Assembly (NCBI GenBank): GCA_030583685.1 | Contig: CP129470.1 | Location: forward strand, 635,412 to 699,411 | Source: Candidatus Dojkabacteria bacterium | Lineage (GTDB): Bacteria; Patescibacteriota; Dojkabacteria; GCA-002793355 | Direction of reading: 5' to 3' | Length of the DNA stretch: 64,000 bases | Shown: piece by piece, positions 1 to 64,000 of the stretch | How positions within the stretch are numbered: the stretch's first letter is position 1 | Layout: each line of letters starts with the position of its first letter | The notes under the pieces: model-generated | The model's database searches: none | What the model was told of the DNA's origin: nothing | What the model saw: the letters and a program-made list of their open reading frames with translations, nothing else | Program-made: the position numbers and the translations under genes

Positions 1-8
1 CTGAGTGG

Positions 9-482
9 ATGACCTGGGATGCAGAATCACGACAACTCTCGGGGACAGTCCCGAAGATTGGCGGTATTTTTTCTGTTTCACTCCGCGCAACGTCAACCTC
101 AGGGGATGTTGCGGAGCAAAACTTCACGGTAACGATTGACGCGCAAGGAGAAGTAAAGGGAACAAAATCAATTGGTTTGTGGAAGGACCCATTCCATCCT
201 AATTTCGTTGACCAAGAACAACAGGTGCTTCTCCCCGGAAATTTTGAGAATGAGACACCGACTCCTCAGGGATTGGTGCAGCCGCCCGCAGTACTCGGAG
301 AAAAAACTGATGCACAGGCAACGAATTTTGTATCCAAACAGGTGGAGCAATACATACTAATTGGGTTAGTAGCAGTTTTGATTGTCGTTATCGGCTCGAT
401 TGTCCGCAGATTAATTACGCTCTCTCGAAGTAATAGGAGCAAATTACCACCAGGTGTAGTAATTGAACGTGGAAGACAATGA
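9..482 (+). CDS. C-terminal part of a surface protein (putative-Ig-like repeat, C-terminal TM anchor plus basic tail). The 5' end lies upstream of the window
   Basis: The ORF begins at the window edge. It has Ig-like repeat wording (LSGTVPKIGGIFSVSLRATSTSGDVAEQNFTVTID) similar to the large surface protein at 6701-9985. The C-terminal hydrophobic stretch LIGLVAVLIVVIGSIV is followed by an RR/K-rich tail. Confidence 0.5.
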   Translation: MTWDAESRQLSGTVPKIGGIFSVSLRATSTSGDVAEQNFTVTIDAQGEVKGTKSIGLWKDPFHPNFVDQEQQVLLPGNFENETPTPQGLVQPPAVLGEKTDAQATNFVSKQVEQYILIGLVAVLIVVIGSIVRRLITLSRSNRSKLPPGVVIERGRQ

Positions 483-892
483 TTTCCATACTCAGAAAAA
501 TTGGCAAAGTGACGGGAGTTTTGTCGCTTATTCTTCCGGTCATCATCATGATTTTGTGGTATACATATGTTCGCGAACAAGAAGGCTTGTATTCGGCAAA
601 AACAACTGAGAAGTTTGGCTGTGAGCCCTATGGCATGATCGTCAGTAGAGAGAAAGAGCGAATGGTTATCATGTGGGAGACGAAAGAGGAATGTTCAGGA
701 TTTCTCCTTCTTGGAACGTCATACGCAGAATTTAGTGGGCTTCCGTATAAGGTACTGTCAGAACAGGGAGAAGCACCAGCACGAAGTCATAAGGTAACGC
801 TCCTGAAACAGGATGAAATCGCATATCGGTATGCAATCATTGTATCGGCAGGAGAATGGTATGGAATATCAGGAAGACCAATTGAACTGTAA
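479..892 (+). CDS. hypothetical small membrane protein
   Basis: 137-aa ORF with an N-terminal hydrophobic helix (VLSLILPVIIMILWY). Its start overlaps the previous stop (ATGA). No recognisable motif. Confidence 0.35.
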   Translation: MISILRKIGKVTGVLSLILPVIIMILWYTYVREQEGLYSAKTTEKFGCEPYGMIVSREKERMVIMWETKEECSGFLLLGTSYAEFSGLPYKVLSEQGEAPARSHKVTLLKQDEIAYRYAIIVSAGEWYGISGRPIEL

Positions 893-998
893 CGCATTGA
901 GGCTAAAAAGGATCGTAAGTATGCGATTCAAACCCCCAAACCATAATGTCTTCTCCTCGTTTTGTCAGTTGCGGGAATCGCTTTATAGTTTCACCGTA

Positions 999-1925
999 TT
1001 AACTTGTGGCCAGTAATACTTCGAATCCAAATCCTTCATCTTCAAACTTCCCTGATTTTAGTGCGGTCTCTAAGTTAAATAGGCGTAGAAGTAATTTTTC
1101 TGCACGCTCCGAAGAGATACTGTTTGCTTGCGCTGAGCGGAGGAGGGAGTCGATATAAAAGGGGTGTTTCCCGAGTTTTTTGGCCATGGATGCGTTATCA
1201 TAGCCTTCACGTTTTGCTTGTAAGAGAACGAGTAGTAAGAGTATCGTGCTTTTGGTGAACGACATAATTTCATAGGACGACATTGTTTCAGAAAGTGATT
1301 GGAAGTATTTGTTTTGCTTTTTTTTGTTAGAAGAAAAAAAGTTCGCAAGAATCTCCCACTGGCTTGCCTTACCTTCTTGCATGGTGAGGATGTTTTTGAA
1401 AAATGCTGGTCGCTTTTGTTCAGGTTCTGAGGCTATTGCTTGTAGTTGGCGAAGCAGTGTCATGCAGCGAAGGGGAGATAATCTTTCTCTTCCTCCAAAG
1501 TCTTCAAGCATTAAGGGAAGGTATAATCGGGCAAGTTCTTCGCGTGTTGAAGTGATACCAAGGTCACGGAGGTTTTTGTCAATGAGGGATTTCAGTGTTG
1601 CATCACCAATTTTTTCTTTGACAAGAGACACCGTAGTCGGAATCTTTGTTGGTAGTTTCCCAACGGTGGAAACTACATAGATATCTTGTGAATAAGAGAG
1701 CATGAGTGAAAAAATGTCCTTTGTTACCTCTACAGAGTGGGCGACGATTATTTTGTCTGCAGAGAAAAACGTTACGGTGTTGAGTTCCTGGAGTAATTTT
1801 GCTTTTCCTGTCTCTGTATCAGCATGGAGAATTAATAGTTGTTGTTCTTTTGGTAATTTATTCTTTACATGAAACCAATGGAACAAATCTGATTCTCTGT
1901 CTCCTGTGGAAAGTATTGTAACCAT
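999..1925 (-). CDS. DNA polymerase III delta-subunit-like (HolA-like) protein
   Basis: 308 aa with helical clamp-loader-like organisation. Position and size fit holA. The motif match is weak. Confidence 0.4.
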   Translation of the reverse strand: MVTILSTGDRESDLFHWFHVKNKLPKEQQLLILHADTETGKAKLLQELNTVTFFSADKIIVAHSVEVTKDIFSLMLSYSQDIYVVSTVGKLPTKIPTTVSLVKEKIGDATLKSLIDKNLRDLGITSTREELARLYLPLMLEDFGGRERLSPLRCMTLLRQLQAIASEPEQKRPAFFKNILTMQEGKASQWEILANFFSSNKKKQNKYFQSLSETMSSYEIMSFTKSTILLLLVLLQAKREGYDNASMAKKLGKHPFYIDSLLRSAQANSISSERAEKLLLRLFNLETALKSGKFEDEGFGFEVLLATS

Positions 1926-1928
1926 GAC

Positions 1929-3341
1929 CTATTTACCCATAACTATGACAATTGCAGTGTCTTTCGGTTTGGGAACAGAAATTGTTTCGTCGACTGTAAT
2001 GTACGGTAATTTTTGGCTCGTTGCTAAATACTGGGCTGCGGTTTCTGATGAAGTGCCTCCAATGTTATACACACCAGGTTCTGGTAAGTCTTTCGGCGTT
2101 CCTCCGTTGACGAAGTTTGTATAGTAATAGCGATTGCGAAGATTGTTGTAGACCGTTAGATAATTCTCTTTGCCTTTGTTATAGACGGTAACATTTTTAT
2201 CAAGCGTTACGAGACCAGGAAATGCCGCATAATCCTTTAGAAATGCTTTTACTTGCGACCAGTTGTTTCGACCTGCGGAGGGTTCAATCGTGTATAACGT
2301 GCTTTGGCCTCGAGTGATGAGTCTGCCATACCGTCCTCCTGCACTCGGATCGAGTACCAGAGAGAAGGTTGCGGGCTTACCTTTCTTCGCAAGAAGGGAA
2401 AGGCCAGCTTCAACGTCTTCTGGGGTGACACGATTCACTTTAATATGACTGGCGACGGTACTCATAATTTCAAAAATTGCTTGAGTATTCTGGAGTGTTT
2501 CTACTTTTGTTGCTTTATCGACGACCGCTTGAATGACTTTTTGTTGTCTTCTTGCTCGAGCAAAGTCTGATGCTTCACTTCCTGGGTAGGCAAAGCGAAT
2601 TCTCGAGAATTGGAGCGCTCGTTCTCCATTCATTTTGTTAACCCCTTTTGGAAAAGTAACACGAATCCAGCGATGGTTAGGTGTTGGATAATCTCCGGAA
2701 AATGCAGTGTCAACTGATACTTCAATGCCACCCAATTGGTCAATAATGGTCGTAAATCCTTTTAGGTCAACCATCACATGGTAGTGAATTTTTTGTCCTG
2801 AGATCGATTCAATGAGCTGTTTCAGATATTCGATTCCTGCACCAGACTTTCGAAGTTCCCCGTATGCATAAGTGGCATTTATCTTTCCGAAACTTGGGGT
2901 TCCGGGGTAATTAACCGTAAGGTCACGAGGAAAGGAAACCATGGCGACCTCGTTTGTCTTGTGGTTATAGGAGGCGAGAATAATGGTATCGGTGTTCAAG
3001 AGTCTACTCCCTTTTTCTCGAGTGTCGATACCGACAATTAACGCATTGGTAAAGCCATTCGCGTCTGTTCTGAGTGTCGGTTCTCTTTTCATGGATTCAA
3101 AGGCGGCCGAATTGCCGTTTACGGTGAAGTTGGCCGCCTTAAAAAACGGTTGTAGAATGGCAGAACTCACCATAATGAGGTAAGGTACGAGTGCGACAAT
3201 AATACCGACAGGAACAAGAAAAGCGAAAACTTTTACAATCCCAGATACAAAGAGAGATCGTTTTTTCTGATTTACAGGTGAGTCATCAGTGTCAAGCTTG
3301 GTTGGATTGACGGAGTGCTTTTTTATCGAGGTGAGCTTCAT
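1929..3341 (-). CDS. LytR-CpsA-Psr (LCP) family cell-wall polymer transferase
   Basis: N-terminal TM helix followed by the LCP core NALIVGIDTREKGSRLLNTDTIILASYN...VSFPRDL, which matches the LCP signature (R..D..D ... SIPRD). Confidence 0.7.
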   Translation of the reverse strand: MKLTSIKKHSVNPTKLDTDDSPVNQKKRSLFVSGIVKVFAFLVPVGIIVALVPYLIMVSSAILQPFFKAANFTVNGNSAAFESMKREPTLRTDANGFTNALIVGIDTREKGSRLLNTDTIILASYNHKTNEVAMVSFPRDLTVNYPGTPSFGKINATYAYGELRKSGAGIEYLKQLIESISGQKIHYHVMVDLKGFTTIIDQLGGIEVSVDTAFSGDYPTPNHRWIRVTFPKGVNKMNGERALQFSRIRFAYPGSEASDFARARRQQKVIQAVVDKATKVETLQNTQAIFEIMSTVASHIKVNRVTPEDVEAGLSLLAKKGKPATFSLVLDPSAGGRYGRLITRGQSTLYTIEPSAGRNNWSQVKAFLKDYAAFPGLVTLDKNVTVYNKGKENYLTVYNNLRNRYYYTNFVNGGTPKDLPEPGVYNIGGTSSETAAQYLATSQKLPYITVDETISVPKPKDTAIVIVMGK

Positions 3342-3359
3342 GATTGCATTCTCGCATAC

Positions 3360-4472
3360 TTAGGGACGCAAATACAAGGAGATATTTCTGTTGTGCTCTT
3401 CGATAGTTCTTCCATATCTAATGTTCCCATCGAGCCCATGAAGATAGAACCAATAGGCACTTTCCTTTGGTTCTAGGACTGCCCGAATACTCTCAAGACC
3501 AGGATTACAAATGGGGGTCGGGGGAAGCCCAAGATGCTTGTAGGTATTGAATGCAGAGTTGCTTGCTTTATCTTGAAGCGTAATGGGCGCTTTCCAATCC
3601 TTTTTATCATACAAAAAAGTTGCGTCAACCTGAAGTAGCCAGTTGTTTTTATACCGTTTTTCGAGGATACCCGCCACCATTTGTTTTTCTTCAAAGGATT
3701 TTCCTGCTTCCTTCTCAATGATGGACGCCATGACGAGAACTTGGTATGGCGTGAATGTTTTCGAACCATCAAGTGGCGCGGTTGTGGTAGTTTTCCTGCT
3801 AAACGTACTGGTTAAGATGTCTATGATCTCTTTTGCCGTGGCGTTTTTTGCAAATTCGTAGGTGTCTGGAAAAAGGAACCCTTCCAAGCTCTTTGCTCCT
3901 TGAGTATGGGGAAGGGAAGCGATGTACTCTTTGTCTTCTGTCAAGCCAAGGAACTCTGTTTTAGAAAATTTTTTGACTTCATTATCTTTACTCATTCCAG
4001 TATCAATTCTTTCTGCAATTTCGTCCATTCTGAGTCCTTCTGGAATCGTAATTCTTACCGTAGGAATTCGAGAATTTTGCAAGAGTGGTACGACCTGTTC
4101 CAGAGTAACAGGGAGCTGAATTTCATAATATCCCGCCTGGATCTTGTTTCCAGCTTCAATCTTACGGATATAACAGAAGAAGTCAGTTGCGCTGTGAATG
4201 ACGCCTTTTTTCTCTAAATCTTTCCCAATTGTGAGTGGATCTTCTCCCGGAGTAATGGTAATCATTGCGATACCTTGCTTTGTCCCCATACGTGAAATTA
4301 CCGTAGGATTCCAGTAACAGCGGTACAGAGTTAACCTACTTTGCACCAAAGGATGTGAATAGGCAAGATACCCTCCGACACCAATGAGTACAAAAAGTGT
4401 GAGCATTATCATAAGAAAGGGACTCTTTTTTCTTGCTGGTTCTTTTATAATTTTTCCAGAGTAAAATGCCAT
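3360..4472 (-). CDS. mltG: YceG/MltG-like endolytic murein transglycosylase
   Basis: 370 aa with an N-terminal TM helix and a YceG-like core (GYYEI motif region). Sits beside the yqgF-like gene, as in many bacteria. Confidence 0.5.
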   Translation of the reverse strand: MAFYSGKIIKEPARKKSPFLMIMLTLFVLIGVGGYLAYSHPLVQSRLTLYRCYWNPTVISRMGTKQGIAMITITPGEDPLTIGKDLEKKGVIHSATDFFCYIRKIEAGNKIQAGYYEIQLPVTLEQVVPLLQNSRIPTVRITIPEGLRMDEIAERIDTGMSKDNEVKKFSKTEFLGLTEDKEYIASLPHTQGAKSLEGFLFPDTYEFAKNATAKEIIDILTSTFSRKTTTTAPLDGSKTFTPYQVLVMASIIEKEAGKSFEEKQMVAGILEKRYKNNWLLQVDATFLYDKKDWKAPITLQDKASNSAFNTYKHLGLPPTPICNPGLESIRAVLEPKESAYWFYLHGLDGNIRYGRTIEEHNRNISLYLRP

Positions 4473-4475
4473 ACG

Positions 4476-4868
4476 TTATGCAGTCATGTTAAATGTTTCT
4501 GTTTGCCACTGTTCTAATATTGCAACGGCACTCAGTGAGTCCAGGTTTTTTTCCTGTTTAGGTGAGTTGATTTGAGACTTGATGCCAAGTGACGTATTGT
4601 CTTCGTTCACATACTGAATAGTCAAGTCCTTTTGTAAAAAGAGTTCAAAATTTTGTACAAAACGCTTTACCTTTTTCTGCGTTGTCTCGTAAGATGGCAT
4701 TCCCACAACAATTATTTCAACTCGATAATCCGAGACTATCTTAACAAGATGAAGAAAGAGATGACGATCATTTTTGACGACGGGAAGAGGACTGATAACG
4801 GTAGACGTTGCTTCAAGTAACGCAAGCCCAACCTTCTTCGTTCCAAAATCAATTCCAAGTACCATCAT
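4476..4868 (-). CDS. ruvX: YqgF/RuvX-like putative Holliday junction resolvase / pre-16S rRNA nuclease
   Basis: N-terminus MMVLGIDFGTKKVGLAL matches the YqgF RNase-H-fold signature (LGiDfGtkriGvA). 130 aa. Confidence 0.75.
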   Translation of the reverse strand: MMVLGIDFGTKKVGLALLEATSTVISPLPVVKNDRHLFLHLVKIVSDYRVEIIVVGMPSYETTQKKVKRFVQNFELFLQKDLTIQYVNEDNTSLGIKSQINSPKQEKNLDSLSAVAILEQWQTETFNMTA

Positions 4869-4871
4869 AGC

Positions 4872-6683
4872 CTATTCTAACACTCCTTTGACTCTGAGAA
4901 TGCCATTCCCGATTTTTTCTTGTTTGGTAATTTTGAACGTTCCCTTTATGTCACCTGTGTTTTTGACATGAGGGCCATTACAAAGCTCTTGAGAGAAAAG
5001 TGTGTCTCCCTCGCCTATACGATACACTTTAACGATTGAGGCATATTTTCCCTCGAATGCTGCAAATGGTACGAGTACTAATGCTTTCTCGCGTTCCATT
5101 TCAGTATAGGAGACGGGAAGAGCAGCAGCAATTTGTTCATTCACTAATTGTTCAACTGCAGAAATTTGCTCAGGAGAAAGTTTATCTGGGTTCGGAAAAT
5201 CAAATCGCAACCGTTCTGGTGTAATATTACTCCCTTTTTGGTAGATATGTTCACCGATGAGCTTCCTGAGTGCTGCGAGGAGTAAGTGGGTTGTGGTGTG
5301 GTAATGCGTTGATTTCTCAGAGGTGTCTGCAAGTCCTCCAGCGAACAGTCCTTGCGTTGCCGTTCTGGATTTCTCTTGGTGGTCTTTTACTTTTAAGGCA
5401 TGATTATTCCAGAATAGCGTTGTATCAACAGCAACACCAAGTGTTTGTAACTCCTCAAGAAACATTTCAGGAGGAAACCCATAGGATTCGTAGACAAAAA
5501 AGGACTCACCATTATCGTTCGTAAAGGTTTTATTTGCATAAGTATTGGCGATTTTTGAAACTTGCGAGATTCCTGTTCGTAAGGTATTTCTAAATTTCTT
5601 TTCTTCTTGCTCCATAACGGAGAGGATATGTTCTTCTTGTTCTGTTAATTGTGGGTAAATTGGTGAAAACTGAGTAATTGCAATCTTCCCTAATTCTCGC
5701 ATGAAGGGTTTTTCAATACCCATTTGCATTCCGTGGCGAATGGCTCGTCTGATAATACGTCTGAGGACATATTCCTTTTCTGTTTTGCCTGGCTCCACAC
5801 CGTCCATGATCATCCAAGTCGCAGTTTTGACGTGATCAATAATAACGCGGATTGATTTTTGATTGGGACGTGTTGCAAGCGCTTGTGCACCATCACCTAT
5901 TGGTTTGTAAATATCTGTATCATGATAACTCTCTACTTGTTGTAGTAAAATGACAATTCTGTCGAGGCCTCCTCCAAAATCTACATTTTTTCTTGCGAGA
6001 GGAGTAAATGTTCCCTCTTTGTTTAAAAATTCCATGAAAACATTATTTCCAATCTCTATGTATTTCCCACAATCACAATTGACATGGCAGTCTTTACCAC
6101 ATGCGTCTTTACCCGTATCGTAAAATATTTCTGACGTAGTCCCACAAGGGCCACCTCCAGGCAATCCCCACCAGTTTTTACTTTTTCCATAGAGTTGAAT
6201 TCTTTCACCTTTCCCGACTTTTGCGTCAATTCCGTACGTAGTAAATATTTTCTTGAGAATATCGATAGATTCTGTATCAAGTGCGGCATCGCTGTCTCCT
6301 TCAAAAACAGTGGCGTACAAGCGCTCTATGGGAATCTCTAATTTTTCAACGAAAAATTCGTAGGTTTGAGTGAGTGCTTGTTCTTTAAAATAATCCCCAA
6401 GCGACCAATTTCCGATCATCTCAAATGCAGTCGCATGAGAAGCATCACCAACTTCTTCAAGATCTTCAGTCCTGACACATCGCTGAACATTCACAAGTCT
6501 TGTTCCGAGTGGGTGATCTTCGCCTAAAAGAAAAGGGACAAGTGGAAACATGCCGGAGTTGACAAAGAGGAGTGTCGGGTCGTTTTCAGGAACGAGAGAG
6601 GCATTCGGAACTTCTTTGTGTCCATTGCTTTTTAAAAAGTTGAGGTATGCATTTCTGACCTCGAGATATGTCAGGTATTTCAT
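4872..6683 (-). CDS. alaS: alanyl-tRNA synthetase, short form with catalytic and editing domains and no C-Ala domain
   Basis: N-terminus LVPENDPTLLFVNSGM matches the AlaRS class-II core. The editing-domain zinc motif HTTTHLL (HxxxH) is present. 603 aa against about 870 aa for canonical AlaRS. Confidence 0.85.
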   Translation of the reverse strand: MKYLTYLEVRNAYLNFLKSNGHKEVPNASLVPENDPTLLFVNSGMFPLVPFLLGEDHPLGTRLVNVQRCVRTEDLEEVGDASHATAFEMIGNWSLGDYFKEQALTQTYEFFVEKLEIPIERLYATVFEGDSDAALDTESIDILKKIFTTYGIDAKVGKGERIQLYGKSKNWWGLPGGGPCGTTSEIFYDTGKDACGKDCHVNCDCGKYIEIGNNVFMEFLNKEGTFTPLARKNVDFGGGLDRIVILLQQVESYHDTDIYKPIGDGAQALATRPNQKSIRVIIDHVKTATWMIMDGVEPGKTEKEYVLRRIIRRAIRHGMQMGIEKPFMRELGKIAITQFSPIYPQLTEQEEHILSVMEQEEKKFRNTLRTGISQVSKIANTYANKTFTNDNGESFFVYESYGFPPEMFLEELQTLGVAVDTTLFWNNHALKVKDHQEKSRTATQGLFAGGLADTSEKSTHYHTTTHLLLAALRKLIGEHIYQKGSNITPERLRFDFPNPDKLSPEQISAVEQLVNEQIAAALPVSYTEMEREKALVLVPFAAFEGKYASIVKVYRIGEGDTLFSQELCNGPHVKNTGDIKGTFKITKQEKIGNGILRVKGVLE

Positions 6684-6700
6684 GGGTAATTATATCACCT

Positions 6701-9700
6701 TTACAGTGGAAGCGCAGGAGATTCGGGTGGCAACACTTCGGTAGATTTGGTGGGTAACGTTGGTGGAGCAGGTGGTTGCTGCGCGGGTGTGGGTTGTACT
6801 GGTTTTTGATCAGGTATGCGAGACTGAGCTTGGGTAGGTGCTGGTGTCTGTGGAACCAATGGCTGCCGTTGAGGGGTTGGAGTTGACTGAGGTGCCCCTG
6901 TTTTTGGTTGAGGGGGAGTATCTGGTTGGTTTGGTGCTGCAGGTGGTTGGATCGGTTTTTGAGGTGCCGGTGGTACTGGAGGCTTGGCCATTTGATTCAT
7001 TGGTTGTGGAGCCGGTGATTTTGGCTGCGTTGCTGGAGAGGTATTGTTTTGTTTCGGCCCGCTCACAAAGGAGGCTTGCGCGACAAAGTTAGCAATTGGA
7101 TCGACTTTTGGCGTGTCACTTGGTTTCGTGGGTGTTTGAATATCGGGTTGCGTCTTAGGGACGGAGGGAACCTTATGGTCAAGTGGTTGCTTTGGTGGAA
7201 CCGTAGGTGGCTGTGGTTTTGGTGTTTCAGGAGCAATTGGTGCGGGCACAGAAGGAACAGGTGCTGGTGTTTCTGGCGCTGGTGCAGGTTGAGGGCGCAC
7301 CTCTAGGGTAGGAATATATGCTGTGGTGGTTGGTGAATTTGCTGGTTGTGTGGCAAAAGAAGTAGTTGGCGTGCGAAGTCCTGACGTTGGAGGAGGTGCA
7401 ATCGGAGTAACAGGACGTTTTACTGCAGGAAAATCATTCTTTTCAGAATTCCTGTGCGCGAAGTAAAGGATAATTGGAAGTAGGGCAATTATTGCAAGTA
7501 AGATGAGCCCTGCGAGGAAAATCGTATAATAGCCCTTTTTAATAGTGAAACCGAAAAAATCAACATAGTCGTTATCCTGTGCTGAGGAGTCCACGATAGT
7601 AAAGGTGAGGGATACTTCTTTACTTTTTTCTACTGAATCCTTTGCGGTCACTGCAAGTTGATGAACACCAGGTTCTAACAAGACCGTAGGTTTGTAATTA
7701 GCCGTAAGTGTTTTACCAGAATTTGCGGAGTAGGTGAGCTGACCTGAAATATCTAACCCATCAAGTAACACTGAGACTCCCTCCTTTGTCACTTCTCCTT
7801 GTGAAGACGCGGAAACTGACATGACGAGTTGAAATTCTTCAGCGGTGACCTCAGCTTGATTGAGGGGTGAGGTGATTTGAATACTTAATTCGTCTGGTTG
7901 AGGTTCTTCGGAGGGTATTGTCGGTAAAACCGTTACTGAAGCAGTAGGAGTTGGTGTTGGTGTACTGGTTCCAGATGGTGTTGCTGTTGGAGCAGGAGTG
8001 CTGGTCGGCTTTGGTTTTGGCAATATTCGAACTAGCGCAGTATACCCACTTCCTGTCGCTGGAGGACTAAACCCATCGGTCGCAGTGACAATGAAATAGT
8101 AATCTCCTGGTGGAATAGAAGAAGTGTTAATTGAGAGCCCTCTGGTGTTGTACGAAACATTGTTATTGTAGGTGGTACGCGATGTTGAGTTAAGATTTTT
8201 CGTGTAGTAAATTCCGAAAGAAACAACTTGATGTCTATCGGTAACATCCCAACTTAGCTGAAAATTATTCCCTTGAGTTCTAGTCAATCCAACTGTTGGC
8301 GTAATAATTTGTACTCTAGGAATATCGTTATTTGGATAGTCAACGTTGATTACCCAGGTTCTCGTTATATAATGGCCATAGCCATCGTTAATTGATACGG
8401 AAAAAAGATTACTTCCTGCATGCTGACTCGTTGGTGTTCCCGTGAACTGAATCGAGTACTCAGATTCACCACCGGCACCAACAGAAGAAGTTACTGCAAC
8501 TGCAGCCCATCCTGGCTTTGTAACGATGGTATGTTGCAGTGGATCTCCATCTAAATCCTTTGCACGTAAGGTAAACGAGTAGGATATTCCATAGACGAAG
8601 GAAACTGACGGTGATGACCCCCCACTTGCTGGCGGAGCCATGGGATCAGAAACAAAGGTTGGCGCTCGATTTTCTCCAACATTAACCTGGGCAGATACTG
8701 CTGCGAAAACTCGTTTAATAGTTAATTCGGTAGCGTGTCTGAGAAGACTTGAGAGAGAAATCGCTGGATTGGTAAATTCACACGTAAATACCTTTCCGCT
8801 TTTTGTGGTGATACTTGCTTTGCCGGTGTATGTGCCTTCAGAAAACTTGTAGAGGAGCGCTGGACGGCTGTTCTGATCAAGAATGATATTGGTCGGTTCA
8901 TTTGCAAACTCGTAGTTAAATTCTTTTTCAACAGCGTTGTTTCTTTCGAGGGTCACTTGAGCACTTACCATTGGTTCGGAACTTTCTGCCACAATGACCA
9001 GTGGTGTTGTGACGCGATAATCGAGGAGTTTGACCGTCAGTGCCGGAGTAAACGTGCAAGACACAATTGCGGTGTTAGTTTGCAGCACATAGAGTAAGAA
9101 TGTTTGTGTCGAAACACTTTTTCCGTCATTTGCGAAAAGTGATATTTCGTAAGGTTTCTCTCGATAGACGGGATCTTTCCATGTCAATATGTTGCCCTCA
9201 AGGAGTATTCCTTCTGGAGTGGTAGGATTCTTTGTACAGAATGTTGTTTCAGGGCAAGTCAGCGTATAGGTAATAAGATCTCCGTCGGCATCAGTTGCCT
9301 CAAAAGAATAGGCATATTCTTGTTTTTCGGTGGCATATTTCTCTGGCCGAGTAACAAATTGTGGGGCTTGGTTTCTTACATATTCCCCCAGGTTAAGTGT
9401 TGGAAGAATTGTTTTCTCATTCCACAGCGTCGCGCTTTCTGCATCGGAAGCACCAATTATGGTCACTTGGATAGGACGTTGTTGCTCAGTTAACGTTTCT
9501 AGCAATACACCGTTGACGGTAAAAGAAATGGTTGCTGCAGAAATCATACCCAGTTCGCAAGTTTTATCTTTTGCACAAGTTTCCGGATACAATGCGTCTT
9601 TCGTGAGTGGCGTCGTCATTGTAGCAGGGTAAACAAGAAATCCATTTTGAAACTCACTTACTCGAAGCATTCGTTGGTCTTGCAGTTGTATGCCTTTAAT

Positions 9701-9985
9701 ATCAACTTTTGTTGTGTCGAATTCTATGAATGCTGCATAATAACCCAGCGGAATTCGTTGCGGCGCACTGGTTGACACTTTTACTGAAAACGGTGCTCCT
9801 TTCGCAATATTTGCAGAACTTTCTGTTTCAACAAGAAACGTTGCTTCGTTTTGTTGAAGCGGTTTTGCAAAGGCCTGGTTAATCAGTGTTGAGAGATTGG
9901 TAAACCCAACAATTGCAGTGGGAAGAACCAAAAGCATGAAAAGGGATGCAAGAGTCAAAGTTTGGCGCAGTCTTTGTTGTTTCAC
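6701..9985 (-). CDS. giant cell-surface protein: signal peptide, multiple Ig-like/adhesin-type domains, single TM, then a roughly 330-aa Pro/Thr/Gln-rich C-terminal tail
   Basis: Signal-like N-terminus (LASLFMLLVLPTAIVG). DADGD-containing putative-Ig repeats. A PT-rich linker (PKPKPTSTPAPTATPSGTSTPTPTPT). TM helix YYTIFLAGLILLAIIALLPIILYF followed by a long P/Q/T-rich tail. Last gene of the sortase operon. Confidence 0.8.
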   Translation of the reverse strand: MKQQRLRQTLTLASLFMLLVLPTAIVGFTNLSTLINQAFAKPLQQNEATFLVETESSANIAKGAPFSVKVSTSAPQRIPLGYYAAFIEFDTTKVDIKGIQLQDQRMLRVSEFQNGFLVYPATMTTPLTKDALYPETCAKDKTCELGMISAATISFTVNGVLLETLTEQQRPIQVTIIGASDAESATLWNEKTILPTLNLGEYVRNQAPQFVTRPEKYATEKQEYAYSFEATDADGDLITYTLTCPETTFCTKNPTTPEGILLEGNILTWKDPVYREKPYEISLFANDGKSVSTQTFLLYVLQTNTAIVSCTFTPALTVKLLDYRVTTPLVIVAESSEPMVSAQVTLERNNAVEKEFNYEFANEPTNIILDQNSRPALLYKFSEGTYTGKASITTKSGKVFTCEFTNPAISLSSLLRHATELTIKRVFAAVSAQVNVGENRAPTFVSDPMAPPASGGSSPSVSFVYGISYSFTLRAKDLDGDPLQHTIVTKPGWAAVAVTSSVGAGGESEYSIQFTGTPTSQHAGSNLFSVSINDGYGHYITRTWVINVDYPNNDIPRVQIITPTVGLTRTQGNNFQLSWDVTDRHQVVSFGIYYTKNLNSTSRTTYNNNVSYNTRGLSINTSSIPPGDYYFIVTATDGFSPPATGSGYTALVRILPKPKPTSTPAPTATPSGTSTPTPTPTASVTVLPTIPSEEPQPDELSIQITSPLNQAEVTAEEFQLVMSVSASSQGEVTKEGVSVLLDGLDISGQLTYSANSGKTLTANYKPTVLLEPGVHQLAVTAKDSVEKSKEVSLTFTIVDSSAQDNDYVDFFGFTIKKGYYTIFLAGLILLAIIALLPIILYFAHRNSEKNDFPAVKRPVTPIAPPPTSGLRTPTTSFATQPANSPTTTAYIPTLEVRPQPAPAPETPAPVPSVPAPIAPETPKPQPPTVPPKQPLDHKVPSVPKTQPDIQTPTKPSDTPKVDPIANFVAQASFVSGPKQNNTSPATQPKSPAPQPMNQMAKPPVPPAPQKPIQPPAAPNQPDTPPQPKTGAPQSTPTPQRQPLVPQTPAPTQAQSRIPDQKPVQPTPAQQPPAPPTLPTKSTEVLPPESPALPL

Positions 9986-9986
9986 G

Positions 9987-11333
9987 TTATCGTTTCAAAG
10001 TTAAATTGTTAATTTGTGATTGAATTTGTTCAAGTTCGTTTCTGGTGACTGCCCCTCGATCCTCATATTGTAGGAATTCTCGGCGTAAGGTTTCTTCCCA
10101 GATGCCATAGTCAAAGAGAGGCCAGCTTTTCATACCTGGGGCCATTTCTATGATTGCGCCAATGTACGGTGCATCTTGCTGCTCTGACGCCATGGATTTA
10201 ATTGGATAGGGATTCCCGATAATCCTTAGCTCTGTTTGTTTTGCATAAATTCTGCGAAGTTGTTCTGGTTCGCCGAGCCATTTTAAAAATTTCCAAGCCT
10301 CCTCTGGATTTTTAGATTTTTTAGAAACAACGTCAACCCAATAAGAGGCATAATACTGAGGTACACCAGGATTTGCTCCAGGAAGTACAGGGATTGGTAA
10401 GGCCTCAAAACGGAGAGAGGAGTTCATGCCTACTAAGTCTATAACACGCCAGCTTGGCGCAATCATCATAGCAAGTCGACCACTTGCGAACGCTTGCAGA
10501 TCGTCTTCCATTCTCGACGACCATGCGCCTACGCGGGAAAACTCAAAGAATCTGTTGACCGCTGCAACGCCGCCATCAGTTGCAAATGTTGCCGATACTG
10601 CACCATTCGTTTGGTTAATCGTAACAATCGGAACAGACGCTTGCGTCAACATTGCGAGTAATATTTCTGGTGAGCTTCGAACATTGGAGAAGCTTCCCAT
10701 ATTGATACCGGCAACTTTAATTGTGCCGTTTGTGTTTTTTTCAGAAAGTTGCAACGCTGTTTGCAGGGTGACATCCCAATCGCGTGTTGCTGTTCGGGGA
10801 TCGGTAATTTCGGCCTTGTCAAATAAATCTTTATTGTAGAGTAAAACCAAACCATCAATAATTTGCGGTGAGGCAAATACCTGATTGTTCGATGAAGTAA
10901 TTGCATCTGCAATGGCAGGATAATAGAGATCTCGTGCTTGCACCCCGGTCATGACCGTATTAGGAGCAGGTGCCAACTGCGGAAGCAATTTCGCTACCCA
11001 CGCCTGATGGACACGAACAATATCTACCGTCCCGCTATTTAAGCGTTCTTCCATATCAACCTGGTGGACACCTTGATAAGCAAGGTTTGGCGAGTTTTTA
11101 AAGGTTGCTTTTGTATAGATTATTTTAACGTGAGGATTATTATTCTGATATTCCTGAATCAAAGGTTCGTAAATCGAAGCATCGTCCCATAAACCGATAT
11201 AGTTCAACTCAACTGATCCTCCTGAACTGCCTGATTTGTTGTATTGTTGGTAAACAAAGAATGCGATGACAGCTACAATAGTGACAATACCTATGATAAG
11301 GAGGGCAAGCAACGGTCCTCGTTTGTTATTCAT
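9987..11333 (-). CDS. membrane-anchored extracellular protein, possibly solute-binding-protein-like
   Basis: 448 aa with an N-terminal TM anchor (LLALLIIGIVTIVAVIAFFVY). Translationally coupled to the sortase gene: its start overlaps the sortase stop at 11333. Fold assignment is weak. Confidence 0.5.
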   Translation of the reverse strand: MNNKRGPLLALLIIGIVTIVAVIAFFVYQQYNKSGSSGGSVELNYIGLWDDASIYEPLIQEYQNNNPHVKIIYTKATFKNSPNLAYQGVHQVDMEERLNSGTVDIVRVHQAWVAKLLPQLAPAPNTVMTGVQARDLYYPAIADAITSSNNQVFASPQIIDGLVLLYNKDLFDKAEITDPRTATRDWDVTLQTALQLSEKNTNGTIKVAGINMGSFSNVRSSPEILLAMLTQASVPIVTINQTNGAVSATFATDGGVAAVNRFFEFSRVGAWSSRMEDDLQAFASGRLAMMIAPSWRVIDLVGMNSSLRFEALPIPVLPGANPGVPQYYASYWVDVVSKKSKNPEEAWKFLKWLGEPEQLRRIYAKQTELRIIGNPYPIKSMASEQQDAPYIGAIIEMAPGMKSWPLFDYGIWEETLRREFLQYEDRGAVTRNELEQIQSQINNLTLKR

Positions 11334-12112
11334 TAAATTCTGTCAGCAATAACAATTAATCTTTTTGTTCCAATGCCGAGTGGCCAACAGGTAAGCAGTA
11401 TTGCTCGTTCTTTCTCTGTCGAATCGGTCATAAAACCGAGGTCTTGAGCTTCAATAATTTTTTTGCTCGAAACAACATACCGAAGCTCTTTGCCATCTCG
11501 CTCTATGGTCATTGTATCACCAATCGAAACAGCATCAAGACGTGAAAAGACAATTTGGGGACTACTTCTTCCCGCGAAAAAACCAGTCACGCCGCTGTGA
11601 CCGTAAATAACGGTTAATCCATTGTCTCCAGGGACTGCAGTTCCCTTGAGATGGGCAACACCGTACTTGAGCGCTTCGTCATATATTTCTGGATTACTCC
11701 CCGGTATATTGGCAGCTAAGTTAATTCTCATAATATTTGCACGAGGAATACTCAGTTTCATGGATTTCTTGTAGCCAGTATCGATGACGAGTGAATGGTT
11801 CTGTGCAACGACAGCTTCAAACCAATCAGATCCTGGATCAATGTATTTGGTTGTTCCGAGTCTTTCTATAAACTCTTGCGTTACGGGCATAAACATCGCA
11901 CTCGTTGAAGAAAGGGGAAGTCCGGCAAGCATTGACCATCCCAAGGGTATTATTTGACTTAGGATAAGCACGAGTCCACCGATAAGAAGAAGTCTGGGAA
12001 AGAGTGAATACGAAGTAGTTTTCTTTTTCGTTCTTTTTACAACTGCCGATTGTTGGGAGTTCTGCTTAGCACCTTGTTGTCTGGTATCAATTTTTGGTAA
12101 AATCGGGAGCAT
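11333..12112 (-). CDS. sortase-family transpeptidase
   Basis: N-terminal TM segment. Catalytic TLxTC motif (AILLTCWP) and the conserved His region (VIYGHSG). 259 aa. Confidence 0.7.
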   Translation of the reverse strand: MLPILPKIDTRQQGAKQNSQQSAVVKRTKKKTTSYSLFPRLLLIGGLVLILSQIIPLGWSMLAGLPLSSTSAMFMPVTQEFIERLGTTKYIDPGSDWFEAVVAQNHSLVIDTGYKKSMKLSIPRANIMRINLAANIPGSNPEIYDEALKYGVAHLKGTAVPGDNGLTVIYGHSGVTGFFAGRSSPQIVFSRLDAVSIGDTMTIERDGKELRYVVSSKKIIEAQDLGFMTDSTEKERAILLTCWPLGIGTKRLIVIADRI

Positions 12113-12139
12113 TACTTAGTATAAAGAAAGTAGTAAACT

Positions 12140-13249
12140 ATGTCAAAATCGGGAAAAAATTATTATGACGTTCTCGGAGTTCCCAAAACTGCGAGTGTCG
12201 AAGAAATAAAACGTGCGTATCGTAAGCTTGCTGCGAAGTTTCATCCAGATCGCAACAAAGAAAAGGATGCGGAAGAGAAATTCAAAGAAGTTGGTGAAGC
12301 ATACGAAATTCTTTCAAATCCACAGAAACGACAAATGTACGATCAATACGGGGAAGCCGGTGTGCAAGGCGGATTTGGTGGTGGTCAGGGTTCACCGATG
12401 GGTGGTGACTGGTCTCAGTATTCACAAGTGTTTGATATGGGGGATATGGGTGACCTATTTGGAGGCTTATTTGGAGATTTTTTTGGAAGGCAATCAGGTG
12501 GTGGGCGACGTGCAAGAAGGACTGATCAGTCTGAGCCAGGTGAAGATAGAGAATTAACCATTAAAATTCCCTTTGAAACAGCAAACCAAGGTGGCGAAGT
12601 AACCATTGAATACGAGCGGTATGGTACCTGTAAAGGATGTAAAGGAACCGGAAGTACAACGCAAAAGACAACGGATTGTTCTCGCTGTCAAGGAAGTGGT
12701 ATGGTGCAGTTTCAGCAGGCAACGCTATTGGGAAGTTTTATGTATCAATCACCGTGTCCAACCTGTCAAGGAACCGGTAAAACAGTATCTGACCCCTGTT
12801 CTCAGTGCAAAACGACAGGTCGCGTAACAGAGAAGGTTCATTTGGACATCAAGATTCCGCAAGGGTCGTATGATGGTTTAACACTTCGTTTTAGAGGCGG
12901 AGGAAATGTTGGAAAGACCAATGGTCCGAGCGGTGATTTATTCTTGACAATGTCCGTTGCAGATTTTCATACCTACCGTCGCGACAGAGAAACACTCTTT
13001 GGAGAACTTCAACTTCATCCTGCACAGGCAACGTTGGGAGCAAGGCTTGATATTACAACGCCGTATGGCACGCAACGCATTACAGTTCCAGCTGGAACAC
13101 AACCGGGAGAAGTCATTACGGTCAAAGGCGCCGGTGCCTACAAATTAGGAAGCAACTCAAAAGGTGAACTGAAGTTGTCAGTCAAAGTACTCATCCCTAA
13201 GAAGTTGTCGCGAGAAGAGCGGAAAAAGTGGGAAGCAATGGTGGAGTAA
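12140..13249 (+). CDS. dnaJ: molecular chaperone DnaJ
   Basis: J-domain ([32 protein letters not shown]), G/F-rich linker and four CxxCxGxG zinc-finger repeats ([32 protein letters not shown]). Confidence 0.95.
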
Positions 13250-13305
13250 AAAACTTAAAGCAGTTAATGCAAGAAAAGCTTTAAAGAGAAAAAATTTGAA
13301 GGTGT

Positions 13306-13833
13306 TTGGAGAAATTGACCTTGCATGGCAAATGGGAAAATGATATAATATGTGGTATGGGTTCAATTTCAGAACCAACAGTTCAAGTTTCTCTAGATTA
13401 TGATCCAACGTTAGCGCCGGAAATTTCACAAGGATTTGTTGATGCAGTATTGCGATCGACTTCACCTGTAGTGATGCTTCAGTTGCTTAACAAGCTTGGG
13501 GCGCGCATCGCAAGAATGAACGTGACGGAAGGATCAAAAGTTCTTTACAACATAACTGAAGGAGTTAGTCGGACTCCTTCGAATACTCCATTCGAATCGC
13601 TTAAGGATCAGTCTTCCTGTGACTTAGTTGGTCTCGCTTTGAAGCCTGGTGTGTATAGAACCGCTGGTGGACAGAAACTGACATGTATTGGTTCTGAACT
13701 GATGTTTGGTATTAGTATTATTGCTTCTGAACAAGGAGTGAATGAAGCTCTCTTTTTGCCCCCAATATTAAAACTTGAAATGGTACTTAAGGAATATGTT
13801 CGAAACAGTCAAGGAAATAAATTAACTCGATAG
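13306..13833 (+). CDS. hypothetical protein. The start may instead be the internal ATG at 13357, which lies directly downstream of a TGATATAAT extended -10
   Basis: 175-aa ORF with no recognisable motif. TGATATAAT at 13341-13349 sits inside the annotated 5' end, suggesting a shorter leaderless CDS. Confidence 0.4.
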   Translation: MEKLTLHGKWENDIICGMGSISEPTVQVSLDYDPTLAPEISQGFVDAVLRSTSPVVMLQLLNKLGARIARMNVTEGSKVLYNITEGVSRTPSNTPFESLKDQSSCDLVGLALKPGVYRTAGGQKLTCIGSELMFGISIIASEQGVNEALFLPPILKLEMVLKEYVRNSQGNKLTR

Positions 13834-13839
13834 AAAAAT

Positions 13840-14256
13840 ATGCCTGAACCAGAAATAAGAACTATGCCCTATGATTCTCAGCTTACTGTAGCTCGTAATC
13901 TCCTTAGTCATGCGTTAACAGGTAACTCAAGAGGTGCAGGCAACTACATAGGCTATATGAGTGAAATGGGGAAGTATGTTGCACTATATTTGGTTGGCAA
14001 TAACAATACAGAGACTGCAAGGCAGGTAGCCTTGACTGCTTTACGAAATAAAGTGAGTGAGTTACGGCAAGAAGGTCAAGAACTTAACAGATTTGCGTTA
14101 GGAATGTTGAGTCAAAGGGCAACAGACCGTACAACAAGTGATATTTTCACTTATTGGTTTGTTCAGGGGGCTGCTGCTAGTGGTGGAGGAAAAGAGGTGA
14201 GAGAGTCAATGAAGGGGATTATCTTTGATCTTCATCAAGAAGTTTTTGAGAGGTAG
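13840..14256 (+). CDS. hypothetical protein
   Basis: 138-aa ORF between dnaJ and nusA. Not RimP-like by motif. Confidence 0.4.
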   Translation: MPEPEIRTMPYDSQLTVARNLLSHALTGNSRGAGNYIGYMSEMGKYVALYLVGNNNTETARQVALTALRNKVSELRQEGQELNRFALGMLSQRATDRTTSDIFTYWFVQGAAASGGGKEVRESMKGIIFDLHQEVFER

Positions 14257-14274
14257 TCTCCCAACCCTCCTTTG

Positions 14275-14283
14275 TGATATAAT
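14275..14283 (+). promoter_or_regulatory. extended -10 element TGATATAAT upstream of nusA
   Basis: Exact TGnTATAAT about 30 nt upstream of the nusA ATG. The same 9-mer recurs at 13341 and 47305. Confidence 0.5.
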
Positions 14284-14314
14284 TCCCCAGTAACTAACAT
14301 CACGCCTTTTTCTC

Positions 14315-15406
14315 ATGAGTAATGAGCTCATTACTGCCGTCAATCAAATTTGCGCGGAACGTGGCATTGACCCAGCAGTTATTTTTACCGCCTTACAAAC
14401 CGCAATGGCCGACGCCTATCAAAAGGAAAACGGCGAAGACGCACGCGTAAAAGTCGAGATCGACAAACTTTCCGGACAGTTCCATATGTATGTGGTCAAG
14501 GAAGTTGTCAAAACAGTAACAGATGAAAAAAATCAACTTTCTCTCGCAGACGCTAAGAAGTATTCTAAGGAAGTAAAAGTTGGAGACGAACTCGAGCTTG
14601 AAATTCCTGTTGGCTCGCTTGGAAGAATTGCTGCACAGGTTGCAAAGTACACCGTTATGAGCAAGATTAGGGATGCAGAGCGTGAAGCAATGGTCGAATT
14701 CTACTCACAAAGACTTGGCGAAATTGTTACCGGTAAAGTACAAGGTGTTCGAGCAGATTTGATTCTTGTAGAATTAGAAAAGGGTGTTGGTGAAATGCCA
14801 GAAAACGAGCAAATCAAGGCAGAATTTTACGAAATTGGAAAACGATATCGCTTCTTGGTCAAGGAACTTATTAATGAGGAAAATAACCGACATGTCATCT
14901 TATCTCGAAGTGATGAAGGCTTTGTCCGTGCGTTATTTGCCATGGAAGTTCCAGAAATTGCCAATGAACAAGTCGAGATTAAAGGAATTGCACGATTTGC
15001 AGGAATGCGATCGAAGGTTGCCGTCGCGTCAAACCAAGACGGTCTTGACCCACAAGGTGCGTGTATCGGACAACGAGGAATGCGAATTAATGCAATTATG
15101 AACGAACTCGGTGAAGAAAAGGTCGACATTGTGAAATGGGACCTTGATATTGTTGAATATATTAAAAATGCGCTATCACCAGCAAATGTACTTGACGTGA
15201 AGTATAACCATACTCGCCAAGAAGCGGTGGTTGTTGTTGCAGAAGATCAACTTTCATTAGCAATTGGACGGGAAGGAACAAACGTTCGACTTGCTTCGAT
15301 TTTGACAGGTGTTGAGATTAGTGTTGTGCAAGAGGGAACTTCTGAGGAAGTGGTCGAAGCCGAGAAACCGGTGAAGAAAAAAAGAGTAGTAACGAAGAAG
15401 AAATAA
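14315..15406 (+). CDS. nusA: transcription termination/antitermination factor NusA
   Basis: Typical NusA N-terminal domain plus S1/KH arrangement (…AICAERGIDPAVIFTALQTAMADAY…). Directly followed by infB. Confidence 0.9.
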   Translation: MSNELITAVNQICAERGIDPAVIFTALQTAMADAYQKENGEDARVKVEIDKLSGQFHMYVVKEVVKTVTDEKNQLSLADAKKYSKEVKVGDELELEIPVGSLGRIAAQVAKYTVMSKIRDAEREAMVEFYSQRLGEIVTGKVQGVRADLILVELEKGVGEMPENEQIKAEFYEIGKRYRFLVKELINEENNRHVILSRSDEGFVRALFAMEVPEIANEQVEIKGIARFAGMRSKVAVASNQDGLDPQGACIGQRGMRINAIMNELGEEKVDIVKWDLDIVEYIKNALSPANVLDVKYNHTRQEAVVVVAEDQLSLAIGREGTNVRLASILTGVEISVVQEGTSEEVVEAEKPVKKKRVVTKKK

Positions 15407-15409
15407 TTT

Positions 15410-16984
15410 TTGGTTTATAACGAAATGGCAGACAATACGACAAAACTCATCAGAAATCCGATCGTTGTCGTGTTGGGTCACGTCGATCACGGAAAAACAT
15501 CATTATTGGACGCGATTCGTAATACGTCGGTGCAAACAGGTGAACCAGGGGGAATCACGCAGAATATCTATTTGTCTAATGTTGAGTGGAAAAATGAAAC
15601 CATTACTTTTGTTGATACTCCAGGTCACGAAGTGTTCAGTTTGATGCGTATTAATGGCGGAAAAGTTGCCGATATCGCTTTCTTAATTGTTGCAGCTGAC
15701 GAAGGGGTAAAACCTCAAACGCTGGAATCAATCGACATTATTCAATCAAATCACATGAAGTTTATCGTCGTGATTACAAAATGCGACAAAGAAGGTGCGA
15801 ATCCAGAAAAAATCAAGACAGAATTAGTCACACGTGGTGTGTATCTTGAAGGGTATGGGGGAGATGTTCCCTTTGTCGAAGTTTCGGCAATTACAAAGCA
15901 GGGGATTGATTCGTTACTCGACCTGGTTTTGTTGTACGCTGATGTCGAGAATCTTCTGACAGAAGATCAAGAGCGAGTCAAGTTAATCAATACATTTGGC
16001 GAAAGTAGCGAGAAAGTAAAGGTCCATGGCGTCGTCCTCGATAGTTCTGTTGACAAGGCTATGGGAAGGCAGGCATTTTGTGTTCTTCGTATGGGGTCCT
16101 TGAAGAAAGGTGATAGTTTATTGTTTGGGCCAAAGGTTGAGAGAGTTGGGCTTCTTTTTGATGCAAACAAAAAACCGATAACCGAAGTCACTCCAGGAAT
16201 GGCCTTTATTGTGACCGGATTGTCTGAATTACCCATGACTGGTGTTGATATTGTTGATACAGAATCTGAGGAAGTGAAGAATATTATTGAAAAGCAGTAC
16301 TCACTCCCCGTTGTCGGGCAAGAACAGGAAGAAAAATCGACGCAGGATTTGATAGATGATTTATTCGCGGACGAGCACGAAGTCATTATTCCAATTATTC
16401 TTAAAACGGATGTCAATGCCTCGTTGTTTTCAATTTTGCCAACATTCGAGAAATTTAATACCGATAAAGTGATGATTAAAGTCATCTCGAGCGGAGTTGG
16501 GGCATTGTCTATGAGTGACGTTGAAACCGCGAAAACCTTCAACGCCTTGCTTATCGGTTTTCGCGTCAAAGCAAACAACGAGGTGATCGAATTTGCAAAG
16601 CAACAGGGTGTCAAGCTCTCTACTTTTGATATTGTGTATCATCTCTACGATTTGATTCAGGAATACACTAAAAAGGCTCAGGATGGTGGTGAGATTCAAG
16701 AAGTTGTGTTGGGAACGGGTCGTGTCAAGAAGGTATTTGTTCTCTCCGATGGAGAAGTTGTTGCTGGAACCGTTATTACCGATGGAGAAGCACGACGAAG
16801 TGCTCTCGCTCGAGTTCTCAGGGAAGGTGAAATTATTGGTGATTATCCTATTCAATCACTGAAAATCCTCAAAGAAGAGAAGAATGTGGTCAAGAAAGGT
16901 TCAGAATGTGGAATCAATCTCGGAAAAGGCATAGCACTACAAGAGGAAGATACGATCACGTTTGTGGTGAAGAAATCTGAATAA
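15410..16984 (+). CDS. infB: translation initiation factor IF-2, short N-terminus
   Basis: G-domain motifs GHVDHGKTSLLD, DTPGHE, NKCD-like TKCD. 524 aa. Follows nusA. Confidence 0.9.
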   Translation: MVYNEMADNTTKLIRNPIVVVLGHVDHGKTSLLDAIRNTSVQTGEPGGITQNIYLSNVEWKNETITFVDTPGHEVFSLMRINGGKVADIAFLIVAADEGVKPQTLESIDIIQSNHMKFIVVITKCDKEGANPEKIKTELVTRGVYLEGYGGDVPFVEVSAITKQGIDSLLDLVLLYADVENLLTEDQERVKLINTFGESSEKVKVHGVVLDSSVDKAMGRQAFCVLRMGSLKKGDSLLFGPKVERVGLLFDANKKPITEVTPGMAFIVTGLSELPMTGVDIVDTESEEVKNIIEKQYSLPVVGQEQEEKSTQDLIDDLFADEHEVIIPIILKTDVNASLFSILPTFEKFNTDKVMIKVISSGVGALSMSDVETAKTFNALLIGFRVKANNEVIEFAKQQGVKLSTFDIVYHLYDLIQEYTKKAQDGGEIQEVVLGTGRVKKVFVLSDGEVVAGTVITDGEARRSALARVLREGEIIGDYPIQSLKILKEEKNVVKKGSECGINLGKGIALQEEDTITFVVKKSE

Positions 16985-17008
16985 ACTTTTGCTCTGACAA
17001 CCCATTAT

Positions 17009-17040
17009 TTCTTGATTTATCAAGAAGAGTGTCCTATAAT
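17009..17040 (+). promoter_or_regulatory. promoter TTGATT-17-TATAAT overlapped by a perfect 8-bp inverted repeat (TTCTTGAT-TT-ATCAAGAA). The -10 ends 5 nt before the ATG at 17046, consistent with a leaderless transcript
   Basis: Read directly: -35 at 17012-17017, -10 at 17035-17040, palindrome at 17009-17026. Confidence 0.45.
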
Positions 17041-17045
17041 ACTGC

Positions 17046-18629
17046 ATGGCAAATGAGGTGAACGCTTTGGCAGGAACAATCGCAAATGCAAAACGGCTTT
17101 TGCTGGTGGTTCATGAATACCTGCCTTTGCCACTTGCGTTGTGGATGAACTCTCTCGTTTCTCTTCTCAAAACACAAGATAAAGAGGTAACCGTTTTAGT
17201 TGCCCAGGAGATGAAAGGTTGGGCGCAACGAGTTGATGAACTCTATCCCGTTGATATGGTGGTATCGCTCGATCAGTTACGGCAAATCATTTCAATTCCA
17301 GTATCACACCAAGGTTCAGAAATTGGTGATGTCTCGTACCTTGTCGCGGAAGGGAACCTCGAGATTACCGTTGTACCGGTGAAAGAAACCCTTGAGACGG
17401 ATAAAATTACCACAAGGACTGAAGGAAAAATCTACGATGTCGTGGTTGGCGTTGGTGTATCTGCACGCCATCAGCTCCTACAGGTATTGCAAACTAATCA
17501 GGCGTCACTTTCTTCTGCAACAGGAATTTTTGTGGGTACGTTTGCGGTGGCTGGGGCATTGCAAGAAGTGTTACCATTTCTTGCAAAGGTCGAAACAATT
17601 GAGAAAGAAAGCGATTCATTTTTGAGAAAAGTACTTGAACAGATAACCGAGGGCAAAACATTGCTCTCGTCTCAGCGTGAGCTTGTTACTCTATTTATAC
17701 AAAGTATTGGCCTTTCGCAACAGCAGTTCGACTACATCGACCGAGCTGGCTATGAATATCTTGCGAAAATTTCAGCGGGCGACATGGACTCAGGGAGAAT
17801 GTCGTCGTTGTATGGTGGCGATTTTGCGAAGCAAAATCGCATACTCCAACAAATTCTGAGCGGAGCTCAGCAGTCAGATAACGGCGAGGTTTTGTTATTC
17901 ACTGTAAGAGCAACGCAGTTAGCACAGCTTCAAGTGACGGTTCAAGATGCAATTATCGCCCTGTATTATTTACCAAAGTATCCCCAAGTAAAACAAGTAG
18001 CTGTCGTGTTAGAAGAAAATCTCCAAACGCATCATGTGTATGTAACCGGAACTGAGGACAAAATTCAACAAGTTGCGATGAAATTTGGCTTTTCAAAGAC
18101 TCAGAAAATTTCAGGTGGCATAATTACTGGCCAAAGCTTCGAAAAAGTATGTCAAGATGTCTCTCGTGTACTAGGACATGAATTCCTGGTGTATCAAGAA
18201 CCGCAGGTTCAAACAGTGCCACAAAAACCGGTAAGAGTTATGTCTCAGACTGTATCTGCTCAAACTGCGGTTCCGATTGAAATTCAAGATAGTCCAACAA
18301 TTCCTGTCGCAGAAAAACCAGAGCCGCACCAAGAACCAATTGTACAACCATCACTTGATGAAGTCTTGGCGAATACGGTTCTTCCTCCAGAGGAAGATGC
18401 AGAAATCGATAGTGGAGAAGATTGGGATGCAACAGCTCCACAAACGGTTGCACCTTCATCACAAGAATCAAGACATCAATCAGGTTTTGTTCCTATTTCG
18501 GAAGCAGTTGCCCAAGTTGCGCAAGAAGTTGTTCCGCCTGAAAAGGCGCCTGTTGCACCTGTTGTAAGGACCTCGTCAGGTGTGGATTTTGCTGCAATCG
18601 CAAAGAAAATGCGAGAGAGTATTACATAG
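17046..18629 (+). CDS. hypothetical protein in the infB-rpsO interval, with an acidic/Pro-rich C-terminal region
   Basis: 527-aa ORF at the position where rbfA/truB/nrnA-type genes usually sit. No convincing DHH or other motif. Confidence 0.5.
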   Translation: MANEVNALAGTIANAKRLLLVVHEYLPLPLALWMNSLVSLLKTQDKEVTVLVAQEMKGWAQRVDELYPVDMVVSLDQLRQIISIPVSHQGSEIGDVSYLVAEGNLEITVVPVKETLETDKITTRTEGKIYDVVVGVGVSARHQLLQVLQTNQASLSSATGIFVGTFAVAGALQEVLPFLAKVETIEKESDSFLRKVLEQITEGKTLLSSQRELVTLFIQSIGLSQQQFDYIDRAGYEYLAKISAGDMDSGRMSSLYGGDFAKQNRILQQILSGAQQSDNGEVLLFTVRATQLAQLQVTVQDAIIALYYLPKYPQVKQVAVVLEENLQTHHVYVTGTEDKIQQVAMKFGFSKTQKISGGIITGQSFEKVCQDVSRVLGHEFLVYQEPQVQTVPQKPVRVMSQTVSAQTAVPIEIQDSPTIPVAEKPEPHQEPIVQPSLDEVLANTVLPPEEDAEIDSGEDWDATAPQTVAPSSQESRHQSGFVPISEAVAQVAQEVVPPEKAPVAPVVRTSSGVDFAAIAKKMRESIT

Positions 18630-18753
18630 AAAGCGTAAGTATATCACACCTCGCTTTATAGCTCTTGCATACGCAAGTTTCCTATGTTACAATTACTTCA
18701 CTGCACCTCATCCACAGATGAAGCAAACAGATAAAATTGTTTAATTTGCCACA

Positions 18754-19023
18754 ATGGCGTTAGTAAAAGACGAAAAAGCAGCTGTTATCAAAAAGTTTGG
18801 TCTCTCAGCAACTGATACTGGCTCACCAGAAGTGCAAATTGCTTTATTGACGGTACGTATTCAACGCTTGTCAGAGCACTTTACCAAGCATAATAAAGAT
18901 CACCACTCACGACGTGGTTTTATTAAGCTTGTTAAATTGCGACAAAGATTGCTTGCGTATCTCAAGAATGAGGATGAAGCACGCTATACGAAATTGATCG
19001 AATTACTCGGTCTTCGTAAATAA
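18754..19023 (+). CDS. rpsO: 30S ribosomal protein S15
   Basis: 89 aa. Sequence [55 protein letters not shown] matches S15. Followed by pnp. Confidence 0.95.
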
Positions 19024-19127
19024 TAACAGAGTAACTGTCCTGTATTGTGCGTTCACGCATCAACATTGCGTTACCTGTTCTGGCGTAGTAGTATCTGAGA
19101 GGTATATAAAGTGTATTGTATTAGTCG

Positions 19128-21245
19128 ATGAATAGATTTTCATTCGAATTTTCTGGCTCCACCATGACGTGGGAGTACAAGAGGTTTGCGCACCTGTGTA
19201 ATAGCGCAGTATTTGGAACATGGGGCAACTCAGCGGTTAACGTGACTGTGTTACGAGGTCCCGCACAGGAGAACGCCAATTTCTTTCCGTTACAGGTTGA
19301 GTATCTTGAAAAATACTATGCCTCAGGGAAAGTGATGTCTTCTCCGTATGTCAAACGTGAAGGATTTCCTTCAGAGTCCGCAATTTTACGAGGCAGAATT
19401 ATTGATCGTGCAATTCGTCCTCGATTCCCTAAGGAATTGGTTGATCAAGTGCAGGTCTTTGCTACTGTTCTTTCGTATGATGTAGACAATGATCCGCTTA
19501 TTCTCGCTTTTAACACTGCAGTTGCAGCACTCATGGCTTCAGATATTCCATTTGAAGGAAAGCTTGCTGGAATTCGCATGGGACTGTCTCAAGATGGACT
19601 CCCCATTGCCGTATCGCGAGATGTGACGTCATTAAAAGTGACGGCAAATAACGAAAATCATCCCATGAATATGGTACTCGGCTTGGACCCGAACGGAGTT
19701 GTCATGTTCGACGCAGAGATGACTGAGGTTCCTGAAGCAACGGTTAAAGAAGCTATCGCAAGAGCAAAAGATCTCTCACAAACTATGTGGAATGCGCAAG
19801 AATCTTTTGTCAAAGAACACGGTATCGAAAAGAAAGAAGGAACAATGTTGCATATTCCGGCAGAATTGGTTGAGAAATTAGAATCTGTGTATGGAAATGA
19901 CATCAACGCAGCCATTAGCGACAAAAGCAAGGAAGTGAGAAAAGGAAAAATTGATGAAATTGCGACCAAAGTAAAAGAAGAGCATAAAGAGGATGAATCT
20001 GTACTTGCATACCAAGTTGATGGTGCTCTCGAAAAAGTGATGAAAAAATATATTCGCAAGTCTGTTCTGGAAGCAAATCAGCGAATTGATGGACGGAATT
20101 TTGATGAAATCAGAACGCTCGGTGCCGAGACAAGTATACTGCCAAAAACTCACGGATCAGCAGTATTCAAACGAGGAGATACTCATTCTTTGACCATCGT
20201 GACACTTGCCTCTCCGGCAAAACAACAGAGTTTGGAAGACATGACAGGTGAAGATGTCGCTACTTATTTGCATGAATATAGTGCACCTCCTTACGCTTAT
20301 GGCGAAACCGGACGAATGGCATATAAACCAGGACGTCGGGAAATTGGTCACGGAGCACTAGCAGAGAAAGCACTTATTCCGGTCATTCCTTCGCAGGAAG
20401 CATTTCCCTATATGATTCGTGTGGTGAGCGAGATTATGTCATCTGCAGGGTCAACTTCAATGGCTTCAACTTGTGGAAGCACCCTCGCCTTGATGGATGC
20501 AGGAGTTCCGATTAAAGCACCTGTCGCAGGAATCTCTGTTGGTGTTATCGCAAACGACGACTTCTCTTCATATCATCTGTTGACTGATATTGAAGAAATT
20601 GAAGACTTTTACGGAGAAATGGACTTTAAGGTCGCTGGAACTGAGGCAGGTATTACGGCAATTCAAATGGATGAAAAGAGAATGTTCATTCCCTATGAGG
20701 TCATAAATGAAGCAATCGACGCAGGGAAGCTTGCAAGAACAACAATATTGAAAGTAATTACCGATGCAATTGCCGCTCCACGAGAGAGAATGTCCGAATA
20801 TGCACCACAAATTGAGAGAATTACGATTGATCCAGAAAAAATTGGAAAGCTCATCGGTCCAGGTGGAAAAATGATTAAAGAAATTACCAGACTATCTGGT
20901 ATGGACTTAAACATTAAAGATGATGGAACTGTCGAAATCTTCGGCGCACCTGCGGAAGCACGAGCAAAGGCAAGAGAAATGATTGATGCCTTATTTGAGG
21001 AGTTTAAGACTGGCGAAATCTACGAAGGTATGGTGCTAGAAACGAGACCTTTCGGCGCAATCGTCAAAATCTCCCGAGGTGATCTTGAAGGCAAAGGTCT
21101 AATCCATGTTTCTGAGCTTGCGGATGGGTTTGTCAAGAACCCTGAAGATGTCGTGAAAGCAGGACAGCGTGTTCGAGTAAAAGTTGTCGGTCTCGATGAC
21201 ATGGGACGATTGAAATTGTCACTTAAGCAAGTACCGAAGGAGTAA
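19128..21245 (+). CDS. pnp: polyribonucleotide nucleotidyltransferase (PNPase)
   Basis: Two RNase PH-like domains, a KH domain (GPGGKMIKEI) and a C-terminal S1 domain (GEIYEGMVLETRPFGAIVKI). 705 aa. Confidence 0.95.
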   Translation: MNRFSFEFSGSTMTWEYKRFAHLCNSAVFGTWGNSAVNVTVLRGPAQENANFFPLQVEYLEKYYASGKVMSSPYVKREGFPSESAILRGRIIDRAIRPRFPKELVDQVQVFATVLSYDVDNDPLILAFNTAVAALMASDIPFEGKLAGIRMGLSQDGLPIAVSRDVTSLKVTANNENHPMNMVLGLDPNGVVMFDAEMTEVPEATVKEAIARAKDLSQTMWNAQESFVKEHGIEKKEGTMLHIPAELVEKLESVYGNDINAAISDKSKEVRKGKIDEIATKVKEEHKEDESVLAYQVDGALEKVMKKYIRKSVLEANQRIDGRNFDEIRTLGAETSILPKTHGSAVFKRGDTHSLTIVTLASPAKQQSLEDMTGEDVATYLHEYSAPPYAYGETGRMAYKPGRREIGHGALAEKALIPVIPSQEAFPYMIRVVSEIMSSAGSTSMASTCGSTLALMDAGVPIKAPVAGISVGVIANDDFSSYHLLTDIEEIEDFYGEMDFKVAGTEAGITAIQMDEKRMFIPYEVINEAIDAGKLARTTILKVITDAIAAPRERMSEYAPQIERITIDPEKIGKLIGPGGKMIKEITRLSGMDLNIKDDGTVEIFGAPAEARAKAREMIDALFEEFKTGEIYEGMVLETRPFGAIVKISRGDLEGKGLIHVSELADGFVKNPEDVVKAGQRVRVKVVGLDDMGRLKLSLKQVPKE

Positions 21246-21414
21246 ATTTTGAAGCAATTGAAGCGAGGGTAACGCTATAACGCATCAAAGCGAGACTAAC
21301 GCTGGTAAAGTGGTATTGAAATATTCCTTTTTACTTCAACGCTGTATAACCGTACCGTTTCAATTCTGCTTTAAAGTTGTAACTTTCTTGTGAAAATGTT
21401 AAAACTATACCATT

Positions 21415-22545
21415 ATGGCTGATATCTCCTATCTCGAATCACAATCAGAGACGTACTCAGATATTACGGAACTTCTCGAAAAGCTTGAAGCAAGTCACGT
21501 ACCCACAGAGTTGAAAGAAGAAGGTAAAAAAATGATTGTGCGTGTGTACCGAATGGCAAAAAAGGGAAGCTACTCTTCAGAATTTGAAAATGTTTCTCGT
21601 TATGTTGATTGGGTATTAAGTATTCCCTGGGAAGTGTATTCAACTGATTCCCTTGATTTGGCCCGAATTCGCGAGGAGTTAGACAAATACCATTTTGGCC
21701 TCGACAAGGTGAAGGAAAGAATACTCGCCTATATGGCAGTGATGAAGTTGAAGCAAGACAGGCAGGTAACAGGTGGAGAAACGAGTGAAGTGAAAGGTAT
21801 GACAACGACGTATCTGCGGCCCCCTGTGCTTTGTTTTGTCGGGTTGCAGGGGTTGGGTAAAACAACGATTGCAAAGTCGATTGCAAATTCGCTCGGAAGA
21901 AAATATGTGCGTATTTCTCTCGCAGCTTTTGGAAGCATTGCGCAATTGCGTGGCTCAGCCCGGTCAAACCCCGATGCAGAACCAGGGTTGATTATCCAAG
22001 CAATTCGCCAAGCAGGAACGCTCAATCCCGTCATTGTGTTAGATGAGATTGATAAAGCGAGTGGTATTGAGTCCTTGCGAAATGACATTATGGCTGCATT
22101 ACTAGAAATTCTTGATCCTGCGCAGAACGAATCGTTTGTCGATCGATTTATTAATTACCCCGTTGATTTATCGAAGTGCTTCTTTATAACGACAGCGAAC
22201 ACCTTAGGAACGCTCTCAGCAGCATTACTTGATCGTTTGGAAATTATTCGCTTCACCAGTTACTCTGACGATGAGAAAATTACCATTGCGAAGTCGTATG
22301 TGATGCCTCGTGTTATTGCAGAAACAGGATTGACAGAAAATCAACTGCAAATCGCTGATGAAGCTTGGCCGCTGATTGTTCGTCCGATGGGGTATGATGC
22401 AGGAATTCGTCAGTTGGAGCGAACGATGAATAACTTGGCTCGCCGTGTCGCGTATCAGTTAATTACAGGAGAAACGACTTTTGTTCGCGTTACCCCTGAA
22501 AACGTGAAGCGTTATTTACCTGAAGATCTTGGGGTAATGGGATAA
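21415..22545 (+). CDS. Lon-like AAA+ ATPase with a Lon N-terminal region plus AAA+ module and no S16 protease domain
   Basis: Walker A VGLQGLGKTTIAKSIA. Lon-like Walker B/sensor region NPVIVLDEIDKASG. The ORF ends after the AAA+ lid at 376 aa. No downstream ORF encodes a protease domain, because RNase J follows. Confidence 0.6.
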   Translation: MADISYLESQSETYSDITELLEKLEASHVPTELKEEGKKMIVRVYRMAKKGSYSSEFENVSRYVDWVLSIPWEVYSTDSLDLARIREELDKYHFGLDKVKERILAYMAVMKLKQDRQVTGGETSEVKGMTTTYLRPPVLCFVGLQGLGKTTIAKSIANSLGRKYVRISLAAFGSIAQLRGSARSNPDAEPGLIIQAIRQAGTLNPVIVLDEIDKASGIESLRNDIMAALLEILDPAQNESFVDRFINYPVDLSKCFFITTANTLGTLSAALLDRLEIIRFTSYSDDEKITIAKSYVMPRVIAETGLTENQLQIADEAWPLIVRPMGYDAGIRQLERTMNNLARRVAYQLITGETTFVRVTPENVKRYLPEDLGVMG

Positions 22546-22655
22546 GGGTAACGCTTATCGCGATTGAAGCAGTTAAAGCTGATAGAAGAAACAAAGTGTT
22601 GAAAAGAATAAATTTCTAGGACTGCCCAACTATAGTTAAAAATTACTAAAAAATT

Positions 22656-24311
22656 ATGAAAAATGAAAATAAAAAAACAGGACTGCGGGTAATTCCGTTG
22701 TCTGGAGCCGAAACAGTTGGCTTAAACTGTTATGTTATTGAATACAATGACGATATCTTTGTTGTTGACTACGGGGTGACTTTTCCAGCAGGAGAATCAT
22801 ACGGAGTTGATTATATTTTGCCGCCACTTCAGTGGTTGCAGGAAAACAAAAAACGCATCAAAGCGATTATTGTGACTCACTCACACCTTGATCATATCGG
22901 GGGTATTCCTTTTGTGATTGACAAACTTGGGTATCCTCCTGTCTACGGAAGTCCTTTCTCAATGGAATTTCTGAAAGAAAAATTGACCGAAGTGAAAAAG
23001 GAAAAGCAGACAAAATTATTTGTAGCAAACGAAAGTGACGTCTTGACCTTTGGTGAGGTCAAAATTTCGTTTATTCATGTCACGCACAGTATTCCACAGT
23101 CGTATGCAATTTGTTTTGAAACGCCTGAAGGACGAGTTGTGTATACCGGTGATTATAAACTTGATCCAAAACCAATCAATCAGAAGCCAACGGATATGAA
23201 GAAGATTGAAGACCTCGGCAAGAAGGGGGTACTCGTAGCACTTGTCGACTCAACAAACGCATTTGAGCCAGGTAAATCACTCTCGGAAACCGAGATTCTT
23301 GAAGAATTAATTGAAGTCATTAAAAACGCACAGGGTCGAGTCATTATTGCTGCGTTTTCATCCTTGGTAAATCGTTTAGGAGGAGTTATTGAAGCAGCAA
23401 AGCGATTGAACAAAAAGATTTTTGTCACGGGACGCAGTTTGGAAAGTAACCTGAAGATTGCCATGAGAATTGGCTATATTCACCCACAATCAGGTGTTTT
23501 TGTAACGCATAAGCAACTGAACAATATACCCGACAATCAATTAATCATTTTGACGACAGGAAGCCAAGGTGAACCGATGGCGGCATTAACGCGTATTGCG
23601 ACTAATCGTCATAAACTTTTGACCATCAAGAAAACAGATACGGTCATTATGTCCTCCAGTATTATCCCAAATAACGTTTTGGAAGTGCAGAACCTTATGG
23701 ATGCCATTGCGCGTCGCGGTGCTCGAATTATTAACAACAAAATTATGAACGTTCATGTCAGTGGACATCCAAATCAGGAAGATTGTATAACGATGGCAAA
23801 AGCCCTCAATGCGAAATATACCATTCCTGTGCACGGGTTTGCTTCATTTACCAGTCAACTGCGGTATGTGTACAAACAAGCAGGATTACCAGAAGCTTCG
23901 GTATTTGTACCGGTTGAAGGAGGGGTTTTCTTCTTCGATAAAGGGACTATAATTCAGGAGCAGAAACTTGACGTTGAAGAAGTCTTAGTGTTTGGTAAGA
24001 AAATTCTCTCACCAACAGAACCGTTACTTGCAGATAGAAAGGTGATGGCATCTGAAGGGATTTGTCATGTCTCGGTTGCCAGAAGTGAGAAGAAACCACC
24101 AGAGTTTGCTGTTTCACTCCGCGGTTTTGTGACCGCAGAAGAGGTGGAGGAGATGAAGACGGAGATTAGAAATCGTTTGATTGCGCAAGTGTCAAAAATA
24201 AAAGACGAAAAAACGATGAAAAAGCAAATCTATACCACACTCGGGTCATTCTTCCATAATAAGTTACGAAGGTATCCGATTATTGCTGTTGAGCTTGTTT
24301 CAAATTATTAA
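22656..24311 (+). CDS. rnj: ribonuclease J (metallo-beta-lactamase / beta-CASP RNase)
   Basis: MBL motif HSHLDHIGG. Beta-CASP and C-terminal domain arrangement. 551 aa. Confidence 0.85.
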   Translation: MKNENKKTGLRVIPLSGAETVGLNCYVIEYNDDIFVVDYGVTFPAGESYGVDYILPPLQWLQENKKRIKAIIVTHSHLDHIGGIPFVIDKLGYPPVYGSPFSMEFLKEKLTEVKKEKQTKLFVANESDVLTFGEVKISFIHVTHSIPQSYAICFETPEGRVVYTGDYKLDPKPINQKPTDMKKIEDLGKKGVLVALVDSTNAFEPGKSLSETEILEELIEVIKNAQGRVIIAAFSSLVNRLGGVIEAAKRLNKKIFVTGRSLESNLKIAMRIGYIHPQSGVFVTHKQLNNIPDNQLIILTTGSQGEPMAALTRIATNRHKLLTIKKTDTVIMSSSIIPNNVLEVQNLMDAIARRGARIINNKIMNVHVSGHPNQEDCITMAKALNAKYTIPVHGFASFTSQLRYVYKQAGLPEASVFVPVEGGVFFFDKGTIIQEQKLDVEEVLVFGKKILSPTEPLLADRKVMASEGICHVSVARSEKKPPEFAVSLRGFVTAEEVEEMKTEIRNRLIAQVSKIKDEKTMKKQIYTTLGSFFHNKLRRYPIIAVELVSNY

Positions 24312-24317
24312 CGAGAA

Positions 24318-25508
24318 ATGAATCAGAGCCTTACCTCAAACATCTGGAAATATGCGGTATTATTGATTACCAATAAACGAGTTTGGGTATCAATAATTGC
24401 AGTTTATTACTTGACGATACCTGGTGTTAACGAGCTAGGGATTTCATATATTATTCTTGCAGGGAATGTAGCGGGAGTGCTTTTCGAGATTCCGAGTGGC
24501 TACTTGGCAGACCAAATTGGACACAAAAAGACCCTTGTTTTGTCTCGTATTTTTGCGGTGATTTCTTCAATTTTCTATCTTATGGCTTGGGATTTATGGA
24601 CACTGATAGCAGGAAGTGTTTTTCTAAGCTTATCGGTAGCGTTTATGAGTGGTACGGGAAATGCGTTTATGTTAGATACCCTGAAAAATCTTGGAAGAGA
24701 ACATGAGTATGCCAAAATCATGGGCAAAATTAAATCAATAGGCTTTTCACTTCCCCTTTTGATTAGCATGTTTGTCCCATTTCTTGCTGAAATAAGCATA
24801 AAGGCTCCATTTGTAGCCGGAATTGTAATGGATGTAATTGGATTGGTAGTATCGCTCCTGTTTATTGCGCCAAAAGTGATAAAAGCAAAAGTTGAAGACA
24901 ATGCATTTCGCGATTTACTAAGAATAGTAAAACAAGGAATCAGCATCGGTTTTGTTAAATATTCAGTATATTTGGGTGTTCTTGGTGGATTAATTTTTGC
25001 GATTGGAAATTATCGTGGTCCATATCAAGCTTCTCTTGGAATCCCGATTATCTATTTTGGTTTATTCTTTGGGTTGGGAAGAGGGTTTGCATCAATTCTC
25101 TTGTGGTTTAGTGGGAAGATACAAAAAAGATTTACGATGAAACAGTTCTTTTTTTGGCAAACCATTTTGTACGGTTTGATTTTTCTTGTACTTGGAACAG
25201 GAATTAACCCGTGGGTCCTTGTGATTCTTTTTGCCTTTCAGAACGGCCTCAAATGGGGACTAACCGAAATTGAAGATTCATACTTTATTGATCTTATCAA
25301 GGATGTTCCTAATAAGGCGACACTGTTATCCTTTGGTTCTCAAATTCAACAGATAATTGGAGGTATTGCGGCATTACTGGTAGGGTGGATTATTGTATCG
25401 TTTGGATATCAGCAAGGCTTTCTGTTTTTCGGTATCATTTTCTCGGTAATTATGCTCGCCATGTATTGGATAACATTTTCGCGAACGACCATAAAAAAGA
25501 ATCGATAA
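24318..25508 (+). CDS. polytopic membrane protein, putative MFS-like transporter
   Basis: 396 aa with about 10-12 predicted hydrophobic helices. No definitive family motif. Confidence 0.4.
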   Translation: MNQSLTSNIWKYAVLLITNKRVWVSIIAVYYLTIPGVNELGISYIILAGNVAGVLFEIPSGYLADQIGHKKTLVLSRIFAVISSIFYLMAWDLWTLIAGSVFLSLSVAFMSGTGNAFMLDTLKNLGREHEYAKIMGKIKSIGFSLPLLISMFVPFLAEISIKAPFVAGIVMDVIGLVVSLLFIAPKVIKAKVEDNAFRDLLRIVKQGISIGFVKYSVYLGVLGGLIFAIGNYRGPYQASLGIPIIYFGLFFGLGRGFASILLWFSGKIQKRFTMKQFFFWQTILYGLIFLVLGTGINPWVLVILFAFQNGLKWGLTEIEDSYFIDLIKDVPNKATLLSFGSQIQQIIGGIAALLVGWIIVSFGYQQGFLFFGIIFSVIMLAMYWITFSRTTIKKNR

Positions 25509-25541
25509 AAAGAAAGACGGGCTCATTCTTTCCATACGATT

Positions 25542-26807
25542 GTGCTATACTGTGCTATGAAGCTATTCTCCCTTTTCGGAGGGGCACAATCGGCAAAGAA
25601 AACCTCCAAATATCTGATATCTCTTGATATTGGTACAGAGGTTATGAAAGGTCTCTTGTTTTCAATGTCGAATCTTGGGGTAGATATTTGGGCGACCAAT
25701 CAAGTAACGCAACAAACTCACGCAATGCGAAGTGGTGTTATTCTTAACAGCGATACGGTTCTCGAGAATGCCCGATTATGTGTACAAAAGCTGGTCTCAA
25801 AATTGGAACCACAGGAAGTACCGACCAAAATGGTACTTGGAATGGCCGGTGAACTGGTCAATGGTATTTCAATTCGTGTATCGTACGATCGCGGTCGCGA
25901 TGCAGGGAGAAAAATATCTGAAAGCGAGGCAAATACCGTTGTTGAAAATGTTATCAGTGATATTCTTACCAAAGGTAGGGATGAATTAGCAAAAAGGCTT
26001 GATACCACAGAGGACAATGTTGAAGTATTACAAATTACCGTAACAGGAATGTTTGCAGATGGTGTCAAAATCGAATCGATGATTGGTTCTTCTCCTGAAG
26101 AAGTCGTGCTTCATTTGTATGCATCGTTTGCGCCAAAAACATATATCAATACGTTACGAGAACTTTCAGATGAACTTGGATTGGAAATTGCGTCGATAGT
26201 CACGCAGCCCTTTGCTGTTTCTCGATCGTTTGCAGGAAGTTGGGACTCTCAATTTTCGGGAATTTTTATTGATATTGGAGGAGGGACAACAGATGTCGCT
26301 CTCGTGCAAAATGGCGATACGATTCAAACACAGATGTATGCGTTTGGAGGCCGTGCATTTACCAAGAAAATTGCGCAATCAATGGATGTGAGTTATACAG
26401 TAGCGGAAGGCAGAAAAATTAAGTATGCAACAGGCGAATTACCACAAGATTTGCGTGATGAAGTCAGACGACTCATTGCGCCAGATGTACAATTGTGGCT
26501 TGATGCGTTGGTTGTTGCAATGGAAGAGTTTGAAAATGTTGAGGAATTCCCTCCGCAATTCTTCTTGTGTGGAGGTGGAGCAATGCTTCCAGACTTGAAA
26601 GAAGCAATACTTTCTTATCCGTGGCACAAACACCTTCCGTTCAAACGATTGCCAAAAGTTATGCTGGTAACACCTGATAAACTTGATAAGGTATATGACA
26701 AAAGCGGGTTACTCATTCATCCGTATGATGTGACACCAACGTCATTAGCAAAATTTTATTGGGATGTCCTTCGGCTGCCCAATCTTAATTATTTAGGAAC
26801 CTATTAA
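25542..26807 (+). CDS. FtsA/PilM-like actin-fold ATPase (probable cell-division FtsA)
   Basis: Phosphate-1 motif LISLDIGTE and the adenosine/phosphate-2 motif FIDIGGGTTDVAL. 421 aa. Confidence 0.65.
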   Translation: MLYCAMKLFSLFGGAQSAKKTSKYLISLDIGTEVMKGLLFSMSNLGVDIWATNQVTQQTHAMRSGVILNSDTVLENARLCVQKLVSKLEPQEVPTKMVLGMAGELVNGISIRVSYDRGRDAGRKISESEANTVVENVISDILTKGRDELAKRLDTTEDNVEVLQITVTGMFADGVKIESMIGSSPEEVVLHLYASFAPKTYINTLRELSDELGLEIASIVTQPFAVSRSFAGSWDSQFSGIFIDIGGGTTDVALVQNGDTIQTQMYAFGGRAFTKKIAQSMDVSYTVAEGRKIKYATGELPQDLRDEVRRLIAPDVQLWLDALVVAMEEFENVEEFPPQFFLCGGGAMLPDLKEAILSYPWHKHLPFKRLPKVMLVTPDKLDKVYDKSGLLIHPYDVTPTSLAKFYWDVLRLPNLNYLGTY

Positions 26808-26809
26808 CC

Positions 26810-28810
26810 ATGATTGATGCAGTACCAGAAAAAAAAATTGTCAAAATAAATGCCACTATCGATGACGATATCAACTTAATTCTTGATGCCATTATCAAAG
26901 TCGAGGCGGCCTATGTTATGTTGGTTTTACCTGAGGGTAATGACCTCGCAAATAGTCCGATTGGGTTGAAGGCACTACGAAAGAAAACACTAGAAAAAGG
27001 AAAGAGAATGGTTCTCGTTGTGCCGAAAGGAAGTGGCTATGAATTGGCGAAAAAGGCAGGATTCATCGCCTCTGTTTCTCAAGATGCGGTGACGGGGGAT
27101 GTTTGGCAGACGGTGAATGAACAGTACGATGAGTATAAACAGTCTCAAGCGGGAATGAATTCGAAAAAAGAACAAACCCGACAGTTAGAGAAACCTGAAG
27201 TTGAGTATATTGCCCCTGTTGCAAAAGCAAATCTCCCGGTACCAGAAATTATACGAGGTGGAGCAACTCAAACCTCACCAGAAGAAGGCGAGAGCGAGGT
27301 TGCGGAGGGTGAGTCCGAGAAAAAAAAGATGGTTGAGCCGCCAAAAATAAAAGAATCTGAAGAACCCAAGAAAGATACTAAACAAGAACCTTCGGAAAGA
27401 GAGAAAATGGCAGCTCAAAATGTAACGGGTATGGATTTCTCAAAATTCGTTAAAAGTAGTCCGAAATCATTCTGGGGTAAGCCGAAGGCTGCGCCAATGT
27501 CCGCAAATACGATAGTCGCTCCAAACGAGGTTAATACCTTCCATCCAGATATCGTTCCGAAGAAAGTTGGTGCGACGCTGGGTAAAGTGGGTAAAAAAGG
27601 AATGTCCGGTGTCGCAAAAATTATTCTTTTTGGCCTTATTGCCTGTCTCCTGTTGGGTGGTGGGGTGTTTGCTGCATGGTATGCGTATTTCCCAAAAATT
27701 CGAATAGAGTTGCAGCTGCAATCAACAATGATGTCTGTTAGTGAACAAGTTCTTGCAACTTCGGCAGTAACGGGGTTTGATGTTAATCGTAAAGAGGTTC
27801 AACTAACGAAAGAACGGGTAGAGAAGAACGCAACGCAGTCATTTACTGCGACTGAAAAGAGTGCTGACGGAACAAAAGCAACGGGAACGATTACCGTGAG
27901 TAGCTCAGGACCAGTAACGATTCAAGCAGGAACTTTGGTGACAATTAAGACAAAGAAGTTTTCTGTAACAACACAGACTGTTGCTAACGGAGCGTCAAAT
28001 TTAGTTCCTGTTACTGCTTCTGATTTCGGTACTGACTATAATCTTGAGGCGTGTGCACTTCCTTCAGAATGTGACATTGATGTCGCAAAATCTGGCATTG
28101 AGCCCATTGGAAACTCCGCGTTTACCGGTGGTACCAAGCGAGAATTTACCGTAGTTGGGCAGAAAGATGTTGATGCCGCAACAAAAGAGTTACAAACGGA
28201 GCTGGGAAAGCAAGGCGAGGCAGATCTCATGTATATGAATATGGATAAGGGCTATGAATTTATTCCTGAATCGGTAAAAACAGAAGTTAAAGACAAAGTT
28301 GCGGTTTCTCCTGCTGTTGGCAAAGAGGTAAAAGAAGCTGAAGAGGATCCAAATATTTCCATGACAACGGTCACTACCGCACTGTATTATCACCGAGAAT
28401 CATTGGAAATTATGGCGGAACGACTTCTGCTTGATAAATACAAGATTGAGAAAAACCTTTCGTTGGAAGCTGCTGCACTGACACAGATTAACAAAAATGA
28501 ACTCAAGGTTACGGTTGAGAAAATTACTGTTGATAAAGATGAAAAAGTTACCATTACTTTTTCTGCAACTGGGCTGGTTACCTCACGGGTGGACGTAGAT
28601 AAGATTCGTAACGATGTTGCAGGGAAGAAATGGCCAGAAATGTTGGAATATCTTTCTAAGCTTCCCGCGTTGGCCCGTGCTCCTGAGGTATTGTCGTTTC
28701 CCACATGGCTTCCTGAGTATGCCCGTTATGTACCTGGCGAGGTGAGCCGTGTTGATGTGCGCGTTCGGGTGGTTCCCCCTGAGCCGACAACAACTCCAGA
28801 AGCTGAGTAG
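26810..28810 (+). CDS. hypothetical bitopic membrane protein, 666 aa. N-terminal cytoplasmic region, Lys/Glu-rich linker, one TM, large extracytoplasmic domain
   Basis: Start overlaps the FtsA-like stop. TM helix IILFGLIACLLLGGGVFAAWYAYF at about residue 265. No recognisable motif. Possibly a division-associated protein, from context. Confidence 0.5.
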   Translation: MIDAVPEKKIVKINATIDDDINLILDAIIKVEAAYVMLVLPEGNDLANSPIGLKALRKKTLEKGKRMVLVVPKGSGYELAKKAGFIASVSQDAVTGDVWQTVNEQYDEYKQSQAGMNSKKEQTRQLEKPEVEYIAPVAKANLPVPEIIRGGATQTSPEEGESEVAEGESEKKKMVEPPKIKESEEPKKDTKQEPSEREKMAAQNVTGMDFSKFVKSSPKSFWGKPKAAPMSANTIVAPNEVNTFHPDIVPKKVGATLGKVGKKGMSGVAKIILFGLIACLLLGGGVFAAWYAYFPKIRIELQLQSTMMSVSEQVLATSAVTGFDVNRKEVQLTKERVEKNATQSFTATEKSADGTKATGTITVSSSGPVTIQAGTLVTIKTKKFSVTTQTVANGASNLVPVTASDFGTDYNLEACALPSECDIDVAKSGIEPIGNSAFTGGTKREFTVVGQKDVDAATKELQTELGKQGEADLMYMNMDKGYEFIPESVKTEVKDKVAVSPAVGKEVKEAEEDPNISMTTVTTALYYHRESLEIMAERLLLDKYKIEKNLSLEAAALTQINKNELKVTVEKITVDKDEKVTITFSATGLVTSRVDVDKIRNDVAGKKWPEMLEYLSKLPALARAPEVLSFPTWLPEYARYVPGEVSRVDVRVRVVPPEPTTTPEAE

Positions 28811-28825
28811 CTTCTAAGAGGAGCT

Positions 28826-28867
28826 GGCGATTTTTCGCCACGTCTTCGTTCTCAGCGAAAAATCGCC
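28826..28867 (+). terminator. perfect 13-bp stem hairpin (GGCGATTTTTCGC ... GCGAAAAATCGCC) 16 nt after the 26810-28810 stop. No T-tract, so a doubtful intrinsic terminator
   Basis: Inverted repeat read directly from the sequence. Confidence 0.35.
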
Positions 28868-29005
28868 CTTCCCACCACAACGCATCAAGTACCTGAAGGA
28901 GCTCGAAATAGAACTTTTTTCTTACTGATATAGAATTTGATGTCATACGTAGTATTGCCCGATTCTCTTAGGGAAATGTAAGAATTGTGTAAGAAATATA
29001 GAACG

Positions 29006-29029
29006 ACATGTCATAGTGTGATGACATCA
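29006..29029. promoter_or_regulatory. cluster of TGTCAT/ATGACA palindromes (GACATGTC; TGTCAT-n6-ATGACA) 20-40 nt upstream of the XRE regulator gene, a candidate operator
   Basis: Sequence acatgtcatagtgtgatgacatca read directly. Typical of autoregulated HTH-XRE operators. Confidence 0.4.
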
Positions 29030-29048
29030 TATTTCATACATTCGACGT

Positions 29049-29636
29049 ATGAACAATAAAGAAATCGGAGCACGTATTCGTCGTGAGCGTATAAAAAAGG
29101 GCTGGTCACAGCAACAACTTGCTAAACGTGTGGGAGTGACGTGGGAAATGATTAGCAGGTATGAGCGTGGGGTTTCTTCGCCACTAAAACAACTTTTTCC
29201 CATTGCAGAAGCATTAGAATTAAACCCAAATACATTATTTGGAGTGAAAACAGATTTGGGTAACTTTGCCGATGGCAGTGCCGAGTACTTGTCGACTAGA
29301 TTTATCCCAATTCTTTCTGTCATTCCTGTCTCCTCATTTGATTTAGTACAGATGTTGCAAACAACTGACGCGGGAATGCGATTGTTCGACGATGGCCAGC
29401 AGATTGAGAAATTTGGCATTAAACTCGGTCCTGACTCGAAAATTCGCGTTGCGTCCGCTCTCCTTCTTCCAAAAGGAACGTTAATTTGTACTCTTTCGCT
29501 TGCCAATCTTTCTGAAAAATCGTTAGTATTAGTGACACGCCAAGGGTTGATTACCGTTGAACAGTATAATCCACGAGATATGAAAACCTCCGTATTAGCA
29601 AGGGTACTGGAATGGGTAGTCAAATTTGACGACTAA
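29049..29636 (+). CDS. XRE-family helix-turn-helix transcriptional regulator with an uncharacterised C-terminal domain
   Basis: HTH_3 signature IGARIRRERIKKGWSQQQLAKRVGVTWEMISRYERG. The C-terminal 120 aa lack an S24 (GDSM) peptidase motif. Confidence 0.75.
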   Translation: MNNKEIGARIRRERIKKGWSQQQLAKRVGVTWEMISRYERGVSSPLKQLFPIAEALELNPNTLFGVKTDLGNFADGSAEYLSTRFIPILSVIPVSSFDLVQMLQTTDAGMRLFDDGQQIEKFGIKLGPDSKIRVASALLLPKGTLICTLSLANLSEKSLVLVTRQGLITVEQYNPRDMKTSVLARVLEWVVKFDD

Positions 29637-29657
29637 TCGGGGAGAGAGCTTACGACA

Positions 29658-30407
29658 GTGACAGATGCATCAACTTTTTGGCAATCGTCCTGCTTGAATA
29701 TTACAAGAGGAAGGAGTATAATAACTATGGGACAGAGCTCGCATACGCCCGCGTACAGTCGTGAAAGTAGGGAACTGGTCGATCGTATAGGAGAGGTTAT
29801 GGCTTTTGAGGATTATCTTACGACAATTTTAGCAATTCCTTTTGAACGTATTAGGTCGAAACTGCAAACTGTTTTAGAATTACGTCAATTGTTTCCAGGC
29901 TATAGACCTGACGATGCTTGGTATCAGGGATCATTGGATGGATTACATGAGTTAAAACGAATGACCTTAGCACAAGGGTTGTTTAAGATTGGTTTTGTCC
30001 GCAACAAAATTGCGAAAAGATACATTAAACCTGCCAAGGATGCGAAGAAAGAGATGATTGTAATGCTGCTATCTCAAAGGAATGCACCAAAAAAGTTGTT
30101 CGAAAGGGATGGGGAATATCAAGGGTTACATGAACTCCTCTGCCGTAATGGGAAACCCTCAATGTTTAAGATGGCTAAAATTCTTTCTGTTGTTGCTCCG
30201 ACTTTGGCAGGGGTGATTCCCCGTGAAGTCATCACCAAAGCGATAGATACGATGCACCATACACTGTATGGTGATGCTCTTCATCAATCAGTTATCGCAA
30301 CTCGTGAAAAAGTGAAGGAATGTTCGGATGTCACCGCTGTTATCTATTGGCTTGCACTGAAAATAGCAGTAAAATTACAAAAGCAAAATGACTCGGCAGT
30401 ACCCTGA
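29658..30407 (+). CDS. hypothetical protein (the true start is probably an internal Met)
   Basis: 249-aa ORF overlapping the next ORF by 20 nt. No motif. Confidence 0.45.
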   Translation: MTDASTFWQSSCLNITRGRSIITMGQSSHTPAYSRESRELVDRIGEVMAFEDYLTTILAIPFERIRSKLQTVLELRQLFPGYRPDDAWYQGSLDGLHELKRMTLAQGLFKIGFVRNKIAKRYIKPAKDAKKEMIVMLLSQRNAPKKLFERDGEYQGLHELLCRNGKPSMFKMAKILSVVAPTLAGVIPREVITKAIDTMHHTLYGDALHQSVIATREKVKECSDVTAVIYWLALKIAVKLQKQNDSAVP

Positions 30408-31224
30408 AGAAGCATTATCAATACGTGAAACAATTGATGTTGGTATTGGAATTAAGGATTTACCTAAAGTATTAGGGGATTTCACTGGTAACTTAGAAGT
30501 GACACTACCAGGGCAGTTATTAAAACACTTTGTCTCAGAACAATTTAAGGTGCATGTCTTGGCGAAATTCGAATTAGTCAAGGGAATACAAGAATTGTCC
30601 GCACTCTTTCCCGGCCTCGGAAATAATATAGAAAGAGAAACGTGGTTACGGAGATTGTTACCTGAAGATGAATGCAAAAGTCTTCAAGAGGCTATTTGTA
30701 ACGGATATTCAACGAATAATTTGTATCGTGCATTTATTGTTGGTAAAACACTTATTCAGTATGCAGATTTTGTTCTTGAAGAGTTCATGGTTCTGTTTGG
30801 AAAAAGGGAACTCCCTCCTGATTTTCCGCAAGGAAGAAAGGGTGAACTTCAAATATTCAAGGAATTATGTAGCCAACGTCGACGAGGAGAGGAAGAAGAA
30901 AAGTTTTCGCAACAAGTCTTTGCGATTATGAAGGATGGAATGTTCTATTTTAATACTATTGACCCGACAAACAGAGAATTTGTTCTGAGAAAATGGAAAA
31001 AAATCCTCATTGCTTATGCGAATAAAGCCTACGAAGGAAGACGAGACGGAAACGACTTACTTTTAGCAAAAACGCAGCAAGAAGTAATTAATAATCTCTC
31101 TCCTGGTGCAGTGTATGTGTATGCAGCAGTCATGTTATGGAAGTATCCGTTACAGTATGATGACCAGCAACCAGTACGGAATCCCTATTCGTGGATTGAA
31201 GAGGCAAGTAAGGTAGGGAATTAA
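30388..31224 (+). CDS. hypothetical protein
   Basis: 278-aa ORF co-oriented with and overlapping the previous gene. No motif. Confidence 0.45.
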   Translation: MTRQYPEEALSIRETIDVGIGIKDLPKVLGDFTGNLEVTLPGQLLKHFVSEQFKVHVLAKFELVKGIQELSALFPGLGNNIERETWLRRLLPEDECKSLQEAICNGYSTNNLYRAFIVGKTLIQYADFVLEEFMVLFGKRELPPDFPQGRKGELQIFKELCSQRRRGEEEEKFSQQVFAIMKDGMFYFNTIDPTNREFVLRKWKKILIAYANKAYEGRRDGNDLLLAKTQQEVINNLSPGAVYVYAAVMLWKYPLQYDDQQPVRNPYSWIEEASKVGN

Positions 31225-31243
31225 CCCGCTGTATTAATACGCC

Positions 31244-31272
31244 TTGACACACTTTCAAAACTCCTATACAAT
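31244..31272 (+). promoter_or_regulatory. near-consensus sigma-70-type promoter TTGACA-17-TACAAT
   Basis: TTGACA at 31244-31249, 17-nt spacer, TACAAT at 31267-31272. Confidence 0.6.
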
Positions 31273-31278
31273 CCCCTT

Positions 31279-31484
31279 TATCATGACACAGCCAGTGGTC
31301 AAAACTCAGCCCCAGGATTCCCTGTTGGTTGCGGTTGCACGGTCGTTGTCTTCTCTTATTTCCCCCATGCGTTGGGCAAAGTATCACCTTAGCCTTTCAC
31401 TCTTTGTCCTTTTTATTAAGACATCGGGGGGATAACTTTTATCAAACATAAAAAGAAAGTTAAACCCCCGAAAGGGGGTTTTTT
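31279..31484 (+). ncRNA. candidate small RNA or 5' leader/attenuator of about 200 nt, bounded by the promoter above and an intrinsic terminator
   Basis: No credible ORF: the 63-aa ORF at 31244-31435 starts inside the -35 box. The transcript ends in a strong terminator immediately (18 nt) before the next ATG. Confidence 0.4.
31462..31484 (+). terminator. Rho-independent terminator: CCCCC-GAAA-GGGGG stem-loop followed by TTTTTT
   Basis: aaacccccgaaagggggtttttt read directly. GNRA-type GAAA loop, 5-bp GC stem plus flanking A/U pairs, 6-T tract. Confidence 0.8.
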
Positions 31485-31501
31485 AGTTAATAAACATAAA
31501 A

Positions 31502-32584
31502 ATGAAAACATACCTGGTCCCAGTCCATGTGGACCCAGTAAAACCAATGAATCCGAGTCACTTGAGACATATATTGTATGTGGACTTTCTTTATAGGCAA
31601 TTTAAGGCTCTTGGTCATGACGTGGTGTATTTATACAATAGGTTGTGTTTTGATGTATCAAACCAGGTTATTAAGCTCGCAAAGTTTTTAGAATCTAGGA
31701 AAAGTAAAGTAGAAACCTCACTAGATATTGGGTTGCAGTACATTCAAATGACCTCAGAGAGATTTGAGATTGATGCTGATACCCTCTATGAAGAACGCGC
31801 ACAACAACAAACACACTTACATGGATATCCATATTATTCTATTCTGTTAGAGGATTGGAAGCGTGAGCATGAACTCTTAGACGTATTTGACCCAGGCTTT
31901 AGGTCTCCACGACGAATCAGGTTGACAGTACAAGAGGTGAGTACTGTTTTGAACGATCTTGGAGTGATATTTGACGCACGAAGAATTGATGGGAACATTT
32001 ATCTCGATTTGACTCCAGAAGGATTGCCAATGAGGAAGATTATTGGGGTGAATGAATATAGTTATAACTATTTGTTTATTGTTCTCAGGGAGCTGTTCGA
32101 GTACGTAAAGAAAGGAGATGAAGTATATTTTGTTTTTGATCCTGACTTGAGTTTAGACTATGAGTTGCTGAAGAGAGTCTTGAAAAAATACGGATGTCAC
32201 GTATTCAACCTAACAACCTCTCGGATTTCATTAGGTGGAAAAATACAATCAGCACGTAAAGGTGGATGGCAGGGATATACAACTAAAGATATTTTACATA
32301 GGTATACGCCCCGATTTTCTAGTAATAGCATAGGTCTAGCGATAAGACATTATCTTCTTGCAAAAAATGCAGTACATAAGCAATTTGATTTTTCTTATGA
32401 TGAATTTGAAAAATCGTTTGAGTTTGCACAAGCAGTTGAGAAGAAGTATGGCAGTCTTTCTTTTTCAGAGCTGATTGAAAAAGTCTATTCTCCAAATAGC
32501 GATTATTCTCCACCTTTGACGCGTAGTTTTAATATTTGGAGCACAAAAATTGAGAAAAATAAATCAAACGAGACAAAAAGATGA
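31502..32584 (+). CDS. class-I aminoacyl-tRNA-synthetase-like catalytic-domain protein (CysRS/MshC-type paralog) with a degenerate HIGH motif (HLRH)
   Basis: NPSHLRHILYVDFLYRQFKALGHDVVYLYN aligns with the CysRS/MshC pattern CHIGHaRs...D...RyLr..GydV.yv.N. A possible KMSKS-like stretch GGKIQSARKG appears at about residue 245. 360 aa, about the size of a catalytic core alone, with no anticodon-binding domain. Confidence 0.4.
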   Translation: MKTYLVPVHVDPVKPMNPSHLRHILYVDFLYRQFKALGHDVVYLYNRLCFDVSNQVIKLAKFLESRKSKVETSLDIGLQYIQMTSERFEIDADTLYEERAQQQTHLHGYPYYSILLEDWKREHELLDVFDPGFRSPRRIRLTVQEVSTVLNDLGVIFDARRIDGNIYLDLTPEGLPMRKIIGVNEYSYNYLFIVLRELFEYVKKGDEVYFVFDPDLSLDYELLKRVLKKYGCHVFNLTTSRISLGGKIQSARKGGWQGYTTKDILHRYTPRFSSNSIGLAIRHYLLAKNAVHKQFDFSYDEFEKSFEFAQAVEKKYGSLSFSELIEKVYSPNSDYSPPLTRSFNIWSTKIEKNKSNETKR

Positions 32585-33237
32585 AGGTGTCAAATCTGTA
32601 TCTCAATCAAGCGAAATTACAAGAGTACTATATGAGTCGAGTACAAGCAGCAGAATATGTTCCCGGAGAAGAGAGCAAAAATGCGATTGTAGTAATTTTA
32701 TTTGAGTATACTTTTGAAGAGTATGCACACGCATTGTTTAAATTGCATGAATCATTATTGGATGAAGAAAAAACAGTATGGCTTCAAAATTTTACGGAAA
32801 CTCATTTTCTTTTAGGGAATCCGCGTACTGTTTGTCAGAAAGATCCTGAAGACTTTGTTTATATTTCTGACGCGATTGCAGTTTCTCGACTTCTGCCAAG
32901 TAAGGTCGCAAAAGGGTACGTCTCCCGATGTCCTCGGTATTCACCAATCAAATCAAGAGTCATGCAATACGCTGCCATTTCTCAGAAGGAATCAGAAAGA
33001 CTTGAAGTGGTATTGTGTCGTTCAGATATTCCCGAAGAAATAGTGCTTATTGATTTATCTCATGTTGTCAATGAATACTTGATTAATAACCCTCTCGAGA
33101 TTGGAAAAGTGGTTAGTATTAAGTTCTTATCTGAACGAGAACAAGGTGAGGATGTGGTTTCATGGGACAGAACTCGAGTTGTATTCAATGCAGATGTAAA
33201 AGAATATGAATTAAGAGCATATATACGTGAATTCTAA
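32581..33237 (+). CDS. hypothetical protein
   Basis: 218 aa, overlaps the neighbours by 4 and 11 nt (operonic). No motif. Confidence 0.45.
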   Translation: MKVSNLYLNQAKLQEYYMSRVQAAEYVPGEESKNAIVVILFEYTFEEYAHALFKLHESLLDEEKTVWLQNFTETHFLLGNPRTVCQKDPEDFVYISDAIAVSRLLPSKVAKGYVSRCPRYSPIKSRVMQYAAISQKESERLEVVLCRSDIPEEIVLIDLSHVVNEYLINNPLEIGKVVSIKFLSEREQGEDVVSWDRTRVVFNADVKEYELRAYIREF

Positions 33238-33865
33238 TACAAAAAAATTCATAGTCCTGCTTGGCGGTGACGGAGCAGGGAAAACGTCGGTAATCAAAAA
33301 TTTGGGGCTGGATTGTTGTAGTGTCATTTCGTATTCTGAAACTCCGGTTTCCAATCGAATAGAATCTATGTGTGAAATTGAAAAGATTGTTCGCAAGGAC
33401 CTCCTCCCTCAATTTTCTACCATGTCTCCGCAGTTTAGAGTTGCAGTCTACAACTTATTTGTTGCCTATATGGCCGAGTCAATTTCTCATGAAATATGTC
33501 GAAACAATGTCATTTGCGACTCATATTATTACAAGTTCATGGCAAAGGAAATTTTATCAGGTGTCGATGCGAACCAGTTGCAGATTTGGAAAACACTCCA
33601 AAGGCCAGATGCCGTTGTGTATTTAGATGCTGATCCACGTCTTGCTTACAGAAGGATAAAAAAAACTCGTGCTATTCAAAGTAATGAAAAATTCGTAGAC
33701 GATCGAGAGGAAGAAGGATTTATTCGGTTACAAAAACGATTAAAAGAACAAATGATTGAGATTATTCGAAAATCCAATATCCCCCTCAGTCTCGTGGACG
33801 CGAACAAACCATTGAAGGATGTTTGTCTGCAAGTTCAAAATAATATTATTGAAATCTTAAAATGA
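33227..33865 (+). CDS. thymidylate-kinase-family (Tmk-like) nucleoside monophosphate kinase paralog
   Basis: Walker A KFIVLLGGDGAGKTS aligns with Tmk KYIVIEGLEGAGKTT. ICDSYYYKFMA aligns with the DRH/Y..S.AYQ region. The lid PDAVVYLDADPRLAYRRIKK aligns with PDLTLYLDV.PEV.LKR. The DR(Y/H) motif is replaced by DSY. Confidence 0.6.
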   Translation: MNSNTKKFIVLLGGDGAGKTSVIKNLGLDCCSVISYSETPVSNRIESMCEIEKIVRKDLLPQFSTMSPQFRVAVYNLFVAYMAESISHEICRNNVICDSYYYKFMAKEILSGVDANQLQIWKTLQRPDAVVYLDADPRLAYRRIKKTRAIQSNEKFVDDREEEGFIRLQKRLKEQMIEIIRKSNIPLSLVDANKPLKDVCLQVQNNIIEILK

Positions 33866-34638
33866 ATTTGGGGTTAAAAGACAAAAAAATTGTTGTTACC
33901 GGTGGTGCGAGTGGGATAGGAAAGGCAATCGCACTCGATCTCTGTAGAGAAGGAGCTTTCCCTATAATTATTGATCGTGATGAGTCTGCACTTTTACGTC
34001 TTAGGAAGGAGATAGGTGATGCAAGGATAAAAACATTTGTCTGTGATTTGTCTGATTGTTTAGAAACAAAACAGGTAATTTCACAGATTAATAAAATATT
34101 CGGAGATGAAATCTATGGCTTGGTTAACAATGCTGGAGTAAACGACGGGGTTAGTCTTTTGGACGGAATTTCCGCATTTCAGGCTTCATTACAAAGAAAC
34201 TTGATTCACTATTTTCAAATGACCAGTGGGTTGATGGAAAGTATCAAAAAAAATCAAGGGTCAATACTCAATATCTCTTCAAAAGTTGCTGAAACGGGGC
34301 AAGGAGGAACATCAGGATATGCTGCTGCAAAAGGAGCAATTAATGCGTTAACAAGAGAGTGGGCACTTGAGCTTGCGCAGTATGGAGTAGATGTAAATTG
34401 TATCGTTCCCGCTGAAGTGATAACACCTCAATATGAAAAGTGGATAAAAAACGAATCTGATTCTCGAAAAGTTCGGAACATACTTCGTAAGATTAACCTG
34501 GGAAAGCGTCTTACCAGACCAGAAGAAGTAGCAGATTTCGCAATATTCTTGCTGTCACAAAGAAACACACACACAACGGGGCAGTTAGTCTTTGTGGATG
34601 GTGGATATACGCACTTAGATGATTCAACGTCAGTATGA
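33862..34638 (+). CDS. short-chain dehydrogenase/reductase (SDR)
   Basis: TGGASGIGKAIALDL (TGxxxGIG), NNAG, and the catalytic YAAAKGA (YxxxK). 258 aa. Confidence 0.85.
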   Translation: MNLGLKDKKIVVTGGASGIGKAIALDLCREGAFPIIIDRDESALLRLRKEIGDARIKTFVCDLSDCLETKQVISQINKIFGDEIYGLVNNAGVNDGVSLLDGISAFQASLQRNLIHYFQMTSGLMESIKKNQGSILNISSKVAETGQGGTSGYAAAKGAINALTREWALELAQYGVDVNCIVPAEVITPQYEKWIKNESDSRKVRNILRKINLGKRLTRPEEVADFAIFLLSQRNTHTTGQLVFVDGGYTHLDDSTSV

Positions 34639-35297
34639 AAGAGAAGTTTATGACAAAAATCAGAAAGTTTGCAAAAGAGTGCATGGGAAAAGTTCCAGCG
34701 CACGGTTATGACCATGCTTTCCGAGTCGGAATAATGGCCCGGAATATTGCACGAAAGGAAAGCTTAAAAAAATTATACCTGTATGAAATCGCAGGTCTTC
34801 TGCATGATATTGGGTTGGATTTTCCCGACAGGTCAAAACACGGGGAGATTGGAGCAAAGAAAGCTTACAGCTTCTTGAGACAAGAGACGGATTTGTCTAT
34901 CACAGAATTATCTGAAATTACGTATGCGATTTCTTATCACAACCGGAAGCTATCAGCACCAAAGCATTCTCTTATACTTGATGTTCTTGCAGACGCTGAT
35001 ACGTTAGATTTATTGGGGGCAATAGGGATTTGGAGAGGAATCCAATCTCGTGCAGATGCTAATCTCCCTTCTCCGAGACAAGTAGCAGCTGCGATGAATC
35101 GATTTGAAGAGTATAACAAGAGCCGGAAAGATAAACGCGAAAACAACACGCATAGTATTGCTGAACAAATTAATTTTCAGATTCAATCTGCCAAGATAAT
35201 TACAACAAGTACGGGTAAAAAGATGGCAGAACCTTTACTTGCAACAATGAGGCATTTCCGATACATGATTGTCGAAGAGTTAACCCAATCTAAGTAG
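34635..35297 (+). CDS. HD-domain metal-dependent phosphohydrolase
   Basis: H...HD motif: HGYDHAFRV ... LLHDIGL. 220 aa. Confidence 0.65.
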   Translation: MKEKFMTKIRKFAKECMGKVPAHGYDHAFRVGIMARNIARKESLKKLYLYEIAGLLHDIGLDFPDRSKHGEIGAKKAYSFLRQETDLSITELSEITYAISYHNRKLSAPKHSLILDVLADADTLDLLGAIGIWRGIQSRADANLPSPRQVAAAMNRFEEYNKSRKDKRENNTHSIAEQINFQIQSAKIITTSTGKKMAEPLLATMRHFRYMIVEELTQSK

Positions 35298-35301
35298 CAT
35301 T

Positions 35302-35502
35302 ATGAACGAATTTCTTGATTCACACATCCCTTTGTGGAAGTATAAGAAGAAAGATTACTTCTTTGAAAAGTATCTTTTGAGAATTGGAAACGCCGAAAAG
35401 CTCTTTTGTGGTGGAGTTTTAGTTCAGGTACGACAAGGTAGGAATGAAACAGTTTACAGAAACTTATATACGGTATTTTTGACAGAATATGGTGAAATAT
35501 AA
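35302..35502 (+). pseudogene. decayed duplicate of the N-terminus of the amidohydrolase gene at 36736
   Basis: MNEFLDSHIPLWKY...CGGVLVQVRQGRNETVY against MNIIDTHIHLWKY...SGGVLVQARQSGEETEF of the ORF at 36736-37581. The metal-binding His is replaced (HIHLW to HIPLW) and the copy is truncated at 66 aa. Confidence 0.5.
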
Positions 35503-36739
35503 AGAAAATATGACTTCACAGGGCGGAATTGGCATAATTCCGGAGCAAGTGCTTTTGGCGCTTTTGGAGTATTCTCTTAATAGAAGTGTATTGACTAATA
35601 AGGCAGGTCTGATGGTTAAGATGAGTTATGGGAATGAGAGGGTATTTGCTGGTCGATATGGATTGCTTGCTGAGTGTCCTTTTGATACAAGATTCCCAGT
35701 GGGTTCTATCTCAAAGGTTAAGGTGTTAGGAGAAATTCTTAGCCTCGTATCAGAAGGCAAAGTAGTGCTAAACGAGCAGATTAAGGCCTACTTACCATGG
35801 TTAGCTGACTCAGCTGTTGGACAAAAACAAATTTTCACAATTTTTAACCATAGTACTGGACTATCAAGAGATGGTCTCTGGGGGAATGGTATAACACCAG
35901 AATATCCATCTGAAGTTGAGTTGAGGGCATATGTACGGGAATGCTCACTTGTTGAGGACATTGTGTGGAAGTATTCAAACATCGGCTTCGAGATAGCTCG
36001 TATGATTATTGAAAGTGTAACAGGGCGAGTGTATCCAAACTCTTTGTCAAGGAAAAACGATTTGCAAGTCTCTTTGTATGGTTTTGCTGATGAGGGAAGT
36101 TTGATTGCAGTACCTCATGAAGATCCCAAAGCTATGACTGCTTCTATTGGGCAATACATGTCTCTCGATGAAATTATTACGCTTTACCAATCTACAGTGC
36201 AGAAATATTCGAAGTTCATCTTTGATGAGCAATATCGAGTCGAACGTGCACCAGAACCTGTTTGGTTACTTGGTGTTTCTGAATGGCAAGATGTAAAGGA
36301 GGAGGTATATCATGGTCACCAAGGAAATGGATATGGATACTCTGTAAAAGTCGCAGTGACGCAGAGCTTAGAACACAGTGTCGTGATTTTCAGTAATGTC
36401 ATAAAGTACCCAGTGCATGAGATTTCAAACAAGCTTCTGCGAATCGCTAAACTGCTTTCTGCTACAAAACTAAAGAGCGCAGTAGGCTGGAAGGTGACGA
36501 AATTTCAGAATCGTACCTTAGCTCTCCTTGTTGCATATAACAGTGAGAGTGCGTTCTTCTTTCGTGAGGGAAATCATACTTTTTACGATTGGGTGATGCA
36601 GGCGGATGGGGATATTACCACTGGAGCTCTCATAAATAGAGGAGGAACTAATGCATTTATAGGAGAAATTGCAACAATTAATCAGGAGGAATTGACGATT
36701 GGTCCGTATAAACTTGAGAAAAAGAATAAGTTATTATGA
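35489..36739 (+). CDS. beta-lactamase-fold serine hydrolase (class C beta-lactamase / D-aminopeptidase / esterase superfamily)
   Basis: SxxK active-site motif in the typical context FPVGSISKVKVLGEIL. 416 aa. Confidence 0.6.
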   Translation: MVKYKENMTSQGGIGIIPEQVLLALLEYSLNRSVLTNKAGLMVKMSYGNERVFAGRYGLLAECPFDTRFPVGSISKVKVLGEILSLVSEGKVVLNEQIKAYLPWLADSAVGQKQIFTIFNHSTGLSRDGLWGNGITPEYPSEVELRAYVRECSLVEDIVWKYSNIGFEIARMIIESVTGRVYPNSLSRKNDLQVSLYGFADEGSLIAVPHEDPKAMTASIGQYMSLDEIITLYQSTVQKYSKFIFDEQYRVERAPEPVWLLGVSEWQDVKEEVYHGHQGNGYGYSVKVAVTQSLEHSVVIFSNVIKYPVHEISNKLLRIAKLLSATKLKSAVGWKVTKFQNRTLALLVAYNSESAFFFREGNHTFYDWVMQADGDITTGALINRGGTNAFIGEIATINQEELTIGPYKLEKKNKLL

Positions 36740-37581
36740 ATATCATTGATACACATATTCATCTTTGGAAGTATATTCCTGAGCAGTATTCATGGATTAC
36801 GGAGGAGATGAAAGTACTTAAGCAGGATTTCCTGTATTCACAGTATAAACAGCAAGTAAAGAGTTCTGGAGGAGTCCTTGTTCAAGCCAGACAGTCAGGG
36901 GAGGAGACTGAATTTCTGTGTGGTATCGCAAATCAGTATAATGATGTTATCGCAGTTGTTGGTTGGATGGATTACCAAGAGGATGAGCCTTCACAAATGA
37001 TAGCAAGAATTAAAGAACAACCACAATATGCAAAACTGACTGGTTTTCGACATTTAGTTCAAGATGAGCCTGATTTGAGATTTATGCTTCAGGAAAAGTT
37101 TAGATCATACCTTGAGCTACTTGCTAAGGAGAACTATACCTATGATGTTCTTATTCGCTCCCATCAAATGAAACAGTTTCTTGAGTATTTGCATACAACC
37201 GAGACTAATAAACAACCTGTGCTGGTTTTGGATCATATTGCAAAACCTGTTATTGGGGGACCTAAAGAATTATTTAACAAATGGCAACAGGACATACGGG
37301 AAATTGCGAAACACGAGAATGTGAATTGTAAGATATCTGGACTCTTAACAGAAGCGAGTACCGGTTCAACTCCAATTTTCACTCCATATCTTGAGGTAGT
37401 GCTTGAAGCTTTCGGAGTCGACCGACTCGTTTTGGGATCTGATTGGCCAGTGTGTACTTTGAGAGGGTCGGGGACTCAATCACTTTCGGTTTCTGTAGAT
37501 TTCTTGCAAGCCAATCTTGTTCAATCTGATTTAGAAAAAATACTTAATTTAAATGCCATACGGATATATGGAAAAAATTAG
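36736..37581 (+). CDS. TIM-barrel metal-dependent amidohydrolase (Amidohydro_2 / COG3618-like)
   Basis: N-terminal metal-binding motif IDTHIHLW. 281 aa. A paralogous fragment lies at 35302. Confidence 0.6.
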   Translation: MNIIDTHIHLWKYIPEQYSWITEEMKVLKQDFLYSQYKQQVKSSGGVLVQARQSGEETEFLCGIANQYNDVIAVVGWMDYQEDEPSQMIARIKEQPQYAKLTGFRHLVQDEPDLRFMLQEKFRSYLELLAKENYTYDVLIRSHQMKQFLEYLHTTETNKQPVLVLDHIAKPVIGGPKELFNKWQQDIREIAKHENVNCKISGLLTEASTGSTPIFTPYLEVVLEAFGVDRLVLGSDWPVCTLRGSGTQSLSVSVDFLQANLVQSDLEKILNLNAIRIYGKN

Positions 37582-39304
37582 TAACGTAATCGCTGCGCCA
37601 CAATTATCCGACTATTTTGTTTCTCATGCTGAAATTGAATATCTTTATGATGGAGAGGGAGAAAATTCTGGTGCTATAGATCCTAATGCTCTATCTGCGG
37701 GAGGTGGACCATTTATTTTTCGAATGATTTTAAGATTTGTCGATACAAGTCGGGCCGTTGCATCAGAAATTCCTAATAGATTGCAACAAACATTAAAGCA
37801 AGTTCTGCCTTCGATGGGAAATCAAGCGATTCAAGAGTTGAACTCGCAAATTGTTAGTCATTTGGAGCGGATGGGTATAAATTCTCTAGAGTCATTCGAA
37901 TATCTTGAGAAGAAAATTATCGAAAAGATGCCTGATATTCTTGAACTTTACAACAATACAGCACTGATTCAACGTTTGAACGGATTGTTTGAAACGGAAT
38001 ATGGAATCGTTTGGTTCGCACCAAAATTGTGGAGGGAATATAAACTGCGCCAGATAGAGCTTTTCTTAAAAGCAGTGAGACAAGGGAAGCAAATAGGTCC
38101 TTTTGCAGCTGATTTTAACAAAAATATGAAAGCGTATCTTGATACTCTTTGCCAAACGCTTGAACCAATTCCACCCGAGTATGTTACATTTGATGTTGAA
38201 TGGGAAACTGACTTTAGTTACTACGTTGCCTATAAAAAGAGTCAGGAAGGTGTTATTATACGAGTATTGATGGATTTGCACTCCAATAGTGGCTTGTTTG
38301 CTGAGATCCCATTACAAGCAATCCTTGCTCCATACGGAAAGAAACGATACAACGATGTTTATGGACTACTACTTGAATCTGATGCAGGGGTACAGGAAAG
38401 GAACGGTTTTAGATATACGAATCATAAATGTAAGATCATAATTGAGGAAGGTGGGCGAAAAGAACTTTGTTTCTCTTCTGGCATCATGATTAAGCTTGCA
38501 GATTCTGTTACAACAACACGCGAGGCTATCCAAGGAGATTTTAAGCAATATGCATATCTTTGGGAATGGTTCGATAAATCAAAGTTTGATTACTCACGGG
38601 ATAGTCATCGAAAGATGTATCTCTCAAGTTTTTTAAATGCAAAATCTGGATTTTTCGAAATTTTCAAGTATGCTCAGGAAAAATATGGTATTTCGTTGAA
38701 GTATCCAAAAACGAATGTGTTTGGGAAGAAAAGTATTCCAAATATGGACGGTTACTCTGAGTTTGTCAATATTAAAGATGGTGGCTGGTGTTCTACTGGA
38801 GGAAAACATGTACACCTTGTTAAAAAGGAGCACCTTAAGAGAGATGTTGAGAAATTACATTATCCTGGTTACCTTGTGCAGATACATATACCTTCACTTC
38901 TTTTTATTCATGAGGATGGAACAAAATATCATGGACACGCACGAAAAGTTTCGATTGTCAATCGAAGTGGTGACATTGTTCATCTCGGTTTCTTCTTGCG
39001 TATGGTTGAAGAGAGTAAAGGAAACAGTTCAGGTTACCGAGCTTATCGTATGGTATTTAATGATGAAGGGAATTTCATTGTTTCGTATAGAACTGGGGGA
39101 GAACCACAAACATACTTGTCGCTTGAGGAAACAAAACTCAAGCCATTAGTAAGCGATTTGAAAGCATTTCTAATTGAGGTAAAACAGGAATGGCATAAAC
39201 AAATTTATGCATTAAATAAATTTGTTGCAGAAGAAGATGTGCCAGCTTTTGTCGCACAACTCGTAAAAGATGGTAAACTGTCAAAGAGATATTTAATAAG
39301 TTAA
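37553..39304 (+). CDS. large hypothetical protein (583 aa) with no recognisable motif
   Basis: Long uninterrupted ORF co-oriented within the enzyme cluster. Contains the Cys/His-containing stretch GGWCSTGGKHVHLV...HYPGY...HGH, but no assignable family. Confidence 0.55.
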   Translation: MPYGYMEKISNVIAAPQLSDYFVSHAEIEYLYDGEGENSGAIDPNALSAGGGPFIFRMILRFVDTSRAVASEIPNRLQQTLKQVLPSMGNQAIQELNSQIVSHLERMGINSLESFEYLEKKIIEKMPDILELYNNTALIQRLNGLFETEYGIVWFAPKLWREYKLRQIELFLKAVRQGKQIGPFAADFNKNMKAYLDTLCQTLEPIPPEYVTFDVEWETDFSYYVAYKKSQEGVIIRVLMDLHSNSGLFAEIPLQAILAPYGKKRYNDVYGLLLESDAGVQERNGFRYTNHKCKIIIEEGGRKELCFSSGIMIKLADSVTTTREAIQGDFKQYAYLWEWFDKSKFDYSRDSHRKMYLSSFLNAKSGFFEIFKYAQEKYGISLKYPKTNVFGKKSIPNMDGYSEFVNIKDGGWCSTGGKHVHLVKKEHLKRDVEKLHYPGYLVQIHIPSLLFIHEDGTKYHGHARKVSIVNRSGDIVHLGFFLRMVEESKGNSSGYRAYRMVFNDEGNFIVSYRTGGEPQTYLSLEETKLKPLVSDLKAFLIEVKQEWHKQIYALNKFVAEEDVPAFVAQLVKDGKLSKRYLIS

Positions 39305-39316
39305 TAAAACTTTCTG

Positions 39317-40651
39317 ATGAAACTTTATGAAAATTACCAAAAATCGTTACAGGAGCTGGTTGCATTACAATCCATTTCTACTGACCCAACTTTTGCGCAG
39401 GGCATTGAGGACACCGTTCAGTGGCTCGTTTCGTACTTTGAAAAAAATGGCTTCTCTGTAGAGCGAGTAGATGGATATGGCAACCCGATTGTTGTCGCAC
39501 GGTATACCGTTGCGCCTGAAAAAGAAACCTATTTTGTGTACGGACACTACGATGTACAGCCTGCTTCTCAGGAAGACGGTTGGGAGAGTGATCCTTTCTC
39601 TTTGACGGAGCGTGATGGAAAGTTATACGGACGCGGAGTTGTTGATAATAAAGGGCAATTTATGGTGCATTTAACCAGTATTGTTGCTTTGATTGAAGAG
39701 GGAAAACTTGAAAAGAATGTTGTGTTTGTTGTTGAAGGAGATGAGGAAACCGGTGGCGAAGGCATCACGAAACTTTTTGAGGCACGACCCGAGTTATTCA
39801 AGGCAGATCAATATATTATTTCAGACGGAGAAATGCCGTACAAACCTGTAATCACTGCTTCTTTCCGAGGGACCTTTAATATCACCGCAAAAATTACGAC
39901 TGCTGCAAATAACTTGCACTCTGGTCTGTATGGCGGCGCAGCACCAAGTGCCACAGTTGTTGCGTCAAAACTGGTTGCGGGCATGTATGACGATGAGAAC
40001 AGACTGGCGATTACTGGATTCTATAATAACGATTTGGTCGCAGATGAAGTTGAAATGCAACTTTGTCGTGACATGGATGCAGTGAAGACAGCAACTCTTG
40101 AGCAAACTGGCGTGAAAAAATGGTTTACTGGCCCAAACAACTCATTCTGTGAAGTCGTTGGCTTTACCACTATGGTGGTTCCTTCTGGAATTTCAAGTGG
40201 CTATACCGGCAGTGGTTACTCAAACATTGTGCCTGCCTCTGCGCTGATCAAGATGAATGTCAGAATCGCAGCAAATCAGACGGTTGAACAAGTGAAAACG
40301 TTGCTTGAGCACTACTTTGCAAAAAATACTCCAGAATACGCAACAACGGAGCTGATTGAAATGCAGAGCAATAATGAACCAATCAAGGTGAATATTAACT
40401 CAGATATGCACAAAAGAACTATTCAATTGCTCGAGGAAGTCTATGGAGACAAGGTATTGATTGACTATTGTGGTGCAACTCTTCCGGTGGTAATTGATAT
40501 CAAACGCGTTTTTGGTGCTGATCCCGTACTGATTTCTTTGGCGAATGATGATTGTAATATGCATGGAGTCAATGAGAATTACGATATCGAGCTCTTGAAG
40601 AAAGGATTGGAGTTTTCTTACCGATTGTTTGGCGGGAATAGTAATGGGTGA
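39317..40651 (+). CDS. M20-family metallopeptidase (dipeptidase/ArgE/DapE-like)
   Basis: Metal-binding motifs GHYDVQPA, VDNKGQ and EGDEETGG. 444 aa. Confidence 0.75.
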   Translation: MKLYENYQKSLQELVALQSISTDPTFAQGIEDTVQWLVSYFEKNGFSVERVDGYGNPIVVARYTVAPEKETYFVYGHYDVQPASQEDGWESDPFSLTERDGKLYGRGVVDNKGQFMVHLTSIVALIEEGKLEKNVVFVVEGDEETGGEGITKLFEARPELFKADQYIISDGEMPYKPVITASFRGTFNITAKITTAANNLHSGLYGGAAPSATVVASKLVAGMYDDENRLAITGFYNNDLVADEVEMQLCRDMDAVKTATLEQTGVKKWFTGPNNSFCEVVGFTTMVVPSGISSGYTGSGYSNIVPASALIKMNVRIAANQTVEQVKTLLEHYFAKNTPEYATTELIEMQSNNEPIKVNINSDMHKRTIQLLEEVYGDKVLIDYCGATLPVVIDIKRVFGADPVLISLANDDCNMHGVNENYDIELLKKGLEFSYRLFGGNSNG

Positions 40652-41111
40652 GTATTTAGAAGGTAGTTTCTTCTCTCGAGTTCATGAGATTGAAAGGTAT
40701 GAAGGAAGTCAGCTTGTGCTATGCTCGATGTCAGAACAAAACAGGTTTACCTTAGCACTTACACAGAAAACAGGTAAAAAACACCTTATTGCCGCCAAGG
40801 TCGTAATTGAGGTCTCCGCTCCGAGTTCTTTTCCTATACCACAAGACCATCTAAGAAGCTTACAAATGTATAATAGAATAGCTAGCTATGCTTTTAAATC
40901 GTATAAAATAGAGAAAGGGTATGGTAGCTATTTGTGGAAAAAAGCAGATGAGTGGGTGAAAATGCAACGCCTTCCTGTATTTATTGAAGATACTAATCCT
41001 ATGTCATCAGCCGGATGGACAAGTGCAATGATAATAAAGTTGCATCCTAACGCTCAATATCTTGGAAAGAATGAAAGAGGAAACCACACATGGATATACA
41101 ATAAGAAATAA
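40629..41111 (+). CDS. hypothetical protein
   Basis: 160-aa ORF overlapping the M20 gene's 3' end. No motif. Confidence 0.35.
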   Translation: MAGIVMGEYLEGSFFSRVHEIERYEGSQLVLCSMSEQNRFTLALTQKTGKKHLIAAKVVIEVSAPSSFPIPQDHLRSLQMYNRIASYAFKSYKIEKGYGSYLWKKADEWVKMQRLPVFIEDTNPMSSAGWTSAMIIKLHPNAQYLGKNERGNHTWIYNKK

Positions 41112-41127
41112 AATTTGAACTCGTCTT

Positions 41128-42567
41128 TCAATATTCCCCCTTCTCACTCAAATACTGCTGTAAATAGTACCCTGTTTTTGTTAAATAGCCACGATTGTAG
41201 AGTTCTTGCGCGCGGGTAACACCGATATAGCGAATATGCCAGGGTTCGTACGTGTAGCCGGTGTATGGTTCTGAGCCGTTGGGATAGGAAATGATTAATC
41301 CGAATTTGTGTGCGTTATTGTGTAAGTAGGTGTAAACCGGTGTGTTTTTTGAGTCATAAAAATTGCATGGATAATTGCAGCCCATGATATCGACTGTTGT
41401 GCCTAATTGATGTTCAGAATGACCAGGTTTTGCGGAATACGTATTCGCTTTTACGACAGCCTGTTCGTAGGTGAGTCCCTTTTTTCTCTCATTATTGACG
41501 TACGAATTGAAGAGCGATTGTTGTGTTGTATACGACCGATATGAAGACGAAACTCGCATAACAGAAATCCCATTCGCTTTTGCATCAGCAAAAAGTTTTT
41601 GCAACGCGGTTCTCGTGTCAGGAGTAACATAGCCACCGCCGGTAACACCGGTTGCAACAACATAGGGAATATAGGATGAAGGCAGTGCGAAGTTCTTGCT
41701 GACGGGGGCAAGCCAGCAATTCTTACAACTAAGCACGCCACTGGTTGGTTTCGGCTTGGCGCAAAGTGATTGCAATGCTGTGAGTACGTTTCCTAATCGA
41801 TATTGCTGTTGATCTTTCAGGTAGTATAGGGGAATAGTCGCTTTTGTTGTGCAGTTTTTCTGCTGCAGGGTTACGGTCCCAATCTGAATCAAAAATTCTG
41901 ATTCTTCGCCGAGTGCAAGCGAGACTGATGCAGTGTGTTCCAAACGATACGCAAGGTCAGAGATTTTGAATATCGAGGCAAGTGTTCCAAAGTCTGTCGC
42001 AAGCAGGAAAGATTCTGCAGTATTCTGTTGTTTTTTCGACAGCGCAGTTTTCAGAGAATTCCAGTTGTCAGTTAGTTGTTTGGTCAGTTCTGCGTGTACT
42101 TTTTCACCAATAAATCGTTTTTCGTGCAACGGAGCGGTGAGTATCCGAGTTGAGTGATCATAGTACGCGGTTATTTTACCGTTTACCTGAACTTCGCGCA
42201 CTTCGACTTCGGCAAAACCATCGTGCCCCGCGGGAAAGGTATATTCCCACTCGGCAGGAAAGGTCGGATCAGTGCTTGTTTCAACGGTAAAGGGGAGGGC
42301 AACTTCTTTTGTTTCGACAATCGTCTCGGTAATCGTTAAACCGAGACTCTTTTTTTGCAATGCAGTTTGGTTTGGCGCTTCACCGTACAACAGAGTCAGC
42401 GCGTGTTGTCCGTTCTCAACAGAGGCAAATGAACCGGTGCGTAACTGATGCCACGCAATACCTTTATGGAGCGGCGAGGTCGGCCACTCCCACAAGAACA
42501 TGCCCAACGAACCAATGGTTGCGATACCAATCAGGATAGGCAGGAGTACTTCTCGCAACTTCATCAT
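41128..42567 (-). CDS. membrane-anchored VanY / M15-family D-alanyl-D-alanine carboxypeptidase
   Basis: N-terminal TM. C-terminal M15 signature SAKPGHSEHQLGTTVD ... EPWHIRYIG. Confidence 0.75.
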   Translation of the reverse strand: MMKLREVLLPILIGIATIGSLGMFLWEWPTSPLHKGIAWHQLRTGSFASVENGQHALTLLYGEAPNQTALQKKSLGLTITETIVETKEVALPFTVETSTDPTFPAEWEYTFPAGHDGFAEVEVREVQVNGKITAYYDHSTRILTAPLHEKRFIGEKVHAELTKQLTDNWNSLKTALSKKQQNTAESFLLATDFGTLASIFKISDLAYRLEHTASVSLALGEESEFLIQIGTVTLQQKNCTTKATIPLYYLKDQQQYRLGNVLTALQSLCAKPKPTSGVLSCKNCWLAPVSKNFALPSSYIPYVVATGVTGGGYVTPDTRTALQKLFADAKANGISVMRVSSSYRSYTTQQSLFNSYVNNERKKGLTYEQAVVKANTYSAKPGHSEHQLGTTVDIMGCNYPCNFYDSKNTPVYTYLHNNAHKFGLIISYPNGSEPYTGYTYEPWHIRYIGVTRAQELYNRGYLTKTGYYLQQYLSEKGEY

Positions 42568-42598
42568 GGTGCATTATAGCGGAAATGGGCAGAGGAAT

Positions 42599-43627
42599 TT
42601 AATCGTTAAGTGTATCGGAAATTCTCGCCAGGTAATCTTCTAATGCTCGATGGTTCTGATGATCTTGTATGTATTGTTGCAATTCAAGCTGCGTGTGTAT
42701 CAATCTAAATCCTCGCGGAATGGAATAAACACTGGAATTTGTCGGAAAATAAAGAAAATGAAAAGGTAGTTTTCTGTCAATAAAATGTGACTTTTCTGCA
42801 GGTCGAGGATTCTCAAGGAAGAACGTTTGTAAACGCTGTAGCGTTGAAATGAGGAGTGATCGAATGATTTCGTCATGTTCAAAAACCATTTGTCGTTTTG
42901 TCCACGCAACAGGACTTGTTTCTGCTTGTGCCTTTGCTCTTTCGACGCGAGTCTGTTTATCAGAATCCATAACAACAAAAAAACGAGGTGACCATGTCTT
43001 CAAATTGACAATAATCAGCATAAAGAGTGGTTCGGGTAAAGATATTTGCCCTGATTCTTTGTCAATTTCATAGGTTTTGGTAAATGCGCAGAGACCAACA
43101 AGAGTTTGTAGCAATCCGCCAATTGCAATAAAGTCGGCGCTGAGTGGTTTTGGCATTGTCTCCAGTTTTTTTTGCATGGTAAACGCTCCTCGAATACTTG
43201 CGTAGATATATTCTTCCCAGAGTACCGCAGCTTTTTCTTCGTCAGAAGAGTAAGGAGAGATTCGAGCCCTGTATTGTTTGTTACCAAAAAGTTCTGATGT
43301 TGGCCGATGTTCCATATATCGAAGTGATTCTTTAAGATATTCTGCGGTCGTAGTTTTTGCCGCAGCGCCAGGTCCAAGAATCATGACTCCGTTTCCAGGA
43401 TGAATTGTGGTTGTATCCTGCTTGATTGCGGTAACTTCTTGTTGGAGTAACTCAAGTCCAAAGGTAATTCTTCCTCGCAGTGTTCGTGGTGTTCCCATTT
43501 CCTGAGGAGCAAGTAGCTCTATTGCCACGTTTGCGGCAACTTCTTCTGGTTGAAAAACGAGCGGTCCAATTTTCTGACGGATTTCTGGAGCGGTTGCAGG
43601 AGGACCTTTTGCGGTTACTTGGTACAT
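42599..43627 (-). CDS. P-loop NTPase-fold protein (kinase / zeta-toxin-like Walker A) of unknown function
   Basis: Walker A MILGPGAAAKTTTAEYL. 342 aa. Immediately follows the gene at 43629-44636 (1-nt gap). Confidence 0.5.
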   Translation of the reverse strand: MYQVTAKGPPATAPEIRQKIGPLVFQPEEVAANVAIELLAPQEMGTPRTLRGRITFGLELLQQEVTAIKQDTTTIHPGNGVMILGPGAAAKTTTAEYLKESLRYMEHRPTSELFGNKQYRARISPYSSDEEKAAVLWEEYIYASIRGAFTMQKKLETMPKPLSADFIAIGGLLQTLVGLCAFTKTYEIDKESGQISLPEPLFMLIIVNLKTWSPRFFVVMDSDKQTRVERAKAQAETSPVAWTKRQMVFEHDEIIRSLLISTLQRLQTFFLENPRPAEKSHFIDRKLPFHFLYFPTNSSVYSIPRGFRLIHTQLELQQYIQDHQNHRALEDYLARISDTLND

Positions 43628-43628
43628 A

Positions 43629-44636
43629 CTACGTTGCTGAAATCAATTTGTATCCTTTTCCTGAGATTGTTCTGAGCATATACTTCTCTTGGATCGCCTT
43701 GCCAAAACGAGACATCGTTTTGTAGACTGCCCACAGGGAATAGGGCTTTTGCTGGTTCAAATGTGCGTGAATTGCTTCTTTGGAAAGGAATTTGCCAGGT
43801 TGTTGCAGAAAAAGCTCGAGAAGCTCTTGATACAGCGGTGAGAGCTGGTCCAATGTCGGTTGAGCAAGAGATTTGACAAACGCTTTGAGAAGAGGAATGG
43901 TAATAACTCCGTTTTCCGTTGTTAATCCAATCCTTTCGGTTGTCATGCGAGAAAGTGTGCGATACTCAAGCTCAAGCTGTAATAGTTCTGCGCGAATGGT
44001 CGGTTCATGAAGGAGTTTTGGAATAGTGAGAGGATGCTTTTGTTGCGCAAGCAGGAAAAGTCGCTTCGTTAGGCCGATATGTCCGTTTGTTAAGGAAAGG
44101 ATGGTTTTTCTTGCTCCTGGCGGTAATTTTTTTCCGTACAGCTGTTCTCGTACGTCGAGCAAGTGTTTCGAATTTTCTTTGGACAATGGTTTGCGAGTGA
44201 GAATCACTTCAACAGGGGTAGAGGTGTGGGAGAATACTTTTTCAGGAGTATCAAAGTATGATGCCTCAAGAATAATGAGCGAGAGAAAAGTATTCGATTT
44301 GTTCCGCATATACCGGGTAAATGCGCTTGTAAAGGACTTTTCTTTACGGAAATACCAGGGAACAAGAAGCAGTTTTTGACGCGTGCTTTCTTTCTTTTGG
44401 ACAAGATCAAGCGTTTGCGCAGTAAAGGAATCGTCGTGGTCGTAATATACGTCATACTCGCCTGAATGCTGAAAAATTGAGTATAAATAGTCGAGAAAAC
44501 GTCGGTCTCCCATCTTATAGGCAGAACAAAACGCGACACATTGTTTCCGTTGTAGTGCCTCTTGAACGAGTGTTACCTCCTCCGAAAAGTAGGGAAGTCC
44601 TTGAAGGTAGAGGGTTTGATAGGTTTGTGTGTCCAA
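43629..44636 (-). CDS. protein with a C-terminal OmpR/PhoB-type winged-helix DNA-binding domain and a non-canonical N-terminal domain
   Basis: C-terminus SLWAVYKTMSRFGKAIQEKYMLRTISGKGYKLI matches the OmpR wHTH (TVDVHI.RLRKKL...I.TVRG.GYRL). The N-terminal 230 aa lack receiver D/D/K residues and a Walker A. Confidence 0.5.
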   Translation of the reverse strand: MDTQTYQTLYLQGLPYFSEEVTLVQEALQRKQCVAFCSAYKMGDRRFLDYLYSIFQHSGEYDVYYDHDDSFTAQTLDLVQKKESTRQKLLLVPWYFRKEKSFTSAFTRYMRNKSNTFLSLIILEASYFDTPEKVFSHTSTPVEVILTRKPLSKENSKHLLDVREQLYGKKLPPGARKTILSLTNGHIGLTKRLFLLAQQKHPLTIPKLLHEPTIRAELLQLELEYRTLSRMTTERIGLTTENGVITIPLLKAFVKSLAQPTLDQLSPLYQELLELFLQQPGKFLSKEAIHAHLNQQKPYSLWAVYKTMSRFGKAIQEKYMLRTISGKGYKLISAT

Positions 44637-44723
44637 AGTTGTCCAAAAGTGTCAAGTTATGACGGTGTTACCGTGTTAATTATACCATACTTGCGGAATG
44701 TTGAATAACTTAAAAACAGGGCT

Positions 44724-45155
44724 ATGACACAACCACTTGCTATGAAACAGGTTCAAGAACAATTACTCCGTTATCAATCAGATTTGCAACATATTCCGGT
44801 ATCGGATCGCGATACCGTTGATCAGCAATTTTTCGCAATAGGCAAAAAATTGCTCTCCCTCTTCCCTCAGTTTACCTCCTCAGACCTTCCAACGCTCACG
44901 CAGTTGCTGGCCAGTTGGTATACACTCGTGTTGCAGCGCCTTCATACCGAAGCAGTTTCAGGAAATCAAGAGCTAGCCTATGCGTATGTGTTGCACTTGC
45001 TTGAGCAACCACCACTGACGGTGCAAGAAATGAAAGAACAAGTACCCTTGGCAATTAACGGAATTATCGCGTCATACCGCACAAAAGACTGGCACCGCCT
45101 TCTTTCTGGATTAGGAAGGGTGAGAGGGGGAATAGGTGAGGGTGGTGATGAATAA
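44724..45155 (+). CDS. hypothetical protein
   Basis: 143-aa ORF divergent from the wHTH/P-loop operon. The intergenic region carries a GTCCAAAG direct repeat and an AT-rich -10-like box. Confidence 0.4.
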   Translation: MTQPLAMKQVQEQLLRYQSDLQHIPVSDRDTVDQQFFAIGKKLLSLFPQFTSSDLPTLTQLLASWYTLVLQRLHTEAVSGNQELAYAYVLHLLEQPPLTVQEMKEQVPLAINGIIASYRTKDWHRLLSGLGRVRGGIGEGGDE

Positions 45156-45283
45156 GGAATTCCTTCGTTGCACTTCAAGGGAGCCTTTGTTGGTTAATGT
45201 GAGGAAGTGACGGATGTTACCCATGTTTTTGGAGAGATTATTATAAAAGTAGATTGTAGACACACATAAACAAAGACGGTACA

Positions 45284-47299
45284 ATGTTGATTATGGATGT
45301 TGCAGCTTTTGGAAATATTTCCAAAAAAAAAATAAAAATAAGTCAACGTAGGTACCTTGGGAGTAAGTCTAAGTTACTAGAATTCATTGAAGATATTCTT
45401 AAGAAAGAAAGTGTTGAATACAAGGTTTTTGCGGACATATTTGGTGGCTCTGGCGTCGTCGCTCATCACTTCTACGGGAGGGCAGATATTATTGTAAATG
45501 ACATTCTCAAGTCTAACTACCTTGCATACGTTGCATACTTTGGAAAAGGTCGAGTTCGCCAATTTTATATTGATAAAAAGATTGAAGAGTATAATGCTCT
45601 AGATTCTAAGAATATAACGGAAAATTATTTTTCAATAAATTTTGCTAATACCTATTTTGATCGTGAGAACTCCCTAAAAGCTGGTGCTATTCGAGATGAC
45701 ATTGAATTACAGTATACAAGCGGGTTTATTAATAATAGGGAACGAGCCTATTTAATTACGTCGCTGATATATGCACTTGATAGAATTGCTAACACGGTTG
45801 GTCATTATGACGCCTATAGACAAGTAACTATACCGAAACGCCCCTTGATTCTAAATCATTTAGAACTCAAAGTATGTAAGTCAAAAAGCTGGATTTACAA
45901 CATGGATGCGAACAATCTTGTAAAACTGATCAAACCAGATGTCATATATATTGACCCCCCATATAATTCTAGGCAATATTCGGACTCTTATCATCTACTG
46001 GAAAATATAGCTGAATGGAAGAAAGAGCCAGTATATGGAGTTGCAAGAAAAATTAACCGCTCTCACCTCAAAAGTAAATATTGTCTTAAGATTGCCGGGG
46101 AAACTTTTAGCGATTTGATTGATAAGATCGACGCAAAATACATTCTTGTTTCGTACAACGATATGGGAAAGAATGGAGATAACCGGTCTCAATCTCGAAT
46201 CACTGATCATGAAATCATTTCTGCGCTAGAACGATGTGGTGATGTTAAGATTTATGAAAAATCTTATAAACAATTCACTACAGGTCGATCGTCAAAGAAG
46301 GATCTTAGTGAAAGAATCTTTTTTTGCAGAGTCGGCAAAAGTCCACAAAAAAGGAGGTTACAGGTTTTCGTATCTAAAGGTGATGAGAGGAGAGAATTTA
46401 TAAAGTCTCCACTAAATTATACAGGTGGTAAATATAAATTACTTCCACAGATAACAAAATTTTTTCCAGATGAAATTGAAACATTTTATGATGTGTTTTG
46501 CGGTGGGGCGAATGTCGGGATAAATGTAAATTGTAAAAATGTAGTATGTATTGATAAGGATAGTCATGTAATAGATTTGCATCATTTAATTTCAACTGTT
46601 AACTTTGATGAGTTACATCAAAATATTCTTGCAATTATAGATCGATTTGGTTTGAGTCATAGTTTTGTGAATGGTTACGAGGTGTATGGCACTGAAAGTT
46701 CTAAAGGTCTGGGGCAGTACAATAAAGATAAATATTTATTGCTACGAGCAGAATATAATAAGATGGAGCAGTCTAATGAGAAAACACTTCTACTACTTGT
46801 ATTAATTATATATGCATTTAACAATCAAATACGCTTTAATTCAAAAGGTGACTTCAATTTGCCTGTAGGAAAGCGTGATTATAACGGTAGCTTACGCAGA
46901 AATCTTGCTGCATTTAACCGGGCAGCTATGGAAAAAGTAATTAAATTTCAGGTTGCTGATTTTAAGGATATACTCAAAATGCCCCTTATAGAAAAAGATT
47001 TTGTCTATCTGGATCCTCCATATTTACTTGGACTTGCTTCGTATAATGAAAATGGTAGATGGAATGAAAATCATGAGAAAAAACTATATTGGGTTCTCGA
47101 TAAGCTCAATAAACGTGGAATTCGGTTTGCTTTGTCTAACGTTATAGAACATAAGGGTACCTCAAACAAAATTCTTAAAAAATGGATTGAAAGTCGTGGG
47201 TATAGACTGAATGAGTTAGACTTTCACTACAATAACTCTAACTATCAGTCGAAGGCGAAATTTGACAGTTCGCTTGAGGTGCTCATTACAAATTACTAA
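45284..47299 (+). CDS. type IIS restriction-modification methyltransferase: fusion of two Dam-like (D12 class) N6-adenine DNA methyltransferase domains
   Basis: Two complete MTase modules, each with a DPPY motif (YIDPPYNSRQY; YLDPPYLLGLASY), plus N-terminal SAM-binding regions (FADIFGGSG; DVFCGGANVG). 671 aa. Strongly AT-rich. TACAAT overlaps the first ATG, so the real start is probably the ATG at about 45293. Confidence 0.8.
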   Translation: MLIMDVAAFGNISKKKIKISQRRYLGSKSKLLEFIEDILKKESVEYKVFADIFGGSGVVAHHFYGRADIIVNDILKSNYLAYVAYFGKGRVRQFYIDKKIEEYNALDSKNITENYFSINFANTYFDRENSLKAGAIRDDIELQYTSGFINNRERAYLITSLIYALDRIANTVGHYDAYRQVTIPKRPLILNHLELKVCKSKSWIYNMDANNLVKLIKPDVIYIDPPYNSRQYSDSYHLLENIAEWKKEPVYGVARKINRSHLKSKYCLKIAGETFSDLIDKIDAKYILVSYNDMGKNGDNRSQSRITDHEIISALERCGDVKIYEKSYKQFTTGRSSKKDLSERIFFCRVGKSPQKRRLQVFVSKGDERREFIKSPLNYTGGKYKLLPQITKFFPDEIETFYDVFCGGANVGINVNCKNVVCIDKDSHVIDLHHLISTVNFDELHQNILAIIDRFGLSHSFVNGYEVYGTESSKGLGQYNKDKYLLLRAEYNKMEQSNEKTLLLLVLIIYAFNNQIRFNSKGDFNLPVGKRDYNGSLRRNLAAFNRAAMEKVIKFQVADFKDILKMPLIEKDFVYLDPPYLLGLASYNENGRWNENHEKKLYWVLDKLNKRGIRFALSNVIEHKGTSNKILKKWIESRGYRLNELDFHYNNSNYQSKAKFDSSLEVLITNY

Positions 47300-47304
47300 T
47301 TAGT

Positions 47305-47313
47305 TGATATAAT
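47305..47313 (+). promoter_or_regulatory. extended -10 TGATATAAT immediately upstream of the restriction endonuclease gene (ATG at 47322)
   Basis: Read directly. Gives the REase its own promoter at the 3' end of the MTase gene. Confidence 0.5.
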
Positions 47314-47321
47314 TACAAATA

Positions 47322-49115
47322 ATGGCTGAAGTATGGAGTTTTAACACAACCATCCGAAATCCTGAACGTCTAGAGTCGCTACTCAGAATCCTGTCCGACA
47401 TGGAGGGAGTGATCTTCGATGCACAAGGTCAAGAGCTCTTTTTTAGTTTGCAAATAAAGAAACGGTTTTACAAACCTAGTAGGAGTACTTTGGGAGAAGA
47501 ATTAGCGTCCGCAGTTTTTGATTCCGAGCAAAATGAAGAACTTGATGATAGTGTCGTTAGTAGTATTCTGGACCAATATAGAGGAAACGTCGATAGTGCT
47601 GGTCGTGGGCGAACCTCAGTTGCTGTTCTTAATAGATTTGGATTGAGTATTGCCCTTCAATCTCATGGTCCCGTAATTATTACGCCTTTAGGTAAGAAAT
47701 GGCTTAGCGGCGAAATTGATGATGAGGAACTTTTTACGCGTTTTCTGTTAAGATGGCAGTATCCGAACCCGATTGAAAGTGGGTATACCAATTACGATAT
47801 TAAACCTTTTCCAGCTGTGCTGCAGCTTATTAATGAAGTTAACATAAAATGGAAGGCTGCTGGTAATAATCCCGTAGGTATATCAAAAGATGAATATCGA
47901 CTTTTTGCATTATCATTACATCGGCAAAGTGATATTGTAAGTGCAGCAGAACAAATAATCGAACTCAGAAGGTGTGTCAACACTTTAGTTGGAACCGAGC
48001 GTTCAGATTATATAAATAGATTTACACAACAGCGTGTTATTGGGATTTTTGGTGACACAAATGATGAGCCGATTAGGAAACACATTAGTAATCTAAAAGA
48101 TTACACTGACTCATCTCTACGGTACTTTAGAACATCGGGCTTGATTACACTGCGTGGTGCGGGTCGGTATATAGACATTGCTGTTGATAAAAAAGTAGAG
48201 GTAGATAGTATTCTTAACGACGTTTCCTTAGAGTCAATTGGCTTTACTGAAGCTGCAGATTATCTTGCTTATCTCGGTGATTTATCCTATGAATTACCGT
48301 GGCAAAATGAGGAAGATCTACAGAGGATTAGCGAAAATCTTATGTCCGTTCTTGAATCTGAAGTCCAAGAAACTACGATTGAATTTGATTCTTCAACGAT
48401 CCACAACAAGACTCTTCCACAGAAAGTTAGTATACTCAAAGGCAGAATCAATCAGGTACGTATAGAAAAACTTCGATCACTTAAGCATGACTTAGAAGTA
48501 CTCGATGAAGCAATAGAGAAGTTGTCGAGTATTACTAGCCCAAGGTACGAAATCATAACATCCCGTCCATCTCTCGATTTAGAGTGGTATGTTTCAAGAG
48601 CGCTTATGGTTATCAATGATGCCATTAGAATTGACCCAAGTTTCAAGGTGGGGGATGACGGAGTACCAACTGGTTTTAGGGGTAAAATCTCTGATATTGA
48701 GTGTGAATATACGTCATTTGGATTGACGGTGGAGGTGACACTAATTAAGGGCCGAGACCAATGGTACGCAGAAGGACAGCCTGTTATGAGACACCTAAGA
48801 GATTTTGAAGACACTTTGCCTGAAGGCAAGGAAGCGTACTGTGTGTTTATTGCCCCTCATATTCACCGTGATACGTTAAATCAATTCTGGACTAGTAATA
48901 AATACGAATTTGAAGGAAGGCGGCAGAAAATTATACCTATTTCGATTGGTGAGTTTGTAGACTTCTTGCACAAAGCTCGTGAAATGATTCAATCGAGTAC
49001 TCTGGACCATAGTGCACTAAGAGAACTACTTAACAATATAACTTTATCAGTCGATACTTATTCTGACTCAATCGAGTGGCAAAGCAATATACATAATACT
49101 ATCTTAGGTTGGTAG
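47322..49115 (+). CDS. AlwI/PleI/MlyI/N.BstNBI-family type IIS restriction endonuclease
   Basis: 597 aa, the same size class as N.BstNBI/PleI. Motifs recalled from that family: FLLRWQYPNP (compare KWQYPS), SLRYFRTSGLITLRG (compare TRYFRYTGLFVARG), YCVFIAPHIHRDT (compare YCLFIAPEINKNT). Paired with a tandem-Dam MTase, as for GAGTC/GGATC type IIS systems. Confidence 0.7.
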   Translation: MAEVWSFNTTIRNPERLESLLRILSDMEGVIFDAQGQELFFSLQIKKRFYKPSRSTLGEELASAVFDSEQNEELDDSVVSSILDQYRGNVDSAGRGRTSVAVLNRFGLSIALQSHGPVIITPLGKKWLSGEIDDEELFTRFLLRWQYPNPIESGYTNYDIKPFPAVLQLINEVNIKWKAAGNNPVGISKDEYRLFALSLHRQSDIVSAAEQIIELRRCVNTLVGTERSDYINRFTQQRVIGIFGDTNDEPIRKHISNLKDYTDSSLRYFRTSGLITLRGAGRYIDIAVDKKVEVDSILNDVSLESIGFTEAADYLAYLGDLSYELPWQNEEDLQRISENLMSVLESEVQETTIEFDSSTIHNKTLPQKVSILKGRINQVRIEKLRSLKHDLEVLDEAIEKLSSITSPRYEIITSRPSLDLEWYVSRALMVINDAIRIDPSFKVGDDGVPTGFRGKISDIECEYTSFGLTVEVTLIKGRDQWYAEGQPVMRHLRDFEDTLPEGKEAYCVFIAPHIHRDTLNQFWTSNKYEFEGRRQKIIPISIGEFVDFLHKAREMIQSSTLDHSALRELLNNITLSVDTYSDSIEWQSNIHNTILGW

Positions 49116-49142
49116 CTAATGATTGGGGAATGATAGCATTTA

Positions 49143-49814
49143 TTAAGATTTGAATATTCGATTGAAGTAAAATCGTTTGAACAATTGCAAAATATTATGG
49201 TGTTTTTTCGCAATTTTTGAATGAGATCGTTGCATTCGATTTAGAATAAAGCTTAAAGAAGTTTTTGTTTGTTCTTCTCCAAATTTTGTTGCAAATGTTG
49301 ATACACCTTCCTCTTTATCGAACTTGATATCCATGAGATCATCTAATAGCTGGCGTAGTAGAAAGTAGTCGGCAATATAGTTTAAATCCTTAAATGAAAG
49401 TTGACTATTTGCTTTTTTTATCAAATTTGTTAGTGGTCGATGTCTATTAGTAATTGAAAGCAGTGTATCTCTTTTTACATTGTGAATCTCGAAGTAATCA
49501 CTCATTTTGTACAGCTCCCAGATAGAAATGATTTTCTCTGTTTGTATTGGGCTATCAGTGTAGTTAATAAAGATTAGTGTATCTGTAAAAATAGTATCGT
49601 AAATAGCATTTGGTCTTAAATTTTTGGAAATTGTGTTAAGACACCTGAGGTATGACCGGAGGTTAGGGTCGTTATTCGTTATTTCAAATGTTTTATAATA
49701 TTTAGTCAAAAAAACGCAATGATACAACGAGGGAAACTTTTTAGTCGAAAAAAATAAATACAAGAAAAGCGAGATACTGTTTGTAAGTAAAGTTTTTGTA
49801 ATTATGGATTCCAA
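49143..49814 (-). CDS. hypothetical protein in the AT-rich island. Contains a UbiA-like Asp-rich segment, but the protein is not strongly hydrophobic
   Basis: QLLDDLMDIKFDKEEGVSTFATKFG resembles the UbiA second motif (DDDLKIGIKSTAILFG), but there are no 8-9 TM helices and the protein is only 223 aa. Very AT-rich codon usage. Confidence 0.35.
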   Translation of the reverse strand: MESIITKTLLTNSISLFLYLFFSTKKFPSLYHCVFLTKYYKTFEITNNDPNLRSYLRCLNTISKNLRPNAIYDTIFTDTLIFINYTDSPIQTEKIISIWELYKMSDYFEIHNVKRDTLLSITNRHRPLTNLIKKANSQLSFKDLNYIADYFLLRQLLDDLMDIKFDKEEGVSTFATKFGEEQTKTSLSFILNRMQRSHSKIAKKHHNILQLFKRFYFNRIFKS

Positions 49815-50030
49815 GGCAGTTTGACTTTACTCAATAATGGTACGATAAACTCTACAACTTGATTGAATATTTCCATGAAGCTATGGTGAGCCATTTTTAT
49901 TAGAAAGTCAAGACCACATGTTTGTTGCACGACTTACAGTCTCTTTGAAAGTTCAAGCTATAGATACAGACAATCCATGAAAAAGATTGTATGGCTTCGT
50001 GAGCTGAATTATATGAGAGTATAATAATGA

Positions 50031-50972
50031 ATGGTAAAAAGGAGTAATGATACAAAGTCTCGTATGAACGTTGACTTGTTTAGCGATATAAAAATTGTCG
50101 ACGATGGGTGTTATTTAAAATTGCCTAATTTAAATTCAGACAAATATAGGACATATGATCCTGAGTATATCGTTACAGGTATGATAAAAACTAGAAGAAG
50201 AAAGATTAATGAATTATGGAAAGTTTTCAGAGGAACGCAGGATAACGATTTTTTGAATCAGTACAAATACGATAAAAATTTCTCTTCACGGATGTGGGAA
50301 ATGTATATTGGAGTTATATTGCTTAATAATGGTTGTAAGATTAATGCTAAAAATAACTCTCATTTAGATTTCTTTGTAAATGATTCTTTCTACATAGAAT
50401 GTGTATACCCTCAAAATGCAAACTGTCAAGATAAGCCTGACTATGTTAAGCCGTTGCTTAGGAAAAATAATATCACCGAAAGACCTGAAGAGAGTTTCAA
50501 AACAAGAATTACAAGTTCCATTGCAGATAAGTATAGAAAATACCGGGAAAAGTTAGAGAATGGTAGTGTCAATGAAAATGTGCCCTATGTACTTGCAATA
50601 AATACTGCTTTTAGGGATATGCCCGATGGGATTGTCCATTCTTTATTATTTGGGTATGGCAATACCCAAATCTTATACCAGCGTGATAAATCAGATTTTG
50701 GTACAAAAGTGGTTGCCTATGACAAGGAGAGTATATCTTATATCCTCAAAAGTTTCTGTAAAAAGGTTACAATTGGATACTTTGAGAACAATGAATTTGA
50801 CGGAATAAGTGCAGTCATTTGTTGTAATAATCATATTATTAATTCATCAAAAGAACCTGGCGCAGATTGTTATATAATACGGAATCCATATGCAAAAAAT
50901 GTATTGTGTAACCAAATTAATTTCATTTCAGAAATTTACAGAGAAGATAACTTTGATGGTATATTCTGGTAA
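50031..50972 (+). CDS. hypothetical protein (313 aa) in the AT-rich island
   Basis: Long AT-rich ORF with TATAAT about 5 nt upstream of the ATG (leaderless-type). No motif. Its position next to the R-M system suggests a defence or mobile-element cargo role. Confidence 0.5.
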   Translation: MVKRSNDTKSRMNVDLFSDIKIVDDGCYLKLPNLNSDKYRTYDPEYIVTGMIKTRRRKINELWKVFRGTQDNDFLNQYKYDKNFSSRMWEMYIGVILLNNGCKINAKNNSHLDFFVNDSFYIECVYPQNANCQDKPDYVKPLLRKNNITERPEESFKTRITSSIADKYRKYREKLENGSVNENVPYVLAINTAFRDMPDGIVHSLLFGYGNTQILYQRDKSDFGTKVVAYDKESISYILKSFCKKVTIGYFENNEFDGISAVICCNNHIINSSKEPGADCYIIRNPYAKNVLCNQINFISEIYREDNFDGIFW

Positions 50973-51043
50973 CAATATCAAGATGTATAGTGAATCAAAA
51001 AATGCTATATGTTTGGTCTATCGATATATGCATATTGAAGTTT

Positions 51044-53668
51044 TTACCCCTCATTCACCACCTTCTTTAACTGTTCTACCAGCAGGAGGGCTTGGAGGGG
51101 GGTGAGGTTGTTTGGGTCGACGTCTGAGAGTAATTCCTTGACTCGTTTACTTTGCTCGCTTTCAATGGTGCGTGGGGTAGAAAAGAGGTCGAGTTGCGAG
51201 TCGTTTGTTTCCTTGGAGCGTGCGGGTTGTCTAGGAACGGTTAATTCCTTCCCTTCTACGGACAGGGCTCTGGTTTCAAAGGAATTGAGCACCTCAAAGG
51301 CGGTATCGATAATTTCCTTGGGTAAATTGACCAGTTTTGCAACCTGAATACCATAGCTTTTATCACTTCTGCCTCGAGTAATGGTGTGCAAGAAATAAAT
51401 GGTATCGTTTTCCTCTTTCAAGTTGACCTTGTAGTTGATAAATTTCTGGGATAACTCCTCTAAATCGGTTAACTCACGAAAATGTGTGGTGAATATGGTG
51501 GTGCAGCCAATTTTATGGGCAAGATACTGTGCAATGCCCCAGGCAAGCGAAATTCCTTCGTAGGTGCTGGTGCCTCGGCCAACTTCGTCAAGAATGACCA
51601 AAGAATGTGGCGTTGCCTGTGATACGATATAGGCAACCTCCGAAAGTTCAACCATAAAGGTGCTTTTTCCCGTAGAAATATCGTCTGATGCACCAATTCG
51701 CGCAAAGACTTTGTCGACCAAGGGAAGTGTCGCTCGTTCAACGGGAATATACGAACCGATTTGTGCCATAATCTGTAAGAGTGCAATCTGGCGAACGAAT
51801 GTTGATTTTCCTCCCATGTTTGGTCCAGTCAAAATCAAGAAGTTGCTGTCTTGGGTGATTTCCAAATCATTCGCGACAAATTCGGAGACAGTGTTTTCAA
51901 CAACGGGGTGGCGCATGCCGGTTATCTGCATGGTTCTTTCGGTTGTGGTAAGGGTTGGTCGCGTGTAGCGTTTAGTCAACGCTGAAGTCGCAAAACTGGT
52001 TAAAACATCAACAGTTGCGACCATTCTGCCGAGTGCAACCAATTCAGGAATATACTCCTGCAGTTCAGAAATAAGTGCTTTATACAATTCCGCCTCAAGA
52101 AGCTGCATATTGTCCCGTGCTGACAGTACTTGTGCCTCAAGTTGTTTTAGTTCTTCGGTAATATATCGCTCTGTGTTCACCAGCGTCTGTTTTTTTATAA
52201 AATGCGCCGGTGCGTTGGCACTTTGTATACGGGATAATTCGAAGGAATACCCAAAAATATTGTTAAAACTGAGTTTTAAGCCGGGAAGATCGTGGGATAC
52301 TTTCTCTTTTTGGTAAAGGTCTTGAATGTACCGTTCACCATTTGTTGACAGTTCGACCAATTTGTCCAATTCTTGATTGTGTCCCATAGAGACGAAGGTC
52401 GGGCGGTCTCCGTTATCTGATAGTATATTTCGGACTTTTGCGATGAACGCTGATAATTTTATCTTTTGTGTTTTTTCGATTTTTGGGATTGCGGGTAATT
52501 TTTCATGGAGCACAGTAAGTGAAATTCCTTTTTCGACTGCATCCGCCAGTGCGAGTACTTGTCGAAAATGAATTCGTCCGAGACCAAGTGCGCTGGTCAA
52601 TCGCTGGATATCAGGGTAGCGTTGCAACAGGTTTCGAGTCTCTTGATAATGACTGCTGTTTCGTGTATAATGCTCAACTGTATCGTATCTACGGCCCAAT
52701 TCTTCAGGGTCCGTTAACGGAAAGGAAAGCCACTCATACAAGAGGCGGTGACCGGGCGCTGTTTGTGTCTGGTCAAGTATTCCGAGGAGCGATCCTTCAA
52801 GACGATGTGTCTTGAGGTTGTAAAAAAGTTCTAAATTTCTCTGAGTGGTTGGGTCAATCTGGAGTGTATGTCTTAGATTAAAATACTCGAGGGTGGTAAT
52901 GTGTTTTGGTTCAGTTTTTTTTGTTTCTGCAAAATATGTGAGTAAAACGCCGGAGGCTATAGTTGCAAGGGGGTATTCAGAGAGTCCCAGTGGGTCTAGA
53001 TTGGGTACACTAAAGTGAGACAGGAGCGTTTTGGTACTTTTTTCTAAAGAAAATTCTTTATCCTCTAGTGGCTGGATAACCATTCGGTCATGTTTTCGAT
53101 ACTGATATCCATCTTTCATCGACTTTAAGAGCTCTTTGATTCCTAATTGTTCCAAAATATCATCAATCTCTTCGTGATTCTTGGTGACATTTCCTTCATA
53201 CACCTTAAATTCACCGGTTGAAATGTCTGCAAACGCAAGTCCAAACTTTTGTGGAGTGGTCACAATACAGGCAATATAATTCTTGTTTTGCGAGAGTAAT
53301 TCTTCTTGTGTTGCGATGGTCCCTTGGGTAATAACTTCAGTTACCGCACGCTTCACAATACCTTTTGCATTTTTTGGGTTTTCCATTTGACGGGCAACGG
53401 CCACTTTTAGCCCTGCGGCAATGAGCTTTGGTAGATACTCATCAAGCGCTTTTTGTGGGAAGCCCGCCATCGGTGGTGCTTTTTCATCTTTTGACCGACT
53501 GGTCAGCACAATGCCAAGCACTTCGGAAACTTTGACCGCGTCGTCGTAGAAACATTCAAAAAAGTCTCCCATTTGAAAAAGTAAGAGGGCATCTGGATAT
53601 TCCGCCTTGATGGCAGCGTATTGCGCCATCAGTGGCTTAGTTTCGGTCATATGGGAATTGTAACACAT
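51044..53668 (-). CDS. mutS: DNA mismatch repair protein MutS
   Basis: N-terminus MTETKPLMAQYAAIKAEYPDALLLFQMGDFFECFYDDA (mismatch-binding domain). Walker A GPNMGGKSTF. MutS domain V (ILDEVGRGTSTYEG). 874 aa. Confidence 0.95.
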   Translation of the reverse strand: MCYNSHMTETKPLMAQYAAIKAEYPDALLLFQMGDFFECFYDDAVKVSEVLGIVLTSRSKDEKAPPMAGFPQKALDEYLPKLIAAGLKVAVARQMENPKNAKGIVKRAVTEVITQGTIATQEELLSQNKNYIACIVTTPQKFGLAFADISTGEFKVYEGNVTKNHEEIDDILEQLGIKELLKSMKDGYQYRKHDRMVIQPLEDKEFSLEKSTKTLLSHFSVPNLDPLGLSEYPLATIASGVLLTYFAETKKTEPKHITTLEYFNLRHTLQIDPTTQRNLELFYNLKTHRLEGSLLGILDQTQTAPGHRLLYEWLSFPLTDPEELGRRYDTVEHYTRNSSHYQETRNLLQRYPDIQRLTSALGLGRIHFRQVLALADAVEKGISLTVLHEKLPAIPKIEKTQKIKLSAFIAKVRNILSDNGDRPTFVSMGHNQELDKLVELSTNGERYIQDLYQKEKVSHDLPGLKLSFNNIFGYSFELSRIQSANAPAHFIKKQTLVNTERYITEELKQLEAQVLSARDNMQLLEAELYKALISELQEYIPELVALGRMVATVDVLTSFATSALTKRYTRPTLTTTERTMQITGMRHPVVENTVSEFVANDLEITQDSNFLILTGPNMGGKSTFVRQIALLQIMAQIGSYIPVERATLPLVDKVFARIGASDDISTGKSTFMVELSEVAYIVSQATPHSLVILDEVGRGTSTYEGISLAWGIAQYLAHKIGCTTIFTTHFRELTDLEELSQKFINYKVNLKEENDTIYFLHTITRGRSDKSYGIQVAKLVNLPKEIIDTAFEVLNSFETRALSVEGKELTVPRQPARSKETNDSQLDLFSTPRTIESEQSKRVKELLSDVDPNNLTPLQALLLVEQLKKVVNEG

Positions 53669-53744
53669 AAAATCGGGTGATTTCCTGTATGATCAGCTCA
53701 CTTGGCAAACGTTTGTTCCAGGAACATTCTCTGACATAGTCAAC

Positions 53745-53774
53745 TTGCAGAATGAGAAGAGGAAATGGTATAAT
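53745..53774 (+). promoter_or_regulatory. promoter TTGCAG-18-TATAAT ending 7 nt before the ATG at 53782 (leaderless-type)
   Basis: Read directly. Divergent from mutS. Confidence 0.4.
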
Positions 53775-53781
53775 ATAGGAT

Positions 53782-54339
53782 ATGGTAGTCCCTGCATCAA
53801 GAAATGTGCCGACAAGGCGAGCAACGCCACCTCACTCTGAAAGTCATAGGGTAGAGGATCAAACCAATTATGACTATTCTTGTCGCTTAGCGAGCAGTAT
53901 TGCAGTAAATACTGGAATCCCGCCAAAAACTCGTTGGAAAATTCAAGTAGACCGTCATGAAGACGAAGAACATTGGAAGATTGCGAATGCTGCAAGCGGG
54001 CCGGATGTTTCAATAGAATTCAAGCTTGGTGCAGAGGAAACCCTTGTGGCAAATGTAAGAGTGGCGAGGTTAGATTTCGAAAGAACTGCCCTTGACAGTT
54101 TGACTGCTGTGTATGTTTGTACTAAAAAAGGCGATATTGAGCTCAGAAATGCATCGTATAGAGTAGATAATGCATATTATACAATAACAAATAGAACGCA
54201 AGAACCACTGGATTCACCGACCAAGTTTGTCTACAAAGTAATCAAAATTCAAGGAAATAGCCTGTTGAAAGAGGAAAATGTATCAAGCGGTCAAGCTTAT
54301 AGCATTCTTCAGCAAAAAGTTGCATCCTTCTTTCAATAG
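53782..54339 (+). CDS. hypothetical protein
   Basis: 185-aa ORF. The promoter-like element directly upstream supports this start. No motif. Confidence 0.45.
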   Translation: MVVPASRNVPTRRATPPHSESHRVEDQTNYDYSCRLASSIAVNTGIPPKTRWKIQVDRHEDEEHWKIANAASGPDVSIEFKLGAEETLVANVRVARLDFERTALDSLTAVYVCTKKGDIELRNASYRVDNAYYTITNRTQEPLDSPTKFVYKVIKIQGNSLLKEENVSSGQAYSILQQKVASFFQ

Positions 54340-54342
54340 CAT

Positions 54343-56616
54343 TTACCCTAACTGTACACCAACCACTTCCTCACCAATTTTTTCCACATCTTCTGCGGTA
54401 ACCGAGGGGAGTGACTCGACAAATACCAGCACATTTACCCCTTTCTTCACGACTGGTTTCATTTCTTTACGGAGCGGTACGGTAAAATAAGGCTTATCAA
54501 GGGTAATTCCAAGGTAGCTCCATTTTTGCTTCTTCAATGATTCAACGGTTCTTTCAACTAATTGCCATAATTCTGGGTCAATTTCGGTTGCACCAGGTTT
54601 GAAGGCAGTTGCTAAATCCTGCATAGCGAAAAAGACACCGTCAACGGATAAGTCAGAGACCGATTTCGAATTCATAACGCCATACAGCGTTGAAAAGGCA
54701 ACAACCATATGAATTTTTTTGGAACGTCGAATACCAAGTGCCGAAAGTGCCCGTTTTGTAGCGAGCACCTCATCAAAGGAACCGGTGACCGGTAGGAGGA
54801 GAACGAGCGTCCCGTTGAGTTGCTTCTTTAATTTCTTGATACTGAGAATGGTGGACTTTTTCGTATCGAGAACGGGAACGATCAAAAGTTCAGCGTCTGG
54901 AAATTGTTTCGCATCGTCTAAGGAGACGGTAAAGGTGAAGTTGCTGATATCAGTATCACGCAAAAAGAGTTTTATGGGGAAATTCTTTTTTGCTTTTTTG
55001 GTTGTAGTTGTAGTTTCAGGAGTACTCTCTGTTTTTGTAGGCGGAGGCGCTGGCACGGGAGCAGGAGCTGGTGGCATTTCCTTGACAGGAGTAGAAACCG
55101 CAGTTTTTGCAGCAGTCTTCTTCTTTTTCTTTTTGCGTAGAATCCTTTTCACAGGTTGTTCTGGAAGTTCTTCAGGAAGAAAATCAACACGATACACAGC
55201 GCCAGAAGAACCATCTATTTTGAGTAAAGTGCCGGATTGCACGTAAGTTGTGCCAATACGGGTGCCAACAACAGCGGGAATATTTGCAGAACGGGTGAGC
55301 AATCCGACATCACTATTTGCACCGCCGAAATTTGAGACAACACCACCTGCCAAGGCGAAGAGTGGTTCAAGTGTTGCGGTAAATTCATTGACAAAGAGAA
55401 TATGGCGCTTGCTAATGGTGCTTTGCAGGTGCGCAAGCGCCTCGCCAGAAATGCTTTCTGCATTTGGCAGCAAGAGAGCTTCACCATACGCAACACCAGT
55501 TCCTGCAGCAATTCCAGTAAATAGGAGGGTTTCTGGTGGGAGTACGGGAGCAGGTTTCTCAGGTTTCGTATCTTTTGTAATAATGAGTGGAGTAGAATCG
55601 GCAATTTTACTAAATGAGTCTAAATCAGAGGCTGTGGTCACTTTGCGTGAGACCTCCTGAACCTTCTGAAATGTGTTTTCTGATGCGTGAGAAAGCGGTT
55701 TTGCTTGGAGAATATAAAGACTTCCGCGTTCCATGGCCCATTCAATAATTTGCGGTTCTCCGAAGGATTTTTCAACAACGTCAGCAAGTTTGGTGAGTTC
55801 TCTGATCAACATGTCGTCTAATTTTTGGGAGTATTGCCACATCTGGGAGATGGTAATCTTCTGTAAGTGTTCTAGTTCGTTGGCGTCTCCCATTTTGCGA
55901 ACTTTCATCCACTCTTGTGGAACAATCTTTTTTTCGACAATATCCAATGATTCTTTTGAAACAGTATAAATGTCTGGGTTAACACTTCCTTCTGCCAAGA
56001 CGTCACCTAGCCCAAAGACTGCTTCAATTGAAACATGCGACGGATTGTTTGTGATTGGATCGTAGGTATACATAATCCCCGAAACCTCCGCTTGAATCAT
56101 TTTTTGAATAATCACCGCAGTACTGACATCACCGTAAGAAATTTTGTTTCGTTTGAGATAGTCGTAGGTTCTATCGGTAAAAAGCGAGAGGTAAACTTCT
56201 TTCAGTGCAGCTTCGATTTCTTGACTTCCGCGTACGTTTAATTTTGATGCTAACAATCCGCTAAAGGATGTTTGTTCATGACTTGTTGCCACAACAGAAG
56301 ACCGCGCCGCGACCCATGCTTTCCCAAAACCTGAGAGTTTGCCGTATTCAGCTGCAATGAGTGCTTTTGTCTCCTCATCAAGCGTGAGCGAGGAAATACT
56401 TTTTCGAAAATCTTCCAAGGAAGAAACTTGCTTATCTTTGAAAATACGAGCAACAAATTTTGAATACCAATCAGCAGGAATGATGAAAAAAGGAGGAACG
56501 GGGATTTTGTTCTGAACAAGATGGGCAAGGCTCACACCTTTGCGGCCGAGTGTTTTTTCCGTTACGGGTTTTGATTGTGCAGACAAGAAGTCTTTATAAA
56601 ACAAGGGCTGTGTCAT
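54343..56616 (-). CDS. PEP-utilising-enzyme homolog: PPDK_N (ATP-grasp) domain plus a swivel 'mobile' domain whose catalytic His is replaced, a Pro-rich linker and an unknown C-terminal domain
   Basis: N-terminal TLGRKGVSLAHL...IPVPPFFII matches pyruvate phosphate dikinase / PEP synthase PPDK_N. The mobile-domain motif GGANSDVGLLTRSANIPAVVG compares with canonical GG.TSHAAI.ARE.GIPAVVG, i.e. His to Asp. A PAPAPVPAPPP linker precedes a roughly 230-aa C-terminal region. Confidence 0.65.
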   Translation of the reverse strand: MTQPLFYKDFLSAQSKPVTEKTLGRKGVSLAHLVQNKIPVPPFFIIPADWYSKFVARIFKDKQVSSLEDFRKSISSLTLDEETKALIAAEYGKLSGFGKAWVAARSSVVATSHEQTSFSGLLASKLNVRGSQEIEAALKEVYLSLFTDRTYDYLKRNKISYGDVSTAVIIQKMIQAEVSGIMYTYDPITNNPSHVSIEAVFGLGDVLAEGSVNPDIYTVSKESLDIVEKKIVPQEWMKVRKMGDANELEHLQKITISQMWQYSQKLDDMLIRELTKLADVVEKSFGEPQIIEWAMERGSLYILQAKPLSHASENTFQKVQEVSRKVTTASDLDSFSKIADSTPLIITKDTKPEKPAPVLPPETLLFTGIAAGTGVAYGEALLLPNAESISGEALAHLQSTISKRHILFVNEFTATLEPLFALAGGVVSNFGGANSDVGLLTRSANIPAVVGTRIGTTYVQSGTLLKIDGSSGAVYRVDFLPEELPEQPVKRILRKKKKKKTAAKTAVSTPVKEMPPAPAPVPAPPPTKTESTPETTTTTKKAKKNFPIKLFLRDTDISNFTFTVSLDDAKQFPDAELLIVPVLDTKKSTILSIKKLKKQLNGTLVLLLPVTGSFDEVLATKRALSALGIRRSKKIHMVVAFSTLYGVMNSKSVSDLSVDGVFFAMQDLATAFKPGATEIDPELWQLVERTVESLKKQKWSYLGITLDKPYFTVPLRKEMKPVVKKGVNVLVFVESLPSVTAEDVEKIGEEVVGVQLG

Positions 56617-56636
56617 AAATACAACAGGGTACGGTA

Positions 56637-56665
56637 TTCACACACTATTGTCAATGAGGTATAAT
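56637..56665 (+). promoter_or_regulatory. promoter TTCACA-17-TATAAT upstream of the GT2 synthase gene
   Basis: Read directly. ATG at 56689. Confidence 0.45.
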
Positions 56666-56688
56666 ACGGTAAAGATTGACAAAACCGC

Positions 56689-58248
56689 ATGAAACACATT
56701 TATAACTTTGATTCTTCATTTTTTAAAGTTGTTCGCGTTATTCCTGGATTGGTTACCTTGTTGTTACTTCTTGCACCAATTTGGGCAACACTTATCGGGA
56801 AGCCAGAAATAGTTCTGTACTATGTTGCTTTTCTTTCAGTGTATTGGTTTTATAAAACAATTGTAACCAATATCGGGAATGTTATTGCATTTCGTCGGTA
56901 CAAACGCGCAATAGCGTTAGATTGGGATGTAATGATTAGTAGGCTCGATTGGAGTACGTTACCCAACCCTGAGCAATTGCCAGCATCATACAACGATTTC
57001 AAACTGGTTGTGCTGATTCCTTTCTATAAAGAACCCTACGAGGTGCTACAGGAGACGGTTGAATCAATAAAAAGCTCGACATATGACTTGCGGAAAGTGC
57101 ATATTGTATTTGGCGTCGAGGAACGTGCGGGCGAACTTGGTGAACAGAATGCAAAACGACTGGTTGAAGAATACTCACCCTATTTTGCTGAAATTAAATA
57201 CTACATTCACCCTGAGGGAATTCCAGGAGAAGCGGTAGGGATTGCAGGTGCAAATCTCTCTTGGGCCTCTCGTGAGTATGTGAAAGATGTGCTTGCCCGA
57301 GGCGATAATTTACAGGAGTATCAAGTCATTAAGTATGACAGTGATATGCTGATTCACCCGAAATTTTTATCGAACTATGTTCATACATATCTAACAACGC
57401 CAGATCGCTATAACGCGTTCTTTTCTCCCGCAATCATGTTGTATTCCAATAATTATTGGGAAGTTCCTGTATTGATGCGTGTCTTCTCTGGTGTTTTGAC
57501 ACTTGCCTTGATGAGTGAGTGGGTTGTCGCCAAAAAAACAAAACAATCATTTTCCTGCTATGGTTTCAATTTGAAACTTCTTCACGAAATTGATTACTTT
57601 GATCCAAAAATTGGAGTTGACGATACAGGGTTTTACTGGCGTGCATTTCTGGCGTTAGATGGAAATTTTCGAGGAGAGGAGTTCTATGCCCCCTGTTACA
57701 ATGATGCAGTTCAGGCAGAATCGTATGTAAAAACACACATTATTCAGTATAAACAACTGAGACGTTGGGGGTGGGGGGCAATTGTTTACCCTATGACCTT
57801 GCAAGGAATCACCAACAACAAGAAGATTAGCATAAAAAAGAAAGTTCTGAGTGTGGCAGAACTCTTTCGTGTGTACAATCTGTATTCGACCATTACCTTT
57901 CTCTTATTCTTCTCCATCCCCTTACTCACCTTGCTCAATCCAGATTTTGGATTTCAAGGTTCAGCCCATGTTCTACCAAAAATCGTGAGTTATATTCTAA
58001 CTTTTGCACTTCTTGGGTTACTACCTTCACGATCAATACTAGAAGGGTTGTACGGAAGACCACCTAAAAAATACGGGGTTCTGTTTTTCCTCTGGCATTA
58101 TTTTGAGCAGTTGATGCTCATATTCTTCTCTTTAACACTTGGTTTTTTCCCGTATTTGCAAGCACAAATGGAGATGATGTTTGGCAAATCGATGACTTTT
58201 ATTGTAACGCCGAAAGTGCGAGGCGAAGGGAAAGTTGGAGGAGCATAG
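56689..58248 (+). CDS. processive family-2 glycosyltransferase (cellulose/chitin/hyaluronan-synthase-like) with integral membrane domains
   Basis: GT2 catalytic motifs, including the D,D,D region (KYDSDMLI) and the processive QxxRW motif (QLRRWGWG). N- and C-terminal TM helices. 519 aa. Confidence 0.7.
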   Translation: MKHIYNFDSSFFKVVRVIPGLVTLLLLLAPIWATLIGKPEIVLYYVAFLSVYWFYKTIVTNIGNVIAFRRYKRAIALDWDVMISRLDWSTLPNPEQLPASYNDFKLVVLIPFYKEPYEVLQETVESIKSSTYDLRKVHIVFGVEERAGELGEQNAKRLVEEYSPYFAEIKYYIHPEGIPGEAVGIAGANLSWASREYVKDVLARGDNLQEYQVIKYDSDMLIHPKFLSNYVHTYLTTPDRYNAFFSPAIMLYSNNYWEVPVLMRVFSGVLTLALMSEWVVAKKTKQSFSCYGFNLKLLHEIDYFDPKIGVDDTGFYWRAFLALDGNFRGEEFYAPCYNDAVQAESYVKTHIIQYKQLRRWGWGAIVYPMTLQGITNNKKISIKKKVLSVAELFRVYNLYSTITFLLFFSIPLLTLLNPDFGFQGSAHVLPKIVSYILTFALLGLLPSRSILEGLYGRPPKKYGVLFFLWHYFEQLMLIFFSLTLGFFPYLQAQMEMMFGKSMTFIVTPKVRGEGKVGGA

Positions 58249-58249
58249 G

Positions 58250-58984
58250 TCATATCAGTGGTTTTGTGAGCGAATATCCATACCCATAAAGATTTCGAAT
58301 CGTTTTCGGTATACCGACAGTTTGTAATTTGAGGCGTAATTTTTTTATCGTTACGGTGACAGTATTTGGTTTTATACCAAAATGCTTCCATCCAATATAG
58401 GATAGTTCTCCGATACTCGCAAAACCTTGTCGCTGACTTAAATATTCTAAAAGTCGCTTCTCAATAGCGGTGATGGTAACAGTTTTATTTTTATTTACCA
58501 GAAACAGTTTGTCATGTGGAGCGTGAAGATAGGTAAATTGCTCCCCACTGGTATAAGAAATGGAAGTGTCGTGCATTTGTGGAGCTTTCTTTGCCTGTAT
58601 TTCGATTGTTTTAATGATGACACTGGTGGGAACGGGTAATTCAAAACAATGGCTAAATCCGAGGTCAAGAAGGTCAAGTTTTTGTTGGTAATTACGGTCG
58701 ATAGTTAATGCAATACTGGTATGTTGTCGGAATAACTGGGCCTGCAGTTTTTGCAGGTCAGAAGAGGTCTTTTTAGTCACTTGCGTCGCATCAATAATTG
58801 AAAAATTAGCCTGCGTTTCCTCAAATTCGGAAAGCGAAGGAACCACCACTATCGCTATTCCGCGGAGACGTAATTGAGGAGCAAGAATTGATCCGAGATA
58901 GGGAGAATTGCCAATGGCAATACCGCTCTGTAAGTGTGTTTCCATAGAGTAGTGTATGGGGAAATCCTTACAACATTCTTGCAA
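58250..58984 (-). CDS. OmpR/PhoB-type winged-helix transcriptional regulator with an atypical (non-phospho-acceptor-like) N-terminal domain
   Basis: C-terminus TVTVTIKKLRLKLQTVGIPKTIRNLYGYGYSL matches the OmpR wHTH. The N-terminal about 110 aa lack the receiver DD...D...K pattern. Confidence 0.55.
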   Translation of the reverse strand: MQECCKDFPIHYSMETHLQSGIAIGNSPYLGSILAPQLRLRGIAIVVVPSLSEFEETQANFSIIDATQVTKKTSSDLQKLQAQLFRQHTSIALTIDRNYQQKLDLLDLGFSHCFELPVPTSVIIKTIEIQAKKAPQMHDTSISYTSGEQFTYLHAPHDKLFLVNKNKTVTITAIEKRLLEYLSQRQGFASIGELSYIGWKHFGIKPNTVTVTIKKLRLKLQTVGIPKTIRNLYGYGYSLTKPLI

Positions 58985-59816
58985 ACAAGGCTTTTGTTGC
59001 CTGACTTGTGAGTTCTATAACAGCTTCAAGCGGTATTCTTTTTATGGCAGCAATTCTTTTTGCAGTCGCATGAATACCGATAGGTTCGTTTGTTTTCGGA
59101 TCTTGCAACAAACTCCTGTCACAGTTGCTTGGGATAAGAAAAGGGGCGTCAGTTTCAAGAAGAATCCTATCGGTCGGGATATACGCCAGGGCTTCGACGA
59201 GGTCTTTCGCCCCAGAATAAGTCACAATACCATTGATTCCGAGATAATGTCCAGCATCAAGCAGTTGCTTTGCTTCCTTGCGAGATGCTCCAAAACTATG
59301 AAAATACGCACTGTTATTGTAATTTTCCTGGTTCAATAGTGAGACGATTTCCCCAATTACCTGATATTCGTGGTTCTCTTTTCCTCGCGCATGGATTACT
59401 AGTGGGAGTTGGTGTTTCTTTGCCTCAGCTATGTGTAACGTGAGGAGTTGGCGTTGCTGTTCGATAATCTTCGAAGAACTGTCTTGTTCAGTGGGTAAGT
59501 ACCAATAGTCTAACCCGGTTTCTCCGACCCCAACAACATTTTTTAAGAGGGATAGCTGTGAAAATCCTGCGTGAAAATCTTTGCATAATTGTTCGAAGAT
59601 GACAGCGTCACCTGTACAACTTTCAGGATGAAAACCGATGGTTGTAGAAACCATGTGCGAATACGCGTCAATAATGCTTTGGGAAACCTGAATGTCTGTT
59701 GCACTAGTGGTAACATCAATTACCTGTTTTCCCCCTGCTTTGATGAATTTCTCTAAAATGACACCGACAGTTTCTGCGGTATAGGAGGCGTTTAAATGTG
59801 CATGCGAGTCAATCAT
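58968..59816 (-). CDS. tatD: TatD-family metal-dependent deoxyribonuclease/hydrolase
   Basis: N-terminal MIDSHAHLN (HxH). TIM-barrel TatD pattern with conserved E/H/D residues. 282 aa. Confidence 0.75.
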   Translation of the reverse strand: MIDSHAHLNASYTAETVGVILEKFIKAGGKQVIDVTTSATDIQVSQSIIDAYSHMVSTTIGFHPESCTGDAVIFEQLCKDFHAGFSQLSLLKNVVGVGETGLDYWYLPTEQDSSSKIIEQQRQLLTLHIAEAKKHQLPLVIHARGKENHEYQVIGEIVSLLNQENYNNSAYFHSFGASRKEAKQLLDAGHYLGINGIVTYSGAKDLVEALAYIPTDRILLETDAPFLIPSNCDRSLLQDPKTNEPIGIHATAKRIAAIKRIPLEAVIELTSQATKALFARML

Positions 59817-61195
59817 ATGAGGAATTGTATCCCAAGAAGCAGTCCCCCGAATAGGGCAACGAGAGAAAGCCAGAAAACAGTTTGGTGTTTGAAGCGCTTT
59901 TCCCCAAAGGCGGTGACTATACTGAGTTTGAAAAGTAGGTTAAACACCACTGCGCCAAGCAGTACACTTGTCCCGAGTTGGAGAGATACCGTTTCGGGGA
60001 TTGCCTGGGAGGTGATAATCGTTACTGTATCTAATCCGGTCATTGATGCCAGAATTGCCGTGATAATGAATCCGCTATCTCCAAACAGAAGAAGTCCTAA
60101 GTTGGTAAAGATTGTGACGAGTAGAAACAAAGCGCCAAACATAAAGGCAGGTTTCAATGCAAGTGGAGACGTGAATATTTTTAAGGGGGTTCCCGTAATT
60201 TTTGCTTGAGACCTAAGGAAGAATGCGACAATGGTAGTAAATATTGTTAATCCCAGCAGTATGGGGGCTATTGAAATAAAGAGTGTGGGGTTCAAGGCGA
60301 GTGCAATCAGGGGAATCCTGATAAAACTTGTCATGTTTGCCAAAAGTACAGCTGCTGTCAGTAGTTTGCTCCCTCCCGCTGTTGAACTTGTTTTGCTTTT
60401 CTCTGACAGAAATTCTGTAACCGCAGTGCTCGAAACGATTCCTCCTAAAAAGGCAGTCAGCAAAATACTTGATGAAGATTGAATTGTCTTTGTGAGAAAA
60501 TACCCTGCAAAGTTGAGAGCACTAATAAAAACTACAACGTATCCAAGTGTAAGCGGATTAACAAGCACGAGTGAGTCAAATTGTCCACCAGATATACCAA
60601 AGTTTCCTAAGATATTCCCCACTGTGTAAGAAACATTTGGCAACCAGGGGAGTAATATTGCTGCTAATGCAACAAATTCGATTGATTCAAGAATTTCTTT
60701 TTTTGTAAAAGAACCAATAAACTTTCTCAATTCTACTTTTAAATTTGAAATCAGGGAGGCTACAACTGCAATTCCCATGACAATACGAGGTTCAAGCAAT
60801 CCTGCCCCAAGTGCTACCGCAAGAGAGAACATAAGGAGCATGCCAAGCTCTGTCGTGAGCCCAAGTGTATTTTTATCAAAATAGTTTAAAAAATATGCAA
60901 TTGAAATATACGCAACAACGCCGATGAAACCGATAATCATGAGTGGAAGCATTCGCGGATCGACGACATAGAATGTTCCCAGTACAACACCGAGGAGCGA
61001 GAGGATTGCGTACGTCCTAACACCACCTAAACCTGTTGCATATTTTCCGGGCCGAACAAACGTAAATCGCGAACGGGTGAGTGATTTCTGTTTCTGCCAG
61101 CTATCATCACGGTCGATACCAATTAAAAGTCCGACAAAAAGCGCGAGGATTATTCGGAGTAAGATACTTTGTGGATCTAGTATATAATTACTCAT
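59813..61195 (-). CDS. MgtC/SapB-N-terminal plus DUF4010-like polytopic membrane protein
   Basis: N-terminus LLRIILALFVGLLIGIDRD resembles the MgtC signature (GxLIGxER). 460 aa, highly hydrophobic. Confidence 0.45.
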   Translation of the reverse strand: MSNYILDPQSILLRIILALFVGLLIGIDRDDSWQKQKSLTRSRFTFVRPGKYATGLGGVRTYAILSLLGVVLGTFYVVDPRMLPLMIIGFIGVVAYISIAYFLNYFDKNTLGLTTELGMLLMFSLAVALGAGLLEPRIVMGIAVVASLISNLKVELRKFIGSFTKKEILESIEFVALAAILLPWLPNVSYTVGNILGNFGISGGQFDSLVLVNPLTLGYVVVFISALNFAGYFLTKTIQSSSSILLTAFLGGIVSSTAVTEFLSEKSKTSSTAGGSKLLTAAVLLANMTSFIRIPLIALALNPTLFISIAPILLGLTIFTTIVAFFLRSQAKITGTPLKIFTSPLALKPAFMFGALFLLVTIFTNLGLLLFGDSGFIITAILASMTGLDTVTIITSQAIPETVSLQLGTSVLLGAVVFNLLFKLSIVTAFGEKRFKHQTVFWLSLVALFGGLLLGIQFLI

Positions 61196-61213
61196 CTATT
61201 TGAACATAGTAGC

Positions 61214-63328
61214 ATGATACATTTATACTTTCTAGGCATCGAGGCATTCACGATATTGGGATATTTCCTCGGTTCTGTGTTGTTTCCCAAACGGTACTCT
61301 TTACTCTTCTACAAGTTTTTTGGAGTAACAATATTCTCACTCTTGGTTTGGTATATGTCGCTATTGAGTGGGAAAGGGTGGACAAACTTTCTCTGGTGGA
61401 GTATTGCCTTTTTATTTCTTTTTGGCGTTACATGTATGGTCATTTGGCATAAGCGTGCTCGATTGCCGACCAAGCAACAATTAAAAACATTCATTGGAAT
61501 AGAAATTCTCTCTTATTTATTATATCTCTTGTTGGTATATATACGAACATTCAAGCCCGATATCTTGGGAACAGAAAAACTTATGGACGTAGCCTTGATT
61601 AATGCAATTATGAAGCAAAATCAGGTACCTATTGAGAATCCTTGGTTGTCAGGTTTCTTTATGAATTACTACTACTTTGGGCATTTCATTTTGGCAGTGT
61701 TTCAATTCATCTTCAAAATTCCAACGGCGGTCGGATATAACTTAGCGGTTTCACTGGGTGGGGTTTGGATCGTTCAAGCAGCGTATCTAGTTGTGAGAAA
61801 GTTGCAGGTTTCTCATATAGCGGCATTCGTGATTGCGCTTATCGTTACTTTTGGAGGAAATTTATACTTACTTGCACAAGTTATTCTGCATAATAATACT
61901 GAACAGTGGTTTGCTTCTGCAACACGAGTTATACCTTTTACTATTAATGAATTCCCGTCATATTCGGTTATCCTAGGCGACTTACATGGGCATTATCTCT
62001 CTTATCCTTTCTTTTTAGTAGGGATCTTTTTGTTGTTAGATATTCTCTTCCCGAAAAGGGAAACAAAGAGGCAGGATTGGATAGTTCCCAAAAGTCTTTT
62101 TCTTGGGATACTACTCGGTCATCTCTATTTAACGAATAGTTGGGATGTACTTACGTTGGCACTTTTTGGATGTATCCTCGTGCTGTTTCTGCTCATTAAC
62201 GTACGTTTTGTCCAGAAGAAAAGTATGAGAAGCGCTCTGCTTTGGATGAAAAAGGTAATCCTCTTGGTGGGTCTTCCTGTTGCGTCAATGAGTATTCCTC
62301 AGTTTCTTTCTTCAAGATCGTATTATTTGCCGCCAGTTGGAGGAATTGGGATTAATACCAATTTCAGTGGACTGTGGGAGATGTTTTTATTATTCGGACA
62401 ATTTCTCCTCTTGTTGCTCTTCGCTGGAGTATTATACTGGTGGATTTTGCGTGGCTACACCCGAAGAGGAATAATTCGATATATTTTTACCGAGAAACAG
62501 TTGCTTCCTGTTTTGTTGTTGATAACCGCTTTTGTATTAATTCTTAGTGTGGAGTTTGTTTATGCAAAAGATGTCTTTACGACGTTAAATCCGCCATACG
62601 CACGGACAAACACAGTTTTTAAAATATATTTTCATGCATGGGCTTTTCTGAGTATTGGGACACTCGTTCTTGCAGGTAGGGCAATTGGGGAACTTTTTCG
62701 AAACATGTCCCAGAAATGGCTCATTGCAGTCCCTTATGCAGGGCTCGTTGCAGTGGTAGCGGTGATGATGTCATATCCTTTTATTTCTGTAGATCAGTAT
62801 ATCAATCCGGTATTCCGCCCATTTCAAATAAAACGGCTCGTTGACGCAAATTGGAGTAATGGGTACGCCTATATGCAAAGTCAATACGGTCCAGATTATA
62901 ATCTTGTTTCTCATCTGTTAGTACAGCCGAAATCAACAATTCTTGAAATAGTTACCTATGATTCATATTCGTATTATGCACGAGTTGCTTCATATAGTGG
63001 GCATACTGCAGTATCCGGATGGCCATTACATAACGTGCAATGGTACGGGGGATATGATGGCAGCGGCATTTCTCTGCAGACGAAGGAGCAACAACCGATT
63101 TTGATAGCTGAGCGAATTATTGACATTGAGCAGTTATACACCGAGCAAGAACCTCAGTATGTTGAGCAGATGCTCCGAAAATACGGCATAGATTTTGTCG
63201 TTTTTAGTGCGAGAGAGGCAAGTTGGGCCGAGGAAAAAGGGCGGGTTTTGAACCGTGCTGCGTACGATGAATTATGCACAGTAAGTTGGGAGCAAGACGA
63301 TGCGAAACTCTATGACTGTCGCGAATAA
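61214..63328 (+). CDS. Chlor_Arch_YYY / DUF2298-like large polytopic membrane protein (glycosyltransferase-like topology)
   Basis: 704-aa hydrophobic protein containing the family-defining YYYxG motif (NYYYFGHF). Many TM helices with a C-terminal soluble domain. Confidence 0.5.
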   Translation: MIHLYFLGIEAFTILGYFLGSVLFPKRYSLLFYKFFGVTIFSLLVWYMSLLSGKGWTNFLWWSIAFLFLFGVTCMVIWHKRARLPTKQQLKTFIGIEILSYLLYLLLVYIRTFKPDILGTEKLMDVALINAIMKQNQVPIENPWLSGFFMNYYYFGHFILAVFQFIFKIPTAVGYNLAVSLGGVWIVQAAYLVVRKLQVSHIAAFVIALIVTFGGNLYLLAQVILHNNTEQWFASATRVIPFTINEFPSYSVILGDLHGHYLSYPFFLVGIFLLLDILFPKRETKRQDWIVPKSLFLGILLGHLYLTNSWDVLTLALFGCILVLFLLINVRFVQKKSMRSALLWMKKVILLVGLPVASMSIPQFLSSRSYYLPPVGGIGINTNFSGLWEMFLLFGQFLLLLLFAGVLYWWILRGYTRRGIIRYIFTEKQLLPVLLLITAFVLILSVEFVYAKDVFTTLNPPYARTNTVFKIYFHAWAFLSIGTLVLAGRAIGELFRNMSQKWLIAVPYAGLVAVVAVMMSYPFISVDQYINPVFRPFQIKRLVDANWSNGYAYMQSQYGPDYNLVSHLLVQPKSTILEIVTYDSYSYYARVASYSGHTAVSGWPLHNVQWYGGYDGSGISLQTKEQQPILIAERIIDIEQLYTEQEPQYVEQMLRKYGIDFVVFSAREASWAEEKGRVLNRAAYDELCTVSWEQDDAKLYDCRE

Positions 63329-63896
63329 AGAAATTAGAATTCTGAAAACGCTGGTAGTGATAGTGAATATGTTGGTACTTTTACCACCAATTCTGTTTCA
63401 CTTAGGATTAGAGCGAATTGCAACATTTTTGTATTCTGGGTTGGGGTTTCTCTGTCATCAACGAGCTGACAGAAGTTTTTTTCTCTTTGGTGAACAACTG
63501 ACGTATGAGAAGAGCACTGTTCAAGGAATTGTTCCTTTTGATCAGATAATGACGATATCTTTTGGAAAACGATTTACCTGCAATGAAGAATTGGGGTGTA
63601 AATTCGGTGTTTGTTCGCGATGTACTGGCATGTACTTGGGTGTGCTGGTTGGCGTTTTTCTCTCTGAACTGATGCAGCGTTGGAAAATTCCTAAGATTTT
63701 TCCATTGTTTCTACTCGTTCCCTTAGCGCTTGATGGGATTATTCAAACGATTGCGTATGTTCTTGCCCCTGAGCGAGGTTTTTACGAAAGTACGAATCCT
63801 CGGAGGTTTATAACGGGAGTACTGTTCGGTTTTGGAGTTGGCTATCTTGCCGTATCAGCAATCAAGACTGTGATTGCTAAAACGGAAGAATCATAA
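63300..63896 (+). CDS. DUF2085-like membrane protein
   Basis: Four TM helices with the conserved Cys/His pattern (CHQRADRSF ... CSRCTGMYLG). Overlaps the previous gene's 3' end. Confidence 0.5.
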   Translation: MRNSMTVANKEIRILKTLVVIVNMLVLLPPILFHLGLERIATFLYSGLGFLCHQRADRSFFLFGEQLTYEKSTVQGIVPFDQIMTISFGKRFTCNEELGCKFGVCSRCTGMYLGVLVGVFLSELMQRWKIPKIFPLFLLVPLALDGIIQTIAYVLAPERGFYESTNPRRFITGVLFGFGVGYLAVSAIKTVIAKTEES

Positions 63897-63907
63897 TACA
63901 ATCGGAT

Positions 63908-64000
63908 ATGACCGAGCGACAGAAACTCATCTTAAAGGCCCTGGTTGAGTCCTTTATTGAAAGTGGTCGTGATATTAGTTCTTTTGAATTGCTGCGCTCC
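63908..64000 (+). CDS. hrcA: heat-inducible transcription repressor HrcA, 5' end only (runs off the window)
   Basis: Translation MTERQKLILKALVESFIESGRDISSFELLRS matches the HrcA N-terminus (LTERQ..IL.AIV..YI..G.PVGSK.L). Confidence 0.6.
   Translation, partial: MTERQKLILKALVESFIESGRDISSFELLRS

What the first reader, a model, noticed from the sequence alone, without database searches (positions are those of the whole stretch)
31244..31484. Orphan promoter-terminator unit with no ORF: candidate small RNA or riboswitch-like attenuator
A near-consensus promoter (TTGACA-17-TACAAT) is followed about 190 nt later by a textbook intrinsic terminator (CCCCC-GAAA-GGGGG-TTTTTT) that ends 18 nt before the ATG of the aaRS-like gene. 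The only ORF in between starts inside the -35 box, so it cannot be expressed from this promoter. Two readings follow: a discrete roughly 200-nt sRNA, or a regulatory leader whose terminator gates read-through into the downstream cluster. The segment contains a GUUG-rich tract (gttggttgcggttgcacggtcgttgtc) and a G-run (gggggg) that could pair with the terminator's C-run as an anti-terminator.
Basis: seen in the sequence. Interest (0 to 1): 0.65.

Follow-up and report, generated by a model that had tools for sequence, protein, structure and literature searches.

The report
Leader attenuator with hidden short ORF

Summary
The promoter (TTGACA-17-TACAAT, 31244-31272) and the terminator (31462-31484) are real. 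The promoter is the only such match in 64 kb (0.08 expected). The "no ORF" claim is wrong: an in-frame ATG at 31283, 10 nt after the -10 box, opens a 50-codon ORF whose UAA lies inside the G-run segment.

Only four lineages of this element could be found, all from Candidatus Dojkabacteria or unnamed metagenome contigs. All four keep the promoter, the ATG spacing, a 50-52-codon frame, an invariant AUG-YGU-UGG exactly 22 codons before the stop, the stop, the terminator and the ArgRS-like gene.

The element evolves as RNA and not as protein: synonymous divergence is 0.11 against 0.79 in the adjacent gene, and there is no third-position bias. In every lineage the ORF's last codons plus stop are the best partner of the terminator's 5' arm. 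One C-to-U change in that arm is matched by G-to-A changes in both partner strands.

Best reading: a transcription attenuator, probably set by ribosome position on the leader ORF, gating an 11-gene operon. Four sequences give almost no statistical covariation, and the sensed signal is unknown. It is a new member of a known kind, of moderate interest.

The parts
31244..31249 (+). -35 hexamer TTGACA
   Evidence: Kept as TTGAC[AT] in all four lineages. Similarity between L006 and L007, and between the two L006-type strain backgrounds, begins at or a few nt before this hexamer.
31267..31272 (+). -10 hexamer TACAAT, 17-nt spacer
   Evidence: The other lineages have TACAAT, TAAAAT and AACAAT, always with a 17-nt spacer. 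The CTCCT just upstream is invariant.
31280..31280 (+). Predicted transcription start (inferred): the conserved A at the 8th nt after the -10 box, giving a 5' UTR of about 3 nt
   Evidence: Inference from the usual -10-to-start distance. The A is conserved in all lineages. Not measured.
31283..31435 (+). Leader ORF: 50 codons plus TAA (MTQPVVKTQPQDSLLVAVARSLSSLISPMRWAKYHLSLSLFVLFIKTSGG*)
   Evidence: The ATG lies exactly 10 nt after the -10 box and the frame is open for 50-52 codons in all four lineages. Combined chance of staying open in three deep lineages is about 8e-4. The peptide sequence evolves almost neutrally.
31285..31350 (+).
   Evidence: The MFE topology is the same in all four lineages, with a few compensated pairs (A-U to U-G; C-G to U-A). 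Stability is unremarkable, z from -0.45 to -2.2. Moderate support only.
31353..31366 (+). Segment 1: C/U-rich tract (CUCUUAUUUCCCCC), candidate anti-anti-terminator strand that can pair with segment 2
   Evidence: The best upstream partner of segment 2 lies in this zone, starting 14-24 nt before the invariant AUG, in all lineages (-14.3/-13.7, -10.9, -7.2, -7.2 kcal/mol). The gap to runners-up is small. Inconclusive.
31367..31375 (+). Invariant AUG-YGU-UGG (Met-Arg/Cys-Trp): alternative start of a 22-codon leader peptide, or a candidate stall site
   Evidence: Invariant in alignments A3 and A7. Exactly 22 codons from this AUG to the stop in every lineage. It sits in a run of low-usage codons, and Cys, Trp and Met are among the four least-used amino acids in the window's genes.
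31376..31423 (+). 48-nt spacer, G-poor and C/U-rich, predicted to be largely unpaired
   Evidence: 3-6 G against 12-16 C out of 48 nt in all lineages. Mostly unpaired in the L005, L006 and L007 folds, partly paired in the window fold.
31425..31437 (+). Segment 2: CGGGGGG-A-UAACU, the last codons of the leader ORF, its stop codon and 2 more nt; 5' strand of the anti-terminator
   Evidence: CGGG and UAACU are invariant. The G-to-A change here matches the C-to-U change in segment 3.
31458..31470 (+). Segment 3: AGUUA-AA-CCCCC-G, shared strand; pairs with segment 2 (anti-terminator) or segment 4 (terminator)
   Evidence: GUUAAACC is invariant.
31462..31484 (+). Intrinsic terminator: AAACCCCC-GAAA-GGGGGUUU plus U-run
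   Evidence: Hairpin energies are -13.9, -15.1, -8.5 and -7.9 kcal/mol in the four lineages. One compensated pair, C-G to U-A.
31502..41111 (+). Regulated operon of 11 tightly packed or overlapping genes: ArgRS-like 360 aa, DUF6182, dTMP-kinase-like, SDR, HD hydrolase, 66 aa, beta-lactamase fold, amidohydrolase_2, 583 aa unknown, M20 peptidase, 160 aa unknown
   Evidence: The first gene's fold matches arginyl-tRNA synthetases (4q2t_A, E 2e-6, TM 0.47). The same gene order follows the element in the other loci as far as their DNA extends.
29049..29636 (+). XRE-family HTH regulator, syntenic with the operon; a possible second, DNA-level control (association only)
   Evidence: Pfam HTH_3, E 5e-11. 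53% identical to the HTH gene directly upstream of the element in L018. ATGACAT/ATGTCAT repeats lie in its own upstream region.

Best explanation
The segment is the 5' leader of an 11-gene operon (31502-41111) and works as a transcription attenuator. A strong sigma-70-type promoter starts an RNA of about 205 nt that can fold in two mutually exclusive ways. In one, segment 3 (31458-31470) pairs with segment 4 to form the intrinsic terminator (31462-31484), and transcription stops 17 nt before the first gene. In the other, segment 3 pairs with segment 2 (31425-31437) to form a two-helix anti-terminator, and RNA polymerase reads on into the operon. Segment 2 consists of the last codons and the UAA of a conserved leader ORF. 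That ORF is 50 codons from the near-leaderless AUG at 31283, or 22 codons from the invariant internal AUG at 31367. The likely logic follows. A ribosome that translates to the stop covers segment 2, so the terminator forms and the operon is off. A ribosome that is absent, or delayed upstream, leaves segment 2 free, so the anti-terminator forms and the operon is on. A plausible delay site is the invariant low-usage Met-Arg/Cys-Trp codons, where a ribosome would also cover the competing segment 1. Shown here: the parts, their conservation, RNA-level constraint, and the complementarity. Inferred: the transcription start, translation of the ORF, coupling of ribosome position to folding, and the signal sensed.
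For: The promoter and terminator are real, and each is unique in the window. The whole architecture is kept in four lineages whose downstream protein is only 42-46% identical: hexamers, a 17-nt spacer, ATG exactly 10 nt after the -10 box, a 50-52-codon open frame, 22 codons from the invariant AUG-YGU-UGG to the stop, then 66-69 nt to the gene. Between L006 and L007 the element is 83-100% identical per 30-nt window from the -35 box to the terminator and 73% in the last window, which runs into the gene start. The gene averages about 69%, and nothing upstream aligns. Synonymous divergence is 0.113 in the ORF against 0.788 in the gene (Fisher p = 3e-15). There is no third-position bias (5/4/4; 30/32/28). 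Non-synonymous divergence between L005 and L006 is 0.545 against 0.258 in the gene. The sequence is therefore constrained as RNA while the peptide drifts. The best partner of the terminator's 5' arm anywhere in the leader is the site 10-11 nt before the stop in all four lineages: -17.6, -13.2, -10.2 and -10.2 kcal/mol, against -5.3 to -6.3 for the next non-overlapping site. Shuffled versions of segment 2 almost never pair as well. Folds of the transcript cut just before the 3' arm form this helix in every lineage, and the full-length conformers differ by only 2-6 kcal/mol. RNAalifold picks the anti-terminator as the consensus. A C-to-U change in the shared strand is matched by G-to-A in both partner strands. 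UAACU and AGUUA are invariant, which a plain stop codon and a pre-terminator spacer would not explain. The frame staying open in three deep lineages has P of about 8e-4. The genome barely uses Shine-Dalgarno sequences (7 of 53 genes), and many operon-first genes have a -10 box 5-8 nt before the ATG, so 5'-end initiation is plausible here. No other promoter was found between the terminator and the gene. Leaderless short ORFs acting as attenuators have precedent in mycobacteria (bioRxiv 10.1101/834739).
Against: Only four independent sequences exist. The formal covariation count is indistinguishable from shuffles (score 0.088 against 0.087; one compensated pair). Support rests mostly on invariance and on 85.5% of cells paired against 57-59% when the partner is slid by one column. 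There are no tandem codons for any amino acid, which are the hallmark of classical amino-acid attenuators. The ATG is 10 nt from the -10 box, not 5-8 nt as in this genome's apparent leaderless genes, so a UTR of about 3 nt has to be assumed. The start codon is paired within hairpin H1. The segment 1:segment 2 pairing is weak and poorly separated from alternatives. The other two frames are also stop-poor, so openness alone is modest evidence. The high nucleotide identity between L006 and L007 could partly reflect recombination of the cassette, since the same element occurs in two upstream contexts. There are no expression data.
Confidence: 0.55

Rival explanations
1. A ribosome-independent attenuator: a new riboswitch, or a leader that binds a protein or tRNA. 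The 5' hairpin domain and the invariant CCAUGYGUUGG core would sense a ligand or factor and select between the same anti-terminator and terminator. The open frame would be incidental.
For: There is strong nucleotide-level constraint, including at synonymous sites. The 5' hairpin topology is conserved with some compensated pairs and sequesters the AUG. The peptide sequence is essentially unconstrained. The R/C toggle (CGU/UGU) after the internal AUG occurs in both clades, as expected if only a pyrimidine matters. The other frames are also stop-poor. The downstream gene is aaRS-like, a class often controlled by RNA leaders (general knowledge).
Against: No Rfam family, T-box included, matches even at E of 1-10 in any lineage. 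The frame is open in all lineages (P about 8e-4). The ATG is invariant at a fixed 10 nt from the -10 box, the length difference between lineages is a multiple of three, and the distance to the stop is fixed at 22 codons. The stop codon lies inside the anti-terminator strand. The 5' domain is no more stable than shuffled sequence in two lineages.
Confidence: 0.25
2. An independent small-protein gene of 50-52 aa, for example a precursor or scaffold peptide or a small membrane protein used by the downstream enzymes. A leaky terminator would set the peptide-to-enzyme ratio, as in many precursor-plus-enzyme operons.
For: Start, frame and stop are conserved. A few residues are invariant: M1, Q3, V5, M29, W31, K33, G49. 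The ORF always precedes the same enzyme cluster, which includes an aaRS-like ligase and peptidases. A hairpin between a precursor gene and its enzymes is a known design (general knowledge).
Against: BLASTP finds no similarity between the peptides of different lineages. pN is about equal to pS, there is no third-position bias, and pN is twice that of the neighbouring gene. Synonymous sites are seven times more conserved than in the gene, which protein coding alone cannot explain. No RiPP-type maturation enzyme was found by Pfam or NCBIfam. No gene caller called this ORF in any locus.
Confidence: 0.1
3. A stand-alone, trans-acting small RNA of about 200 nt with its own promoter and terminator, functionally unrelated to the downstream genes.
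For: There is a strong promoter, a canonical terminator and RNA-level conservation. The window transcript folds better than shuffles, z = -3.0. Terminated attenuator RNAs can act in trans, as rnTrpL does (PMC6614838, listed).
Against: The element is always directly upstream of, and co-oriented with, the same operon. Only 17-25 nt and no detectable promoter separate the terminator from the first gene. A conserved anti-terminator would have no purpose for a plain sRNA. No second copy and no detached copy was found in the window, the fetched loci, GTDB or viral contigs.
Confidence: 0.05
4. Chance juxtaposition: a promoter-like match plus the terminator of the upstream genes, with no regulatory role.
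For: Consensus scans give many promoter-like hits: 10 found against 13.9 expected in a 5-kb region. The upstream genes lack a terminator of their own before the leader.
Against: An exact match of this quality is expected 0.08 times per window. Every part is conserved at fixed spacing across lineages whose flanking gene is saturated at synonymous sites.
Confidence: 0.02

Closest known systems
Classical leader-peptide transcription attenuators (E. coli trpL; the his, leu, thr, ilv and pheA leaders)
   Same: A promoter-proximal leader that ends in an intrinsic terminator just before the first gene. An anti-terminator shares a strand with the terminator. There is a candidate third pairing, segment 1 with segment 2. 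A short ORF is placed so that a ribosome at its stop covers segment 2. Weak sub-threshold Rfam hits to Trp_leader and Phe_leader came mainly from the terminator.
   Different: No run of codons for any one amino acid. The ORF is 50-52 codons (or 22), against 14-32 in the classical cases. There is no Shine-Dalgarno sequence, and the start is near-leaderless. The stop codon lies inside segment 2 and not before it. The regulated operon is not a recognisable amino-acid biosynthesis pathway. No Rfam model matches.
Leaderless short-ORF attenuators of mycobacteria (polycysteine LL-sORFs; bioRxiv 10.1101/834739)
   Same: A short ORF at the very 5' end of a polycistronic transcript. Its translation is proposed to control the downstream genes through RNA pairing that involves the ORF's 3' end.
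   Different: The mycobacterial Ms5788A example acts on translation by occluding a Shine-Dalgarno sequence and carries consecutive Cys codons. Here there is no Shine-Dalgarno sequence and no Cys run, and an intrinsic terminator with an anti-terminator is present. The predicted 5' UTR is about 3 nt and not 0.
uORF-plus-terminator leaders that sense translation stress (for example the whiB7 leader, cited in 10.1101/834739; also the erm and ABC-F resistance leaders, from my own knowledge)
   Same: A long leader with a translated uORF followed by an intrinsic terminator. Slowed translation favours read-through, and the peptide sequence is only partly conserved.
   Different: No resistance regulator or resistance gene lies downstream. 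Nothing here shows an antibiotic response. The comparison rests on architecture alone.
Metabolite-sensing arrest peptides (TnaC, SpeFL), from my own knowledge
   Same: A leader peptide with a few invariant residues at fixed spacing from the stop (M29, W31, K33, G49). A C-rich, G-poor stretch lies next to the stop region.
   Different: Those systems act by blocking Rho at a rut site through a ribosome stalled at the stop. Here a ribosome at the stop would favour the intrinsic terminator. The invariant residues also lie in RNA-constrained sequence, so a role for the peptide is unproven.
Attenuator-derived sRNAs (rnTrpL of Sinorhizobium meliloti; PMC6614838, listed)
   Different: There is no evidence here for a trans target. 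This would be a secondary role at most.

Membership tests
Leader-peptide transcription attenuators (trp/his/leu/pheA type) | Promoter-proximal leader that ends in an intrinsic terminator directly upstream of the first structural gene | tested here: met
   The arrangement is kept in all four lineages.
Leader-peptide transcription attenuators (trp/his/leu/pheA type) | Anti-terminator that shares a strand with the terminator, so the two are mutually exclusive | tested here: met
   The homologous site is the top duplex partner in all four lineages. It forms in folds cut before the 3' arm. It is the RNAalifold consensus. There is a three-way matched change. Statistical covariation is not significant with 4 sequences.
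Leader-peptide transcription attenuators (trp/his/leu/pheA type) | Anti-anti-terminator (1:2) pairing | tested here: inconclusive
   The best partner of segment 2 falls in the homologous C/U tract in all lineages, but the energies (-7 to -14 kcal/mol) and the gaps to runners-up are small.
Leader-peptide transcription attenuators (trp/his/leu/pheA type) | Short leader ORF whose stop places a terminating ribosome on segment 2 | tested here: met
   A conserved ORF ends with its UAA inside segment 2 in all lineages. This is met as a sequence feature only; translation itself cannot be tested with these tools.
Leader-peptide transcription attenuators (trp/his/leu/pheA type) | Tandem regulatory codons for the cognate amino acid | tested here: not met
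   No amino-acid run is shared between lineages. Only single Met, Trp and Lys codons are invariant.
Leader-peptide transcription attenuators (trp/his/leu/pheA type) | Read-through responds to charged-tRNA supply or ribosome stalling | not testable with these tools
   Needs expression or in vitro coupled assays.
Mycobacterial leaderless-sORF attenuators (bioRxiv 10.1101/834739) | The transcript begins at the start codon of the sORF | tested here: inconclusive
   The ATG is a fixed 10 nt after the -10 box, against 5-8 nt for this genome's apparent leaderless genes. No transcription-start data exist.
Mycobacterial leaderless-sORF attenuators (bioRxiv 10.1101/834739) | Consecutive Cys codons, and occlusion of the downstream Shine-Dalgarno sequence | tested here: not met
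   At most one Cys codon. The downstream gene has no Shine-Dalgarno sequence, and the genome largely lacks them. An intrinsic terminator is present instead.
Known riboswitch or T-box classes (Rfam 15) | Match to a curated covariance model | tested here: not met
   No hit at gathering score in 64 kb. Only sub-threshold, terminator-driven hits at E up to 10. Nothing recurs in L005, L007 or L010.
Arrest-peptide sensors (TnaC/SpeFL type) | Conserved nascent-peptide residues at fixed distance from the stall site, next to a Rho-loading site | tested here: inconclusive
   M29, W31, K33 and G49 are invariant at fixed spacing. The spacer is C-rich and G-poor. However, the invariant codons also lie in RNA-constrained sequence, and the presence of Rho was not examined.
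RiPP or scaffold-peptide precursor genes | Peptide under purifying selection, with dedicated maturation enzymes | tested here: not met
   pN is about equal to pS with no third-position bias. No BLASTP similarity between lineages. No RiPP enzyme families found.

The most novel reading that the evidence does not exclude
The leader is not a simple translation-speed sensor. It could be a new sensing class that switches on an orphan ArgRS-like enzyme pathway in an epibiotic ultrasmall bacterium. One option is a metabolite-responsive arrest peptide, with the invariant Met-x-Trp-x-Lys and penultimate Gly acting in the exit tunnel, as in TnaC or SpeFL. The other is a new riboswitch whose aptamer is the 5' hairpin plus the CCAUGYGUUGG core. 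Either would give a first handle on what signal, possibly host-derived, these organisms respond to.
Probability: 0.18. Interest if true: 0.7.

Novelty: new member of a known kind. Interest (0 to 1): 0.4.

Why it matters
A 2024 perspective describes gene regulation in Patescibacteria (CPR) as essentially uncharacterised (PMC11665869). I found no paper describing an attenuator in this group, although the check was limited to a few keyword searches of an open-access library. This leader would therefore be a concrete, testable example of conditional transcription termination in a CPR genome. It also suggests that translation-coupled control can operate in a genome that almost lacks Shine-Dalgarno sequences and appears to rely on leaderless initiation. 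It marks an 11-gene operon of unknown function as conditionally expressed. That operon is headed by an extremely rare ArgRS-like protein, with four protein clusters among 5.8 billion, so finding the inducing condition could help identify the pathway. In practical terms, gene callers miss the leader ORF, and in one lineage they extend the downstream gene by 51 codons through the terminator.

Tried and rejected
- **Known RNA families.** The Rfam gathering scan of the window found nothing. Sensitive scans of the leader and of three divergent loci gave only sub-threshold hits driven by the terminator. No tRNA or tmRNA gene was found.
- **More sequences.**
  - Two protein searches found 2 and then 4 clusters.
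  - One GTDB protein-pattern scan found nothing.
  - One GTDB DNA-pattern scan found only the MAG already in hand.
  - One viral scan found nothing.
  - One metagenome scan added 2 loci.
  - Nineteen loci collapse to four element lineages.
- **Paralogues or a regulon.** A covariance model found exactly one copy per locus and no second copy in the window.
- **Functional small protein.** Rejected on BLASTP and on codon-level evolution.
  - My first dN/dS run used off-by-one coordinates for the small ORFs of L005 and L007.
  - Only its results for the 360-aa gene are valid. One search replaces the small-ORF figures.
- **Defence system.** PADLOC gave no meaningful hits.
- **Sequence search of the 360-aa protein against PDB chains.** Nothing significant. 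Only the fold search identified it.
- **Minus-strand 85-codon GTG ORF (31130-31387).** It overlaps the upstream gene and was not pursued.
- **Column-based covariation on MAFFT alignments.** A 1-nt indel in the stem is misplaced, so the pairs were registered by hand. The formal count shows no significant covariation.
- **Operator for the XRE regulator at the leader's start.** The CATGACAC motif only resembles the repeats upstream of the HTH gene. This stays speculative.
Full report

Yes for the two signals. TTGACA (31244-31249), a 17-nt spacer and TACAAT (31267-31272) match 11 of 12 consensus positions. This is the only match to TTGACA-N16-18-TAYAAT in the 64-kb window, with 0.08 expected by chance. 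The hairpin AAACCCCC-GAAA-GGGGGUUU (31462-31481) is followed by a 6-U run ending at 31484. It is unique in the window even with three mismatches allowed. It ends 17 nt before the ATG at 31502.

The TTG ORF that starts in the -35 box has an in-frame ATG at 31283, 10 nt after the -10 hexamer. That opens a 50-codon ORF (31283-31435) whose TAA directly follows the G-run.

**2. Where the window comes from and how rare the locus is**

The window is bacterial chromosome, with PNPase, RNase J and an MFS transporter upstream. Members of the protein clusters that hold the downstream 360-aa protein are named Candidatus Dojkabacteria, a CPR/Patescibacteria lineage. One sits on an 888,748-nt MAG contig.

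The 360-aa protein is extremely rare:

- Two, then four, protein clusters among 5.8 billion.
- No Pfam, NCBIfam or PDB sequence match.
- An AlphaFold model (pLDDT 69.8) best matches arginyl-tRNA synthetase catalytic cores (4q2t_A, E 2e-6, TM 0.47), then MetRS.

It heads 11 tightly packed genes (31502-41111), and convergent genes follow.

Nineteen related loci were retrieved. They collapse to four lineages of the upstream element: window with L004, L005, the L006 group and the L007 group. Later scans of GTDB genomes and viral contigs with a DNA pattern added nothing new.

**3. What is conserved**

The downstream protein is only 42-46% identical between lineages. Even so, all four keep the following:

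- -35 TTGAC[AT], a 17-nt spacer and a -10 box.
- An ATG exactly 10 nt after the -10 box.
- An open frame of 50 or 52 codons.
- An invariant AUG-YGU-UGG exactly 22 codons before the stop.
- CGGG...UAACU at the stop.
- 18-21 nt, then GUUAAACC, the hairpin and the U-run.
- The gene ATG 66-69 nt after the stop.

The element's left edge is sharp. L006 and L007 lose all similarity a few nt upstream of the -35 box. The identical L006-type element also sits behind two unrelated upstream sequences in different strains.

**4. How it evolves**

| Measure | Leader ORF | Adjacent 360-aa gene |
|---|---|---|
| pS, L006 vs L007 | 0.113 | 0.788 (Fisher p = 3e-15) |
| pN, L006 vs L007 | 0.075 | 0.177 |
| Differences by codon position, L006 vs L007 | 5 / 4 / 4 | 86 / 55 / 197 |
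| pN, L005 vs L006 | 0.545 | 0.258 |
| Differences by codon position, L005 vs L006 | 30 / 32 / 28 | 120 / 80 / 232 |

- Between L006 and L007 the element is 83-100% identical per 30-nt window from the -35 box to the terminator, and 73% in the last window, which runs into the gene start. The gene averages about 69%.
- BLASTP finds no similarity between the peptides of different lineages.
- The DNA is therefore constrained as nucleotide sequence, while the peptide drifts almost neutrally.
- Yet the frame stays open. The combined shuffle probability for three deep lineages is about 8e-4, or 0.02 and 0.04 for the two halves taken separately.
- This pattern fits a regulatory leader ORF, where the act of translation matters and the product does not. 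It argues against a functional small protein.
- Recombination of the cassette could contribute to the high identity. However, differences cluster in codons 6-16 (24 of 33 positions identical) against codons 17 to stop (107 of 111), which suggests uneven constraint.

**5. RNA structures**

*Terminator.* Hairpin energies are -13.9, -15.1, -8.5 and -7.9 kcal/mol in the four lineages. One pair is compensated, C-G to U-A.

*Anti-terminator.*

- The ORF's last codons plus stop (CGGGxx-N-UAACU, window 31425-31437) pair with AGUUA-AA-CCyCC(C)G (31458-31470) as two helices.
- Scanning the whole leader, this site is the best partner of the terminator's 5' arm in all four lineages: -17.6, -13.2, -10.2 and -10.2 kcal/mol. 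The next non-overlapping site scores -5.3 to -6.3.
- Shuffled versions of segment 2 almost never pair as well.
- The helix forms in every lineage when the transcript is folded up to the terminator loop.
- It is the RNAalifold consensus for the module.
- Full-length conformers differ by only 2-6 kcal/mol. The anti-terminator is the MFE in the window (-61.1 against -58.8), L006 and L007. The terminator is the MFE in L005.
- The C-to-U change in the shared strand is matched by G-to-A in both partner strands.
- UAACU and AGUUA are invariant.

*Caveat.* With four distinct sequences the formal covariation score equals the shuffled mean (0.088 against 0.087). Support comes from invariance and from 85.5% of cells paired against 57-59% when the partner is slid by one column.

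*Weaker features.*

- A C/U-rich tract before the internal AUG (31353-31366) is the best upstream partner of segment 2 in all lineages, but not decisively so.
- A 5' hairpin (31285-31350) pairs the AUG region and the invariant GUG in every lineage, with a few compensated pairs. Its stability is ordinary, z from -0.45 to -2.2.

**6. Could the ORF be translated?**

- Only 7 of 53 genes in the window match even a lenient Shine-Dalgarno motif.
- Many operon-first genes have a TATAAT-like box 5-8 nt before the ATG, so leaderless initiation looks routine in this genome.
- The leader ORF's fixed 10-nt gap implies a UTR of about 3 nt, starting at a conserved A. This is an inference.
- The invariant internal AUG, which gives 22 codons in every lineage, is an alternative start. 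The data do not separate the two.
- UCC-CCN-AUG-YGU-UGG is a run of low-usage codons. Cys, Trp and Met are among the four least-used amino acids in the window's genes.

**7. Proposed mechanism**

*Shown:* a conserved leader with a terminator, and an anti-terminator whose 5' strand is the end of a conserved ORF.

*Inferred:*

- A ribosome that reaches the UAA covers segment 2 but not segment 3, which begins 23 nt after the stop codon ends. The terminator then forms and the operon is off.
- A ribosome that is absent or delayed upstream leaves segment 2 free. The anti-terminator forms and RNA polymerase reads into the 11 genes. The Met-Arg/Cys-Trp site is a plausible place for such a delay, because a ribosome there would also cover segment 1.
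- No promoter-like site lies between the terminator and the gene, so the operon appears to depend on read-through.
- The signal is unknown. Amino-acid scarcity or general translation stress are the simplest guesses.

**8. Rivals**

| Reading | Confidence | Main point |
|---|---|---|
| Ribosome-independent riboswitch or factor-binding leader using the same switch | about 0.25 | Favoured by RNA-level constraint. Disfavoured by the conserved frame, start and stop, and by the lack of any Rfam match. |
| Functional small protein with a leaky terminator | about 0.1 | Disfavoured. |
| Stand-alone sRNA | about 0.05 | Possible only as a by-product. |
| Chance | about 0.02 | Excluded by conservation. 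|

**9. Comparison with known systems**

- It works like the classical leader-peptide attenuators such as trpL. However, it lacks tandem regulatory codons, has a much longer ORF without a Shine-Dalgarno sequence, and has its stop inside segment 2.
- It resembles the mycobacterial leaderless-sORF attenuators (bioRxiv 10.1101/834739). However, it uses an intrinsic terminator and not Shine-Dalgarno occlusion.
- It is not a member of any Rfam family.
- A few keyword searches of an open-access paper library turned up no description of an attenuator in Patescibacteria. A 2024 perspective calls regulation in this group virtually unknown (PMC11665869).

**10. Verdict**

This is a real, conserved cis-regulatory leader. 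It is a new member of a known kind, of moderate interest. The main limits are the small number of lineages, the absence of expression data and the unknown signal.

Noticed in passing
window, whole (start regions of 53 ORFs): The genome barely uses Shine-Dalgarno sequences: 7 of 53 genes match a lenient motif. Many operon-first genes have a TATAAT-like box only 5-8 nt before the ATG (for example 17046, 41128-42567 on the minus strand, 50031, 47322), so leaderless mRNAs look common.
   Followed up: partly
window 31502-41111: An 11-gene operon of unknown function is headed by an ArgRS-fold protein found in only four protein clusters among 5.8 billion. The other genes are DUF6182, dTMP-kinase-like, SDR, HD hydrolase, a 66-aa protein, beta-lactamase fold, amidohydrolase_2, a 583-aa unknown, M20 peptidase and a 160-aa unknown. 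No defence-system signature was found.
   Followed up: partly
L002 and L003, position 1 (= window 31455): Two independent assemblies (DRR779146, DRR779145) carry the identical gene. Both contigs break at the same base, just 5' of the terminator, which hints at strain variation or a repeat boundary there.
   Followed up: no
L006/L008/L009/L015 versus L013/L014/L018/L019, upstream of CTAGGATGATTTGACA: The identical L006-type element and gene sit behind two unrelated upstream sequences. In the first group every contig ends about 130-270 nt upstream of the -35 box. This suggests a recombination or assembly breakpoint at the promoter's edge.
   Followed up: partly
window 28929-29038; L018 1940-2030; window 31281-31290: ATGACAT/ATGTCAT-type inverted repeats lie upstream of the XRE-family HTH gene in two lineages. 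The leader's start (CATGACAC, CATGACGC or CATGTCAC) resembles them, so it could be an operator overlapping the transcription start. The HTH protein is 53% identical between lineages, more than the ArgRS-like protein.
   Followed up: partly
L006/L008 250-1488 (P0003, P0005): JGI and ENA gene calls extend the 361-aa gene upstream by 51 codons, through the terminator and into the leader, to give 412 aa. NCBI calls it at 361 aa. The extension is probably an annotation artefact, because the window has an in-frame TAG at 31484-31486.
   Followed up: partly
window 31439-31454 and 31487-31502: A 16-nt direct repeat (TTATCAAACATAAAAA and TTAATAAACATAAAAA) flanks the terminator. The sequence before the hairpin therefore mimics the sequence before the gene's ATG. 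It is only loosely kept in other lineages.
   Followed up: no
window 29658-31224: Two genes with no family match (249 and 278 aa) lie between the HTH gene and the leader in this lineage. They are absent in L013 and L018, where the HTH gene directly precedes the leader. The gene upstream in L005 shows only marginal similarity to the 278-aa protein.
   Followed up: partly
window 28826-28867: A perfect 13-nt inverted repeat (GGCGATTTTTCGC / GCGAAAAATCGCC) lies just after the 666-aa Baseplate_J-like gene. It may terminate the upstream operon.
   Followed up: no
window 25542-28810: An actin-like ATPase (FtsA/PilM/MreB hits) is followed by a 666-aa protein with a Baseplate_J-like region. The pairing is conserved next to the HTH gene in L013 and L018. 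This is odd for a small CPR genome.
   Followed up: no
window 31376-31423: The 48-nt stretch between the invariant UGG and the G-run is G-poor (3-6 G) and C-rich (12-16 C) in all lineages. It is mostly unpaired in the L005, L006 and L007 folds and partly paired in the window fold. The composition resembles a Rho-loading site, but whether the genome encodes Rho was not checked.
   Followed up: no

What the first reader, a model, noticed from the sequence alone, without database searches (positions are those of the whole stretch)
31502..40651. Co-oriented enzyme cluster built around a class-I aaRS-like ligase paralog and a Tmk-like kinase. Candidate unknown small-molecule (aminoacyl- or nucleotide-derived) pathway
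Nine tightly packed or overlapping + strand genes: a CysRS/MshC-like catalytic core with altered HIGH (HLRH) and a KMSKS-like GGKIQSARKG; an unknown 218-aa protein; a thymidylate-kinase-family paralog lacking the DRY/H motif; an SDR; an HD phosphohydrolase; a beta-lactamase-fold serine hydrolase; a TIM-barrel amidohydrolase; a 583-aa unknown protein; an M20 peptidase. Housekeeping genes (dnaJ, nusA, pnp, mutS and others) are elsewhere, so these look accessory. A stand-alone aaRS catalytic domain forms aminoacyl-adenylates and ligates amino acids to non-tRNA acceptors, as in MshC and YadB/GluQ. Together with a dNMP-kinase paralog, a reductase and several amide/peptide hydrolases, this suggests synthesis or tailoring of an amino-acid-nucleotide conjugate, or its detoxification as an immunity function. 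I do not recognise this combination as a described pathway. The cluster is preceded by its own promoter/terminator unit and by an XRE regulator.
Basis: partly seen in the sequence, partly recalled or inferred. Interest (0 to 1): 0.75.

Follow-up and report, generated by a model that had tools for sequence, protein, structure and literature searches.

The report
Composite operon around aaRS-like ligase trio
Nine co-transcribed accessory genes in a tiny-genome Dojkabacteria bacterium are a mosaic of separable modules, and one of them (an arginyl-tRNA-synthetase-like enzyme, a DUF6182 protein and a thymidylate-kinase-like kinase) is the stripped-down core of an undescribed cassette also found in Streptomyces natural-product gene clusters.

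Summary
The nine ORFs exist as described and form one tightly packed + strand unit. They are not one conserved pathway.

- **Module 2, SDR-HD-lactonase.** The SDR passes NCBIfam's L-fucose dehydrogenase cut-off. The amidohydrolase resembles L-fucono-1,5-lactonase.
- **Module 3.** The 583-aa unknown plus M20 peptidase is a recurrent pair.
- **Insertion.** The beta-lactamase-fold gene is lineage-specific and left a 66-aa lactonase fragment.

Close relatives carry A-D-T without module 2 (L002), or modules 2-3 without A-D-T (L077). The whole unit follows a conserved promoter, a 50-aa small ORF and an antiterminator/terminator switch. No nucleotide link was found. The product is unknown.

The parts
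29049..29636 (+). XRE-family HTH regulator, conserved upstream of the unit in Dojkabacteria relatives
   Evidence: PHROG repressor families E 1e-12. Homologue directly upstream in L006 (E 2.5e-65) and an HTH_3/HTH_31 gene at the same place in L077.
31244..31272 (+). Sigma-70-like promoter (TTGACA-17-TACAAT)
   Evidence: 11/12 match, the best in the region. Both hexamers and the 10-nt spacing from the -10 box to the small-ORF ATG are conserved in L002, L006 and L004.
31283..31435 (+). Conserved small ORF (50 aa), candidate regulatory leader peptide
   Evidence: Open in five sequences from three lineages (50-52 aa). The single Trp is always 19 residues before the stop. Amino-acid identity between lineages is only 23-29% with no third-position bias, so the case for coding rests on ORF retention and spacing.
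31425..31470 (+). Antiterminator hairpin. Its 5' arm contains the small ORF's stop codon and its 3' arm is the 5' arm of the terminator
   Evidence: RNAalifold consensus. Predicted dG -8 to -18.8 kcal/mol in all five sequences. G/C in the window versus A/U in the others at the matching positions.
31462..31487 (+). Intrinsic terminator hairpin plus T-run, 15 nt before the ORF1 start codon
   Evidence: 8-bp stem with 5 GC pairs, followed by T-run. Conserved with a compensatory change in L002, L006, L004 and L077.
31502..32584 (+). A: class Ia aaRS-like (ArgRS-like) catalytic core, 360 aa, member of an unnamed family
32581..33237 (+). D: DUF6182 protein, obligate neighbour of A
   Evidence: Pfam DUF6182 E 2e-7. 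Adjacent to A on the same strand in 71/71 loci. Invariant W67, T72, G79, H161, E165, R199. No PDB relative by sequence.
33227..33865 (+). T: thymidylate-kinase-fold P-loop kinase paralog
   Evidence: Pfam Thymidylate_kin E 4e-13. TIGR00041 scores 53.6, below the 83.25 cut-off. Family-wide GxDxAGK[ST] and D-S-Y-Y-Y-K motifs. Within 5 kb of A on the same strand in 55/71 loci.
33862..34638 (+). S: SDR, L-fucose-dehydrogenase type
   Evidence: NF052481 scores 328.8, above the 300 cut-off. Best PDB match 4gkb/4glo/4gvx, E 1e-72. 4gvx is the B. multivorans L-fucose dehydrogenase (PMC11293516).
34635..35297 (+). H: HD-domain phosphohydrolase
   Evidence: Pfam HD E 2.8e-10. Travels with S and L in L003, L073 and L077.
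35302..35502 (+). 66-aa remnant copy of the N-terminus of the lactonase gene (insertion scar)
   Evidence: BLASTP against ORF7 E 6e-8. In L003, L073 and L077 the lactonase follows HD directly.
35489..36739 (+). B: beta-lactamase-fold serine hydrolase, lineage-specific insertion
   Evidence: Pfam Beta-lactamase E 5e-17 over residues 43-188. SxxK (SISK) and YxN (YSN) are visible in the sequence. A homologue is found only in the 98%-identical L001.
36736..37581 (+). L: Amidohydro_2 lactonase, L-fucono-1,5-lactonase-like
   Evidence: Pfam E 6.7e-28. NF052480 scores 217, below the 400 cut-off. The only PDB match is 4dlf/4dlm/4dnm/4do7, E 2.5e-35.
37553..39304 (+). U: 583-aa protein of unknown fold, recurrent partner of the M20 gene
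   Evidence: No hit in Pfam, NCBIfam, PADLOC, PHROGs or PDB. Not GH3 (hhalign probability 0.05%). Nine relatives found. Followed directly by M20 in L003, L077, L078, L079 and L080.
39317..40651 (+). M: M20-family dipeptidase-like metallopeptidase, the most conserved gene of the unit
   Evidence: Pfam Peptidase_M20 and M20_dimer. 73-75% identical to L002 and L003, against 29-46% for A, D and T.

Best explanation
The region is one transcription unit in a Candidatus Dojkabacteria (Patescibacteria) chromosome. It was assembled from separable modules and placed behind a shared leader.

Module 1 (A-D-T) is the minimal form of a widespread, uncharacterised small-molecule cassette. The inferred mechanism has three steps. 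A, an ArgRS-derived class I core without a full tRNA anticodon domain, uses ATP to adenylate an amino acid or other carboxylate. It then transfers the acyl group to a non-tRNA acceptor, working with its obligate partner D (DUF6182). T, a thymidylate-kinase-fold enzyme whose DRY arginine is replaced by serine, phosphorylates the acceptor or product, most plausibly converting a phosphomonoester to a diphosphate as Tmk does.

Module 2 (S, H, L) oxidises an L-fucose-type sugar to its lactone and opens it to the aldonate, with an HD phosphohydrolase attached. Module 3 (U plus M20) is a conserved pair of unknown function that ends in a peptidase or deacylase step. The beta-lactamase-fold gene is a late insertion.

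Expression of whatever follows the leader is set by a translation-coupled antiterminator/terminator switch.

Shown: gene content, fold of A, family assignments, co-occurrence statistics, module separability, conservation of the leader. Inferred: every catalytic step of A, D, T and U, and the regulatory logic of the leader.
For: Family of A: 84 representatives, the full-length ones mostly 350-410 aa and stand-alone. Invariant P-x-K-P-x-x-P-S-H-x-[KR] and S-A-R-x-G-G-W motifs lie at the HIGH and KMSKS positions.
Co-occurrence: A+D 71/71, T 55/71, GH3 53/71, LCM 42, FAD 36, AfsA+HAD 23, with Pfam confirmation in L009. There is an A-AfsA fusion protein, P0034, and an spt-like cluster with PEP-utilising enzyme, UbiA, T, D, x, A, AfsA and KASIII in L047. 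L075 has a GH3-LCM fusion next to a PKS/NRPS.
Precedent for a nucleotide-kinase-fold enzyme making a small-molecule diphosphate: Spt6 (10.1101/2020.10.11.335315).
Module separability: L002 is A-D-T-M. L077 is leader-S-H-L-U-M at the same site, and its leader and M20 are 85-89% identical in DNA to L002. L078 and L080 are U-M, and L079 is HD-U-M.
Some linkage of modules 1 and 2: L073 has S-H-L-U-x-A-D in a different order.
Sugar pair.
Insertion scar.
Leader.
Against: No substrate or product is known for any member of the A, D or U families, and nothing was found in the literature library.
A is not detected as an aaRS by sequence profiles. The canonical HIGH glycine and second histidine are not conserved family-wide, so adenylation is inferred from fold and motif position only.
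The 71 loci were retrieved through A and one peptide pattern, and they are dominated by Streptomyces, so the counts are not independent events.
Dojkabacteria lack the GH3, AfsA and LCM partners, so the trio may do something different there.
Overlapping reading frames in the window suggest co-translation of all modules, which would fit a joint function.
Confidence: 0.55

Rival explanations
1. All nine genes form a single pathway that makes or detoxifies an amino-acid-nucleotide conjugate.
For: Tight packing with overlapping stops and starts and no internal terminator. One shared leader. S-H-L-U and A-D are adjacent again, in a different order, in L073. T has a dNMP-kinase fold.
Against: L002 has A-D-T without S-H-L-U, and L077 has S-H-L-U-M without A-D-T. 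U-M occurs alone. B is an insertion. S and L are sugar dehydrogenase and lactonase types. In 60+ non-Dojkabacteria loci the partners of A-D-T are GH3, LCM, FAD and AfsA, and none is a nucleotide enzyme. T lacks the DRY arginine family-wide.
Confidence: 0.1
2. A-D-T is an inducible resistance or immunity module. It inactivates an external toxic compound by aminoacylation and/or phosphorylation, and it is switched on when ribosomes stall on the leader peptide.
For: The leader ORF with antiterminator/terminator architecture resembles, from memory, drug-inducible attenuators of resistance genes. Presence is patchy among close relatives. T has weak PADLOC matches (PDC-M51B E 2e-7, VakA 3e-6). BGCs commonly carry self-resistance genes.
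Against: A and D are the only invariant genes of the cassette, and in one protein A is fused to the biosynthetic enzyme AfsA. That fits a core biosynthetic role better than an accessory resistance role. The same leader precedes S-H-L-U-M in L077, where A-D-T is absent, so the leader is not specific to A-D-T. The PADLOC scores are at the level of generic P-loop similarity.
Confidence: 0.15
3. ORF1 is simply a divergent housekeeping aaRS (ArgRS or CysRS), ORF3 is the organism's dTMP kinase, and the clustering is incidental.
For: ArgRS and CysRS are the best structural matches. Patescibacterial proteins are often divergent and shortened (from memory). The rest of the genome could not be inspected.
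Against: A is 360 aa against about 560-630 aa for the ArgRS chains matched. It lacks Add-1 and DALR domains by Pfam. Only 84 representatives exist among 1.84 billion proteins. A always has a DUF6182 partner. It also occurs in Streptomyces, which has a full housekeeping gene set (established knowledge). It is missing at the syntenic site in L077. T scores below the TIGR00041 cut-off and has DSY in place of DRY.
Confidence: 0.03

Closest known systems
Arginyl-tRNA synthetase (class Ia aaRS; e.g. PDB 2zue/2zuf, 4q2t)
   Different: About 200-270 residues shorter than the ArgRS chains matched. No N-terminal Add-1 domain and no DALR anticodon domain detected. The HIGH box is reduced to S-H-x-[K/R] family-wide. 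Sequence profiles do not reach any aaRS. Always paired with DUF6182.
MshC (mycothiol Cys ligase) and other stand-alone class I aaRS paralogs such as GluQRS/YadB and BshC
   Different: No conserved Cys or His cluster that could bind zinc. Ranked below ArgRS. Different gene partners. MshC works alone, whereas A always has a DUF6182 neighbour.
MetRS-like domain of hydrazine-forming enzymes (PyrN, PDB 9l8v; the Spb40/FzmP type, from memory)
   Different: Different class Ia subfamily. The partner there is a fused cupin domain, here a separate DUF6182 protein. An FAD enzyme is present in only 36/71 loci and is absent from the window.
Salinipostin (spt) butyrolactone-phosphate cluster, Spt6 kinase
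   Same: L047-type loci carry Spt1-like, Spt7-like and Spt9/AfsA-like genes around T-D-x-A. Spt6, a nucleotide-kinase-fold enzyme, phosphorylates a butyrolactone phosphate to the diphosphate in vitro. That is the closest precedent for the proposed role of T.
   Different: The spt clusters as described have an NDK (PF00334) and no Tmk-like, DUF6182 or aaRS-like genes. The window has no AfsA, UbiA or PEP-utilising gene in the unit.
L-fucose dehydrogenase BmulJ_04919 and L-fucono-1,5-lactonase BmulJ_04915 of Burkholderia multivorans
   Same: ORF4 passes the NCBIfam equivalog cut-off, and its best PDB match is that enzyme's sequence. ORF7's only PDB match is 4dlf/4dlm/4dnm/4do7, which from memory are the BmulJ_04915 lactonase structures.
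   Different: ORF7 is below the lactonase cut-off (217 against 400). No fuconate dehydratase or downstream catabolic genes are in the unit. An HD phosphohydrolase sits between the two genes.
Leader-peptide transcription attenuators (trp/phe/his leaders and drug-inducible leaders)
   Same: A short ORF, mutually exclusive antiterminator and terminator hairpins, and a stop codon inside the antiterminator arm. Weak sub-threshold Rfam hits to Trp_leader and Phe_leader.
   Different: The ORF is long (50-52 aa). It has no run of regulatory codons, only one invariant Trp at a fixed distance of 19 codons from the stop. No Rfam family reaches its gathering score.

Membership tests
Class I aminoacyl-tRNA synthetase (catalytic core) | Rossmann-fold catalytic domain with class I topology | tested here: met
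Class I aminoacyl-tRNA synthetase (catalytic core) | HIGH signature (H-[ILV]-G-H) | tested here: inconclusive
   The window has H-L-R-H. Across the family only the first His (71/71) and a K/R two positions later (71/71) are conserved. The Gly position holds that K/R, and the position of the second His is Gly in 51 and His in only 5.
Class I aminoacyl-tRNA synthetase (catalytic core) | KMSKS loop | tested here: inconclusive
   S(66)-A(59)-R(62)/K(9)-x-G(71)-G(61)-W(71) sits after the last Rossmann strand. It resembles the ArgRS MSTR variant (from memory) but is not canonical KMSKS.
Class I aminoacyl-tRNA synthetase (true tRNA-charging enzyme) | Anticodon-binding domain and tRNA aminoacylation | tested here: not met
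   No DALR, Add-1 or other anticodon-domain hit in any of the 4 family members scanned. Length is 360 aa against 559-628 aa for most ArgRS chains matched. tRNA charging itself cannot be tested here.
CysRS / MshC | Closest fold and a zinc-binding Cys/His set | tested here: not met
Thymidylate kinase (Tmk, TIGR00041) | Curated equivalog score | tested here: not met
   53.6 bits against a cut-off of 83.25. The Pfam family-level model is passed (49.8 against 27).
Thymidylate kinase (Tmk, TIGR00041) | P-loop GxxGxGK[ST] | tested here: met
   G-G-D-G-A-G-K-T in the window. G, D, G and K are invariant in 55/55.
Thymidylate kinase (Tmk, TIGR00041) | D-R-[YHF] motif after strand 3 | tested here: not met
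   D-S-Y aligns to the D-R-Y of PDB 2plr. Ser is present in 53/55 family members.
DUF6182 (PF19680) | Pfam gathering score | tested here: met
   31.1 bits against 25 for the window protein. 352.8 bits for the Streptomyces orthologue in L009.
L-fucose dehydrogenase (NF052481) | Curated equivalog score | tested here: met
   328.8 bits against 300. PDB 4gkb/4glo/4gvx E 1e-72. Substrate specificity cannot be tested here.
L-fucono-1,5-lactonase (NF052480) | Curated equivalog score | tested here: not met
   217.4 bits against 400. It is nevertheless the only NCBIfam hit, and the only PDB relative is 4dlf (E 2.5e-35).
Salinipostin-type (spt) cluster | Spt1 (PEP-utilising), Spt6 (NDK), Spt7 (UbiA) and Spt9 (AfsA) together | tested here: not met
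   None of the AfsA, HAD or GH3 profiles hit any window ORF. The spt gene set is taken from PMC8209734. Only the distant actinomycete locus L047 is spt-like.
Known anti-phage defence systems (PADLOC) | Significant match of the components to a defined system | tested here: not met
   A, D and U have no hit. T has only weak hits (E 2e-7 and 3e-6), consistent with generic kinase-fold similarity.
Rfam cis-regulatory leaders or riboswitches | Gathering-score match for the 31273-31490 leader | tested here: not met
   No match at gathering threshold in the window. The best sub-threshold hits are Trp_leader 21.6 against 41 and Phe_leader 23.6 against 55.

The most novel reading that the evidence does not exclude
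A and DUF6182 together form a new two-component ligase, derived from ArgRS, that attaches an amino acid to a phosphorylated small-molecule acceptor prepared by the Tmk-like kinase. This trio would be an ancient, horizontally mobile 'aminoacyl-phospho' tailoring unit shared by actinomycete butenolide-type gene clusters and by ultra-small Patescibacteria. In Patescibacteria it would be controlled by a previously undescribed Trp-containing arrest-peptide attenuator.
Probability: 0.2. Interest if true: 0.8.

Novelty: new variant of a known kind. Interest (0 to 1): 0.6.

Why it matters
Stand-alone aaRS paralogs that ligate amino acids to non-tRNA acceptors are few, and each one discovered so far opened new chemistry (MshC and the hydrazine synthetases, from memory).

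Here a whole family of ArgRS-like proteins has no Pfam or NCBIfam model and no literature in the library searched. It is tied to an obligate DUF6182 partner and a Tmk-like kinase. It marks a recurrent, uncharacterised cassette in dozens of Streptomyces and other actinomycete genomes, as well as in Lysobacterales and candidate-phyla bacteria. That gives natural-product chemists a concrete, testable three-gene unit, and it gives DUF6182 a context.

Patescibacteria are thought to have minimal biosynthetic capacity (from memory), so a cassette shared with antibiotic producers, sitting behind a conserved translation-coupled attenuator, is unexpected. The mosaic structure also cautions against reading tightly packed operons in reduced genomes as single pathways.

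Tried and rejected
1. Sequence-level proof that ORF1 is an aaRS. phmmer and a 4-sequence profile against PDB found nothing. Pfam on four family members gave one hit at E 0.097.
2. The first AF2 model, built on 3 sequences, was poor (pLDDT 57). It was replaced by a 42-sequence model.
3. T-box or riboswitch upstream of ORF1: no Rfam family.
4. Phage origin: no viral-contig relative of ORF1, and PHROGs gave only generic Tmk, HD and XRE hits.
5. Defence system: no meaningful PADLOC hits.
6. Identity with the salinipostin spt cluster: rejected after reading the gene list. Only L047-type loci resemble it.
7. U as a cryptic GH3: rejected (hhalign probability 0.05%; no GH3 HMM hit).
8. The small ORF as a well-conserved protein: only 23-29% identity and no third-position bias. 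It is therefore treated as a regulatory ORF or RNA element, not a RiPP precursor.
9. Literature on DUF6182, on GH3 with AfsA, and on aaRS-like with GH3 and Tmk: no papers.
10. Profiles of D and U against PDB: nothing significant.
11. All-against-all clustering of stop-to-stop ORFs in high-GC loci merged unrelated genes. It was replaced by seeded HMM searches.
12. The afdb50 fold library was unavailable.

Full report
**1. Observation**

The nine + strand ORFs are at the stated coordinates: 31502-32584, 32581-33237, 33227-33865, 33862-34638, 34635-35297, 35489-36739, 36736-37581, 37553-39304 and 39317-40651. Junctions overlap by 4-29 nt or leave gaps of 4-12 nt. No + strand terminator-like site is predicted between 31481 and 42003, and promoter-like matches inside the unit are at or below the shuffle expectation (26 found, 35.9 expected). 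The unit is therefore most simply one transcript.

The window is chromosomal, with alaS, nusA, pnp and mutS elsewhere. A protein 100% identical to ORF8 is deposited as 'MAG: hypothetical protein QY312_03235 [Candidatus Dojkabacteria bacterium]' on an 888,748-bp contig.

**2. What each gene is**

- Pfam and NCBIfam confirm DUF6182 (ORF2), a thymidylate-kinase-fold protein (ORF3), an SDR (ORF4), HD (ORF5), a beta-lactamase-fold protein (ORF6), Amidohydro_2 (ORF7) and M20 (ORF9).
- ORF3 scores 53.6 bits against TIGR00041, below the 83.25 cut-off.
- ORF8 has no hit in any library or in PDB.
- ORF4 passes the curated cut-off for L-fucose dehydrogenase (328.8 against 300). Its best solved relative is the sequence of 4gkb/4glo/4gvx (E 1e-72), and 4gvx is the Burkholderia multivorans L-fucose dehydrogenase (PMC11293516).
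- ORF7's only NCBIfam hit is L-fucono-1,5-lactonase (217 against 400). Its only solved relative is 4dlf/4dlm/4dnm/4do7 (E 2.5e-35).
- So the 'reductase' and the 'amidohydrolase' are a sugar 1-dehydrogenase and lactonase pair, not peptide-tailoring enzymes.
- A 66-aa ORF at 35302-35502 is a copy of the lactonase N-terminus (E 6e-8).

**3. ORF1 (A)**

Sequence methods barely see an aaRS. An exhaustive profile search found a distinct family of 84 cluster representatives. The full-length members are mostly 350-410 aa and none is a canonical synthetase.

| Match | Result | Call |
|---|---|---|

Family-wide, the HIGH position reads P-T-K-P-L-T-P-S-H-[LVI]-[KR]. Only the Dojkabacteria clade keeps a second His. 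The KMSKS position reads S-A-R-x-G-G-W. From memory, this resembles the MSTR-type loop of ArgRS. No anticodon-binding or Add-1 domain is detected.

**4. Comparative genomics**

Close and distant relatives were collected from five sources:

- the big protein database (L001, L002);
- JGI metagenomes (L003, L004);
- a Streptomyces plasmid (L005);
- GTDB genomes (66 loci, L006-L071);
- context look-ups (L072-L080).

Iterated HMM searches over 71 loci gave these results:

- A DUF6182 gene lies next to A on the same strand in 71/71 loci, and downstream of A in 65.
- The Tmk-like gene is within about 5 kb on the same strand in 55/71.
- A GH3 adenylating enzyme is present in 53, an LCM-type methyltransferase in 42, an FAD enzyme in 36, and AfsA plus a HAD phosphatase in 23.

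Pfam on Streptomyces sp. NBC_01006 confirms the order AfsA-HAD-T-GH3-LCM-FAD-A-D. Other arrangements include:

- A-D-T-GH3 (L037, L044);
- T-GH3-A-D (L012);
- GH3-x-A-D without T (Lysobacterales);
- A-D-T-LCM (Sphaerisporangium);
- T-D-x-A-AfsA-KASIII behind a PEP-utilising enzyme and a UbiA gene (L047);
- A-D-x-(GH3-LCM fusion) next to a PKS/NRPS (L075).

One protein, P0034, fuses A to an AfsA domain.

There are two caveats. The loci were found through A and one peptide pattern, and Streptomyces dominates. The counts therefore describe association, not independent events.

**5. The window's unit is a mosaic**

Homologues of S, H, L, U and M accompany A only in Dojkabacteria-type loci. None of the GH3, LCM, FAD, AfsA or HAD profiles hits the window.

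| Locus | Gene order |
|---|---|
| Window and L001 | XRE-X1-X2-leader-A-D-T-S-H-(fragment)-B-L-U-M |
| L003 and L006 (43% identical in A) | XRE-leader-A-D-T-S-H-L-U-M |
| L002 | leader-A-D-T-M |
| L077 (same chromosomal site) | XRE-x-leader-S-H-L-U-M, no A-D-T |
| L078, L080 | U-M |
| L079 | HD-U-M |
| L073 (GC 35%, A 29% identical) | S-H-L-U-x-A-D |

L002 and L077 are 85-89% identical in DNA over the leader and M20, so one or the other module was gained or lost recently.

Against L003, the window's proteins are 43% (A), 29% (D) and 38% (T) identical, but 61% (S), 51% (H), 45% (L), 40% (U) and 75% (M).

I conclude there are three separable modules: A-D-T, S-H-L and U-M. B is a late insertion that duplicated the 5' end of L. 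L073 shows that modules 1 and 2 tend to sit together in candidate-phyla genomes, so a loose functional link cannot be excluded.

**6. Leader**

The 280 nt before A are conserved between lineages whose A proteins are only 42-46% identical. The region contains four elements:

- a promoter (31244-31272);
- 10 nt later, an ATG opening a 50-52-aa ORF that is retained in all five sequences;
- a conserved island, CCATG(C/T)GTTGG, encoding M-(R/C)-W, with the single Trp always 19 codons before the stop;
- a stop codon embedded in CGGG(A/G)nnTAACT.

That last block pairs with AGTTAAACC(T)CCCG, the 5' arm of the terminator. The result is an antiterminator (dG -8 to -18.8 kcal/mol) that is mutually exclusive with the terminator (-7.5 to -14.7 kcal/mol). 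The window has G/C/G where the others have A/U/A at the matching positions of the three arms.

Peptide identity between lineages is only 23-29% and there is no third-position bias. What is conserved is therefore the ORF's existence, length and a few positions.

My inference is as follows. A ribosome that reaches the stop codon masks the antiterminator arm, and transcription stops. A ribosome held upstream lets the antiterminator form, and the operon is read. The same leader precedes S-H-L-U-M in L077 and A-D-T-M in L002, so it governs the locus, not one module. No Rfam family matches.

**7. Mechanism (inferred)**

A most likely adenylates an amino acid or related carboxylate and passes it to a non-tRNA acceptor. 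D is its obligate partner, either for acceptor binding or for the transfer step. D's invariant H161, E165 and R199 could be catalytic.

T keeps the P-loop and LID arginines but has Ser in place of the DRY arginine in 53/55 members. By analogy with Tmk, and with Spt6, which converts a butyrolactone phosphate to the diphosphate, I propose that T phosphorylates a phosphorylated or hydroxylated small molecule.

In actinomycetes the acceptor is probably related to the AfsA/GH3 chemistry. In Dojkabacteria it is unknown. The aldonate or lactone made by S and L is a candidate, but L002 shows it is not required.

**8. Novelty and verdict**

The A family has no curated model. Neither it nor DUF6182 appears in the literature library searched. 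The kind of thing, an aaRS paralog recruited as a small-molecule ligase, is known. The ArgRS-derived family, its fixed DUF6182 partner, the Tmk-like companion and the cross-phylum cassette are new variants.

There is a real, conserved, accessory ligase-kinase core. The nine genes are not one pathway, two of them are sugar-acid enzymes, and no nucleotide link was found.

Noticed in passing
window 31244-31487: Promoter, a conserved 50-aa small ORF with a single Trp exactly 19 codons before the stop, and an antiterminator hairpin that overlaps the stop codon and competes with the terminator. Conserved in five sequences from three Dojkabacteria lineages, with a compensatory change. No Rfam family matches. 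Candidate translation-coupled attenuator.
   Followed up: yes
window 35302-35502: The 66-aa ORF is a degenerate copy of the N-terminus of the lactonase gene at 36736. It marks the insertion of the beta-lactamase-fold gene between HD and the lactonase. Relatives L003, L073 and L077 have HD followed directly by the lactonase.
   Followed up: yes
L002 (whole) versus L077 6443-11709: Two closely related genomes, 85-89% identical in DNA over the leader and M20, carry alternative cargo behind the same leader: A-D-T in L002 and SDR-HD-lactonase-U in L077.
   Followed up: partly
window 37553-40651; L078, L079, L080: The 583-aa unknown protein and the M20 peptidase form a recurrent gene pair in otherwise unrelated contexts. 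The unknown has invariant motifs such as GGWCSTGG and HGHxRK and no detectable homology to any known family.
   Followed up: partly
window 29658-31224: Two unknown proteins (249 and 278 aa) lie between the XRE gene and the leader. They are found only in the 98%-identical L001. L006 has XRE directly before the leader. L002 and L077 have a different 273-284-aa gene there that shares only a short PGAxYxYA motif.
   Followed up: partly
L047 4149-13134: Actinophytocola locus with PEP-utilising enzyme, UbiA, Tmk-like, DUF6182, a 285-aa unknown, aaRS-like, AfsA and KASIII. This is a salinipostin-like cluster in which the Tmk-like kinase occupies the place of the NDK Spt6.
   Followed up: partly
protein P0034; L075 10526-13009: Natural fusions exist: aaRS-like with AfsA (712 aa), and GH3 with an LCM methyltransferase (827 aa). 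These are Rosetta-stone hints that the enzymes act on one pathway.
   Followed up: partly
window 54343-56616 (- strand): A 757-aa protein related to PEP synthase, PigC and the rifamycin phosphotransferase (PPDK_N / PEP-utilising type). The same enzyme class flanks the trio in L047, but here it lies 14 kb away.
   Followed up: no
window 41128-44636 (- strand): VanY-type D-Ala-D-Ala carboxypeptidase with a G5 domain, a 342-aa protein with a P-loop-like GPGAAAKTT, and a 335-aa protein with an OmpR-type C-terminal domain. All are syntenic with L003, L006 and L077, so this flank is stable while the cargo upstream varies.
   Followed up: no
window 25542-28810: An FtsA/PilM-like ATPase followed by a 666-aa protein with a Baseplate_J-like segment, conserved in L001 and L077. 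An odd pairing in a chromosome with no other phage genes nearby.
   Followed up: no
window 45284-47299: A 671-aa protein combining an N-terminal methylase-like region with a D12-class N6-adenine DNA methyltransferase domain. It sits in a lower-GC stretch (0.36 at 46-50 kb).
   Followed up: no
window 4872-6683 (- strand): AlaRS is only 603 aa (PRK01584 short form), without the usual C-terminal extension.
   Followed up: no

What the first reader, a model, noticed from the sequence alone, without database searches (positions are those of the whole stretch)
31502..32584. Stand-alone class-I aaRS catalytic-domain paralog with a degenerate HIGH signature
The N-terminal 60 residues follow the CysRS/MshC/MetRS template closely (P..H..H..DFLYRQFKALGHDVVYLYN versus HIGH.R...D...RYLR.LGY.V.YV.N). 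The HIGH motif reads HLRH, there is no anticodon-binding domain, and the protein is only 360 aa. Such paralogs are rare and usually mark specialised ligase chemistry, as with mycothiol ligase or tRNA-independent glutamyl-queuosine synthetase.
Basis: partly seen in the sequence, partly recalled or inferred. Interest (0 to 1): 0.65.

Follow-up and report, generated by a model that had tools for sequence, protein, structure and literature searches.

The report
Orphan ArgRS-derived ligase-like enzyme family
This gene encodes a stripped-down relative of the enzyme that loads arginine onto tRNA; it has lost its arginine- and anticodon-reading parts, is always paired with an unknown partner protein, and belongs to a widespread, unstudied family found in gene clusters that look like small-molecule biosynthesis.

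The parts
31502..32584 (+). ArgRS-derived stand-alone class I aaRS catalytic-core paralog (360 aa)
31535..31570 (+). HIGH-loop region, residues 12-23 (P-V-K-P-M-N-P-S-H-L-R-H). K14 is the ArgRS HIGH-loop lysine, N17-H20 (31550-31561) is the true HIGH equivalent, and R22 is the basic residue after HIGH.
   Evidence: Gap-free alignments to Ph/Tt/Ec ArgRS; conservation K14 120/122, P15 117, P18 115, H20 113, K/R22 119
32237..32269 (+). KMSK-equivalent loop, residues 246-256 (G-K-I-Q-S-A-R-K-G-G-W), of the degenerate ArgRS type
   Evidence: Aligns to PhArgRS EGKFSGRKGTW and EcArgRS GKPFKTRAGG; G246 117/122, S250 115, R/K252 121, G254 118, G255 111, W256 113
32581..33237 (+). DUF6182 partner protein (218 aa); its start overlaps the aaRS-like stop (ATGA)
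   Evidence: PF19680 2.1e-07, family HMM 1.5e-44; immediately downstream in 76/81 loci, with a 4-nt overlap in 61 of 76; junction sequence
33227..33865 (+). Thymidylate-kinase-like P-loop kinase (212 aa), a conserved module member
   Evidence: PF02223 4.4e-13; family F3 HMM 1.4e-67; a P-loop kinase (F3/F10/F32) is present in 74/81 loci
33862..41111 (+). Accessory genes of this version of the cluster: SDR (33862-34638), HD phosphohydrolase (34635-35297), 66-aa ORF (35302-35502), beta-lactamase-fold serine hydrolase (35489-36739), Amidohydro_2 (36736-37581), 583-aa unknown (37553-39304), M20 dipeptidase-like (39317-40651), 160-aa unknown (40629-41111)
   Evidence: Pfam/NCBIfam; HD + Amidohydro_2 + ~590-aa + ~140-aa set recurs next to aaRS-like/DUF6182 in L090; M20 recurs in L001, L084, L087, L089
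31244..31484 (+). Promoter-leader-attenuator cassette: sigma70-like promoter 31244-31272, 50-aa leader ORF 31283-31435, G-run 31426-31431 (candidate anti-terminator strand), terminator hairpin plus T-run 31462-31484
   Evidence: Best promoter match of the region, 11/12; hairpin; conserved with compensatory changes in L001; 91.5% identical in L084, where the rest of the island is unrelated; 5 synonymous vs 3 non-synonymous codon differences plus an in-frame indel
29633..41127 (.). Strain-variable genomic island that holds the cluster, including unknown genes 29658-30407 and 30388-31224
   Evidence: blastn window vs L084: flanks 98.6% (to 29632) and 99.1% (from 41128) identical, interior unrelated except the leader

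Best explanation
The gene encodes a non-translational enzyme that descends from the catalytic core of arginyl-tRNA synthetase. Shown: it keeps the class I Rossmann core with its insertion, the ArgRS-specific HIGH-loop lysine (K14), the last HIGH histidine (H20) with the following basic residue (R22), the Asp aligned to ArgRS D338 (D213), and ArgRS's own degenerate KMSK loop (S250-A-R252-K-G-G). It has lost the Add1 domain, most of the anticodon-binding domain, and every residue that ArgRS uses to hold arginine (D118 to V6, N123 to D11, D317 to R196, Q341 to S217). Inferred: it still binds ATP and adenylates a substrate that is not arginine. That substrate is probably an amino-acid-like or otherwise anionic carboxylate, given the conserved Arg at the former D317 position. 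It then transfers the acyl group to a small-molecule nucleophile rather than to tRNA, as MshC and the MetRS-like hydrazine-synthetase domains do. It probably works as a complex with the translationally coupled DUF6182 protein, which may supply acceptor binding or replace the activating role that tRNA plays in ArgRS. It acts in one pathway with a P-loop kinase. The module is a portable cassette found in clusters for small peptide-like or amide-linked specialised metabolites. In this Dojkabacteria genome it sits in a strain-variable island and is switched by a leader-ORF transcription attenuator.
Against: No activity was measured. The first His and the Gly of HIGH are replaced (T/N-P-S/T-H), which could weaken or change nucleotide binding, and a small subclade lacks even H20 (W/F). 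ArgRS is one of the few synthetases that needs tRNA to activate its amino acid (PMC3956977), so a tRNA-free descendant must have solved that differently. The protein and its partner are basic (median pI 8.3 and 9.35 vs 5.3 for E. coli ArgRS), which would also suit RNA binding. The clusters already contain other adenylating ligases, so the need for one more is unexplained. The substrate, the acceptor and the role of the kinase are unknown. The residue mapping around D317/R196 rests on a low-probability profile alignment and could be off by 1-2 positions.
Confidence: 0.55

Rival explanations
1. It is a tRNA-dependent enzyme. Either it uses a pre-charged aminoacyl-tRNA as acyl donor for a small molecule, as the IleRS-like SbzA does. 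Or it loads or modifies a tRNA without reading the anticodon, as GluQRS does, with the basic DUF6182 protein supplying RNA binding.
Against: Add1 and the anticodon-reading part are absent. No tRNA gene lies in the window. The neighbours are small-molecule enzymes, not RNA enzymes. High pI is common in high-GC actinomycete proteins. The DTD adjacency occurs once.
Confidence: 0.2
2. It activates a phosphate or phosphonate oxygen rather than a carboxylate, acting as a nucleotidyl transferase that makes an AMP-phosph(on)o anhydride, as other HUP-fold nucleotidyltransferases do. The kinase and phosphohydrolases would handle the same phosphorylated intermediates.
For: Phosphoryl chemistry recurs in every cluster type: P-loop kinases, HD phosphohydrolase, HAD phosphatase and AfsA, whose product is a phosphorylated butenolide by established knowledge, and a PepM-clade enzyme whose stop overlaps the aaRS-like start. 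Many invariant Arg residues are present (R160, R178, R196, R241, R252, R282). A T-x-x-H variant of HxGH is known in HUP nucleotidyltransferases (own knowledge).
Against: The homology is specifically to an aminoacyl-adenylate-forming enzyme, over the whole core including the insertion. No aaRS descendant is known to do this. The evidence is context only.
Confidence: 0.1
3. It is a catalytically dead scaffold or regulatory subunit, as HisZ is for ATP-phosphoribosyltransferase. It would organise or regulate DUF6182, the kinase or the GH3 ligase.
For: HIGH is badly degenerate. The protein is always partnered. Other adenylating enzymes are present in the clusters.
Against: The residues that stay invariant are those of the nucleotide/catalytic site (K14, H20, D213, S250, R252, G254-G255), including a lysine that matters only for catalysis in ArgRS. 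A dead scaffold would not be expected to keep them across phyla.
Confidence: 0.08
4. It is a self-protection protein: an ArgRS-like decoy that binds or sequesters an aaRS-targeting antimetabolite made by the cluster.
For: Resistance copies of synthetases are common in clusters for aaRS inhibitors (own knowledge). Natural ArgRS inhibitors exist (bioRxiv 10.64898/2025.12.02.691738, listed). The island varies between strains, as antagonism loci often do.
Against: It cannot replace ArgRS because it lacks tRNA-binding domains and arginine contacts. Known resistance synthetases are full-length and functional. The tight coupling to DUF6182 and the kinase is not explained.
Confidence: 0.04

Closest known systems
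Arginyl-tRNA synthetase (ArgRS, EC 6.1.1.19), especially the archaeal/Thermus type that lacks canonical KMSK
   Different: No Add1 domain and no anticodon-reading part. HIGH reads T/N-P-S-H. All arginine-binding residues are replaced, D317 by Arg. It is encoded in accessory clusters and always paired with DUF6182. It cannot be the housekeeping ArgRS.
MshC (mycothiol cysteine ligase), a CysRS paralog
   Different: MshC derives from CysRS, keeps a canonical HIGH-type signature (own knowledge), acts alone, and has a defined housekeeping role in Actinobacteria. The new family derives from ArgRS and is two-component.
MetRS-like domains of N-N bond-forming hydrazine synthetases (e.g. PyrN C-terminal domain, PDB 9l8v)
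   Different: Derived from MetRS, fused to another domain, and embedded in a different pathway logic (own knowledge).
SbzA (IleRS-like) and GluQRS (GluRS paralog)
   Different: Both depend on tRNA: SbzA uses Ile-tRNA as donor (PMC12945691) and GluQRS modifies tRNA-Asp. Both descend from other synthetases and have no DUF6182 partner.

Membership tests
Class I aminoacyl-tRNA synthetase superfamily (HUP Rossmann catalytic domain) | Rossmann-fold catalytic core split by a connective insertion | tested here: met
Class I aminoacyl-tRNA synthetase superfamily (HUP Rossmann catalytic domain) | HIGH signature (H-x-G-H) | tested here: not met
   The aligned tetrapeptide is N-P-S-H (family T-P-[ST]-H); only the last His is kept, in 113/122
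Class I aminoacyl-tRNA synthetase superfamily (HUP Rossmann catalytic domain) | KMSKS signature | tested here: inconclusive
   Not canonical, but the loop G-K-I-Q-S-A-R-K-G-G aligns with ArgRS's own degenerate version and is near-invariant
Class I aminoacyl-tRNA synthetase superfamily (HUP Rossmann catalytic domain) | ATP-dependent amino-acid activation and tRNA aminoacylation | not testable with these tools
   Needs ATP-PPi exchange and aminoacylation assays
Arginyl-tRNA synthetase | Catalytic core specifically related to ArgRS, with the HIGH-loop lysine | tested here: met
Arginyl-tRNA synthetase | N-terminal Add1 domain (tRNA D-loop recognition) | tested here: not met
   The protein begins at strand beta1, which aligns to E. 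coli residue 115; Add1 is about 100 aa in ArgRS (PMC3956977)
Arginyl-tRNA synthetase | C-terminal DALR anticodon-binding domain | tested here: not met
   No DALR hit in Pfam; the alignment ends at E. coli residue 473 of 577
Arginyl-tRNA synthetase | Arginine-binding residues (E. coli D118, N123, Y313, D317, Q341) | tested here: not met
   V6/Ala, D11/Thr, R196 and S217/variable at the aligned positions; Tyr possibly kept as Y190. Alignment uncertainty of +-2 around 190-196.
MshC / CysRS-type ligases | Closest sequence and structure relationship to CysRS | tested here: not met
MshC / CysRS-type ligases | Zinc-mediated cysteine recognition site | not tested
   Not examined; no conserved Cys appears among the family's near-invariant residues
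GluQRS (YadB) | Closest relationship to the GluRS catalytic domain | tested here: not met
Known anti-phage defence systems (PADLOC) | Match to a defence-system protein model | tested here: not met
   No hit for the aaRS-like protein or DUF6182; only weak kinase and HD hits

The most novel reading that the evidence does not exclude
The ArgRS-core protein, DUF6182 and a P-loop kinase together form a previously unrecognised two- or three-component ligation system that has spread across bacterial phyla as a portable biosynthetic cassette. It activates an anionic (acidic, phospho or phosphono) amino-acid-like substrate by chemistry not yet seen for an aaRS descendant, with DUF6182 taking over the activating role that tRNA has in ArgRS. 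In Candidatus Dojkabacteria (genome about 0.9 Mb) it would give a CPR bacterium strain-specific small-molecule (antimetabolite-type) production from a swappable island. That island is controlled by a new metabolite- or starvation-sensing leader peptide.
Probability: 0.3. Interest if true: 0.82.

Novelty: new variant of a known kind. Interest (0 to 1): 0.68.

Why it matters
Synthetase paralogs that left translation (MshC, GluQRS, cyclodipeptide synthases, MetRS-like hydrazine synthetases) have each revealed new ligase chemistry. I found no described paralog derived from ArgRS (literature search). This family has no Pfam or NCBIfam model and is called 'hypothetical' everywhere it is named. In the source genome the public gene model cuts off the diagnostic N-terminus. 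ArgRS normally needs tRNA to activate its substrate, so a tRNA-domain-less descendant with an obligate protein partner offers a direct test of how that dependence can be replaced. The conserved four-gene module marks many uncharacterised clusters in Streptomyces and other producers, so it is a practical genome-mining handle. Its presence in a strain-variable island of an ultra-small CPR genome suggests that these reduced bacteria invest in variable small-molecule chemistry.

Tried and rejected
(1) Single-sequence searches are almost blind to the family. Pfam gave only tRNA-synt_1d at E 0.097, NCBIfam and PADLOC gave nothing, and PDB phmmer gave nothing. The word-indexed homolog search found 2 relatives and, with the alignment, 3. 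The first AF2 model from 3 sequences was poor (pLDDT 57). The exhaustive HMMER scan was what unlocked the family.
(2) CysRS/MshC/MetRS as the closest template: rejected in favour of ArgRS.
(3) HLRH as HIGH: rejected.
(4) The cluster as the known salinipostin-type AfsA/phosphotriester pathway: rejected, because the Spt1-9 Pfam set differs.
(5) A GH3 in the window, or the 583-aa unknown as a diverged GH3: none found.
(6) A T-box or known riboswitch in the leader: no Rfam family near threshold.
(7) More leader copies in JGI metagenomes: the anchored pattern gave 0 hits and the loose pattern gave 113 chance hits with no nhmmer or HMM support. The exact leader peptide is not on record.
(8) DUF6182 function: the profile vs PDB gives only a 21-residue motif match to mitoribosomal mL65. 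There are no fusions or informative names among 199 homologs and no paper mentions it.
(9) The upstream 278-aa unknown vs the upstream 286-aa protein of L001: no real similarity.
(10) The afdb50 fold library was unavailable. Model coordinates are not exposed, so 3D clustering of invariant residues could not be computed.
(11) My first GC3-based gene caller failed on high-GC loci and was replaced.

Full report
OBSERVATION. Pfam gives only a sub-threshold match to the ArgRS catalytic domain (tRNA-synt_1d, E 0.097, residues 14-102). NCBIfam, PADLOC and a phmmer search of PDB sequences give nothing. The word-indexed search of 5.8 billion protein clusters found only two relatives, at 97% and 46% identity.

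A REAL FAMILY. An exhaustive HMMER scan of 1.84 billion representatives with the three-sequence profile found 84 representatives with E<=1e-3, 35 of them below 1e-30. Nearly all full-length ones are 350-410 aa. A pattern-plus-tblastn scan of one genome per species found relatives in at least 124 species. Most are Streptomyces, Nocardia, Actinoplanes, Frankia and Amycolatopsis. Others are Lysobacterales, a Melainabacteria MAG, an alphaproteobacterial MAG, Thermoanaerobaculia and Solirubrobacterales. Every member that carries a source name is 'hypothetical protein', and no member reaches significance against Pfam.

THE MOTIFS, CORRECTED. The gap-free, high-posterior alignments put family 'itPtKPLtPsHlkgLlwlD' on P. 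horikoshii 'VNPTKPLHMGHARNAILGD'. They put 'LtPsHlk' on E. coli 'MHVGHLR'. H23 is His in only 9 of 122 members and Gly in 88. The signature is thus more degenerate than proposed, because the first His and the Gly are both replaced.

The conserved residues are telling. K14 (120/122) aligns with the 'HIGH-loop lysine' of ArgRS. That residue is reported as crucial for catalysis in ArgRS, whose KMSK motif is exceptionally degenerate (Sekine et al. 2001, cited in PMC8318970; PMC3956977). H20 (113/122), K/R22 (119) and D28 (121) are kept. So is the ArgRS N-x4-D-x3-Q box (Q55, 120/122). D213 (114/122) aligns with E. coli D338. The loop G246-K-I-Q-S250-A-R252-K-G254-G255-W aligns with 'EGKFSGRKGTW' of P. 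horikoshii and 'GKPFKTRAGG' of E. coli ArgRS, and it is near-invariant.

The residues that bind arginine in E. coli ArgRS tell the opposite story. Those are D118, Y313 and D317 for the guanidinium group, and N123 and Q341 for the backbone (PMC3956977). They align with V6 (family Ala), F192/Y190, R196 (108/122), D11 (family Thr) and S217 (variable). The nucleotide and catalytic apparatus has been kept and the arginine pocket rebuilt. The mapping around residues 190-196 rests on a weak profile alignment and may be off by one or two positions.

GENOMIC CONTEXT. I called genes in 82 loci with a position-specific GC model and clustered the products. A DUF6182 gene follows immediately in 76 of 81 loci. 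In 61 of those 76 the stop codon of the aaRS-like gene overlaps the DUF6182 start by 4 nt, as in the window (ATGA at 32581-32584). Even the divergent subclade that lacks H20 keeps a short DUF6182-like ORF. A P-loop NMP-kinase-like gene (three subfamilies) is present in 74 of 81 loci and a GH3 acyl-acid amido synthetase in 72 of 81. Most absences fall on truncated contigs.

Accessory genes differ by cluster type. Streptomyces clusters add an MmyB-like regulator, an ACP, a tautomerase, an AfsA hotdog enzyme, a HAD hydrolase, two methyltransferases, an FAD enzyme, an alpha/beta-hydrolase, a CMD-family protein and a P450. One Streptomyces protein is an aaRS-like::AfsA fusion. A second type carries an HMG-CoA-reductase fusion. 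A marine gammaproteobacterial cluster has RND efflux, a PPTase and GH3. Low-GC relatives carry a GCS2 ligase, a DdaG-like ligase and two M20 peptidases, or an ATP-grasp L-amino-acid ligase and an M20. The window itself has no GH3 anywhere in its 64 kb. Instead it has an SDR, an HD phosphohydrolase, a beta-lactamase-fold hydrolase, an Amidohydro_2, a 583-aa unknown and an M20 dipeptidase-like protein. Part of this set recurs with the core pair in another organism. The recurring theme is ATP-dependent amide-bond ligases plus peptidases, as in pathways for small peptide-like metabolites. No characterised cluster matched. The salinipostin cluster was checked and differs, and no paper mentions DUF6182.

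THE HOST AND THE ISLAND. Exact-sequence look-ups identify the source as a Candidatus Dojkabacteria (CPR/Patescibacteria) MAG with an 888,748-bp contig. NCBI calls the gene 'hypothetical protein QY312_03195' and starts it at codon 27, which removes beta1 and the entire HIGH loop. A sister strain shares the flanks at 98.6% and 99.1% DNA identity but holds a different cluster at the same place. That cluster encodes a PepM-clade enzyme (EDNIFPKQNS; PEP mutase 2.8e-72 and phosphonopyruvate hydrolase 4.7e-62, both below cutoff) whose stop overlaps the aaRS-like start. It also has a methyltransferase, DUF6182, two aminotransferases, an M20 and the kinase. The shared core proteins are only 30-41% identical. 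The region from about 29633 to 41127 is therefore a strain-variable island.

THE LEADER. The only DNA the two islands share is a 259-nt cassette, 91.5% identical, just upstream of the first operon gene. It holds the best sigma70-like promoter of the region (31244-31272, 11/12), a 50-aa ORF (31283-31435) and a strong terminator hairpin with a T-run (31462-31484) 17 nt before the ATG. In the contig of the 46%-identical homolog the terminator changes by compensatory substitutions: CCCCC/GGGGG becomes CCTCCC/GGGAGG. A G-run that ends the leader ORF co-varies so that it can still pair with the terminator's 5' arm: GGGGGG becomes GGGAG. Between the two strains the ORF differs by 5 synonymous and 3 non-synonymous codons plus one in-frame indel. 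A third lineage has a 37-aa ORF with the same M-[ST]-Q start and a similar hydrophobic box. No Rfam family matches. This looks like a ribosome-dependent transcription attenuator; its signal is unknown.

MECHANISM. Shown: ArgRS-type fold and ancestry, retention of the nucleotide and catalytic residues, loss of arginine- and tRNA-reading elements, obligate coupling to DUF6182, and embedding in clusters rich in ligases and peptidases. Inferred: the protein still forms an adenylate from ATP and a non-arginine, probably anionic, amino-acid-like substrate, and passes the acyl group to a small-molecule acceptor. DUF6182 would act as a subunit and the kinase in the same pathway. I put this at about 0.55. 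The main rival is a tRNA- or aminoacyl-tRNA-dependent reaction (0.2). ArgRS's own tRNA requirement and the basic pI of both proteins favour it. Activation of a phosph(on)ate instead of a carboxylate (0.1), a dead scaffold subunit (0.08) and a resistance decoy (0.04) are less likely.

NOVELTY. The kind of thing, a class I synthetase paralog recruited for non-translational ligation, is known. An ArgRS-derived, DUF6182-partnered family with a T-P-S-H signature is not described in the literature I could search and has no family model. I rate it a new variant of a known kind, with interest 0.68.

Noticed in passing
window 31244-31484: Conserved promoter, 50-aa leader ORF and terminator cassette in front of the operon. 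The terminator and a candidate anti-terminator G-run co-vary between lineages. It is the only DNA shared by two otherwise unrelated island versions (91.5% identity). No Rfam match. Probably a ribosome-dependent attenuator, with a precursor or scaffold peptide as the alternative reading.
   Followed up: partly
window 29633-41127 vs L084 8127-18560: Strain-variable island. The flanks are 98.6% and 99.1% identical between two Dojkabacteria strains, but the interior encodes different clusters sharing only the aaRS-like, DUF6182, kinase and M20 genes at 30-41% protein identity. The sister version has a PepM-clade enzyme (EDNIFPKQNS) and two aminotransferases, pointing to phosphonopyruvate/phosphonoalanine chemistry of unknown direction.
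   Followed up: partly
window 31502-31579: The public NCBI gene model (WKZ23745.1, 334 aa) starts at codon 27 and omits strand beta1 and the whole HIGH-loop signature. Family-wide conservation of residues 2-26 shows that the 31502 start is correct.
   Followed up: yes
window 32581-33237 (DUF6182); alignment A4: The DUF6182 profile matches a 21-residue motif of mitoribosomal protein mL65/MRPS30 (E 0.0035: WlraFTrtvFLaGnP vs WYQSFTKTVFLSGLP). Invariant W67, G79, P81, H161, E165 and R199. Median pI 9.35. Always a stand-alone single-domain protein.
   Followed up: partly
P0033/P0096 (Streptomyces sediminimaris, WP_412490399.1, 712 aa): A natural fusion of the aaRS-like domain (N-terminal) with an AfsA-related hotdog domain. 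In many Streptomyces clusters a separate AfsA gene lies in the same operon.
   Followed up: no
L089 8001-9149 and representatives P0048, P0050, P0066: A subclade in which the last HIGH histidine is replaced by Phe or Trp (KPVLPTFLRHL). Its DUF6182 partner is reduced to a 103-aa ORF placed upstream, and the neighbours include an ATP-grasp L-amino-acid ligase and a D-Tyr-tRNA deacylase.
   Followed up: partly
L016 13626-15968 and 27 other loci: A 780-aa HMG-CoA-reductase fusion protein followed by a second P-loop kinase-like gene forms an alternative conserved accessory pair next to aaRS-like/DUF6182/GH3.
   Followed up: no
window 25542-28810: An FtsA/PilM/MreB-like actin-fold ATPase (421 aa) is followed by a 666-aa protein with a weak Baseplate_J-like match (1.1e-07). 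Both are conserved in the sister strains' flank.
   Followed up: no
window 45284-47299: A 671-aa protein with a C-terminal Dam-family adenine methyltransferase domain (2.1e-46) and a long unassigned N-terminal half.
   Followed up: no
window 4872-6683: The alanyl-tRNA synthetase is a short 603-aa form (PRK01584 type, 2.1e-186) that lacks the usual C-terminal part. This is consistent with a reduced CPR genome.
   Followed up: no
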